Below are positions 1 to 64,000 of a stretch of DNA of 64,000 nt, in pieces. Position 1 is the stretch's first letter; each line of letters begins with the position of its first letter. Where the stretch lies: contig NC_092672.1 in the NCBI RefSeq assembly GCF_964355755.1, positions 8,432,001-8,496,000 of the forward strand, written 5' to 3'. This stretch comes from Antedon mediterranea (taxonomy: Eukaryota; Animalia; Echinodermata). The translations under genes and the position numbers were made by a program. Under the pieces are notes generated by a model. That model did no database searches and was not told the DNA's origin. It saw only the letters and a program-made list of their open reading frames with translations.

Positions 1-430
1 GTAGAAAAGGAATTATGATGCTCTCAAATATAATTGTGCTACATTTGTATTGTGCTGCATCTGCATTATTTGTGCTACATATATACTATACAAGGGTGAT
101 TCTTTTAACACAATTGTCTCTCAATCTATACTGCTCTTTATCAAATTTTTAATGCTCTATATAAATACTGGTTAACTTTTTTTTTAATGTTGCATTAAAT
201 CAACTAAAAGCTAAAAAATACCTTCTAAAAAGAAAGATTCTTCTTAAGCTCTGTCTACTCTATCAAACTTTATGTGATGTGGATATATCACTACCATATT
301 TGGGCATATCACCCTTTTTTTTGTCAAGCTAGTTTGATAGTGTAAACAGAACTTTAGTGTCAGTGCTACTGTATAACACTATACATGCTTTTAACATCTC
401 TGCTTTCGCTTTTTGCTGTGCACTTTTTAG

Positions 431-1986
431 TCCTCATCTATAAGGAAGAAAAGAGGTAATGAAGAGCCTATAGTATACTACAGTGAGGATGATCACTTTC
501 CCTTGCACAGGAACCCATAATCTTGCCTTTACATTGCAGTATTTAAGGTTTGTAGAAAGGTTGTCGATGCATGGTTTTACTGTTTTGTTAAGTGTGTCAC
601 ATAAAAGGTCACATTACTTCTGAGTAAATTCTAGCACATAATATTCAAAGTGCAACTAAAGGCCAACTGAGACAGCGTTGTACGATGAGGTCCGACGTAT
701 GAGTACGTAGTTTTTAGGTCGTCAGGAGTAAAATTAAACATGTTTAATAAAGTTCTCCTGACGACCTAAAAACTATGCCCTACTCTACTCAAGACGACTC
801 GTCTCGATTCAACAAAGACAGCACTGACGAGTCAAGACGTTTCATTGGGCCTTATCGTACAATACTGTCTGAGTTGGCCTTAACAGAGCAGACCAATGAT
901 TATAGTTGAAGACCCGTTCCACCACAGGAACAATGACTCATATCATACATTATTTAATGCAAAATGCCAGTTTTCTTAACTGCTTGGCCAATAAATGAAA
1001 GTACAAACGTTTTAAAATGGCAAACACAATTTTGCAAAACTTGCAACCAAAATATGTCACTTTTTTTTCCTTTTTCAATTGCGTGCAACTGAATTTACAC
1101 TCTGTGGCAATCAATCAGATGAGAAGTGGAACACCACAGCTGTGTGTGCATTTTGTCTATTATTTAGAATTCAATCAGCTGTTATTTAACTTTCATAATT
1201 TACATTTTTGTATCACTATCAAGTTTAGTTAATTTAGAAATCAATTTTGTTCATTGCACTATTTCAATACTCAATTTTGTCGCTCTGTTGTATTTTAAAA
1301 ATGTTATTGTCTTCTTCTGTGTTACTAACCTTCAACTAATTTTGAGCAATTGTATGTGAACATGAATTTCATTTTGGAAAAATAAAATGAACTATGAACT
1401 ATAGTGTAAATTTTAATTGTATTGCCAAAAAATGTACAAGAAAAATGTCACCTTGTGAAACAAAATAAGGTTAACTTCAAATAAAAAAAGAAAGAACACA
1501 CAGAGTTGCCCTTGTTTTTTTCTGAAATTTGGTATATCTTCTTATGTCATATTTCTTTAAGAAAATAACAGTAAATCCTGTTTTCCACTAGATCATTATA
1601 TTCTTTTCATTGTATTTTTCCTTACCTTTTTTTTGTCAGAGTTTGTATTAAATACTGTAAATGTTATGAAATTAAAGATGAAAAAAAGATTTGTTCGTCC
1701 AAATAGAAAGCATATCAAATTTGCAAACAATCAGAGCTCATAAGCACTCATGCAAATAAAAAATCTCAGCAGTTACACAATGTAAATGAAAATCGCAACT
1801 ATTTGCTCTTGTGGTGGAAGCATGATTTTGTTCTCTGCAACACTTTAAATTCAAGCGAACTATTAAATTATTAAATTGACTAAATATTAAGTTAGTTTTA
1901 AAATTAATTACAATTTATATATTTTGTTCTACTTCAACAGACAGTACGTAAGCAGACAAGTAAACCAGAAGAAGAGCAGTCACTGA
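431..1986 (+). CDS. Possible last two coding exons of an upstream gene (product unknown)
   Basis: Pyrimidine tract+ag|431-455|gtaat and ttcaacag|1941. Joined, they read (x)LIYKEEKRQYVSRQVNQKKSSH* or SSSIRKKRDST* depending on the unknown phase. AATAAA near 2363. No recognisable motif. Confidence 0.3.
660..880. mobile_element. PIF/Harbinger-like MITE (TIR AGGCCAACT..GACAG..TTGTACGAT)
   Basis: Imperfect ~33-bp TIRs with TAA on both sides, and an internal inverted repeat tagtttttaggtcgtcaggag / ctcctgacgacctaaaaacta. Confidence 0.75.
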
Positions 1987-4930
1987 CATCAGAGGCCTGA
2001 CATCGTCAAGATTTATAAGTAGAATATCCACAGTTTGTAGAAAAACACCAATGCAAATCAATATTTTCATTACTTATTCGTTATGTTATGGTTTCCCCAT
2101 TGATAGCACAAATCACAACATTGTGTTTATCTGTACCTAAATTTAGGCAGTACACACTCGATTCTCACAAAAATTTTCTGATATGACTATTCCCTTCTTC
2201 AACCGATTCTCGGTACTGTATAGTTTTTCAAGTATCATAGTCAAATTCTATATTACAGTGTCACATATGTATCACATATGATGCCTGTATCATAGGCTAT
2301 ACTTTAACAACAGACATCACGTGTGTGGCACTGTTTGACAGAATTTGTTGATGGTACTGGAACAATAAAAATAGAGTCCTACATGAAATATGTTTTTATT
2401 ATATTTTGTCTTGTTTTTAATTATTCAAAGTCTATTTTATCAATTACAATGTTTTTAATGTTTGTGATTGGAAATTCATTTTAATATATTTTAAAATTAT
2501 TTTAATGTATTTTTACACTTTAAAAATAAAAGAAAAAACTAGTTAGAACATTTAAAAATATAATTCAAAATTGTTTAATCACTGAAAATAATATACTTAT
2601 ATATAAGTGTATATATATAAAGTACATAGCTTTCTTTCCAGCATTAATACTTACACTTCAAAAACTAAAAAAAAAAAATCAAAACTTTTTTTAATATTGT
2701 TTCCTTATCTGTACTGGTATAAGAATGTATCCCTCTTCCCAAAAAAAAAAAAGGAGTAAAAATGTAGTTTTTTAATTTCCTAATTCTATAAAAACATATA
2801 ATTGATTGAGTTGTAGGCTTACTATATATTTTTTGTCGTGTTTTATTTATTTTGCAAAACCATTTTTAATTACTGTAATTGTTCTAGTAAAAAGTTCCCA
2901 AAGAAAAGTTTTAATATAAATGGGTATTGAAAGCTGGGAAATGAACACTTTTTGTTTTGCCTTTTTGTCTCAATTGTACATGTGATTGAAGGTCAGAGTT
3001 AATTTCAATTCAGTTTTTAAAAGTACACCTTGTTATTGTAGATGTTATTATTGTTAATCCTAACATTTTAGTAATAAAGCATTCCAGAATTTGCAAGTAT
3101 TATAACAAGTTCAATCCATATTTTTCTGTGTAATATTAATGAAATTAGTGCCTTTTATTGCTTCATGAATACAGGGTTCATTATTAGGGACTCTTGATCA
3201 AAACTTGTAACCTTGCGTTTAAACTTTGGTTTGTGAATATTTTGTCTTGCTTTGTCTGTTCTAAAGCTCTTGTCCAACTAGTTTGACAACAAAGTATGAT
3301 GTCACATTTTTTGTCGGAATAAAGTTTGATAGTGTAGACAGAGCTTAAAATCTGGAAGCAATTTCACAAGAGTACTAGGTTTCTTTCTAGAGGCATATTG
3401 CAAAGTGTGTCACAATTAAAAATGTCTTCCCTTTATCCCTATATTTCATTCAGTGTGAACTGACTTTTGTTTTAAAGTAGAACCCCCTTTTAGGCACCCC
3501 TATTAAGGGGACACTTTCCTGTGATATGAACAATAAAAAATACATGTTTTAACACTGTTTGGGAACACCCCTATTACAAGGTGTTCCCTTAATAGAGGTG
3601 TCCATTTCTACTGTATTTAACTAATTAAGAAATCGTAATCAATGCATATTGCTTGTACAAATCTTCAGACTTCATATGTTATATAGACATAGTAATTGCA
3701 AGTTACAGTATTTAATATCTCATCTATTTATTAATAATAATCATGTTGTTGAAAGCTGTTGTTTGCATTTTCTAATACAATTACCAAATATAGTCGTATC
3801 CTTGTATTTGAGTACAGTCCCGTTTGAGTTTCATGTAAGTAATTATGGCATGGCATTCTGTCTTTATCTCTATTGTATACAAAACAACAGAAACAGAGCT
3901 TAAACTATTTACAATTAATATTAAAATAATGTAGGGCTGTTATGATATATTATTCTGTGTTTGCAAAAGAGTTTATTTATGTAGTTTTGAATATATAAGC
4001 TGGTGTATATAATAAAATAAAGTTTATTATAATATTAGTGTAATGCTCTATTAAGTAGTAGAGCATTGTGATCTCTAGGATATTAAGAGCTATTAACTTA
4101 ATGTTCGGATTTAAACTGTTCAGAATTATGACATTGCTACTCATTTGAATAATATTTGAATAATGCATATTCATTTATGTTAATGAATTATAGTATTCTC
4201 AAAAAATTTCATCTGGTTTCTAATGGATATTAAAATTCAATTCACCGAACTATGACGAATGACAGAACATCATGTCAACGTCATTTGCGTGACCAAGGCT
4301 ACTGAAAGTAGCTGAAACGTAGCAAGTAAGTACTTGTCAACTGGTTTAACCAAAAAGTTAACATTTATTTATTAAAGAATTACAGTATGTTTCTAACTCT
4401 CAGTGCTCTGAGTAATTGCTATCCATGGGTGGATCTGGGGAAGTACTAAATAATAACATTCTCTAATAATAATATCAAAAAAGTAGTTCTTGATAACATT
4501 TTAGATGTCAAAAGAGGAAACGCATGTGCAATGCCCTAGCACTACTCCCTTGACGGTCCGCCCCTGATAAATCACCAAATATAGAGTGTTAATTCAAATA
4601 TAAAGCTTGGAAACTACCAAATAGATATACAGTAAATTGAAATGTATGTTAATACCATGGAGGTACTTATTTTATACCTCCATGGTTATATAAAAATATA
4701 AATTGAAAAGTATGTTATATAGGCTATTTATTGTTTCAGCACCTTGATACAAATCTCTAATTGGAATACAATTGTAATATATGTTATTAAATAATGATAA
4801 TCATAAAACTGTGATAAAAAATATGAATATAAGAGGTACACTTATTATCCTAAATATTAATACCAAACGAGGTATACTGTAATAATAGAAAATTGATTAT
4901 TTTAATTTGATTAATATAGATACTGAAAAA

Positions 4931-5340
4931 CTCTGTTAACACTATCAAACTTTATGTAACAAACAAATTTGATGTGCCCATTTAGACATAATGATGACTA
5001 TCATATTTGGGCATATCCCTACCATATTTGAGCATATCACTACCATATTTGGGCATATCACTACCATATTTGGGCATATCACTACCATATTTGAGCATAT
5101 CACTACCATATTTGGGCATATCACTACCATATTTGGGCATATCACTACCATATTTGGGCATATCACTACCATATTTGAGCATATCACTACCATATTTGGG
5201 CATGTCACTACCATATTTGAGCATATCACTACCATATTTGGGCATATCACTACCATATTTGAGCATATCACTACCATATTTGGGCATATCACTACCATAT
5301 TTGAGCACATTACACATAGTTTGATAGTGTAGACTGAGCT
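4931..5340. repeat. Family-A MITE with its internal 21-bp unit (catatcactaccatatttggg) expanded to ~14 copies
   Basis: The tandem array at ~5000-5307 is bracketed by family-A ends (acactatcaaactttatgt ... agtttgatagtgtagactgagct). Confidence 0.9.
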
Positions 5341-6797
5341 GTACATTACTCAGGTTATCACCAGTATAGAACATTTCTTTCAAATTCTGTCAAACTAGAT
5401 AGTGTAGACAGAGCTTTAAACGTACAAAATGGAGAACATAGCCGCTTGCTGGTTGACAAGTTTACTTACTAATTGCAAGGTCCTTTGTCGAAAATGAAAG
5501 CTCCTGAATGTGTAACAAACATACAGACATTAGCAGGTAGTAACAACAATAGGAACACTGATTTTGTCATCTGGAATAAATCAGTTGAAGAAGAAGGTGT
5601 CTGAACACAGAGGCACTATGTACAAATTGTCATGAAAATAATGACACAAAATGGCTGGTGTGTACCACATGACTTTCACGGAGTTTCATAACAAGATAAA
5701 TTTTCTCTTTCGTATCTTAATTGGTCATTGTACCCTGTTGAAAAACAATACGCTACATGAGACTGAATTGGTCTCATCAAAGTCTCAAGTTGCAGAATGA
5801 AATAAGAATATAGGCTGGTTTAATTGTATTTTGATTTTTTTAAAGAAATATTTCTTGTTTAAGTGAGTATTGCTATGCATGTGTGCATAGAATGTATGAG
5901 GGTCTTTAGTACTTCTGCTGAGTTTTCTGCTAACAATCACTCTTCGTATTCTAATAAGCTTCTGCAAAAGTATAAAGTATTTATTAATGATGTACATTGT
6001 GTGTAATGTGCATATCCAATTCCATTTATTATTTTTAAGTGTAAATATTATATGCTAAAATCTATTCCAATTCAATGCGTTTTTATATTAGTGTTCACAG
6101 TACCGAATGCTAGATTTTATTTATCATGGGAGAAATAAAATTGTGTGGCATAACAATTCTACACTGTTGCTTTATTTAATTGTTTCTTGTGTTCTTTCTT
6201 ACTACATTACGTTTTGCACTAAATTTTTACAGTTTTGTGGGGCAAGAATGTTTTGTACTAGGTGATGCGATGTTTACTGTATTTATTCAAATAAAAGTCC
6301 TACTTCGAAAAAACGCATCCTCGAATAACTACACCCCTCCCCATAGAACATCATTTTAAATATATTCCCCTTCGAATAAACATACCGGGTGTTTATTTAT
6401 TTCCTCGAATTATCGCTCCACCACATGCATTTTATACACAATATTGTATTCCCTGGTATCGCTTATGCTGGAGGAAATCAAAACATTAATATATCGTTAT
6501 TATTTCGAAGCATAATTATTAAATCAGTGAGAAACTGATAATAGTGAAGTGAATATTAAGTAAGTAGTGTGGTGTAGGTCTACTTTCAGACTAATCGGTA
6601 TTAAATTTTAAAAGTTTTAGAAGTATCCGGCGACTGGTGGCGCACTACTCCACCATGTGTTTTAAAAATAAATCAAAACAAACACACGTGGGAAACGGCC
6701 TTTTCGTGCCTGACTTTCTGGCAGATCATATCGTCTTATTTTTGGAACGAAGGCCTAGGCGTTTTTTGTTATTATAAGTGACTAGATATAGGTAATA

Positions 6798-9700
6798 ATG
6801 TACCGGAAGATTTTAATAGTACCATCATCCTTGTTGGTTCCGAAACTGACACAATCTTTAGGCTGCGTTAGCTTATTGCAGCCCAAATCAAGATGTGTGA
6901 ATCTGGTTGTTGCTAGTTTTGTCACCAGGCCTAGGAGACCTACCAGACCTACGTCGGCTAGGTTGAGTAGCAGAGTGAGTCCTAGGCCTAGGTTGACATC
7001 TCCAGTGATGAAACCAAATCCACAAATCGAGCAGGAAATAGACCAATATGATAGGAGTAATAGCATTCAATCTGATAATTTTCAAAGAATAAAAATGCCT
7101 GTCGAAAGAATGAAAATATCTTTTGAAGATAACAATATTTCTGAGGAAAAGTCCAGAAAACATCAGCAGAACCAATTGGAAAGATATGAAAATCAGGACA
7201 GTGAAGGTACATCTTCTTGGTCTAGACCGAGATATGAAAATCGGGACAGTGGAGGTACATCTTCTTGGTCTAGGCCTAGATATGAAAATCGGGACAGGGA
7301 AGGTAGATCTTCTATGTCTAGACCTAGATATGATAATCGGGACAGTGAAGGTAGATCTTCTATGTCTAGACCTAGATATGATAATCGGGACAGTGAAGGT
7401 ACATCTTCTTGGTCTAGACCTAGATATGATAATCGGGACAGTGAAGGTACATCTTCTTGGTCTAGACCTCCTAGATATAGTAGCGAGGGAAAAAGTAGAT
7501 ATGGGTACAAGCCTAATCAGAACTGGAAGAACAGAGAAATTCCTAGATATAACTCAGACAAGTTGTAAGTGACTTTTGTAAAATTATAAATAAGCATATT
7601 TATTATTATTAATTATAATCCGTGTGTAAACTAAAAGTCTGATAATGTAAATTCATTTTTCAAACTGATTAAGAATGTAAATTGTAATGCATTATTCATG
7701 TTCGATAAATATCAAAATTGTGTAAAAATGTATATTAACCAAAAAGAAAATATACTAATCTTAAAGCTACACATTTGCCCTATCTTTCATTAGATAATGT
7801 TTAATCCTCTGATATAGTATTAGAAGATACTGCAAATCTTCTAAAATATATAAATCTTTTATAATTTCTGTTTGAAAAAGATGTCATAAGACATCAAATA
7901 AAATAGTGTGTAATTTATAAGTGGATAAACGAGAGTACAGCTCCAAATAGAGCTCAGGCTACGTTTTGAAATGTTTTTCATACAAATCATGATGATACAA
8001 ATCATGATGATACAAATCATGATGATACAAATCATGATGATACAAATCATGATGATACAAATCATGATGATACAAATCGTGATGATTTTTAAAATCTCAG
8101 CTGAGTTGAAATGTACAAAATCAAAAAGTAGACAGCCAGTGAGAAATACAAAATGCTTTAAAAAAGTACTCACTTTGCCATAGAAGATTACAACAGGTAC
8201 TGTACAACTCCATTAGGTTTAATAATACAGTAATATGCTTTACTATGAATTTATATCTAGGAAAGAATATACTAGAGTATTGTGTGCCAGTACAGTATAT
8301 AGGTTGTAATTAATTAAAAACTTGACTTAAACTTATTATTAGTTGAAAATATCACATCAAATAGATTACTGTACAGAGTAGGCGCTAAGTGTAATCTAGG
8401 TCTTACTGTAAGACTGAGGGTTGAGGAAAATTAGTCTAGCACAACTACTTTTTCCATCATAGCTAGGCCTGTCATGATAATAGGGCATTTATCAACAAAG
8501 TTGTATACGCAATTATTATATCCACATTTTTCTATTTTAGATTTTATCCAGCGAAAGGAAATGAAATTTTGTTTGGAGTCTCTCCATGCCTTCTTGCTCT
8601 TAAGGCAAATCGGAGGGCCGTCTTCAAAGCCTATGTACGCAAAGGCCTATTGGATGCTGAATACAGTCGGCCTAAATTTGACGAAATATTAACAGAGTTG
8701 AAAAAAAATGGAATAGAAATAATTGAGTTGTATCGCAGTACCATGAATACAATGACCAAACTTAGACCACATCAGGTGAGATTAATATGTTTTTGTTTAT
8801 TTAGGTGTAGTGTATATTTATATACAAGCCTATAGACAGTTTTATACCCTAAGAAATAAGTAAAATGTTCTATTAACAAAGCACTGCTGCTTTGAATGCT
8901 TAAATAAACAATATCTGTATTGTGTTAACCAAAGAAATTTAAACCAAATTCCTGTACAATATGATAATGCTACAACTGTACTAACATTAAATTATTTACC
9001 TTTAACAAAATGTAGGGAATTTGTTTAGAGGTTAGTAAACTTGATTATACTCCATTCATTCAACTATCAAATACAGTGGGTAACAAGATAACACATGACT
9101 TGGAGCATCAGAGTGTTGAAGCACCATTCCTGATGGATCAGGAAATTTCCAGGAATATGACACTTCCGCAGGAGCAGGAAAATCACATTTCTGAAATTTC
9201 ACCTCAAACAGTTGAAGTAACTGATGATGAGGCACCAGTCTATCAGGAGCAAGGAATTGGAATTCCTGATGATGGGACACCAGTCCATCAGGAGCAAAGA
9301 ATCGGAATTCCTGATGATGGGACACCAATCCATCAGGAGCAAATGATCGGAATTCCTGATCATGGAACACCAGTCCATCAGGAGCAAAGGATTGGAATTC
9401 CTGATAATGGGACACCAGTCCATCAGGAACAAGGAATTGAAATTCCTGAGATTGGGAAACCAATTTTTCATGATTCTGATAGTGCAATGCTTCCAGTAAC
9501 TGGAGAGCAGCTAATTAAAGTATCAAGGAGCAAGACACCAGTTTGGCTTGCACTAGACCATGTCATAGTAAGTTTAAAGTTGTTTGTTTGTCAAAGACGA
9601 TAGGCCTAGCATTAAAAATCCCACATCCCAGAGTATGGTCAAAGACGGGTTAACCCCTGTGAGTGTCCATTTTGGTGGTAACTTTGTGTATTATTATTAT

Positions 9701-11966
9701 CCTTGATTATAAATACACATACATTCTTTAAAACATTGTAAAATTTAAAGCCTATCTTTATTTTGTACTAACAGGATCCGATGAACCTTGGTGCAGTGTT
9801 AAGGTCATCATATTTTCTAGGAGCTGACGGAATTATTGTCAGTAAAAGAAATAGGTAAAATACTAAACAAAACCACCAATAGTACAGCTAGAAAATACCA
9901 AGGCAATCAAACAACAGGACACTGAGCTTGCCTTGCTAAGATAGGAACTTGTAACAGTCACTTTGATCTTATGTCTGGCTGCGACAAATGCCAACGGTGT
10001 GTGTTGACCAAACATTTGAGGAAGGCAATTGGCCAATCGAAAATCAGTTAAAGTTTAGGAGGCAGCCACAGATAAACCCTTTGATCTCAAGAGCTCATCA
10101 TCCTGTTGTTAGATTGCCTTGAAACTACGCACACACACCTTCATTTTACATATTTATATAGAATAATAATAGTATTATCCTGGACTAATGTTGTGAAACC
10201 TCTAAGCGCTGAACATATTACCCCAGTCAATTTTTTTTGGATCAAACACGTATGGAAACACACTCCCATAATACCAAATTTTAAGCAGAATGAGTAGCAC
10301 AGTATGAGCCAATACATTTAAGTTTGAAGACAATTTTGTAGACACAATTTGAAAGAGATTTGGAAATAAATTATGATAAAATAAACACAAACAGGTTTGA
10401 AAATGCCTTGCAAGGCTGCCATATTAAACGGTTGCACTTATTCATAATTTATTGTTATTAATGTATATATTTTTATGTCAGTTGCTCTTTGACTCCGGTT
10501 GTCAGCAAAGCATCTAGTGGCGTGATGGAAGTCCAACCAGTATATGCAGTTGATGATCTTTCTACCTTTCTACAGTCTCTCATTGGCTGGGAGATTGTTG
10601 GTTCGTCTAAGTCTACACCTTTTAGTAATGATGACAACACTATTGATAGTGAAGATGTTACAATACAGAAAGAAGGAGAAGATATTGATATGCAAAAACC
10701 AGTCATCTTAGTTGTAGGTAAATTATATGACTGATTTCTGATTTTCATTTTCATTTAACTTATTCTGAACAAAAGAAAGTGAGCGTGTATTATTATTCTT
10801 TTACATTCCAATTACATTGACTTGTTATGAGTTAAAGCTCTGTCTACACTATCAAACGTTACGTGACAAAAAATGTGATGTGCCCAAATATGGACATGAT
10901 GATGTCATATCACTACCATATTTGGGCATATCACTACCATATTTGGGCACTACTAGGTTGATAGTGTAGACAGAGCTTAAGAGGATATATGTTTATTTGA
11001 TATACTGTATTTGCACCATTGTAAACATCTGCATTCAGCTACGTTATTTAGTCTACTATGGCGCGCCAAGCTGTCATTTATTCCAGCAATAGAGATATCT
11101 TGGTTTTTAATAGAGATATCTCTATTAATAGAGATATAGATATCTTTATTTCCGAATAAATGACAGCTTGGCGTACCAAAGTCTACAGTTCAGAGTTGTA
11201 ACTTTTATAAAGTGCCATTAAATATTGTACAGTACTACTCATGTTGTCATTATAGGGAGTGAAGGATTTGGTCTGAAAGAGGAGGTTATCAGCTGTTGTA
11301 ACAAATTGCTCACAATACAACCAGGCCAAGAGTTGCATCCTGGGATAGATTCTCTCAATTTATCTGTAGCAACGGGTATGTCAAACAGAATATATCTCAA
11401 TTGAATTTTTAAAATGCTTTATAAAATAATCAAATAACCTTATTAAAGATGTATTGTCCCTTTGACTAATTCCAAAAAAATGCTTAAAAAAAGATTTCGA
11501 AAAAAATTTTGAAGTATCATAATAGTAAAAAAATCATTTAACTGAAATACAGACATTTTTTTGTTCAAAAAATAACTGTGACTTCCAGTCAAAGTTTTCG
11601 ATCAAAACATATCTCATAATGCAACACGCTTGTTTGGCTCATCTGTATGCATAAATCATAACATTTCTTCGCGATCTGTGTGAAAACACCTTCTCAACCG
11701 TGACGAGTTGTAAACAATCCTAATTAGCATCATACATAATGCATACTCGTTGTTTGAAATCTTTGTTTACTTTCGCTCGCGAAGATTTTTCAGACGAAAT
11801 GTAATCAAATTAATTTACCTGTTAATTATGTAAACTTGTTGTTTTTTGCTCTAATAAATGAAAACAATTATAATATAATATAATTTTTCTATAATTTTTT
11901 TCCTTATTAGGTATCCTGCTTCATTTGTTACTTTCAAAGAAGAGTTTGCAACAAAAAGTGGAATGA
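6798..11966 (+). CDS. MRM1: rRNA methyltransferase 1, mitochondrial (SPOUT/SpoU family), 7 coding exons, ~681 aa
   Basis: Exons 6798-7564, 8541-8775, 9016-9567, 9775-9854, 10482-10717, 11256-11375, 11911-11966; all GT-AG with consistent phases (2,0,0,2,1,1). Motifs: [44 protein letters not shown] (SPOUT motif 1), [24 protein letters not shown] (motif 2), [14 protein letters not shown] (motif 3). The N-terminus is Arg-rich and lacks acidic residues, like a mitochondrial presequence. Confidence 0.93.
7182..7470 (+). repeat. Coding 48-bp tandem repeat (6 copies; [16 protein letters not shown]) in MRM1 exon 1
   Basis: Visible in both the DNA and the translation. Confidence 0.9.
7976..8085. repeat. 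15-bp minisatellite (atacaaatcatgatg) x~7
   Basis: Direct reading; lies in MRM1 intron 1. Confidence 0.9.
9223..9470 (+). repeat. Coding 45-bp tandem repeat (~5.5 copies; [15 protein letters not shown]) in MRM1 exon 3
   Basis: Visible in both the DNA and the translation. Confidence 0.9.
9899..10121. mobile_element. MITE with TIR CAAGGCAATC(T)AACAACAGGA; related copy at ~23090-23190
   Basis: The terminal inverted repeats are visible, and about 90 bp of the left arm recurs inverted in a DNTTIP1 intron. Confidence 0.7.
10836..10977. mobile_element. PIF/Harbinger-like MITE family A (TIR AGCTCTGTCTACACTATCAAAC), representative copy
   Basis: TIR pair flanked by a TAA target duplication (10833-35, 10978-80). 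Other copies at about 247-353 (TTA TSD), 3265-3345 (TAA), 4931-5340, 5386-5415, 16007-16102, 16894-17022 (TAA), 19208-20245, 21097-21256, 28420-28554, 32231-32399, 46745-46901, 53312-53440 and 61559-61640. A TWA TSD is typical of PIF/Harbinger. Confidence 0.85.
11058..11178. mobile_element. Small palindromic MITE (tggcgcgccaagctgtcatttatt ... aataaatgacagcttggcg)
   Basis: Long inverted arms with internal tagagatatc repeats. Confidence 0.65.
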
Positions 11967-12117
11967 AATATGTATATTATACTGTACAAGTATTTAGCAT
12001 GATACAATTTTTATAAAACCATGCTAAAGACATGAGAATTTAAGATACATCCTTGGCTATAAGGTCTCATGCTCAGATTACAGGTGTCGTACTGTACTTT
12101 GTTGTAAGCTGTATAGC

Positions 12118-12286
12118 CAGTTGCGTAACGGCCATGAGCAAACAATGACTAAACCCAGCCCCCCCCCCCCCCCCCCCCGGAGCTTACAAGGGCCCCTGAG
12201 CAAGGCCCAAAGGAAGAAAACAGGCATTAATATAATTTTGAAAAGGGCCAGAGGCCTCCACCTCTGCTCTCTGCACTACGCCACTG
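12118..12286. mobile_element. hAT-like MITE (CAGT(T/G)GCGTA ... TACGCCACTG)
   Basis: Short TIRs and a GC-rich interior with poly-C and gggccc motifs; the 8-bp TSD is only partial. Related CAGGGGCGG...CCGCCCCTG element at 12842-12892. Confidence 0.55.
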
Positions 12287-15200
12287 TGTATCTGTACTCT
12301 ATCTAGCCTTTTGTATCTTCTATGTATGTAAAATTATAAACAATACAATACTCTCCAAAAACAAGTATGCAAGTACATTGGTGCAACTTTGAGGATAGGG
12401 ACATGTCGTGGGTAAACCACTGTGATCAATTATAGGTCATCTGGTACCAAACAGAAGAATGCGTTCTTTTTTTACCGCCAATTTTCTCATCTTTATTGTT
12501 ACATATGTACTGTATTTACAAAACTACTTTGAAATAGTAGTAGTATTAAAATAGTCCCTTAATTCAAGTTAATCCTAACAACAATGCATTTTTGTTTTGC
12601 TATCTTAAAAGGCAACTCTACATTATGTTGTAGGTTGTAGATTGTATTCTCGTTTAGCGTTTCAATTTTTGTCGGGAGTTTCTTCTGAGCAAGTATTATA
12701 TGTATGAAACAAAGTATATACAATATATATCTTGTTACTAATATTAAGTAGAAACACAGTCTAAAACCTAGACTAATAAATGGATTTATAAAGTGCCTAT
12801 TTTTTGTAAAACCTCTATTAGCGCTGTAGATACATTATTACCAGGGGCGGTCGCAGAACTATTTATAAGGGTGTTGCCTCCGTCCGCCCCTGATTACCCC
12901 GGTTATACTGCATAATATACAGAAGTGCCTGTAAATCTGCTTGTACTGTAGCACAAGCATGGTGTTATTAAAAAATGAGTATTGATGAATTAATGTGGTT
13001 CAATTTTTTGCTTAAATAATGAAATTGAGGATTCTCCTCAAATGCTAAATGACTTGAATATAAATAAGTTGTTTATCTTATGTTCATAAATTGAAATGGA
13101 AAATAAACTGAAACTGATAAAGACAGAAGCAAACAAGACAAGCCTTTTAATGGTAAAAACTGCTTTATTTTATTCTTTACATTCATTTATTCTGTACAAT
13201 ACAATTTAACAAATAAATAAATGTGTACATACAAAAAATACACCTAGGCCTGAAATGACAGCAGTGTATGTGTACAAGGAGAGATAGATGGTATGTAGGT
13301 TAGGATTGATAAAAAAAACATTTGCTTGAATTAAAAAAAATAAATGAGATCTCCATATTTGTACATACTTGTTGCCAAATGCTTTAAAAAACCTGGTACT
13401 AAAGACCATTTAATATGTAACAATTTAATTCTACATATGTAGTGTTATGTGTAATTGATAAGTCCATATTACACTAACATTTATAAAATATTGTTGCTTA
13501 TTAAAAAAAAAAAAGCCTATTTAACCCATTGAATCAATCCTAACATCTCAAATACTTATCCTAACATCTCAAATACTATTCGTCAATTTAGATCCTGCAC
13601 AGCAACCAACCATTGGTTAATTTTACACTTTGACCTCAATCTCTGTAACATTTACAGGCCTACTGTAATTGATTCAATTGCAACATTATGATTTTTAGAT
13701 AAGTACATAGTAGTTTTGGTTATATGCAAGACCAAGCCTGAGAGTAAAAATACAAGCGCTGAAACAATGCATACATTAATGCTTGTTTTAAAAAATGTTA
13801 TACATATATAAGGCAAATGTGTATAAATTGCAACAGAAAATGGCATAACAATCATAACTGAAAAATAAATAGTGAATTACTAACTATAAATAGTCATGCT
13901 AATAATAATACTTAAATGCTCTTGATAACTATAATACAGAGAGGCAAATCAAAATTTTTTTCTTTTTATGGTATAAATAATAAATACCTAGTTGTGGAAT
14001 ACCTGCCAGCATATGAAAAGCATTAGGGTCTACACTCATAAATAATTTTGTTGGGAACTCATTTGCAGAAAGGGACCAAATAGGTAGAGTTGGCAGGTGG
14101 AATAACAACATACATGTATACTAAATAGAATAGGAACAAAATACAGTGAATCTTCTAATGTCATGTAATGTTTAAAGCAAGTGTTGTAGAATTCAAGACA
14201 CAAATACTTACAAACAACCATAACCCTTAAAAAGTCTCAAAAAACTTTGGTAAATCGAAGTTGCCTTACAAAAACCTTAGCAACAGCGCCTTCATATAAA
14301 AAAAGAATTTTACTTATCTAAACAAAAACTCCCAAGCTTATATATAAGTTAAGTTTACGAAAATTTTATAAACGTACGTTGATATTATTCACTGTACAGT
14401 ATTGTAGAAAATTTGCCATTTTATAGGATAAATTACAGTAGTAAATGTGTATCTGAAATTGTACATTATTTTCAATATTTATATACCATACAAACATACA
14501 ACAACCAACAAGGGGCCAGCCTTATTGGGGAAATATAATACCAAATAATGCCTTCTACAAAGATTAAAGAGACTTTACAGGCAATATATTTTATACAGTA
14601 TCATTATATCACATTTATAAATGCCTGAATAGTCCCTTTAATCTCTCTCTTAAACTTGTAGGGCAAGTACAATACTAAATATTCTTTCTACAAAAATTAA
14701 AGGTACTGTGCATGTATTTTATACTACATCTGTGGCATGCCCAGTACATTTAATTTGACCATCTTATTTTGCACAATGTCTATAAAAAAAAATTAATATA
14801 GAGAGAAAACAATTTATAATAGAATATACGTTGTGAAGAAAGTGACTGGAATGTATCAACAATAGAAGTATATTGAATACTAATAATTAATGCATTTAAT
14901 TATCATTTACTTCAATACTCTATTTAATATTCTAAATAAATAAAACATATCAAACATGTAGAATATTTAATATTGTTCAAAATGTAGCCAAGATTATTTT
15001 TTTCATTTCGTTGGTGTGTGTTGGCATCCATCATTCCTATACACCTCATATATTTTTATAAAAAGAAATGAATAAATAATTTCATAAATTCTTTAATAGA
15101 ATAACAAATCTTTAACTCCAATATGTATATCTTTTTGCTGATGCTGTACAATTTTTAAGGGATTTAAATGTTTTAGTTTTTACACTCCAGTCAGTCACAA

Positions 15201-16751
15201 CAAACATTTAACAGAATTGCATAAAAACGTGTACACTTATTTTAAATTAACTTGCTCATGTTAACAGTATACAAATTAATATCTTTATTTTAGGCAGTAT
15301 AAAAATATTTGTAGGATTACAAAAAAGCAAGATAATTTAAAAAGTTTCAATAATAATCACTTTATTGTCAATAATGACAAAATAATTATATAGGTTCTTA
15401 AAAGACAATACACCAACACATGGTTAGGCAATGCATACTAAATTATATTAACATAGAATATAAAAGAAAAGGCACAAAAATTAAGCTTGGTTCCCATTAA
15501 GACACAGCAGTACAAGGATACATATAAAACACAAGGATATACACCCAACACAATGATAGATACCACACATAACATGGACACATATACACCAAGTGATTGA
15601 TCATGTGAACGGAGCTTAGTATTCCTCAAAGTACATGTGTGTGCATACTTCCTTGCATTTGTGTCCTAGTGGGAACCAACCTTTACAATGCTATAATTGA
15701 AAAGTAAATAATAGTACAGTCTAAAACATTTACAATTAAATAATTTTAATACATTGCCAAGAAGTATATAATTAGTATGCAATATAACCACTACAGAAAC
15801 TTTTCATAATATCAAAATATATTGTTGCATTTTATTTGTTCAAAATTGTCGTAATATTTTAAGAAGCAAAAGTACAAATGGAAATTTGGATATTTACCCG
15901 CAGCAAATCATGTTACGACTACCTGGCAACTAAAAAGGCCACCTTATAAGGAAATTTGCATATGCTACATTAGCTGAATAAATTAAAAATGGCGTGTATT
16001 ATGTAAAGCTCTGTTTACACTATCAAACTAGTTTGACGACAAAAAAATATATGTGCACATCACATTTTGTTGTCACATAAAGTTTGATAGTATAGACAGA
16101 TCTAAGACAGTGATAGCAATAATATGTGTATTATATATTCATCATGGAGGAATTACTCCATGGTATTCATGTACTGTATAATGCTGTATTTTGATATCTG
16201 GTTACAGTATTTCTTTCAGCAAACTTACAACCACTAATATATACAGTACAACCAAAATTGTAAAAACTTGCATAAACTAGTATGTTGGCTGTACCTAATT
16301 ATCATTCAGCTAATGTAGTAGCTAAAATATCTTATATGCAGGGGCTTCTTGACCACCTTGAATTATGCAAATTATCAAAATCAATTTCTCTGAGCTTAAA
16401 ACGTCAAAATGTGCAAAACATCACAAAAAGTGAAAAAAATGTCACTATATCCACAAAAAATAAGAGACAGTTACTAAATCCAAAGTCAATGTCCTCTGTT
16501 AAGTCGTCTTTACAAAATATGTATAGTGTTATTCACTTTATAAAATATATACTCTAAACAAGCCAATCAAATTTCAAGTTTTCCAGTCCATGTACAAACT
16601 ACGTTCCTTTTACTTTTATACTATAACTTATGGCAATAAATGTACCTTGCAAACTTCTTAAGCTCATTTCAACTTTTCGTGTTAGCATATTTTAACTTTA
16701 AATTGGTTTTGATAATTTGCATAACAGGTGCTATATAGGCATTTGTAACTA

Positions 16752-19700
16752 TCAATCCCCAGGTGTACTGTCTGTACGATGCATCTCCATAAATTTGCGC
16801 ATCTTCTGTAGTATGTGTTCCGGAACTACAAACGACTTTAGTTCATGTAGTAAAAGACTGGTATTTCTGTAAAAGTATAAAACAGTACTATAAAGCTCTG
16901 TCCACACTAGTTTGACAACAAAAGTGTGATATGCCCAAATATGGTCGTGATATGACATCATCATGTCCATATGGGTACATCACATGTTTTTGTCACATAA
17001 AGTTGATAGTGTAGACAGAGCTTAATACAATGTGATGATACCCTTCAATCCTAAGTATTTCACTTACGTACTTAAGGATTTCCCTTGAGTCGTATTCACT
17101 TAAGGATTTCCCTTGAGTCGTATTCACTTTGATCGGCGACTTTTTACAAACATTTCCTTAGTCTATCAGTGTGAATGGACATTTTATACGGACATATCTC
17201 CAATTGTATATTTGCAGGATTAGCCTATTATTTGCTATTAAATTACTATCATTATAATCATGATGTGATCAAGCAATGATAATGCCGTTTTTTGTACGTT
17301 ATTACGTGCCAACATAATAATGCACCCTGTTCATTGAGAGATTAAATTTCCACCAATCAGCTTGATTTGATTAATATGAATGAGTTCTAATTATATGGTA
17401 TATACCACTGATTGTTATGTTTAGTTTTCCCACATTATTTTATAATTTGATTTTTTTGGATAAATTTGCTAGTTCATAAGCACCTCACTGATATTGTTGA
17501 TTATGATCTACTTGGTAATGTTTATCTTTATGTGAAAGTTTTGATATGAGAGCGTTTTAAAAGTTTCAATTGCTATTTATATTGTTATCTTACCTGTAAT
17601 CTGGTGTTTGTGATAACTCTAGAATGTCTTCTTTAATCATTAAGTAGGCCTTACCACCCGTAGCAGGCATTAATCTATTATCATACAACCATTGTTTGTC
17701 ATCTTGATCACCGGAATACTGTCAACCAAAATATATCATACAATTTAAGTGAATGAAAAAACCCCTTTAGAGATAGATTGACAAAGAAATGAAAGCACTC
17801 AGAAAGTGAGTGAAGTATTTGGCAAAAATATTGCCATAAGAGAGCGCATGTTGATATTTCGGCCCATGTTAAAAGAATGCAAAGTTTTCTTTACTTTTAT
17901 TTGTGAAGTTATTAATGAACCAAATTTCTTGAATTTCAATAGGCATGTTCTGTAAGTGTATACCTATTTACACCGAAATATTCAGTATAATATCTTGATA
18001 ATTGTAGGGGCTATCATGCTAACGAACAAAGCAAGTACTATACAAAATTCTTTGTGTTTATAGATCAATACATTTACTAATGTACTTCTATACAATATTA
18101 TTATATTTAGCAGTATTATTTCAGTTACCAACCTTAAATACATTCGGATGCTTCATATACAACCTGCCCCTTGTTGCACCTAAACCAAGTGCTCTAGATA
18201 AGAAGAAAATATGGAAACTTAACTTATACTGTACAAAATACCCAACTACCGCTCGGCTATTTGATTCTTATAGTACAAGTAACTTCACTTTTACTTTATA
18301 TAGTGTAAATACATAACAGAAAACAAAATTATAACTAACTTATTAGCCTTTGCTCCCATCACAAACTCTGTCTCTGTTGTAAGACGATTTGGGTTCCATT
18401 TTGGTCCTTCCCGCTTCACTGGTTCATTCTTGACCTTTGCAGGTCGAGTGGGTCTTGATATATTTATGTCATCTGAATTCTCATAATCTTGATGATGCAA
18501 AGGCGGCCTACCTTTTCTCTGAAAAATTTATAATTTCAAAGTAAATTTATTTAACATTTAATAATTGTACAATATTTATAAGATTAAGGTTGGGCAGAAA
18601 AAGAAAGCTGTGAGGCAACTACAGATGTATGGCCTTATGGTTGTCATTTTTCATATTATTCTTCAATTTGTCTTCTATCAGTTGATCACTTGGTTGGTTG
18701 ATCTAGTTTTAGAATTTTAAATTTTCTTATGTGATGGGTACTTTTTGTATAAATCTGTCATCTTCTAATTTCATATAGTCACAGAAATAGTGGGAAATCC
18801 ACATCCTGCCTGAAGAGACTGTAACAATTGGTGTCTCACCATTCATTGTGAAAACAGGATAGTATTTAATTTTAGTGATTAATATGTTATTTTACACTTT
18901 AGGTACCCAATATGCAATTTGCAATCATTTCAATTTTTTGAAATGTTTAACATTAAAACTATAGATATTTTAAAAGTAAAGATCTTATAAAACATTAGAT
19001 TAAATAAACAAAAAATAAATTAAAAGTTGTTAGTACCTTTCTTACCTTTCTCGTGGTAACTGACGGCGTAGGGCGCATAGAAAATGTTCCACTCTCAATG
19101 TTTTCATCTCTCTAAAAAAAAAAATACCAGAAAAAAAAAACAGTTTTAAAACCTAGTTGATATTTCTATGACCATTTTTAATATAGAATTTGATTTTCAA
19201 TATATAAAGCTCTGTGTACATTATCAAACTTTATGTGATTTTCCCATATATGGACATGACATATCACTACCATATTTGGGTTCATAGAATCTACCATTAT
19301 CTGGTGTGTAGGGGTGTTTTATAAAGTTTTATATATTCAAGTTGTAGCTCTCTTTTCGGAGAGAATAGGCCAATGTTGGTTTATCCAGGTAAGCTAATAG
19401 ACTACCAACGCCACTTTTGGTTTATGTAATTTGGGCACATCAGACTTTCTTTGTCACATAAAGTTTGATAGTAGAGAGGTTTCGCAACCATACGATAACG
19501 AAAACGATCAGTCATACATTTGTGAAACTTTTGAGCTGATCCCCATTTCATATTCGTAAAGCGTATTCGTGTTGACAAATATCACCAGTCATATTCGTAA
19601 CTACAGAACGAGTATAGTTTTTGATCTATTTTGCACATTTTGCATTTGAATTAGGAATGATTCATGATTATAATATAATTATAGATTTATTGAAAGTAAT

Positions 19701-22700
19701 TTACTAAAGTAATTTACTAAAATGCCAGGTCAATTTAGATAAATAGCAGTTTTTAAAGTCCTCACTCGCTTTGATGTTACGCTAGGCCTAGGCAGCCAAG
19801 CACCAAGCAACACGTACCTGCGCTGTGCTCAAATTTACCGCAGTCATATTTTGGACGCGACTCAATATTTCGTTGCCATGCGAAACAGATTTTTTTTATG
19901 GCTTACAAAAACAAATACGTGTTCGCGACGTATCCGTTTTCGTTATCGTATTCGTAAGATTGCAAAACCTCTCTACTATTAAACTTTATGTGACAAAGAA
20001 AGTCTGATGTGCCCAAATTACATAAACCAAAAGTGGCGTTGATAGTCTATATGTGCTAGCTTACCTGGATAAACCAACATTGGCCTATTCTCTCCGAAAA
20101 GAGAGCTACAACTTGAATATATAAAACTTTATAAAACACCCCTACACATCAGATAATGGTAGATTCTATGAACCCAAATATGGTAGTGATATGTCATGTC
20201 CATATATGGGCAAATCACATAAAGTTTGATAATGTAGACAGAGCTTTACAAACCTCATCTGCTCTGTATGAGCTGCATGTCCTTCCAGCATCACTGCCAG
20301 CATAGCTAGCTGCAGATCCTGCTATAGCCAGCCAGTCTAATCGAGATTCTTGTGTGAATGCAACGTCTGAGGGAGGGTTGAAAATTTCTTTGGCCTGGTA
20401 ATACAAGAAAATATTACAAGACAATAGTACAAAATAATGATTTTATGAACTAGCAAGTTTATTGAACGATTTGTTATACTCTTTTATACTATTTCTGGAC
20501 AAAGTCACACACTGTGTAAACTACCATTTAAAGTTTTGAAATTAATTCAATAACATAAACACAAATTTATCTTAATATTCTCATTAATATTTATTAATAA
20601 AACTGACTGATTCATATCGAAAAAATGTTAATTTTCAGATGTCATAGTTATTGTAAGATTAAGTTTTAATATGTTAGTTTCAGTTTCGTTGAAATACATC
20701 ATAAAATATTATTTTAATACAACTTAAATTATCCCTTTTAAAACTATGTATTATTAATTGTATTGTCAATTGAATTATTGTTAACATCATTTTCCCTCGT
20801 TTCAATTTACAAATATTTCTAATTTAATAATCTTTATATTATTAACTCAATTGAATGTAACGGTTTTTGTGATAGAAAAACTGAAGTTATAAAGTACTCT
20901 GGTATCACTGTATAGAGATAGTTTGGCCAACTATATTTGAGGCTTAGGGAGTGGAGTAAAAGAGATACAAGTACAAAACTAGCTTCTAGGCCAGGATTGA
21001 ACCCTGAACCATAACCACCATGCTACAGCTCCTCTACATTATGATTTTATTATGACTTTCAAGTTATTAGCGAAGTTGCTATAGATTCCATTCTGAAGTT
21101 CGGTCTATACTATCAAACTAGTTTGACAAAAAAAGTGTGCCCAAATATGGTAGTGATATGCCCAAATATATTATAGTGATATGACGTCATCGTGTCCATA
21201 TATTGGCACATCAAAGTTTTTGACATCACATAAAGTTTGTTAGTGTAGACAGAGCTTTACATTTTTGTTGTCATCATCACCATCATCAGATATATCTATA
21301 TTGAAATATTGAAATAAAACATGTTTGAACTCACAGCATCTAAACAATCTTTTAATACAATAACCAAATGCTCATCATTTACAGATTCTTGCCCATAATT
21401 ATCTCGTATATTCTGAACTGCCAACTGGAAGAACTGTAAAATATCAAGCAATAATTAAATACTACTTCTTATTCCCTATACTCCTGGTCTACAGCATTTA
21501 TTTATACAGCAAATATACCAGCGGCCCAAAGTACATAAATAATAATTACAAAAATTAGGTGCAAAATGAATTTTATTTTTAATGCACAACAAATAAATTT
21601 TAGACATATTTTCAATTAAAATAATATTTCTGAAAGAAAATTAATTTACTTATTTTCAGAAGGGAAATTATAAAAAACAACTTTTAATAAATCCTGACGT
21701 AAATTCATTGTAGAATGGGCAAATTAACAGAAAGTATTATAATGTAACTTGAAACATTTTAAATACCAATTATTTCTTCCAATGGTTTTAAATATCCCTT
21801 TAATTTACTGTTTGTCTTAAAGATGTATTGTCCTCCTGAAAATAATTTTTTAACATTTTTTTGTTGAATATACCATTTTAATGTTACATAATAGTTATTG
21901 ACTTCGACCAAAAATTGGATCCAAAAAAAATGTATTTACCTGAAAAAACTGGAATTTAAAGCAAAAAATGGTCAAATTGGCGGCCAGCCAATGAATTTTT
22001 GGTTGAATTTAACCATGTTTTTGGGGGACAATACATCTTTAAAGTTTGTGAGAAATTTATAATTCAGAAATGAAGGTGCAAGTGTATTGAATATGTTTGT
22101 TTTGTGACAATTCAAGATAGTACATTTTTTTTAATTTTTTTATTTTGTGTTTTATAGAAATAAACTACTAAGTAAAACTTTTTCAAGTTTTCACCACAAT
22201 CAATTTTCTACAATTTAAAATAAAAGGTTTGACCTTTAGACCTAGATTTGTCTACCCATTACATATCTAAATAAATAATCTAAATTAAAATGTGTATGCT
22301 GTGAAGCAGGCCTTAGGTTTTCTGAGCCAACTCATGTAGGGTACTGGCTTAAGCTTGTCATGTTTAACTATGATAGTTGTTATCAGTACAGTGCTAGAAT
22401 TTGTACAAATGCCAATGTTCTTCCTAATCTCTCACCTACCGTACTCAGGAAATGTTATCAATTAAACCAGTTGATGGAAAAATAAATGATTTCACATTTA
22501 CTCTAAATCATTTTTTTTTTAAATCATAAACAAGCAAAATTTTAAATTTTATTTATTTTTTCTTTTTTTTTCTTTTTCTGTAAACTAGTAATTAGTATTA
22601 ATTTGTTTTTTTCAAGGTCAATGTTATGTGTGTGTACAAAGAAAAAATAAAAACAAACGAGGAGAAATGGATCGTACTAATCGTTAACAGCACTGTACCT

Positions 22701-25700
22701 GAATATAATGTTGAAATACTTTTTCTATATCTTCATTTATCTTCTTCTGAAGAGCTCGTCGTAATAAATTTAAAGTTGTGACTGGATTAAAACTTCCACC
22801 AGACCTTCAACGACAATAAATATCTTTGTAATTGGCATACATTAAAAAAATACAGTGTTTATAAAATTAAAACTTTACAGAAACTAAAAGTCGTGGTTTT
22901 GTAAGGCCCAACCCACTTGCACAGGAAATTGAGTTGGGGAGTTTTCTTTTCAAAGTTCCCTCAGAAATGTAAAATAAATAGATACAGGAAATCCAAATCA
23001 ATGGGTTTATCTGTGGCTGCGGCATGATCAAGTCCTCGCCCCTTAACAGACACCACACGATGCAGAGACTATGTACAACATAGTACAATAATGTTGGTAT
23101 TTGTAGCAGCAAGACATAAGATCAAAAGACTGTTACAAGTTCCTATCTTGGCAAGGCGAGCTCAGTGTCCTGTTGTTAGATTGCCTTAGCAGTGGTGTCC
23201 TCCAAAACATACAGTATTTACTCTTGTTTGTTTCACCCCAAAGAACCCTGTTGTTAGATTGCTACCTTAGTAGTGGTGTTCTACTGTATTCAAAATATTC
23301 AAAACTCAAATTATCTGTATTATATTTCCAACGAAAAAGCATTCACATTTGTTATTAATTAATTCATATAAATTTGTTAAATTATCATATAAATCATAAT
23401 GTATTGAATACCTTGTTGTATATGCTTGTCCTGGCTTTCGTACAAGTCTGTGATGTTTATTTGGTGGAAATGTGTTCAACGTCTGAGAAAATGGATTTCG
23501 CTGTCAAATAAAATATGTTAATTTTAGAATAATAATTTATTCGTTTCACTCTTTTAGAACAGAGGGACACTCTTCTATAGAAGGGGTTTTACAGCATACA
23601 AATATTTACAAGGTAATAATGATTTAAAAGTACTATTTTAAACATGATGAAAAACACAATAATTAAAAGAAATTGTCATAACAAATCACTATCACTTTGT
23701 TTAATATATTAATAATGTTTCTGTAGTGGATAGGTGGTGTTTTAGGGTAGAATATATTTGGTATATTATTTGGTCATTTAGGTATACCTCATAACAGATA
23801 AGTTTAGTGTAAAACATTTATTAAAATTCACATGGTTAATATGCTTTTTAGGTATAAATAAGGTTTATGTACTTCAGTATTTTAGGTACTGAATATTCAA
23901 CATCTGTATAGCTAATTTAGGTCTAGCAGTACAGGTTGTGTAAAAACAGTACTTAAAATTTGCATAATGGAATGAATGGACACACTAGTAGAATTCTTTG
24001 CAAGCAGAACTTGGTGAGAGACATCTACAGTAGGTAAGCCACATAGAAGTAGTTTAGTCTGAGAACTTGTTTAGGATGTATAATGGTAGTGTTTGTTGGA
24101 AGAATTCTGTTATTGCTTTAATAGGCAAAGGATTTATTGTACCAGTTTGTCAACAATATCCAGTTTTAGTACAGTAAATAATGCAGTCCAAATCAGTTCC
24201 AAGTTGTTGTGTTCATCCAATGTAAGTCAGCCATTTTATTTTTCATTTAGTGTACACTGTATATCAAGGTACAGTATACAGTACTGTAGTACAGTACAGA
24301 ACTTAAGCGCATATAATATGGCTAGAAGATTTACTTATGTTTAGATAACTTTAATTTATTATTTCTCTAGGAAATAAGAGACACTTAATAATAAACAAAA
24401 ACAGACAAACAAAAGCAACATTTTAACTGTCTAGTCAAACATTTTTTAGCTGTGTCCAGTTTACTTGGTGAGAAGTGAGTAGGGCTAAAACTAGCTCTAG
24501 TTCACACAGCTCCTGTCGTGAATGAGTACATGGGGAGAAGTTATTAACTTAATTTGTTTGTTTTTTTTTAAATGTTTTCCTAATAATATAGCTTTTGCTG
24601 TCTACCATTAACCAATGATTTCCACTTTATTGGCATCAATTTCTTTTTTGATTTTAAATGCTTTAAATAATACTTTTAAGCAATACACACCCATATTTTT
24701 TTAAACTGAAATATTACTGGTGAAAGCAAAGGAACACCAAAATACTACACCATGCCCCTTTGGGTTACTGTACATTTCCTTTCAATACAGCTTTACACTC
24801 GGTTAAGCAAGTGAGTGGTTAAGACAGTGGAACCATAATTGCATAGCCATAATTTAACATTGGTAAGGATTTGAGATGAGTAGGGGTACTAGTACAGTAC
24901 ATAACAGCCACTGATCATAACTGGGCCCTCTGTGAGACCAGTCTTTGACTGAAGAGATTGCCCAGTATAAATAAATATTAACGAACAAACACTGCATACA
25001 GTACATACTATACAAGCATGTATGGGTTTTCCAGGTACTAGACTACTAAACATGGATACGTACTATACTCTCGGTCAGACTAGATCGTTTTTCTTGAAAT
25101 CTGTCTGCAATATTGCTTATGTTACTGTTTGCTCCACCATTCCGGCAACATGTTGTAGACGCAGGCCTAAAAGAAAAAAAAACAGTTTTACCTTTATTGT
25201 ATTGTTATCTACAACTTAATATGTTAGCAAGTTACTTTACATTGTCAAATTTTATTAGTATACTGTACTTATCAATTTATCCAGGATATGGTATACAGTA
25301 TAAAACATATTCTCATTAGTTAGTACTGTAGGTGACAATTGTTGCTCATAAAGAGTTTAACAATTTTCAAATAAATCAATTAAAAATTGATTTAACTTTA
25401 GGCATTAAAAAAGTAAATTCATTAGTGCATTGTAAAGTTAATTGTCCAGTGTTGTCCACTTTTCCATGATAACTACAGGTAAGAGTAAGAATGAGCACAC
25501 TGCATACATGTTTTAACACTGGCACACCAAACGCCTACAGTACAATACCCTATGCAGTGGGACACGCCTACAGTACAGTACCCTATGCAGTGGGACACGC
25601 CTACAGTACAATACCCTATGCAGTGGGACACGCCTACAGTACAGTACCCTATGCAGTGGGACACGCCTACAGTACAATACCCTATGCAGTGGGACACGCC

Positions 25701-28700
25701 TACAGTACAATACCCTATGCAGTGGGACACGCCTACAGTACAATACCCTATGCAGTGGGACACGCCTACAGTACAGTATAATAACTGAGTGTAAGCGGAC
25801 ACTGTATGTTGGGTCCTGACTGAAGATATCCCCATTATACTAAGTAGGTATAATCATGGAGGTTTAATACCTCCATGGTATAATACTGTATAGTACTGTA
25901 CAACAGCAGTTGACCGAGGGCGCCTAATAATACAATTTAAACAATTGCGATGTAATAAAGAAATAGTAGGACATATTCATTTTGGCAATTGTTTGGCCTT
26001 TAACCACCTTCAATTCAAAACTCTGGATCTGTCACTGGCCATCTGAATCTCAAAACAATAGTAGTAGTCTGTGAATTCCCAGAAATCAGTTCAGTACGAT
26101 AATCATGACAAATCCCTTTATTCAGAAGCCTTTAATCTATCACAAAGCCTTGGCAACCCTCAAAACAGGCCGACCTGGATTTATGCTTATTTGAACAGCA
26201 AATTTACCATAGGCATGTGATTCTTGGAAATGGTATGTTTACAACTGAACAGAAAGCCTATCAATAATAGTACAACCATGGACCTATCAATTATAGGTCC
26301 ATGGTACAACTGTATCAAACTACTTCCGTAGTACTGTACACTATGTACTACTGTACAACCACATTATAAATTTTGGAACAGTGTATTATCAATTGTTTAA
26401 AAACGGTAAATAAAAAAAAAATGTAAAAAAAAACCAGTGCATTTACAGTACTGTATTAGGGCACATTACTGTATGTATAGTATAGGAACTTGACGAATTC
26501 TGGCAGTAAATATTTGTGCTGTTTTTAATGCAGTGTCAAAAATGAATCAAACCATTTTCCTTCTTTTTTCTTTCACTGTTCAGCATTTTAAAAATTCACT
26601 AAACAATTAACTGTATTGTAAATATACAACTTTTAAATTATAACAAACTATGCTGATTCAAAAATGATGAATGAGTTAATTATTAAATATTATCTTTAAT
26701 TAATATTTAAAAAATCCAAAAATGTTTATGACCAAAAACACAAACTTACCACAAATTTTCCATAGTGGAAATATATCCTGTGTTTTGATCAAGTATACTG
26801 CAAAACACAATGGTTACACTTTAGTAATTAAAATGTCTATGGCCTTGACTCCGGAAACAAAATATCATATTATACACATATTTCACCCACACAGCCAAAA
26901 AACATAGATTTCTAAGTAAAACTATATTTAACCTACTTTATAATGCCTCCAATGTGGAAGTACTATAGGTCATAACAATAAAACAGGAAAATTGCAAAAG
27001 AAAAATTGTTTTGATTGTTATTATTAGTAGCTGTACTGTACTGTACACTCTGTGTTTGTGATACCAAGTAAATAAGTTATCTTATCTTATACCAAATTAT
27101 TATTAAAACGGTAACAATGATTAATGATAATGAATTTTGCGTGAGGAAGCGGATGAAAAAATTAATTTTCATGATCTTTAAAATATTCAGAATGCACAAA
27201 TAAAAAGCTCAATCAAACTTTTAAAATTTAAATTTAAAATTAAATCCTTCAAAAGGTTAATTTATTTAAATTAAGTATTCATTGACAAAAACAATTGTGC
27301 GACAACTAAAAGCACAAAATAACACTACTAAATTAATTTTCAAATGAAAAAATAATTTAACAATGACATTGTTAACATACTGTAAAGGCATTGAATAATA
27401 CAGTACATACTGTAATTAACAGTTCAATATGGTCTGTAGTAATCCGGGCTTCACAACTTGCAAAAATGAAATATTGGGCGGTTTTACTATAAAAATACAT
27501 CAAACATACAATAGACAGTGCTAATTACAAATTTAAAGGTTGGTATTAAAAATACATGCCAACACACAAATTATTATAAATATCTTGAAGACCGATAGGG
27601 TTAACATTATTGTTTTTCCTTCTATCTAGAGTAATAGAAAATAGAAATTAATTCTGGAAGATTTGATTGATGTTTCTGTTAGTTTTTTGTTGCAATTGTT
27701 ATGTGAGGCACCTTGAAGCTGTGCAATATATTGAATAAAAAATTTTAAAAATCAGGATATTTTTTTGTTTCCAAAATATTGGGAGGAAATTGCATTTTAT
27801 CGGGAGATGGCTCCTGCCATTATCGGGACAGTTGGGAGGTCTGGAGTTAGATTCAAAACACTCGGTCAATGCCAAGGAAACACTGAATACTGTAGTTTAT
27901 TCAGATTTCCTTAATATTCGTCATTTTCCACCTCCAACGACAAATTAAAAGTGGGGCTAAACGTCAACTATCAAGGTCAAGAAAATCTTGAGTGCGTCAT
28001 CAATTAATTCAAACTAATATTTCATTCACAAAGTTAATAAGTTTTGTGATTCATTATTACACAAGATCTTTATTTCACTTTGACCTAATTAAAAAGGTCT
28101 TTGTTTTAAATAAAGTCTAGCTCCTGCACACATTACTGTGTATTATATATGTCTAATGTTTACTTCAGTACTAACTTAATAAAAAGGTTTTAAATAATTG
28201 TGATATTCATTTATTATACAAATAATTGAATGAGAAAAGGATGTAATAATTGAAAACCAACGAATGGCCAAATTGATAGATTAAATTAATACTGTAAATA
28301 CTGTACATTCACAGTCCACACACACACATTCACTTTGTTATTATTTTTTTGCTTAGTGTCCAGTATTGACTGTATTACAATTTGTTTTTATTTGTCGCTT
28401 ACAATGTACAGCTGTATTAAGCTCTGTCTACACTATCAAACTAGTTTTATGTGTCTATTTATGGTAGTGATACGCCCAAATATGGTAGTGATAACATGTC
28501 TATACTGTATGACCATTTTTTTGTTGCATAAAGGTTGATAGTATAGACAGAGCTTTATATTAAAATCAGTGTATAAAAATGACCTAACGAAAGATTTTTA
28601 ATGCAGGAAACGCTTAGTCGTTGAGGTTCCTGTCAGAGAATAAATGACGCTTTTGTGAACGGTCACACCTTTAGATTAACATCCCCTACCTGGCTGGAAG

Positions 28701-31700
28701 TGGAAGTGGACTGGCTTAGAATAGAAGCCATCATTTATCAATTGTTATGCTTATTTAATATAAGATTACTGTAACCTGCAGAATTAAATTCATGTACAGC
28801 AGGTAAACTATTTATTTTTGGAAAATTTCTGACATAGAGTACTGTACGGTACATAATAAGAAGACACTGTAACAAGAAGCCACTGAACTTTAAAAACAAA
28901 TGTTATTGTTACTTTTATTTAAAGAAATTTAAATTTTACCAATAATTGCCAATATACCATAAAATATGATGTTGGCAAATACTCTAAATGCTTTCACAAT
29001 ACAATACAAAGAAATAAATATTGTGTGAACAATCCTACTAAAATGTGGTTGCAATCCTATCTGGCTTTGAGTGCCAGCTCAACTCAAATGCAGGGTCATA
29101 TTTTGGTCAAATATGCAAGGATTGTAACCATGCCCTACCACCAGCACTTTTGATACTAACAGTCCAGCACTTAATGAATTTATTGGTCAGCTTATAGGAA
29201 TTTAGCAAATAAAGATTAAAAAGATAAATAGTCAGCAGGTAATATAATCATTGTACATGGTATTCAAAGAAAAATGCTAATGATAGCAATTGTAAATAGT
29301 GAGTGGCATATTTCCTATTGTTTGTACCTACAGCACTGTATGTTGATATACCTGTAAAATTGAAGGTCAGACGTTTCCCAGGGTTTGAATAATATTATTG
29401 ATCCTCCTGTGAAATATGCTGCAGCTTGGCTGAAACATGTTTAATAAAGTACTATACTAAATCCTGAATGTAGTGTGACCAGTATAAATATAGACATTTT
29501 TAGCTATGTTTTTTATGTGAATTCAACCAAATCAAGAGAAAGCTTTATTACAGGAACTGTTAGTATGAAACTAATACTGAATAATAATATTAATACACAC
29601 ACATTAGATAATATAAGATAAGAAAGATATACTTTATTGCATGTTTATAGTACAACAAAGATTACAATTTACTGTACATGAAATTTGACATAAAATATAG
29701 ACACACCACTATCTGCTGTACAGTACTTCATTGTGTTTTATTGTTACAAATAGACAAAATTAACTTTACTGATAATTAACTGAAATAATATAATTGTTTA
29801 TAATTATATATTATTTAATAATGTTTTTTTTTTATCAAAGATTGTTTTTGTAAAACGTACAGTACTGTATCCAAAGGAATCTAATTCATAAACCAGAATA
29901 CTAAATAATATTAATAATTAATAACGTAAATCTGGAAGTTAAATTAATTAGTTAAAATTACTAAAGTGAAACAATATAATTGACATTAAATTAAAAGCTA
30001 AAAAGTGTGAATTTTTAATTCCAGTAACGAACCCTGTTAACATTAGATTATACAAATTATTACTGTACCAAGAACTATTCATTCTGGCCATATTATTACC
30101 ATACAATACAGTAGTGTCTGACATACAGCACTCTTGTCTAATAATGTACTACTGTACTAACATTATACAATAGTGTAGACACTATACAAGCTGGTTTTAA
30201 ATAGAAAGGCATGAAATGAATGACGTCAAAGAGTGTACACTACACTGCACTCCATATGCACAAGTCTACTCATATCCTGATGAGGCCAACTTATCATACA
30301 CAGCGAGGGAATTTCCTCACTATTTACACATAAGATAGACTAGACTGTCCCTATAAAATATAATTATTCAACTCAACGATCAAAAGCATTTGTCAACAGT
30401 AACACACAATTGAGACTGAGAGTTGCCAAATCTAAATATACTGAACAAATGTATAAATAACTCTTCTTTGATTTTTTAATGAATTGCAGTACATTATCAT
30501 GTCAGTGTTTTATAACTTTCAATTTCTATCTCATACCATAGTATGAATCATCAGTAATAATTAATTTCACTATACATTAGTAGTAGTACAGAAGGTAGAA
30601 GTAGTGACACAGTAGTAAGTCTTGTGGTTAGATTTTAGACTTTTATTTAGGCATTTATTTTTATCATAGATTTTGCAAACAAATGATTTATTTAAAGCTT
30701 GGTTCCCACTATAGGATGCAACACTAGAAAATTGATCAATCATGATGATGATAAGTTTTATTAGTATTAAATTATCAATAATTTTATTCCAGGTACCCAC
30801 TTAGAACACCTCTGGACACACCTCCCTTCCCCCCCCCCCCACCCCAAAAAAAAATCTCTAAAACATACTGTTTTTCCACCCATTTTCTAGTGTGATATAA
30901 AAACCCTTTTTTTTATACAAATCAAATTTTAATTTGATACAGTACTTGTGCACGGTATTTCCCATAATGGTGAAATACTGTAACAATGCACTCTGACATT
31001 TAAATAATTGAGGATTTATTGTAGCATATTTTATGTAAACAGTTCTTTAGTTTGCACATTGTAAAAATGTTTTGAAAAATTGAATCAAATTTCAAGAAAC
31101 CATGTCTGTTTTTCAAAATGCAATTTTTACTAATAATAATAGCCTATTGGCTACATAGTTTAGAGCAATAACAAATTTAAATCAAAACTAGAGCGACACT
31201 GACAGATAAATTATTTTATTTTATTATTTTTTTATATCGGAAACAGATACCTTTTATGCTAATCTTTTATGCTAATGTGAAACTGTTGAATGAAATTGAT
31301 TTTGTACAATAATTTATGAAATGTATACTGTACATTATACTACTGTAGTAGTATAATGTACAGTATACATTTCATAAATTATTGTACAAAATCAATTTCA
31401 TTCAACAGTTTCACATTAGCATAAAAGATTAGCATAAAAGGTATCTGTTTCCGATATAAAAAAATAATAAAATAAAATAATTTATCTGTCAGTGTCGCTC
31501 TAGTTTTGATTTAAATTTGTTATTGCTCTAAACTATGTAGCCAATAGGCTATTATTATTAGTAAAAATTGCATTTTGAAAAACAGACATGGTTTCTTGAA
31601 ATTTGATTCAATTTTTCAAAACATTTTTACAATGTGCAAACTAAAGAACTGTTTACATAAAATATGCTACAATAAATCCTCAATTATTTAAATGTCAGAG

Positions 31701-34700
31701 TGCATTGTTACAGTATTTCACCATTATGGGAAATACCGTGCACAAATCAATTATATAATTATTATGCGAAACTACTGTATGCATTGTCTACCGACCTACA
31801 GTTATGTTTGAAGAAAAGTGGGGATTCCCCTAACTAATAATCCAGTTATCATGATTCCAATGATAAGGTTTGTGTAATCTAAACAAACAGTACATTTCAA
31901 ACAATTGAAAATTGTTGTATTGTAGGTTTATGATTTTATTGTTTGCAGATGGAGGAATTATTTAGATAAAATAAATAATTCCAGCTTCATTTTAACTACT
32001 TACAAATACTATAAAACTAATGTAATTTTCTTGACTGTTGTACAGTCAAGAAATGTCTCAATTTGAACATATATTTTTGACAAAATTATATCATCTTTGC
32101 GCTTTATAATCGCTAGCGCGTTCTACTATTTCATGCCGTTCATTTCTGTCGTGGGCTGGGTGTGATAATGTAGAATGTTACAAATAATAAATTTAATAAA
32201 ATAAATCAAAGCCATTGTTTTGTTATTTTAAGCTCTGTCTACACTATCAAATTTTATGTGACAAAAAATGTGATGTGCCCATATACATGGACATGATGAA
32301 GTCATATCACCACATATATTTGGGCATATAATCACTTTACCATATTTGGGCACATAACACTTTTTTTGTGAAACTTGTTTAATATAGTGTAGACGGGCTT
32401 TTAACATTGGTACTGAATTTGGGGTTAAGGTTAGTAAGTGGGTCAGTCCTAACCCCACATTTACTCTACCATCTATTTTTGGATGGAACCGACAAAGGCA
32501 ATAGCTCATATCTAATACGGTAAGGTATTTAATAATAGAGCATTGGATTGATTATCATTATATTGTACAACAAACAAAACATTGTCTTGTACAATACAGT
32601 ACAGGTGTATGCTGCACATATTCTCACAGTTACTGTCTAAGGGCCCGTTTCTGCTGCCAACCCAAAATATACCGTATAAATATACCGTATAAATATACCG
32701 TATAAATATACCGTATATGAAATTCGTGCACCGTTTCCGCTGCACATACTTCGTGGGTGGGTTGTAAAAAAGTTGGCTTTCATTACCCAAAATGCATTTC
32801 GTGAGACGGAAGTATGGATTGACCTAGAGTCTCGTGTAGTGAGGTTACATGACAGCATTGCTTTCTATTTTAAATCTAATGAGCAGAAGTGGCAACGAAT
32901 TTACACCGCACATACAAGCACAATCTAGAAATGTCACTATAAATAAACTCTGTTATTCAAATTGAGTTTATATTATGCTATATTATCCTATATTGCCGTT
33001 TTAATTTCCATTTTCTATTATACAGTATTTTACCATGATTTTACATCACGTTCTTGTCGTGTAAGAACATTTGATTTATTGTATTTAAAATCTCGGTATC
33101 TCTTCTGTTGCCATGCAGTCTCCCCCCCCCCCCCAACCTTCGCTTCCCCCCCACAATTGAATTGCAAAAATAGTGATTTGTTCGGTCCACATTGACATTT
33201 TGATCTGTTGCTTGCTTTTACACGTGTGTTTCAACTTTCAATGCAGCAGAAAAACCAAAACAAACGCGTCGCGCTCTGTTAGTTTTTGACCTCGTGTCAC
33301 GAGTCGGGTCACATTTACGGTATATTTTGAGTGCAGCAGAAATGGGGTACGAAATATACGGTATATTTTGGAATATACCGTATAATATCCACAAACGATG
33401 GGGATATTTATACGGTATATATACCGCATATATATACGGTATATTTTTTATGAGACCCATTTCTGCTGCCAAAAAATATACCGTATATAAAATATACCGT
33501 ATATATACGGTATATTTTTGGCAGCAGAAACGGGGCCTAGGAAACTGTTGCATAGAATATGTACTCCAAGGACATTATTAATTGGATCACAATCACAAAC
33601 CATAACATTAGGAATAATTACAATGACATTGACCTTGAAGCAGAAATGACCTTCACTGGTCCTTGGCAGAATTAGAACAGTATGAAAAATGCTTAATAAA
33701 CCAATGAGTTATAAAATGGGGTATGTTCAGATCTATGGAGTAATAATGCTTAAATTGTATTGCACACAATGTCATATTATAATTAGCGTAGTAACATCTT
33801 TATGCAGGAATAATTAATTGGTTGAAGGTCAAAATCATTGATGCATGAATTTCGTAACGTTTACTAATCTTGTACCTTCAGCTGATGACCGAAAAATCAG
33901 TGTCGTAAGAGGTGGCTTCCAATTCTTTCCTGGTTCACACCTATGGAGTTGTACGTAGCATACGATACGAAATCACAACTCTATAGGTCTGAACATTCCC
34001 ACAGCACAGTACATCTCTACATCAGATTCGATATTTTTTTGGGTGTAATAATATGGTAACATACCCTTTATATGACAAACACAACGCCTAATCAATTAAT
34101 TAATACTGTACGACATAGAAATATGCTCTAATACAATATTGTGTTATATGCAAGTATGTACTGTATTTGTGGCGGGCGTTTATTTGAGGAAATAAATGAA
34201 CGCCCCGGGTTGTTTATTGGGGCCGAGGCGTTTATTGTAAAAACTACGGTATTGCAAATTAATTTTAACAAGAGCATCTAGAACGTTTGAACATATGGTG
34301 CATAAATGGTTTTATATAATTCTACAAAGTAACCCATCTCCTCCAAGGCCCTCTACATGACAATGCCAAGGTGGGGTGAAATAATGTATTGTTGAGTAGA
34401 GTACTGGATTGGAGGTTAGCCAGGTAAATACGATTACCACCTAAAACAACCTGCACGAAATGTCGGTCACAGGTCGATGAAGATGATAATAATACTTTTT
34501 GCATCGTTCTTTAAGCTCCCCAGGCCGATGTGAAATTAGGCTAGATTCTAAATTATGCATCCTTGCTTGGAAAAATACGCTATTGACCCATTGTATTGCT
34601 TGGTGATCTACCAGATCTACCCCAACGACAGTAAAAATAATTACTAGGCTAGGTAGGTGACACGAACGACAAACATTCATCAGGAAGAATAGAAATCTAC

Positions 34701-34899
34701 GGTAAATCCGATTTACTTGGACGTAGAAAGCCATAATTAACAAATGCTTTCTAATCCTAATTAAGTTTTGCACTTAGATTATTTATATTACTTGACTTTC
34801 AGTGTAAATTTAACAAATAAATATTTGTAATTTGTGGAAATTTAGTCAAAAAACTTACTGCATCGCCTGTGCAATCAAACCATTCGCAGCTTCTGCCAT
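16752..34899 (-). CDS. DNTTIP1: Deoxynucleotidyltransferase terminal-interacting protein 1 (TdIF1; MiDAC HDAC complex subunit), ~349 aa
   Basis: Minus-strand exons 34899-34859, 26777-26750 (tentative microexon), 23500-23412, 22804-22699, 21433-21335, 20394-20254, 19111-19046, 18518-18340, 18193-18133, 17718-17594, 16866-16752; phases consistent. Translation includes the dimerisation region LNLLRRALQKKINEDIEKVFQHYIQFFQLAVQNIRDN, AT-hook-like KRKGRPP, and C-terminal domain REGPKWNPNRL...FVMGAKANKALGLGATRGRLYMKHPNVFKYSGDQDDKQWL...MPATGGKAYLMIKEDI...ELKSFVVP, matching DNTTIP1 as I recall it. The first two exons are less certain. Confidence 0.92.
19208..20245. mobile_element. Composite foldback: two inverted ~265-bp family-A-derived arms around a ~500-bp TIR element (19472-19975)
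   Basis: 19208-19471 is the near-exact reverse complement of 19976-20245. The inner element ends are tagagaggtttcgcaa / ttgcaaaacctctcta. Confidence 0.85.
21821..22038. mobile_element. Kolobok-like MITE (TTAA TSD; TIR AGATGTATTGTCC)
   Basis: ttaa|agatgtattgtcc ... ggacaatacatct|ttaa. The same left end occurs at 11447 in MRM1 intron 6. Confidence 0.75.
25531..25778. repeat. 33-bp minisatellite (acgcctacagtacaataccctatgcagtgggac) x~7.5
   Basis: Head-to-tail units with no spacers. Confidence 0.92.
30946..31745. repeat. 800-bp near-perfect palindrome (two 399-bp arms, 2-nt centre)
   Basis: 30946-31344 is the reverse complement of 31347-31745 at every segment I compared. Confidence 0.92.
32641..33537. 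mobile_element. Non-autonomous PIF/Harbinger-like element, ~900 bp
   Basis: TIR gggcccgtttctgctgccaa / ttggcagcagaaacggggcc, subterminal aaatataccgtat repeats in both orientations, flanks taa/tag. Confidence 0.7.
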
Positions 34900-35995
34900 C
34901 TTGAATTGCGTTGATGTGATGCATGCAAAGAGCAATCCCAGCACAGTGGGGTTGAAGGTCAATATTTTGTCAGGCCTTGGAAAATAGCGCCCTCTACAAA
35001 TAATGCGGAAGTAACTCTTTTAACATGAGTACAGTTAATATAAGCCTAATTAACTATATAACTAAATTTAAACATTGCGCTTTAGATAAAACAACTTTTT
35101 TCATTACGGAGAAAGAAAGAGTTGGATTGCTATTGTTTTTTCCATGTCCCTGTTATTTGGAAGAACATTTTTGTCGAATATTTAAAATTATGGCCCCCTT
35201 ATGATTACTTGCTTAATCCAGTAATTATCCGATAGTTTATTTGAAAAGACATTTTATAACTCAGTTTCAGTGACGCCGGGGCGGGTGGAGGAGGGATGGG
35301 AGAGGATGAGAACGTAACCAATGTGAAAATACCGGGGTGGGTGGTGGGGAGAGAAGTCTCCCAATTTTATTTTCCTATAACTTTAACGAGTATTTTACGC
35401 TCTTTGGAAGATTTCAGGGTTCCTTCCTTTTTTAGAGTAGAAACAGAGAGTGACAATGCATTCTTACACTGTTTCAACCACCGTCGTCTTCTGTTTTCGT
35501 CATCTGTTGTCGTCATCTGTTGTAGGAAGATAACTATACTCCCACAATTCCTTATCACCATGTCCTTGTACGGTTATCGAGAGTAGTCACAGCATACGAA
35601 TAGCGTGCTCAGTGTTATTAACTGAAACCCTACGTCTGAAGAATCACTCATCATCCAAACTCTTATACCAAACTTGCTTGCATGCTTATCTTGAAACGCG
35701 ATCTTAAACAATTAGATCATCACAAGAAATAAAAAATAAATTAAAAAAATACTTAAAAATCCAAAAAAAGTTACTAAAACTTATGAAATAAATGTAAAAA
35801 TCAAATTCATACCGGTAGTTCATTACCTAATGTTTTTTTTAAAATGCATAAAATTTACACATTCTTCCTCTTATTTGTCATATAAATTGAGACAATTTGT
35901 GTATGGTACATTTATTTATTTTTTATCCCAAAAAAAATACTGATACCTGATTATAAGATATATACAAATTTGACAGTTAACCATTATAAATCATT
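34900..35995. promoter_or_regulatory. Divergent intergenic/promoter region between DNTTIP1 and the putative cytokine
   Basis: Head-to-head start codons ~1.1 kb apart. YY1-like caagATGGC at the DNTTIP1 start, ETS-like gcggaagt at 35005, agcgccctcta at 34986 and a GC-box ggggcggg at ~35278. Confidence 0.45.
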
Positions 35996-38799
35996 ATGAA
36001 TTCATTGAAAATAGTGTTTGGATCATGTTTTGTTATAAGCGTGTTACTGTTTATTGGCGTTGACACTTGTACACTTAATGTGGCTATACGAAGTACCGAG
36101 CTCACAATAGAAAAGGTGCTGACATTAATTGGAGAACTAGTAAGTAGGCCTACGGCATTGCTTTCATACATTTTACAAAACAATTCTGTCAAAATGTGGG
36201 TTGGGATGAGAACTGAAAATAAGTACATTTATTTCGCTGGTTTCTTTTTTTTTTAAAGGAATCTTAAAATACTGTCTCAGATTTTTATTAGACGCTAGCT
36301 TTTATTATAAATTGTGTGTCAAACGAAGCCCCCTGTTTAAGGTGTCATGTTGACAAAAGTGTTTTACCCGTATTAATTGTATTCATTATAGTTTTCAACT
36401 ACAGTATAACATGATCGTATATCAAGCCCCAAGAAGTCTGTATTTATTGTATTTTTAATATTCGTCCAGCAGTCGACGTATTGATTTTTGTCTGAAATTA
36501 ATAGTAGTATACGTACGGAACGCCATATGTGCCAAAATATTTATCTTTATAAATATTAAAAAGTCAAAAGTCAAAACTCCGTCTGGAACCCAGACTAATC
36601 TAGAAGTATACGCCTATACATTTTTGTATCATTATTATCAGTATACGCGTATACGTAACACGTTAAGAAGTATACGCGTATTACGTAACACGTTAAGAAG
36701 TATACGCGTATACGTAACACGTCAAGAAGTATACGCGCATACGTAACACGTCAAGAAGTATACGCGTATGCGTAACATGTCAAGAAATATACGCGTACAC
36801 ATAAGAATTATGAAGTAGGCCTATACGCATATACGTAGAAGTACGCGTGTACATCAAGTATACGTACTGTATATTATCATATCAAGAAATATACGCGTAT
36901 GTTATTAAATCTATTAATTATCGTTTATATGCAGAATGATTGTGCTCATATTGATAAGAACGTAACACTGTTAAACACGGTAGAAGATTGTCTAGAAGAT
37001 ACTCGTGCAGTGCTTTCTCACGTGAGTACACACATTGTAGTAGTTATATTCAGACTACTGTATTTGAAAATTAGTGTTAGGCCTCCACAGTAAACAGTTG
37101 GTAATTGTGGGTGGCACACATATTATCGTGTAACATGGTAGTATATAATCTCACATGTTATTGTTTATTATTATCATCTGATCAAGCCGCAAGTTTGTAA
37201 ATAGACAACTCAATCCGTTTCTGCATGCGCGTGTGTAATGTTTTGGCAAGGGAAGGATGACAACCCGATTTGTGTGACGATATAGAGGGCGCACTTGACA
37301 TTTACCTAAATTACCAATAATAATTATTATTATTATGTTTACCTATTGTCTAATTACGGATACAACAAGTAGGCTTAGAGAATAAAGAGGCTAAACTTAA
37401 TTAAGGGAGTCACGGCGGGTTGGTTACGAATTTCGATATTTTAATTATGTGTATGTATTTGAACAAGTATTATTTCAATATTTTGCAGAATCGGGTTACA
37501 CTAACGTATAGACTACTTCATAACATTAAATATTACGTTGACTGGCTGCAGACAGTGAATCCATCATTATGTGTAGGCGACAATTTCACGTTGTTAATTT
37601 ATTTAGAGAATCTTCGAAATAACAGTATGGAACGTGTAAGTAGTATAAACTTAAGCCGTTTGTTCAGAGCTGGGAAAAAAATAATAATAATTTTTCAATG
37701 GCAAACATCTTTGCGAGAAACCAACATAAAGTTAAAAAGGACCATGCGGTGTGTAGATTAATAAATAGGCCTTGTTTCTTATATTTTTATGCAACACACA
37801 TATCACCTGAACTACTGTATTTTACGAGATCAAATTGACATTTTTTCAATGCTGATAATTTAAAATAATAAATAAAAAATACGTTGGTTCGTCTAGGTTA
37901 AATCATGGAGGAATTATCTAAACAATTCCTCTATGGTTGAAGCATTCTGAATTTTGATCAATGAAGATGGTATTAATTAATTAAAACTTTTATTACAGAT
38001 GGAGAATAATAGTCAATGCCAGACACAAAGTAACGTTCAAAAAATGAATTGCCTAGAAATAGATGTAAGTGAAATTTATTTAAAATTATTATTATTTAAA
38101 ATATGATGTTTTTATATTGTAAATGTAAATGGGGGAATAACCTGCGACTTGCAGCCTACTGGGATGAATTTGCGAACATGTGGACGACACATAGCACAAC
38201 TTTGTTCTCCCCTAAGTTGTGTCGATTACTGCCAGCAAACGGCGCCTGTCTGTTCGTCTGTCCACAACGACAGGGGCTAAATGGACCAGTACACCGAGGT
38301 AACCTACTCTTCCCGAAAAATGTACTACAACCATAAAGCAATCTGTCATGAGTTATCGACATTGTTGTGTGTTTTCAATTCAGTTTTGCTTTACTTTCGG
38401 ATTCACGTCCATTATAAAAGCTACACAAGTTATTTCAGCACAAACAAACAAATTTAAAAGATTTTAAAAAGACAAAACTATGCACAGTATATTATATTAA
38501 CCGGTATCAGATCATCTCAGGATCATTTTAATGAAGGCTGGATAGAAGAGGAAAGACGTAACACATAACAATAATAACTATTAACATCCATAGAATAATT
38601 AAAAAGTATTATTATATTTTCACGTTATACACTATTGTAATTGGTTATATTCGATAGAAACTTGTTATTTTCATTGTTTGTTTATTTGTTTGTTTAGGTC
38701 GTCCCTAGCAACCAAGCGACAGAAATGGATTACGTAAATATACTTTGGAATTTACATCATTTCCTCTATCATCTAAAGTACGAAATTCAACAGTTGTAA
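35996..38799 (+). CDS. Uncharacterised secreted 181-aa protein; putative four-helix-bundle (helical) cytokine, 5 exons
   Basis: Exons 35996-36139 (144 nt), 36935-37021 (87), 37489-37635 (147), 37999-38064 (66), 38698-38799 (102 incl. TAA). Donors are gtaagt/gtgagt/gtaagt/gtaagt and acceptors are YAG. All introns are phase 0 with no stops. Protein: MNSLKIVFGSCFVISVLLFIGVDT-CTLNVAIRSTELTIEKVLTLIGEL|NDCAHIDKNVTLLNTVEDCLEDTRAVLSH|NRVTLTYRLLHNIKYYVDWLQTVNPSLCVGDNFTLLIYLENLRNNSMER|MENNSQCQTQSNVQKMNCLEID|VVPSNQATEMDYVNILWNLHHFLYHLKYEIQQL*. It has a signal peptide, 6 mature Cys and 4 N-glycosylation sequons. The gene model is well supported; the cytokine identity is inference. Confidence 0.8.
36603..36900. 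repeat. ~28-bp degenerate CpG-rich minisatellite (aagaagtatacgcgtatacgtaacacgt)
   Basis: Tandem units contain the palindrome tatacgcgtata; lies in intron 1 of the putative cytokine. Confidence 0.8.
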
Positions 38800-40090
38800 T
38801 TAACACATTCTATGGGTTTTATGGCGCATGGCGATATATATACGTTTGAATAAGCTCGTAAACGTGTTTATTTGTATGCTTAGAAGAACATAGTGTGACA
38901 CATGTATGACCCTCACTTTAGGTACTTAGGAAAACTATAGATCGGATTAAGGGGAAGAGTTAATAATAGTGTTCTTCCTACGAACCTTATCATGATAATA
39001 CTTTCTCTTACAAGTTGGCCTAGTTTTATTTAGGATTGTTCCTCTTCGTAATTAGAAATTAAGCAAGCAAAAACAAACAAATTTGATTAAATCGCTCTTT
39101 TCGTAGATTTTTTATATACAATAGGATTTTTGCATATTCTAGCATATTTTTAAATTTATATTAATTAATTAAGTATACATCAAATACCGATGCTGGTCAT
39201 CGTTTGATGTGGTATTAAAAATAACATGACGTAATTACAATTGCAATGCAATTTAAAAATGGCATGACAAGTAAGTTCTATGAATTTTGTATTACCGCTT
39301 AGTAGGGACTTTTTACGGCACGTGTTATAGCTAATCGGCTAACACGAATGTATACACACAATTTATAAATAACACTCTGATACCAGAATTTGACAGAAGA
39401 AGCAAAGACAGTTGGAGCCGCTCATTGGTTTTATAGACATGCACGAACATCGTCGACGTCATGTAATTCAGTAAAGTCCCTTTTTATTATAGCTTCTGCC
39501 AAAACATGATCAGGATTCCATATGTATAAACTATTAACATTACTCATTGATGATTGCCACTAGTGTGACACTACTCGTATAATACGAGTGACTGTTGAGT
39601 GTCACACTAGTGAAAATAGTGAATGCACCCGAGTTTCACACGCCCACGCATTTAATCTACTCTTTTTGTCACGGTTGTGTCACCTTAGTAAACAATATAC
39701 CTGGTGTGTGTATTATATTGTATGGATGTCCATTGTCACGATTGTGACACCCGAATGTCACGCAGGCACCCGACAATGCCACGAGTGGCACCCGACAATG
39801 TTCGACACAACTCATTTTTATACTCACGAATGTTCGCCGAGTGTCCCTTGTGCTATGATAATTCTAACAGTTAGTTATGAGACTTGTAAATTCTATGAAT
39901 TGTATAATCATAATATTGTTACAGTTGTTGTTTTTTGATTATGAAACTAATAAAGTGCTTTTATTGTTTAATTTACTCTCGCAAATTGTCTTTTTGTAGT
40001 ATTCATTTTGACCAATATCTCTTGTTTCTGGTCTGTTGAGAGTTTATTTCTATTTTCTGGATTTCGATCCAAGAAGTGTTTGTCTAGATA

Positions 40091-40571
40091 CCGTAAATCT
40101 TCTAATTGTAACCTTGGGTTATTATTCTTTGATTGTTTTTTAGGGTGGGTTACTACTAGAAGGAGAGTTACTATTAGAGTAGTAAGTTACTATTACTAAT
40201 CTTAAATTAGGCACCTGAAAATAGTAACCCATCCCAAATTTTCCGGTCAGCAACTCATTGCAAAATATTAAAACAGTATGAATAAACAAATTTGTTTGAA
40301 AACCTAACTTTATTTCATAAACTCAAAACACTCAATCTTCCCACACCCTCGTATCGAGATCAACATGCATCATCTCCTTATTTCAAAATACGGCTGCATC
40401 ATAAAAGACCAGTCTTCATAATATCATTTTGTCAATAGTTGTGACTCTAATAGTAACCCCCATTACTCTACATAGAGTAGTGGGTTATTATTATAGATTG
40501 ACTTATAAAGTGGGTTACTATTAGAAGGAGGGTTACTATTAGAGTTTGGGTTACTATTAGAAGATTTACGG
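40091..40571. mobile_element. Tc1/mariner (pogo/Tigger-like) MITE
   Basis: ta|ccgtaaatcttctaat ... attagaagatttacgg|ta, i.e. TA TSD with CCGTA termini; internal gggttactattaga repeats. Confidence 0.78.
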
Positions 40572-42231
40572 TACGTACACAGATTCAAGGCAGGTCATGA
40601 CAATCGTACCATCTGGACAAATTGTTGGCCTAATGAAATGACTGCTTTTAAAAATACTAAAGCGTTCCATATTCTAAGACGGTGGACAGATGAGGCTATG
40701 TGTTACGCCCTCTGTGTGACGTATCCATATTGAATGAGGAGTTCCATACGTTATTCTACTATACTCCCGACTATACTAATACTGACGACATCTACCAGCG
40801 GAGTTTCTGTATAATGTATATCTAAAATTAATCATATTCATTATTTGTACAGTATCTTATAGACGATTTTCACTGTTGAGCACAGTGTATCATGAAAATA
40901 TAGTTAATTAGGGTAAATATAGAGTCACATGTGACAATGTTCCTATGATACTTTTACAAATTGTAGATAGCCCTAACAGTACCGAATCTACAATTAATGT
41001 GCCATTATATTATTTCTCCAGTCAGTGATTAATTATTTATTTAATTATTATTTATTTAATAGTTTGGTAGGCGCACCTGTATATAATACAATTGCCAATT
41101 TTCTGTGAAGAATTATCGTTATCCGAACCCTTGAAATACCGGAATGGTGTCCCGACAGGGCTTAGTTTTTTACCAACCCAGAAACCAGTTCTAGAAATAT
41201 CGGGATGGTGTCCGATGGGCGATAGTTTCACCATGTAGGCCTAGTTATATTTATTTGTTGTTAGCCGAAACCATTCAAATTCATTTCAATGTAAATGTAT
41301 GTATATGTTTACAAATGACAAATGTAGCCTACTTGACTTCTTTCTGACTATTTTACTTTATCGTTTTGATTTAGCTTTTTGCCTTTTTTTATTCGGATCT
41401 TCACTGAGATCCATTTATACCCACAGCATTGTATTTTTTATCAGTAATTGGATTTAGTGAGAATACTTACAAAAAAAGGCTTTAAAATAAATTTGGTTTA
41501 GTGCAGTATTAGAGCGAATGTAAATATCGTAAATCATCCTTTGGAATGCTATCCCTTTGACGTAATACAATTTTAGCCTCCCATGTCTTATACTAAATAA
41601 ATGTACACGGTGTATATTCTATCTACTTAGTATTAATAAGAACATCGTCATTGATATTTCGGCGCGTGACGGTGTATCATCAAAATGTTTGAGCTCACGA
41701 GTATTATAGTAATGTTTTCATTACGCTTCTGTGACGTAAGATCCACATGGCGCGTGAATAGTATCAATTACAACTCGTAGTAGTAGTTTAATAACGGTAA
41801 TAGTAAAACCATTATTTTGATTACCGTGTTGGTATGGCAACTCCTGACGGGAGTCAAGGAGGCGTCGATGTTTGACGCTATCAACCAACCAATGAACGTT
41901 ATTTGTTGGAAGTTATCCAACCAATAAAAAGTACACGTGCTTAATTCATAAAGCAAGTCTACATAATACCGGCCGGCGACACATTTAAGACAGATACGCT
42001 AAGTACAAGGATCAACCTCTAGCAATATATATAATATATTCTGCCAGACGAGTGAAATTATCATACTTGTGAAGATTACTATTTTACAGTGTGTTACCGG
42101 ATTTTACGATAATAATCGATATTGAACTGCAGTTCTTATAGAGGACCGAACACGTGGCGTTATTGATTATTGACCATCAAGTTATCTTGCTATAGGCCTA
42201 TCGATTTATTTATATCTTTTGAACATTTTAG

Positions 42232-44268
42232 ATGGAAAAGCTTAGCATTTTGTTATTATTCCTTGCGTCGTATATTGTTGTGTCTCTAGCGAGAAATTTC
42301 GCTAGTGTTCAATTCGATACAGAAGAACGAAAAGTTCACATCCAACACAATGGAGTGACTGTTTTGGAGACTAGCACTGGGGAAAGGGATGAAGTCGATT
42401 TGGTATTCCGTAGAGCATCAGATGGGCAACATTTTATACAAGTTCTGATGGACGGTGACGGAAATCTGAAAGACTGTGAGATCACTGAAAATAAAAAAGC
42501 ACTGCGAGAATTTTCATCACAATTTCAAGAACTTGAACTCGTACTCTTGGGACGAAAGGACAATGCACCGTATTTGGAAGCACCAATAAAATCCATAAGT
42601 GCGAATGAACTTGTAAATATAGAGGATATTAATTACAAACAAAATGGTAACGGATGGATGCATATATCATTCCAAAATATATCCGAGCTTCCTTCCGAAC
42701 TAAGTTCCGTCGTTGATGTGCAAAGTTTATTAAAATCTTGCCATATATTTCAAGAAGAAAACAAAGACACTGAAGTAGGCCTAACTGAAGCAGGAATGGA
42801 CAATAATGAATTAGGCCTAGAGAATCATCATTCAAGATCTAAAAGAGGTATCTCGTTCCCCGGAACGTTGTGGTGTGGTGGTGGCACGAACGCACAGTAT
42901 TACGAAGAATTAGGCGAGGAGGTTCATGCCGACAGGTGCTGCCGAGAACACGACCATTGCCCACTATACATCAAAAGATGGGAAACTAAGTTCTACGTTA
43001 GTAATCGAAGCTTCTATACATATTGCTACTGCAAATGTGATAAAAAGTAAGTAACACATTTATGTTATTGAAAATGTGTATTTTTTAGAAAATTCAGCCT
43101 TCCTTTGTAATACTATAGGCGAGACTTAAAAAAACATACAAGGTCCAGTGTACACATCTGGCTCGTCTGCACTTTAAAGCAAAGATACTACGTGGCGCTA
43201 CACGATCTTTGCTTTAAAGAACCCAGTTCATCTTTCGGAAGAGTAGGGGTCCATTCAGCCCCTGTCGTTGGGGAACAGACGGATGAGCGCCATGGTGGCA
43301 GCACTCGACAGGAAGAGACCATTAGGGGAGAACATTTACATTTTATGTAATGTCCAGTCATTTTTACCCTATATATATATATATAGTATTATAATAGGCC
43401 TATTAATAAAAAACCCTGAACAATATTGAGTGGTAGAATGTCCATGGAACTTCGGATTCTCTCATTTAAGCCATCCCTTAGCCTCAACTCCAATACAGTA
43501 ATAATATATTATAGTAATACTCCCCCTCGGCACTTTCACGATCGATTAAATATATGTACACTTGCCGGTAGGTGGTTTAAAGATTAACATTTGAACTTAT
43601 TAATATTTCTTTTGATAATTCTACAAGTTGCTAAATTAGTCTGGCAAACATTTAATCACCATCCCTAACAACCATGCAGTACCCACTCGCTTGATGAGAT
43701 AAACTAGTGTGACAACCTGTTTGTTCACAATTGAGGTTTGCCTCTCTTTACTTAGGAGTATAAACCGGTTAAGGATAGGAAGTGGTCTGTTTACAATTCG
43801 ACTTTTGAATAATAAGATATTTTAGACCTAATACTTAGACACACACATTATTTGGGTAAAGCCAAAGAAGGTCGTAGATTAAACCAAAAACCCATAAATA
43901 TTGAAAGAGTACCACCCTTTGTAATTTTTAGGCAAACATAGTTATGAAATACGTATATAACCATAATTGCTTGTTTCCGTCACAAGGTTTTGTCTAATGT
44001 CAGTAATATTTAAATGTTGTCTTGTTATCTGTTGATTTTTGCTTGTATACATTATATTATATTTTACGACTTTCAACCCTGTTAATAGTGACGTTTGGTC
44101 ACTGTAGGGTGATGATGAAATAAAAGTTAAAAAAATTATAAAAAAAAATCAATTGAAGACTAGCTAGGATAGGGACGACGTATTGAGGTAAAGATTCAAA
44201 GATTCAAACTTTATTCTCATTAGAAATTACAGAACAACAATTGAAATTACATTACAATAAAACGTATT

Positions 44269-44354
<86 letters not shown>

Positions 44355-47300
44355 AATAAAATGAAGAACTATTAAATTAGAGTATATTTCAGTTATAATT
44401 TTCATCGTTTGTAATTTTTGTAAAACAATTTACGAACTAGAGAGAGGAATAAAACTGCTTCAGTCATGCCTTTATCGACGCACGCATTTTTTTGTACAGT
44501 TTCAGATTTAATAACCTCATCAATCAATAAAATATCTTGCTTAACACCTGACAAATCTCATGACGAATTATTACTCAAAACGCTGTGGGATTAGATTTAC
44601 ATAACTTGACATGTATACGATTACCATAGTCGTAAGCTCATGAAGCAATAACAAATAAATTGTAATAATTTGTTTTAAATAACTATATAATAAAGAATAG
44701 AACTATCGATATATTTAAAGTCACATACGCTACGTATACATTACAGTAGGCTAAACATTCGGAATACCGTACACAATCAGAATATCGTGTACATTCGGAA
44801 TACCGTACACAATCAGAATATCGTGTACATTCGGAATACCATACACATTCAGAATATCGTGTACATTCGGAATGCCGTGCACATTCTTAATACCGTGCAC
44901 ATTCTTAATACCGTGCACATTCTTAATACCGTGCACATTCTTAATACCGTACACATTCGTTCACATGCAGAATACAGTTCACATGCAGGATACCGTTCAC
45001 AAGCGGAATACCGTTCATAAGCGGAATATACATTTGAGAAAACTGTTCACTTTCGAGAAAAACTTTCACATTCGAGAAAACCATTCACGTTCTGAAAACC
45101 GTTAACAATTGGAATACCGTTAACAATCCGAATACCGTTCACAATCCGAATACCGTTCACAATCGGAATACCGTTCACATTCGGAATACCGTTAACATTC
45201 GGAAAACCGTTCATATTCGGAATACCGTTCCAATTAAAATACTGTTAATTCTCTAGATGTTCTGATTGGTGGAACTTCCTTTAACCGCGACACCGAGTGC
45301 CTGGACCACTAACCACCACAGAGAAAACCTATAACTTGACTTCATTTGATAAATATGATTTATAAATAATTAAATTCCAAGTAAAATTAAGCCGAGAGAA
45401 ATTCTTCGAGTACGGTATGCAAGACATTATTGACCTATATCTTAAAAGTTCATTATTAATATCATCATCATCGTCATTTATTTAATTTTTTTTTTTTTTG
45501 GCTGAACGTGCAGTAATTTTGGCATGTACACGCCCAAGGACAACACATTGCATATCACGGAAATCCGAGTTAATTCGCATATAAATTCTTCACATTTGTT
45601 CAAAGTACCTAGACCTTGCTAGCTAGGACTATAAATGCAAGTGTCTGAAATGAAGGTGCCTGTACCCACATTTTAATTGTTGCTAAACAAAATTAATTGT
45701 TGGTAATATAAACAGAAAACCATGTAGTATTTTTTTTAAACATTTAACTGGTTTTAATTAAGTAAAGGCGCGGGTTCAAATCCCACCGTACTAGGTTTAT
45801 TTATGTCAGAGTTTCAATTAAGCTGCTTGATTACGAGAGAAAAACTTCTTCAAACAATGCTTATTATAATTACGAAGGCAGTTTTGATTTGAAGACGTGT
45901 TTTAACTGGGATTATTGTAGTAATACCAGATTAAAACAATTAACGATTACCTATTATTCACATCGTACGATATCGGTTCTCGAAAATAATTATGGCATAA
46001 TGGTACCATACCGAATAGTACCACCACCACCTGAACGCACGTGACATGCCTACAGTGTGATTCAATCCTACAGGGTACCATGGGATTATTCAATTAAATG
46101 TACATACCTTTCTTTGTTCTTTTAAGAGCTCGTCCAGTTTTCAACACGTAGTTTAGATAATTATACCATAACAACCGTTGCTATTAGCCGAACCTGACTG
46201 TATTACTTTTTTATAGGTGATATCGTACGATTTTGGATCGGACTGCCGCTGATTTTATAGCATGCAGAATTTTCATTTTAATCTGAGACAATTTATATAC
46301 TCTTACGAGAAATTCTTTCTTACAAATTAAATTTTATTTGATTTTATTCGGTTTCAACATGAGATTACAAGACAATATAAATGCAAACAATTTACAAGCA
46401 AATATATTAAATAAGAAATCAAGGATAGCCCATAAAGTCGAAAGAAAAATCAATGGGGTCCTTTAAAAACAGCATAGACAATCACAACAAGAAGCATAAA
46501 CAAAGAAATCAGGCATAACAATAATATATGGCAGAAGATATACAATTTAAAAAATAAAAGACAATAGAAATTGAATGACTTACAGCACGAACCTCGAATA
46601 AAGTAGAATGAAATCTTATGCGAGATAAGGCTTAATTAAATCCTTAATAATTATACTGGGTGGATACACATGTTGGGTTGGGTTATACCACCTATTGCAT
46701 AACAGTATAAATTTTGTTCCTGATTGCTGACATGCCCTTTATTAAGTCCTGTCTACACTATCAAACTTTATGTGATAAAAAAAATGTGATGTGACCATAT
46801 ATGGACACGATGATGTCATGTAACTACCAGGGCACAGCACTAGTATATTTGGGCACATCACACTTTTATTGTCAAACTAGTTTGATAGTGTAGACAGAGC
46901 TTAAACATTCTGATGATACTTGGGCGCGACATAAACTATTTATTGGACACTTACACACTCTAGACATGTTATACCCCATGACAGAGCAAACACTACAGTA
47001 CATAGTTAAATCATATCTGGTTCATGACACGAATCATTTATTGAGACTTATCGTAAAAGCAAACATTTTATCGTCAGCTTAAATTATTTATCTGTGATAT
47101 ACAGGCCTGATATGTTATTGAATTTTATAGTAGGCCTATTGCACAAATATAACATTAATTTGAATCACACGAAACACTTAACAAGAAATAAATTGACGTC
47201 TGATTTAAAAAACGAGAAGGGCCGGTGAGATAGGGAATGTGGTCCCCATCGAGCATCTAGTTGATCTAAATATTCTGCAAGATCATTCGTGATTCGGAAT

Positions 47301-48595
47301 TTTAAAATAAACTTGTGCGCGCTTGCTGTACTTTCTTGTTTTTACTGCGGAGTGTGAACAATGGGTCAACAAGAGGTTTATCTATCTTATCACATAAAAC
47401 ACAATTTTAAACAGTTTTAGTAAAAAAAATATTAAGTACATAAAAGTACAGGCCAATATGTCTGCATGATGAAAACGTCTAAATTAAGAACTAGGCCTTT
47501 GCACTTTGAATAGAAAAAGCATGTTGAATGTCAACATTGAACTATAGACCTATGTTGCCGGAATGTTTATCCATGGGCCTATACTACCGGATATAAATAG
47601 AAAAGGTCGTGTATGGTGCCATAGTGGTGTGGTGTCGTGTGGTACATAGAAGTATGTTTAGCCTATGACATTAACAGTATAGAACATTTACATTGTAAAC
47701 GTACTACAGTATTTTATTGCATACGGTATTTCATGCAATCGTCACCACAATCATTGATCAAAATCACACGGTATATTGTAGGCAGACAGACGATGGTCAA
47801 CAACCGCGCCATATTGTATAATATAATATTTATGGAACATACGACATTTACGAGACGAACTGTGGTAACTTGATAAGGTCATGAATTGTACGCGCCGCTG
47901 TCCACAAATTTCTGGACAACCGGTGTTATGATATTCTAATAATGCCACGTCGACTGAATGTGACAAGTTCACATATTAAGATCATACTATATACCTGTGT
48001 CTGCCATCACGAAAAATATTACCTCTTCGTGAGTCACGGATAGATATCGAACCAATTCCTACACACGAAGGGGATCGGCTAAACCATATTCTCTGTTGAC
48101 AAAATGATTCAGACGTAACACCTGGAACGGAAATTGGACTGAGACTCACACGTAATGAATGTCTCTTAAAACAAAAAAAATAAGGAATGAAACGAAACGT
48201 ATGCACAAAAAACTGTGACTTTACACATAAAACAACACGAAACCGTGAATCGAGCATCTCAAATGACCACCACGAACCGTGCGTACAAAAAGCGCGCGTT
48301 AAAATGTATGCAACTTTAAATCACTAAGATTATTAGATAAAATAGACCATATAGTGCAGATTACATAATGTATAATGTTTGCTTTTTTCTCCATAGGTTT
48401 CGTAGATGTCTCGAACGGGCCAACACCACCACGTCTCGTTCAGTGGGAAAGACTTTCTTCAATACGCTCGAGATCCCGTGTTTTACGATGAAGAAGAAAA
48501 AACAATGCGTAAAACGATCATGGTGGGGAAAGTGCGAGAAATATGAGATTAAAGATACGGCTAAGATCCGAGCCGCTAAACGATTCAAGCTGTGA
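42232..48595 (+). CDS. Group III secreted phospholipase A2 (bee venom/PLA2G3-like), 337-aa preproprotein
   Basis: Exons 42232-43046 (donor gtaagt, phase 2) and 48397-48595. Signal peptide, ~185-aa propeptide, furin site RSKR, then ISFPGTLWCGGG (Ca2+ loop), DRCCREHDHC (catalytic His-Asp), CKCDKKFRRCL, VGKTFFN...CF and WWGKC. The ATG directly follows a tttag acceptor-like site, so a 5' UTR exon is possible. Confidence 0.92.
44271..44351. repeat. (AT)n microsatellite, ~40 units
   Basis: Direct reading. Confidence 0.95.
44755..45230. repeat. 18-bp-based minisatellite (cacattcggaataccgtt), partly a 36-bp dimer
   Basis: Direct reading; lies in the PLA2 intron. Confidence 0.85.
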
Positions 48596-48953
48596 TAACA
48601 TACACTTTTGACATTTAAAATTATATTTAAACTTGGGCAGCTGGAAGATTTTATAATGTATTGCCTAAAAAAGACATTCCACGCGTTACGTCGATTAAGC
48701 AGTATGCCGAATGTAACGCAAAAAAATGCGAACGCAAACATCGACATAACGCGATATAAACTTATTGCGAAATCAGTGATCAATACAAATACCGCATTCA
48801 CGCAATACATGTAAATGTAGGGTTGTTCTGAAAACGCGTTTTCTTCGACGTTTTACACATTGTTGCACACTACAACAACTAAAACGCCTACTTACTGAAT
48901 TTATTAGTAGCAAACGTGTATCGTTTATATTGGGTAACAACATCGTGTTTTGC

Positions 48954-49158
48954 ATTGATTGGTATTGATTGATTGATTGATATTGATTAATTGATATTGA
49001 TTGATTGGTATTGATTGATATTGATTGATATTGATTACTTGATTGATATTGCGTGATTGATATTGCGTGATTGATATTGATTGATTGATTGATTGATTGA
49101 TTGAGTGATATTGATTGAGTAATATTGATTGATTGATTGATTGATATTGATTGATTAA

Positions 49159-49189
<31 letters not shown>

Positions 49190-49312
49190 ATTGATTGATT
49201 GATTGATTGATATTGATATTGATTGATATTGATATACTGATAGATTAATTGATTGAAATTGATTGATTGATAGCGATTGATATTGATTGATATTGATTGA
49301 TTTATATTGATG
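48954..49312. repeat. Compound (ATTG)n/(ATATTG)n microsatellite
   Basis: Direct reading. Confidence 0.9.
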
Positions 49313-52300
49313 TATGACTGGAATGTCATTTGTACGAATGTAAAAAAAAAGCATTTTAAAGAAAGATTATTTGATGCCAGATAAATTTGTCCGTAACCAT
49401 TATTTGACTTATAATAAGTTCACAATGTACTACTTTTACCACAAAAAGCTGAATTTAATGCCTGCAGATAAACAATGCAATGATATAATCAATGTTGTTT
49501 TAAAATTGTACAGATGTATTATATAATAATGCGTGTATATATACATTATACAATACACTATATTATATCACCTTATATGTGTATCTTTGGTACATTTTGT
49601 GTTATCGTGTTTGTAGTAATTAGATCAATTATATTTATGTGACTTAATAATTAATTTTAATATTACATTGGATGATGTCACAATAGATTTAAAGTATGGT
49701 TATTAATTATGCCTATTATAGAAATGGTTATATAATAATCAAACATTAAAGAAATATGCATCGATCGGTCGACGTATTCAAAGTTTGAATGGGCTTGGCT
49801 TATGAACTTGAATAATGCGATTCGAACGTATACGTATGACCACCCCCCACGGGGACTATCGCATCGTACCATACCGTTACACCACATATACATCGTACTT
49901 CACATTACACTAATACAACAAGTGATATTCAAAGCAATATCGATTTGTCGAAACATGGTTAAAATGTAATACAAGTCACGGTGTGTGATGTCATCACATA
50001 ATTTGATGACGTCATATATCTGATATAATTGGAAGTTAGTTGAGACATTTTAACTATGTACTTAGTATCATAGATTTCTTATTAATAAGTGTAGTATGTT
50101 AGAAAAGATTAATATCGATATTAAAATTTGATTTTAATCATTGTAATTTTTGTTTATATTAAACACATTTTTCATTTAAATCTCTACATGTTTTGCAGAA
50201 TATGTGGTGTAACTGTCCCTTTAATATGTTGGCCAAAATGATATTCGTTTCCTACTATGTACATACATCATCTTCTTTTATATATAAAAAACAGAGTTGA
50301 TGTGTGACGCCAATGTTGTGTGTATTGTTTATTCATTTCCCATTATATAAAAGGCCTACTGTTTCTTAAATTCTTAATTTACTTACACAGCCCCTTTAAA
50401 CCCAACAGCACTGGTAACATTAAGGTTGTATATAATAATTGAATGCAATGTTAAACAGGGTTGATGTGTATATTGTTTATTGTCTATATTTTATTTATCT
50501 ACAATATATAATATTTATATATTTATCAGATTGTATCATAAGAAATGTTATCAAGTATACAAATAGGTAAGATATTATTGATGACGTCACAACGTCGGGT
50601 ATTATAAAACTATACTTACTGTATATTCGCCGATAAATGTATAAATAAAATAATATAAGGGTTGGAGTAAATAGGGTTTTAGTGTTTACACAATGTCTCT
50701 CTGAAAGATATAATTTATTGATGGCTATATCAGGGAAATAAAGATATGTAAATATTACATTATAATACATTACATTGTTTGTTTTTGTACTGATAACAAA
50801 TATTCTCATCAGCTCCCAGCTGCTGACTCATCCTGCTAATCCACCGTGGCTAATCAGTGCCGAATCGCTCTGGGACGTTCAGGCTTAGAGGCCTACCCGG
50901 CTAAGTTGGTTTCATGGGCAAAGTTTATTGCTAACTTTGGTGGGTAGGGAATTAACTTACTCGGGTATATAACTAAAAGCCTGAACGGAAATGTACAGTT
51001 ATGTCTGAGATGACTGCTGTCTCAGGTTATGTGCTACGAAATCGAAGCCAACTAAAATGTGTAGTAGGCCTATTAGTTAGTAGTAAAAAGAACACACTGC
51101 CAAAAATGGCAGTTGAATGTTGTCAGGAAGTAACTGATAATTTGAACTAAAATTTAAAACCATAACATTTAACGCCACGTTGCTTATAGCCAGCCTGGGT
51201 GTCTTCTGTTGTATCGTATGATTTTGGTTGAAGATGCATCATATTTAGACAGGTTTTAAGTATTTGACATGCGGAATACTTCAAAGGGATAGTTTCTATG
51301 AGTAAGTGTTTCTTTGCTTTGATAGGTCATCAAGTCAAAGAAATAACGTCATTGGTTGACTGTTTGAATGTGACGTTGAATTTTAATTATTGTTTGATTT
51401 AATCCCGTACTTCATGTAGACCTACTATCATCTGTATACCAAAAAGCATTTCTTGCTATACTGTATATGACGATTCGCGTTGACATAATACCAGAACTAC
51501 GCATGTGTCGATGATCGTCGTGTGACGCCCAAAACGTGTCGAGCTGCGAGAATCGAGTGACGATGCATCCACTTTATCTTTGATGCGTGTCCTCGTATGC
51601 GCACAACGCAGTCTTAAGCCTCTTTTCCATTAGCAAATATATTTACGTGAATAAAAAAATCCAGAGTTATGATTGGTTGTGCTTTTTTCAACGTCATAGA
51701 AAATATTAATACGCATGCGCATTAGTGAACACTTTAGATTCGCGCGAATAATTTTGTGGAATAAAAAGGTTCTAGTCTGGTCGCCTCAAATCAAAAGCTC
51801 CTTTTAATACATTTCGGAAACCACTCTGAACTGATTGAAAAAAAAATGTTGAGGTTTTAGAGGTGCTTAATTAGCGATTTTGTAAATGAGGTATTAGGCA
51901 CTGCTTTACCCACTAAAATTGACCTTTAGCTCCCTGACGCAAAGCTATTTCGTAGCCTAATGTAATATAGAATATCTTAATCTTCATGCCATCTATTTTC
52001 GTATTTGTAGGCTGTAGAATTATATAATTGAACTTGCATGATAATAATACACTTTGTAGATCAAGCCATGTGTTATGTAAGTTGTCAAAGACCAAAATGT
52101 TTAATAATAGTTACTTCCACTTGAGTGAGGTGTTCAATATGGTACTAATAAAACAATTGATTTCTAAAGTGAGAAGTTCATGACATAGGGCATCACCACT
52201 TTCCCCCGTTGTGAATGGATCACAGTGGTCTAGTTTTTAATCCTTTGAAAGTTTAGCAGCAAACAAACTCTGAGATTGAAAAGTTTGCTATTTTAGACTT

Positions 52301-53994
52301 TGCAGAAGTTTGCACAAGTTAAAGCCTGTAGTCTACACAACTTTAGTTAAACTTGCCCCAAGTCTGTATTTATTGTCTTTTTTATGTAGTCCGCGTTTCG
52401 AGTGAATTTCGAGCTCAATCATTATACGTATGAAACGCCATGTGTGCCAAAATATTTATCTTTTTACAAATATTAAGTTGAAATTCAGTCTAGAACCTAT
52501 ACTAAACTTTAGTTTTTAATCGCGCAGTTTGCAAAAAGATTGATAAAGTTTCCTACATCGACTATAGTCTTTTGCAACTACAACCAGATCCACCTGATGT
52601 TAAATATGAAATCCGTCCGTAACATTCATTCCAACTACCACTTATCGTGGGAATCTTAGGCGACATTATTAATGTGTTTATGGAATGCGGAAACATTTAT
52701 AGGCTTAGTACCTATACTGTTCACAGTATTTAACACCTCTTTACCAAGAGCAATGTGGTTATTCTCAGTATGCCTAAAACGTTTGTTTTGAGTTTAAAAT
52801 ATTTGCCTGAAACCCAAATCCAACATAAACCACTTGTGGAATATAATGAGCCGGCACACAAAAGCCTAATTAACACAATTCGTGAGGACATGATTTGAAT
52901 ATATGTTGTAATTCAATAGTTTAGGCTGCCCATTTTGTAATTCAATCATAATGTTACATTATGTTACGTTCGATGAACTTCTCAACTGAACTGGTACTTT
53001 CATTACTTTATTACACTCAGTATTGTATGTATATATATAGTCTTTAACTTTTATCTGTCGCACTGTCAAAGAACTTTTGTAGATCTTTAGCGACCATTTG
53101 TGATAATTATTATCTTAATATATGTTATTGTCATATCTTAATTGTTCTTAAACGTTTGGACCTTTTGAACCTAACTGTCAAATACGGTACTATCATTTTA
53201 GTTGTACTTTGCTATTTCAAATACAGTGAGAAGGGCCTACAATATTGAAATGGATGCTTACATCAGACCTATTAGTATCAATGGGGCTGTGCTTCTGCTG
53301 ACACAAGCATTGTCTACACTATCAAACTAGTTTGAAAAAAAAGAAGTGTGATGTGCCAATTATAGTAGTGATATGACATCATCATGTCCATATTTGGGCA
53401 CATCACATTTTTTGTCACATAAAGTTTGATAGTGCAGACAATAATTTAGAATTCTATGGATTATAGAAATAATAATTGGTCAGCATTGTAATCTAAATTT
53501 TTATATTTCCAAACATAAAATTTTCGACGAAGCCCAGTGTGGAGCTCATATACTGTAGATCTAGCCTCATACAGTAGACCTGATCCATACATTTAATCAA
53601 ATATTTTGTCAAGTAAATGGATATAGAATGAACAAACTAGATTTTTTTCAAAATTAATGATAAGATACAGTTTAATACATAGCAGTAATTCTGAGACACG
53701 CTTGGAATTGCGGCTTTTTTGAGACACGCGTAAAACTAATTATTAACCGGATTGTCGTCTTTATTTCAAGAATTGACTTATTATCAAGGTTAACTTATTA
53801 TCTGTATAATAGAGAGTTACCGTAACTAGTACGTGGTATAACATGCTTTTCCTTTTAGCGGTCTATACCGTTATTTATCCTGTGCTTTTTTTTCTTTTTT
53901 TTTCTTTTCTACTTAGTACCAACTGGTAACATTGCGTCTCGTTTGGTTACATGCGTAGTAGTAATAAATTACAATTATTATCCTAAAAATATGG

Positions 53995-54879
53995 TTATTA
54001 CCTCCGCCCGAATGGCGAGATGTTGATGTGGTCGATCGCGTGTGATTGTGTGTGTTTGTTTTTTTCTATATTTGTTTGTTAGCAGGATTACTCAAAAAGT
54101 TATTTGCGCGATTTGTATAAGATGTTAAATGGATGGTTTCATAGTTGTATGGCAACACGTCATTTTCATATGTAGTAACCATATATATTAAGATTCATAT
54201 GCAAACAAATTGCAAAGAAGCAGATTTCAACGGAGTTGTGTAGGTATGGGTATACAGATATACTAAAAAAAAGTAAGGAAGGATAGGGAGTGGGGAAATT
54301 ATTTTTTGTAGGGGTGTTAAAGGGGGTGTTAAAGGTCCTTTTAAAATGCTAAAAATGGTATCTTCGAAACAAAATATAATATATGGCTTCCTTACTTTTT
54401 GTTGGTATATTTGTATACCTATACCTACACAAATCTGTCGACATGCACTTTATAATGTAATATTTGACTTGATTGTGTATTATATGTTTGTGTTAAACCC
54501 AAAAAATGGGTATATTGACCTTTGACCTGATTTTTGAAGGTCAATATAATTATGGACATAAGGGTCCAATTTAATTTTTTTTTCCTGACATAGTTGTGTG
54601 TATTTTGACACCAAGCTCAACCATATACCATTTTTTGTTCCGAAGATACTATTTTTAGCATTTTGAAAGGAGGTCAATGACCTTTAACACCCCCAAAAAA
54701 AATTTCCCAACCCCCTATCCTTCCTTACTTTTTTTGGTATATCTGTATACCCATACCTACACAAATCCGTTGAAATCAGCTTCTTTGCAATTTATTTGCA
54801 GATGTACCATTATTTTGGTTAATATAATGGTTACTAATGTATAGGCGGAGGTATGCGCTCTCTGAGAGCCCTTCTAGTT
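53995..54879 (+). mobile_element. Non-autonomous Helentron/HINE-like element
   Basis: 5' ttattacctccgcc, the subterminal inverted partner ggcggaggta at 54844, a 3' hairpin gctctctgagagc ending in ctagtt, and a short gt-rich tract near the 5' end. Confidence 0.7.
54173..54836. mobile_element. Academ-like non-autonomous element nested in the Helentron-like element
   Basis: atg|tagtaaccat ... atggttacta|atg, i.e. a 3-bp TSD with TAG termini, and ~150-170-bp imperfect inverted arms. Confidence 0.68.
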
Positions 54880-56519
54880 TATATCATTGGTCAGTCCGTA
54901 TGTTAGAATTCCAGTATTTTCTCTGTAGGCCTACGTTGACGTTTAACGTTAACGTCTACAAGATCTGATTAACTTTTATTTCTACTTAATAGCTTAAGTC
55001 GAGTCGAGTGGCGAAAGAGGAACAACGAAACATATTGGTTAAGTTGAACTAAGTATGTGGAGAGACAAACAAAATGCAACACAGAAAAACGAGGTGAGGT
55101 GAGAAATAGACATGATGAATTTGGAAAACATTGACCAAGATAGCCAGGCCTTCTGTGTCCCGGTGCGTAAAATAAGAGAAATTACATAATATTTCGCTGA
55201 AATATGATTTTACGGATATTTCACGATATGAGAAACCAATAGGCCTATAGTTCAAACGTTCAAGGGTCGTGAGAATTTGTAACACGGAACCAAAAATCAT
55301 CCGATGTTCCCAGGAGGTACCTGGTAGCACTGTTTGATGGCGTAGTATATTTAGATGTATGTGAAATCTTAAACTCATGCTGCTGAACTATTGTGTTGAA
55401 CAATTTTGCTTTTTCAGCTTTCATAAAAAAAAATGGACACAGATCTTTTTTTGAAAAAAATCATTAAATTGAAAAAAGAATTGATAAAAGAAATATTTTG
55501 TATAATAAATTCACGTTTCCGAATATAAATACAAATTTGTAAAATCGCATGGTTTAAATTCAGGAAAATTATGAAATATATAGAAAGGTATTGAAATATT
55601 ATTGAAAATTAACCTAGTGTAGGCCTATATTAAGTGAAGATGAAGTGAATTCTTCTCTGTTGTACCTGTATCGTTGACGTACTTAATGTTCGATTTTTGT
55701 TTATAGAGATCCGTGACGGGAACTTCACGTTAAACATTACAAACTCGAGTTAATTAAAATATTCACACCTTGGATTGCTTTCAAGTATTTCATTCGAATA
55801 CTATGTCAACAAAAAATGAAAGTGGAACTATCCTAACGTTGCCATCTGGGTCAAAACTCTACGAAATTTTGCGAAGTATGTATGGAACGACATAACCGCA
55901 CATATTGCGCATTTCAAGCACCCCTGCCGCGTCCCGTAAGCGATACTTTTCGGCGCTAAAGACGATGTATCGCGTTTCTGTTACACTTATTCAGCTTGCC
56001 AAAAAGACACATTGTAGCTGGGGTAGACGGTGACAGCGGCCAGGACAACCGCTGTGCTAGATTATTAACACACAAATTCGTGTCCGCTCCAGCGAGGACA
56101 CTCACCGATAGTATCGTACGATTTTTTACGCATATGTTATTGTTTTGATTTTAAAATTATGCGTCAAAGATGACTGCCAGTTCTTCCAATTGTATAGTAG
56201 ATTATGCCGTAACTGGGTATTTTATAGAACTATTACTAAATACTACAAATTTAACTTGTCTGGAGAGTTAAAAAGAATGAAGATTAGAAATACAAAAGAC
56301 GAACTGGAGAGTTAAAGAATGGACATTGAAAGAATAGAGGAACAATGCAGAGTAGAAATAATGAAATTTGGGAATAAAGAGAGGAAATGGAAAGTAAATG
56401 AATGGACATTTTAAAGAATAGAAGAAAAGAATTTGAAGAATGGAATCGAAACTTTTTTAATTTACATTGTTTTACTTACTAAGAATTCCATTCTTTTTTA
56501 ATTGTTTATTTAATTTTTG

Positions 56520-59500
56520 TACTGTCAATTCTTTACTCTTTGTTATTTTACTGTCCATTCTTTTACTCTTTATTATTTTACTGTCCATTCTTTTACTCTT
56601 TATTATTTTACTGTCCATTCTTTTACTCTTTATTATTTTACTGTCCATTTTTTACTCTTTATTATTTTACTGTCAATTCTTTTACTCTTTATTATTTTAC
56701 TGTCCATTCTTTTACTCTTTATTATTTTACTGTCCATTCTTTTACTCTTTATTATTTTACTGTCCATTCTTTACTCTTTATTATTTTACTGTCCATTAAT
56801 TTACTCTTTATTATTTTACTGTCCATTCTTTTACTCTTTATTATTTTACTGTCAATTCTTTACTCTTTATTATTTTACTGTCCATTCTTTTACTCTTTAT
56901 TATTTTACTGTCCATTCTTTTACTCTTTATTATTTTACTGTCCATTCTTTACTCTTTATTATTTTACTGTCCATTCTTTTACTCTTTATTATTTTACTGT
57001 CAATTCTTTTACTCTTTATTATTTTACTGTCCATTCTTTTACTCTTTATTATTTTACTGTCCATTCTTTTACTCTTTATTATTTTACTGTCCATTCTTTT
57101 ACTCTTTATTATTTTACTGTCCATTCTTTTACTCTTTATTATTTTACTGTCCATTCTTTTACTCTTTATTATTTTACTGTCCATTCTTTTACTCTTTATT
57201 ATTTTACTGTCCATTCTTTTACTCTTTATTATTTTACTGTCCATTCTTTTACTTTTTATTATTTTACTGTCCATTCTTTTACTCTTTATTATTTTACTGT
57301 CCATTCTTTTACTCTTTATTATTTTACTTTCCATTCTTTTACTCTTTATTATTTTACTGTCCATTCTTTTACTCTTTATTATTTTACTGTCCATTCTTTT
57401 ACTCTTTATTATTTTACTGTCCATTCTTTTACTTTTTATTATTTTACTGTCCATTCTTTTACTCTTTATTATTTTACTGTCCATTCTTTTACTCTTTATT
57501 ATTTTACTGTCCATTCTTTTACTCTTTATTATTTTACTGTCAATTCTTTTACTCTTTATTATTTTACTGTCAATTTCTTTACTCTTTATTATTTTATTGT
57601 CCATTCTTTTACTCTTTATTATTTTACTGTCCATTCTTTTACTCTTTATTATTTTACTGTCCATTCTTTTACTCTTTATTATTTTACTGTCCATTCTTTT
57701 ACTCTTTATTATTTTACTGTCCATTCTTTACTCTTTATTATTTGACTGTCCATTCTTTACTCTTTATTATTTTACTGTCCATTCTTTTACTCTTTATTAT
57801 TTTACTGTCCATTCTTTTACTCTTTATTATTTTACTGTCAATTCTTTTACTCTTTATTATTTTACTGTCCATTCTTTACTCTTTATTATTTTACTGTCCA
57901 TTCTTTTACTCTTTATTATTTTACTGTCCATTCTTTTACTCTTTATTATTTTACTTTCCATTCTTTTACTCTTTATTATTTTACTGTCCATTCTTTTACT
58001 CTTTATTATTTTACTGTCCATTCTTTTACTCTTTATTATTTTACTGTCAATTCTTTACTCTTTATTATTTTACTGTCCATTCTTTACTCTTTATTATTTT
58101 ACTGTCCATTCTTTTACTCTTTATTATTTTACTGTCGATTCTTTTACTCTTTATTATTTTACTGTCAATTTCTTTACTCTTTTACTGTCAATTTCTTTAC
58201 TCTTTATTATTTTACTGTCCATTCTTTTACTCTTTATTATTTTACTGTCCATTCTTTACTCTTTATTATTTTACTGTCCATTCTTTTACTCTTTATTATT
58301 TTACTTTCCATTCTTTTACTCTTTATTATTTTACTGTCCATTCTTTTACTCTTTATTATTTTACTGTCCATTCTTTACTCTTTATTATTTTACTGTCCAT
58401 TCTTTTACTCTTTATTATTTTACTTTCCATTCTTTTACTCTTTATTATTTTACTGTCCATTCTTTTACTCTTTATTATTTTACTGTCCATTCTTTTACTC
58501 TTTATTATTTTACTGTCCATTCTTTTACTCTTTATTATTTTACTGTCCATTCTTTTACTCTTTATTATTTTACTGTCCATTCTTTTACTCTTTATTATTT
58601 TACTGTCAATTCTTTTACTCTTTATTATTTTACTGTCAATTTCTTTACTCTTTATTATTTTACTGTCCATTCTTTTACTCTTTATTATTTTACTGTCCAT
58701 TCTTTTACTCTTTATTATTTTACTGTCCATTCTTTTACTCTTTATTATTTTACTGTCCATTCTTTTACTCTTTATTATTTTACTGTCCATTCTTTACTCT
58801 TTATTATTTGACTGTCCATTCTTTACTCTTTATTATTTTACTGTCCATTCTTTTACTCTTTATTATTTTACTGTCCATTCTTTTACTCTTTATTATTTTA
58901 CTGTCCATTCTTTTACTCTTTATTATTTTACTGTCCATTCTTTTACTCTTTATTATTTTACTGTCAATTCTTTTACTCTTTATTATTTTACTGTCCATTC
59001 TTTACTCTTTATTATTTTACTGTCCATTCTTTTACTCTTTATTATTTTACTGTCCATTCTTTTACTCTTTATTATTTTACTGTCAATTCTTTTACTCTTT
59101 ATTATTTTACTGTCCATTCTTTACTCTTTATTATTTTACTGTCCATTCTTTTACTCTTTATTATTTTACTGTCCATTCTTTTACTCTTTATTATTTTACT
59201 TTCCATTCTTTTACTCTTTATTATTTTACTGTCCATTCTTTTACTCTTTATTATTTTACTGTCCATTCTTTTACTCTTTATTATTTTACTGTCAATTTCT
59301 TTACTCTTTTACTGTCAATTTCTTTACTCTTTATTATTTTACTGTCCATTCTTTTACTCTTTATTATTTTACTGTCCATTCTTTACTCTTTATTATCTTA
59401 CTGTCCATTCTTTTACTCTTTATTATTTTACTTTCCATTCTTTTACTCTTTATTATTTTACTGTCCATTCTTTTACTCTTTATTATTTTACTGTCCATTC

Positions 59501-59865
59501 TTTACTCTTTATTATTTTACTGTCCATTCTTTTACTCTTTATTATTTTACTTTCCATTCTTTTACTCTTTATTATTTTACTGTCCATTCTTTTACTCTTT
59601 ATTATTTTACTGTCCATTCTTTTACTCTTTATTATTTTACTGTCCATTCTTTTACTCTTTATTATTTTACTGTCCATTCTTTTACTCTTTATTATTTTAC
59701 TGTCCATTCTTTTACTCTTTATTATTTTACTGTCCATTCTTTTACTCTTTATTATTTTACTGTCAATTCTTTTACTCTTTATTATTTTACTGTCAATTTC
59801 TTTACTCTTTATTATTTTACTATCAATTCTTTACTCTTTATTATTTTACTGTCCATTTCTTTACT
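56520..59865. repeat. 30-bp satellite (tttactgtccattcttttactctttattat), ~110 copies, 3.3 kb
   Basis: Direct reading; 29-bp deletion variants shift the frame and generate the spurious long ORFs. Confidence 0.97.
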
Positions 59866-61754
59866 CTTTACTCTCATTTTATTATGCTTTTCTTTATTTC
59901 ACTCTTCCTTCTTTTTCTCTTCCCATTCTTTTACTTTCATTATTTTACTGTCCATTCTTTTACTTTTTATTGTTTACTTTCCATTCATTTTACTCATTAT
60001 TATTTTACTTCTCTTTATTTCACTCTTCTCTTTTTCTCTTCCCATTCTTTTACTTTTATTATTTTTCTTTCTATTCTTTTTCTTTCTATCTATTTATTTT
60101 TCTTCTTCTATTCTTTTTCTCTTCGGTATTTAATCTGTTACATGCATTCCCTTCTCTTCCACTACTTGTTTTTAAATATTTTTTTTCACAATGCGTCATT
60201 TTGTCTTAATTTTATTTTCGTTTACTCTTGCTAACTTCCTTTTTCTTCTTGTGTTTCATATTGCAATTTATCTGTGTATAGGAATTTAAGTAAAGTTGTT
60301 TTCAATAGAAATGTATAGTTTTAAGTGGAATTCTTTAAAATCTGTAAGTGTTACATTTAGTCACGTTCCATTTTCTTTGTTAGAAAAATTCATCAAACAA
60401 AAGAAACCATGATTTCTTGGTTTAGATTATAAGCCACGTGTTATAATGGAAGGTTGGAGTGTCACGTTAGATTTCTGGACAGCAGGGAACTATGTTGGGT
60501 GCAGAATAAGTGTAACATTCATTTCAATTTAGTAGTAATAACGTCTCTTTAAATCCCTCCGTTGCGTGTTTTTTAGTGTTTTTTAAACGAAAAGTATAGT
60601 TATTTTTGGCAGAATAGGATTCTGGTTTGAGACAAGCTTCTGTTGTAACGATGGTGGGAGAATGGTGTTTAGTTTGATGCTTACTACTTCAATACTACTT
60701 CAACAGATGGAGAATGGTGTCATGTGAGGACGAAAGGAGGATGTATGCGACAACGCACGTGATGACCAGCCACTTAAATTAACAGTTTGATGATCCATCG
60801 CTTATTTGAGAGATGTAGGCCTATGCCTATCGATTTGCTTCTGAATTAAAGTTATTATGCTAGCCTTCAATTTTCATAAAGCGTAAGTAATGTTTATGTT
60901 GTGTTGCTCATAAATCCAGAGTAATTTTACACACGACAACAATTTGTAAAATTGACTACAGTTTTGGCCTGTTGCCAAACCTAATACATCTTAATCAGTC
61001 TCCAGCGCTGTTTCCTTTCATTATTTTCAGATAAAATTGGTTTCACTAATTGGTACTCCTCTGTTAAACAAAAGCCGATGCAATTTACAAAGATAAGTTG
61101 TGTTTCGCCTCAGTAGGATATTAATGTAGATACATAGGCCTACAGCATGTTAATTTAAAGCTGCAGTTTCACTCCTGACTATAAAACATCACCAAATAAA
61201 AATCATTTTTTCAGGTTGGAGAAGTGACAGTGCCACTTTAAGTCATCAATTAATGTTGAATACGTCACGTTGATCTTGTGGAAATTGCTTGAATATTTCT
61301 GACATCTTTTTGGAGGTGTGTGGTAGGTGTGACGTGGGTTCGTCTTGGTCACATGATTAAACTGCATAACTTATTAATGAGCAGACGACAACTTGTGACA
61401 CACTTTCATTTAGAATTTAATTCGATAAAAAATTGTGGGATAGATTAAGGGATAGAAATGTTTGCGTATATCAGGGTCAAACATCTATTTCCATTAGATG
61501 AATAGTAAATTTACTTTCATAAGTGATAGGATATTTATTAAGTTTGTATAATAACTAAACTCTGTTTACACTATCAAACTAGTTTGACAAAAAAAATATG
61601 TTGGCCCAAATATAGTAGTGATGTGATATATCATAATGTATTTTTTTTTTTTAAACCATATTTAATGAGGGTGATCCATCCAGCATTTAGGGACCCTCAG
61701 AGGTTCACAAGACAAACATATACAAAAGATGCTTGACATTAAAACAAAGTCTTA

Positions 61755-61867
61755 TTACAAGTCTTTAGGAGTGGAGTTAGAAAATATCCTGACATGTGAC
61801 GGGACTTGAACCCAGGACCCTTGAAGTGGTAGCCAAGCATCATAACCACCAATCCACAATTCCGCTA
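61755..61867 (-). mobile_element. tRNA-derived SINE remnant
   Basis: On the minus strand there is an A-box-like tggtggttatgatgc and a B-box ggttcaagtccc, but no intact cloverleaf. A related copy is at ~20945-21033 (ggagtggagt...ttgaaccc...cataaccacca). Confidence 0.55.
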
Positions 61868-64000
61868 CAATATAATATTATAATGACAAGTTATAGGCCT
61901 CCAAAGTAAATATTAGAAGAAGAAAAAAATATTGTTGCATAAAAGATTCAAAGTTGGACAAAGGGCTATTTTGGTTTTTTTTACACGAGTGGGCGATGAT
62001 GGTCGTTGCATCTGGAAAGGTCAAAGTCCAAGTTTGGCGCTAATTTTTAGAATGGTACGATCTGCTGCCACATGAGTAGGCTACACCGGTTGATATTTTA
62101 AGGATATTAGCACTTCGGGCGATGTCTGTAGGTTATATATTTTTTTAAAGATCATACGATCGACGACAATTGTTCTATATATCAAGAAATACCGATCATT
62201 CTTGTTCCTCGTGATCAGTGATAAGTGCAGTCAATGAATTTACCGCCGGAGTATATGCCAACTAGCGACATGAGGTAGACGCGACCTCAGGCAAATTACT
62301 ACATTTATTTTGGTCGTTTCCATTTTTAAACGTCTGATATATTAATTGCATGATTTAGAAAACCAAATGATCAATTATTTCAATTGGAATATTCCACTCT
62401 ACTTTTAGAAAAGAAAGTTATAAGCACGAAAAAGAAGGGTTTCCCCGGATATCGTTAATTATCGTCACTTTCTAAAAATCGCTAGGCTAAAATTTAGTTT
62501 AAATCAAATTTAAGATAAGATAGTAGGCCTATACTAACAAAAGGAGAATAGGCCTACGGTTACTAAATACAAAATATAAAATATTAATGCTGCGTTTACG
62601 CGTGATTATAGAATGACGTATTCGTAACGGATACGGAACTTAGCAACTATACATTGTTCATTGCTGGTGGTAGGCAATTTGTTGTAAATTAAGTACAAAT
62701 GAATTTAACTTAATGTTGTAAATTGTTGTACAGTTATACTAAATCACGAAACGGTATAATACAGTTAACAATGTGACTGTGACAATCTAGGCCTATTTAC
62801 CCCGAGTGACCTTATAGTACAAGCCGTAACTAACTCAATTCGATAAAATTGATCAACAATGCTCACCTATACAAAGCTGGGTCATATCGATGTGAGTTGC
62901 TATTAATAATGTTTTGAATTCCTAAAATCAATACATTATTATTCTGCTCACATCACTGAGATGCATCTGGCTACCGTAGCAGCCGATCCACATCGATTTT
63001 AATAAAAGGAAGCTGAAGGCTTAAGGAAATGTGGGTCTATGGCAGTACATTAAAACAACATTAGATATAAGACAATGTCAAATTAGATTTTAGAAATTAA
63101 CATAACAGGTGTTTATTATATAGAAAGACAACAAGTGTCCTCGTAATACCGGTGTCCATGAATAAGAGTTGGCCATAATCTTAATTGACCTTTGTTGTGT
63201 CCCCTGAATAATTGTGATGTCCCTGAATAAGTTTGTTCCCTTACTAAGTGTGTCCGCTGAATAAGGTGTCCACTGAATAAGTGTGTCCCTGAATTAGTGT
63301 GTCTGCTGAATAAGTGTGTCCGCTGAATAAGAGTGTCTGCTGAACAGGTGTCCCAAAGTATTGGTGACTGAGCCGATACTATTTGTATACTAAATTCAAT
63401 TGTACAATTTATTCTGATAAATTAAGCACAAAGCAGCCGAGGCGGGAAAGTCATCGGCGGACCGGCAATAAAGTAAGAAGTAAGTAATTTGTTAATTACT
63501 CGCTTGTGATTGGTTAAATGTTGGGAACTAGTTTAACCACCCAATTCGATATAATACTTATTTGCGAGTCTTTTGGTCGACTTCCCTCAACGGAAGTAGA
63601 GGGAGCTAGACGCATATATTTTCTCGAAAGTGTTATGCTGTAAAGATGAATGTTGATTCCATGGAAATAATAAATAGTCCGATTCCAAAAACCAGCATTC
63701 AACAACCGTACTACTATTTCTTTTTTTTACCCTCATACTGTTAACATATATATTTTTTATTATTTATTCTGAAATGTAGGTCTGATTGATTGATTGATAA
63801 AATGGGGGAACGACCTCCATCAACAAATCAATGGCTTTAGCCACACCATTGGTGCATACCGACTTCCATCTTTCATACATCCATAAAAAAATTAGAAGAA
63901 TTATGTCAAACTGAAAAGAAGCCGGTTTAAATTTTGAACTGAAAGTGCGACGGCAACAGTTTGTTGACGACGCCCTCTTTATAAACCAGGAAGTTCAATA

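Follow-up and report, generated by a model that had tools for sequence, protein, structure and literature searches.

A five-exon, phase-0 gene in the crinoid Antedon mediterranea that may encode a secreted helical cytokine

The window, that is, the whole 64-kb stretch of DNA that was analysed, comes from the crinoid Antedon mediterranea and contains a five-exon candidate gene along with the following genes and features (positions are those of the window).

6792-10734, plus strand: RNA methyltransferase gene with a SpoU_sub_bind domain, upstream of the candidate gene
16755-34899, minus strand: DNTTIP1 gene, 11 segments matched to the Anneissia japonica protein; intron 1 spans about 9.7 kb
34900..35995, no strand assigned: head-to-head interval of 1.1 kb between the candidate gene and the DNTTIP1 start codon (34899, minus)
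35881, no strand assigned: possible TATA-like site within the head-to-head interval
35974-35976, no strand assigned: possible 5'-UTR splice acceptor within the head-to-head interval
42232-43050, plus strand: large phospholipase A2 exon coding for a hydrophobic leader and a long pro-region, followed by the beginning of a PF05826 domain (E 1e-20)

The sequence-only reading had placed this DNA in an invertebrate, and this assignment holds: the candidate gene sits beside a crinoid-like DNTTIP1. Nine of the 11 DNTTIP1 exons are 86-100% identical to those of Anneissia japonica, and the other two are 62-65% identical; one exon is 93% identical to A. japonica and 61-73% identical to the other 44 matches. 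The RNA methyltransferase, presumably MRM1, contains 16-residue Arg/Ser/Asp-rich repeats (about 7200-7560) and 17-residue acidic repeats (about 9200-9480). The phospholipase A2 gene downstream of the candidate, which we take to be of the group III type, has its large exon covered by a contig of run X5 ending at the likely donor. The head-to-head interval likely holds the promoters of both DNTTIP1 and the candidate gene. The candidate gene itself is composed of the following parts.

35996..36139, plus strand: coding exon 1 (144 nt, 48 codons), with a hydrophobic N-terminus (likely signal peptide at about residues 1-24, from hydropathy), Cys25 and a candidate helix A (about residues 27-48)
36140..36934, plus strand: intron 1 (795 nt, phase 0), donor GTAAGT at 36140
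36935..37021, plus strand: coding exon 2 (87 nt, 29 codons), the likely A-B connection, with Cys51, Cys67 and one sequon
37022..37488, plus strand: intron 2 (467 nt, phase 0)
37489..37635, plus strand: coding exon 3 (147 nt, 49 codons), with two predicted helices, Cys105 at a loop end and two sequons
37636..37998, plus strand: intron 3 (363 nt, phase 0)
37999..38064, plus strand: coding exon 4 (66 nt, 22 codons), a polar connection before the last helix, with Cys133, Cys144 and one sequon
38065..38697, plus strand: intron 4 (633 nt, phase 0)
38698..38799, plus strand: coding exon 5 (102 nt, 33 codons plus TAA), with a single predicted C-terminal helix
38800..39954, plus strand: possible 3' UTR, with candidate poly(A) signals at 39086, 39214 and 39949

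Re-derivation of the coordinates, phases and splice sites reproduced the originally proposed model of five phase-0 exons (144, 87, 147, 66 and 102 nt) with perfect GTRAGT donors. Every exon consists of whole codons, and the spliced product is stop-free over 181 aa and terminated by TAA. All four introns open with GTRAGT and end with CAG or TAG. Only five plus-strand GTRAGT sites occur between 35000 and 40000, and four of these are the donors of the candidate gene; none of its four introns includes a second GTRAG, and retention of any single intron introduces 7-14 stops. An in-frame stop at 35987, three codons before the ATG, fixes the start codon and excludes an upstream coding exon. A short tandem repeat with internal palindromes occupies about 36600-36900, within intron 1.

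The probability that such a structure arises by chance was assessed by scanning both strands for phase-0/phase-0 GTRAGT exon candidates, with 150 simulated 64-kb windows for comparison. The real window yields five such candidates, three of which are the chained internal exons of the candidate gene. Of the 150 simulated windows, 23 had a longest chain of 0, 126 of 1 and one of 2, and none reached 3, although the significance of this result is somewhat overstated because the criteria were set after the gene had been seen. Contigs of one DNA sample match positions 36573-38144 and 38251-39469 (exons 2-5 and their surroundings), two of them carrying a 3-base gap; this sample is possibly the source of the assembly, so that the match would not be independent support. 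Taken together, we consider the five-exon model to be almost certainly real. That the gene is silent or has recently died, or that its splicing differs from the model, appears very unlikely: it would be in keeping with a model drawn from genomic DNA and with an exon GC content (0.32-0.38) hardly exceeding that of the introns (0.29-0.35), but it is difficult to reconcile with eight canonical splice sites, four full-consensus donors and 181 open codons, as well as with DNA contigs that agree over exons 2-5 with 0-1 differing letters.

The product contains Cys residues at positions 11, 25, 51, 67, 105, 133 and 144, six of which lie C-terminal to the presumed cleavage site in front of residue 25, and sequons at residues 57, 109, 121 and 129, confirming the six mature Cys and four N-glycosylation sequons that had been listed for this protein. 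The previously proposed signal peptide is borne out, by hydropathy, insofar as the N-terminus is the only strongly hydrophobic stretch of the protein, whereas cleavage before Cys25 is a supposition. The mature 157-aa chain produced by such cleavage has a computed mass of 18.3 kDa and a pI of 5.1. The 181-aa product has no dibasic site and is therefore not a typical neuropeptide precursor.

The four segments that had been described as amphipathic differ when the hydrophobic moment is compared with that of shuffled sequences. Helix A is amphipathic (shuffle P 0.019), helix D is borderline (0.095), and helices B and C are not significantly amphipathic (0.41 and 0.84, respectively); the four best amphipathic windows combined are equalled by 150 of 1000 shuffles. 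A further amphipathic stretch spans residues 60-77 in exon 2, a region that had been taken for a loop and that may be an extra helix. The proposed helices in exons 3 and 5 are predicted by AlphaFold2 from each exon alone, as a single sequence. For exon 3, the model consists of a helix (exon residues 2-23), a five-residue loop and a second helix (exon residues 29-48), with a mean pLDDT of 77 and a pTM of 0.41; for exon 5, it is one long helix (exon residues 4-32), with a mean pLDDT of 90 and a pTM of 0.54. AlphaFold2 tends toward helices on short single sequences. Such fragment models thus provide modest backing for the helicity of exons 3 and 5, and in structure comparison, the exon 3 model matches generic hairpins only. 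The exon borders lie between the predicted helices of exons 3 and 5, and none of the six mature Cys is located within the predicted helix cores of exons 1, 3 and 5.

We consider it probable that the gene encodes a secreted helical cytokine, with class II and IL-6-type class I about even. The leader would be cleaved before Cys25, leaving a 157-aa chain of 18 kDa in which helix A of exon 1, helices B and C of exon 3 and helix D of exon 5 would form an up-up-down-down bundle, its two long crossover connections coming from exons 2 and 4; the loop lengths of this candidate bundle appear compatible with such a four-helix fold. Cys25, 51, 67, 105, 133 and 144, being at the N-terminus or in the connections, could form three disulfides that pin the loops, and Cys25-Cys133 would be the pair most natural by topology. 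Judging from what is known of the family, the glycosylated secreted protein would join two receptor chains and activate JAK/STAT signaling in an immune or tissue-stress response.

The search for relatives bears on a substantial, if less probable, alternative, namely, a secreted helical glycoprotein peculiar to crinoids and unrelated to cytokines, for instance one with a structural, adhesive, gamete or defence role, whose phase-0 layout would be coincidental. No relative was detected for exons 1 and 3 in a word search of 5.8 billion proteins, or for exon 3 in a phmmer search of 1.84 billion proteins, the Atlas and metagenomes. Queried singly at E up to 10, none of the five exons matched a cytokine model in Pfam, where queries of 22-49 aa have little power, and, up to the same E value, the same short queries yielded no cytokine match among the sequences of solved structures. 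The few database matches to single exons are chance or repeat matches, and there is no second copy of the gene within the 64-kb window. This lack of a homologue in exon-level searches, together with that of a cytokine signature, argues for an unrelated glycoprotein, as does the general predominance of phase 0 among introns. The overall amphipathicity, which does not exceed that of shuffles, points in the same direction, and so does the upstream region: no canonical NF-kB, IRF, STAT, AP-1 or CRE site is present in the 1.15 kb preceding the gene, where less than one of each is expected by chance. Downstream, ATTTA occurs six times versus 5.3 expected, with no excess, so that the promoter and ATTTA results give no support for inducible, short-lived expression.

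Because A. japonica proteins were present in the database searched, a close annotated orthologue is unlikely, although a diverged or unannotated one could exist. The absence of relatives also fits the fast divergence of helical cytokines, whose families share 5-15% identity (PMC2654155), or a gene that annotation has overlooked, as happened with IFN-upsilon (PMC8863823).

The signatures of known families occur in the candidate at chance level. IL-10 motifs 1 and 2, as given in PMC4338397, are matched at best at 5 of 10 and 4 of 9 positions, and 1999 and 1995 of 2000 shuffles, respectively, do as well. From PMC3271213, the IFN-gamma helix F signature is matched at 4 of 7 positions, a score reached by 475 of 2000 shuffles, and the IL-6 Cys/GL signature at 3 of 6, reached by 1051 of 2000. 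The type I IFN motif CAWE is absent before the last helix, but in fish group I IFNs, too, it is less conspicuous according to PMC4929537. With the IL-10, IFN-gamma and IL-6 signatures at chance, the candidate cannot be filed in those families; such results would lower the probability that it is a member of a given family, not that it works like one.

The gene layout allows a comparison with class II cytokines. The candidate shares five exons and four phase-0 introns with IL-10, -19, -20, -22, -24 and -26, the intron-containing type I IFNs of fish and frogs, IFN-lambda and IFN-upsilon, and, like class II helical cytokines in general, it has an N-terminal hydrophobic leader, a length in the range of 160-200 aa and several predicted helices. 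Its fourth exon, at 22 codons, presumably has the size of that in IL-10 and IL-22. Compared with the N-terminal pattern of IFN-upsilon, it is a near miss: a Cys would open the mature chain, with Ile where W/L is expected. Unlike the class II families, the candidate has no sequence match and lacks the IL-10 motifs, the IFN-gamma signature and CAWE, and unlike known class II cytokines, it belongs to an echinoderm and is single-copy in the window. Being a five-exon gene, it also differs from IFN-gamma, the gene of which has four exons (PMC3271213, PMC5332411).

This layout has itself served in searches for interferons and IL-10 relatives. In agreement with the claim that phase-0 introns between helices typify helical cytokine genes, five coding exons separated by phase-0 introns were a criterion both in the screen that found IFN-upsilon, which also asked for a signal peptide and several helices (Chen et al., PMC8863823), and in the work of Wang et al. 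(bioRxiv 10.64898/2026.05.30.728932), whose filter, as described there, combines 0-0-0-0 phases, a signal peptide, a length under 300 aa and helicity. Fox et al. (PMC2654155) describe the five-exon plan without split codons as common to all six IL-10-family genes, IL3, IL21 and IFNL1, with introns dividing the helices from one another at corresponding points, and caution that gene-structure screens yield many false positives, which weighs against reading the candidate as a cytokine. Fish type I IFN genes are reported to have four phase-0 introns (PMC4929537), IL-22 exons 2-5 to keep their lengths (PMC11358693), and the class II five-exon plan has been called ancestral (PMC5332411).

The genomic model of the candidate passes the class II filters at the gene level, with five coding exons, four phase-0 introns, a hydrophobic leader and 181 aa, that is, fewer than 300, as do the lamprey and lancelet interferons of Wang et al. 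The class II fold criterion is five or six helices, and three are predicted here, on exons 3 and 5 alone. In the sea lamprey, the same filter reduced 132 genes to 14 with a signal peptide and under 300 aa, and these to one helical gene, the interferon (bioRxiv 10.64898/2026.05.30.728932). The other 13 of the 14 were not taken to be interferons, which favors an unrelated glycoprotein in the crinoid as well, but it was the helix filter that eliminated those 13 genes; exons 3 and 5 of the candidate, in contrast, are predicted to be helical, with borders between the helices. A helix pair with a short loop in the middle exon, followed by a long terminal helix, would also be what a crossover bundle needs, and this argues against an unrelated glycoprotein. 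The lamprey and lancelet interferons were folded whole and induced ISG-like genes, and the lamprey interferon bound CRFB7/CRFB14, whereas the candidate is compared at the level of the gene and exon-fragment predictions. That the candidate is an echinoderm class II (interferon/IL-10) cytokine is a tentative proposal. Our slight lean towards class II, with class I about as likely, stems from the position of the likely signal peptide and helix A together in exon 1 and from the phase 0 of every intron.

For class I, the proposal would be a long-chain cytokine of the IL-6/IL-11/G-CSF/IL-12p35 type, acting via a gp130/Domeless-like receptor, with the five-exon phase-0 plan ancestral to both classes; this, too, is possible but doubtful. 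The predicted helices span about 20-29 residues and the connections about 26-30, lengths that agree with a long-chain bundle by the dimensions that are used to tell long-chain from short-chain bundles, and the predicted helix of exon 5 is long and unbroken. The helix lengths, the long-short-long order of loops and the five exons resemble those of IL-6, IL-11 and G-CSF. By the same dimensions, the predicted helices are longer than those of the short-chain cytokines IL-3 and IL-21, with which there is no sequence match. Also in favor of class I, IL-6-type receptors have been reported in echinoderms, and IL-6 itself has not been reported in invertebrates, according to PMC13203501. Weighing against a long-chain class I cytokine are the chance-level IL-6 signature (3 of 6) and the position of the first intron: that of IL-11 lies 7 bp past the start codon (PMC3271213), whereas the first coding exon of the candidate is 144 nt, with the intron after codon 48 and an in-frame stop upstream. 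Of the two options originally put forward, the layout fits IL-10/IFN better than IL-6/IL-11, but not exclusively, because IL-3 and IL-21 also have five exons and no split codons (PMC2654155). Insect Unpaired (Upd1-3) resembles the candidate in the proposed role, that of an invertebrate ligand of a JAK/STAT receptor, but has been reported only in insects (PMC13203501), and no sequence link to it was found.

In invertebrates, the receptors, kinases and STATs of the JAK/STAT pathway are present, and the ligands described so far come from insects and shrimp alone, as summarized in PMC13203501. In our literature search, we came across no account of a helical cytokine from an echinoderm, and the accessible text of a 2026 review of sea cucumber immunity does not contain the words JAK, STAT, IL-6 or IL-10 (PMC13673367). 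Structure together with intron phase has already led to an invertebrate IL-1 (PMC13736523). Wang et al. found interferons in lancelets and none in two sea urchins and one tunicate, and in June 2026 claimed that no animals other than lancelets and vertebrates have interferons. The two sea urchin proteomes yielded no secreted protein with the IFN fold, a result that counts against our reading of the candidate; the main text of the preprint names neither crinoids, echinoderms as a group nor hemichordates, the species list being in the supplement (bioRxiv 10.64898/2026.05.30.728932). A class II ligand in a crinoid would contradict this claim and would date the origin of such ligands to the deuterostome common ancestor, earlier than the basal chordates. 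Such an outcome, which we hold as a tentative possibility, would be surprising, but the evidence for it comes from the exon-intron layout and from predictions on single exons. By passing the class II filters at the gene level, the crinoid candidate offers a direct test of where class II cytokines arose.

Several repeats elsewhere in the window are of separate interest. A satellite at about 56460-60230 consists of roughly 30-nt units with a strong strand skew (GC skew to -0.73) and has stop-free frames of up to 1144 codons, although it is likely non-coding. The palindrome TAGGCCTA is present in 21 copies in the window, versus about 0.6 expected from base composition. The segment at about 32228-32340 is a very high-copy repeat, with thousands of contigs from every run and sharp ends at 32228-32230, suggesting that it is the terminus of an abundant mobile element.
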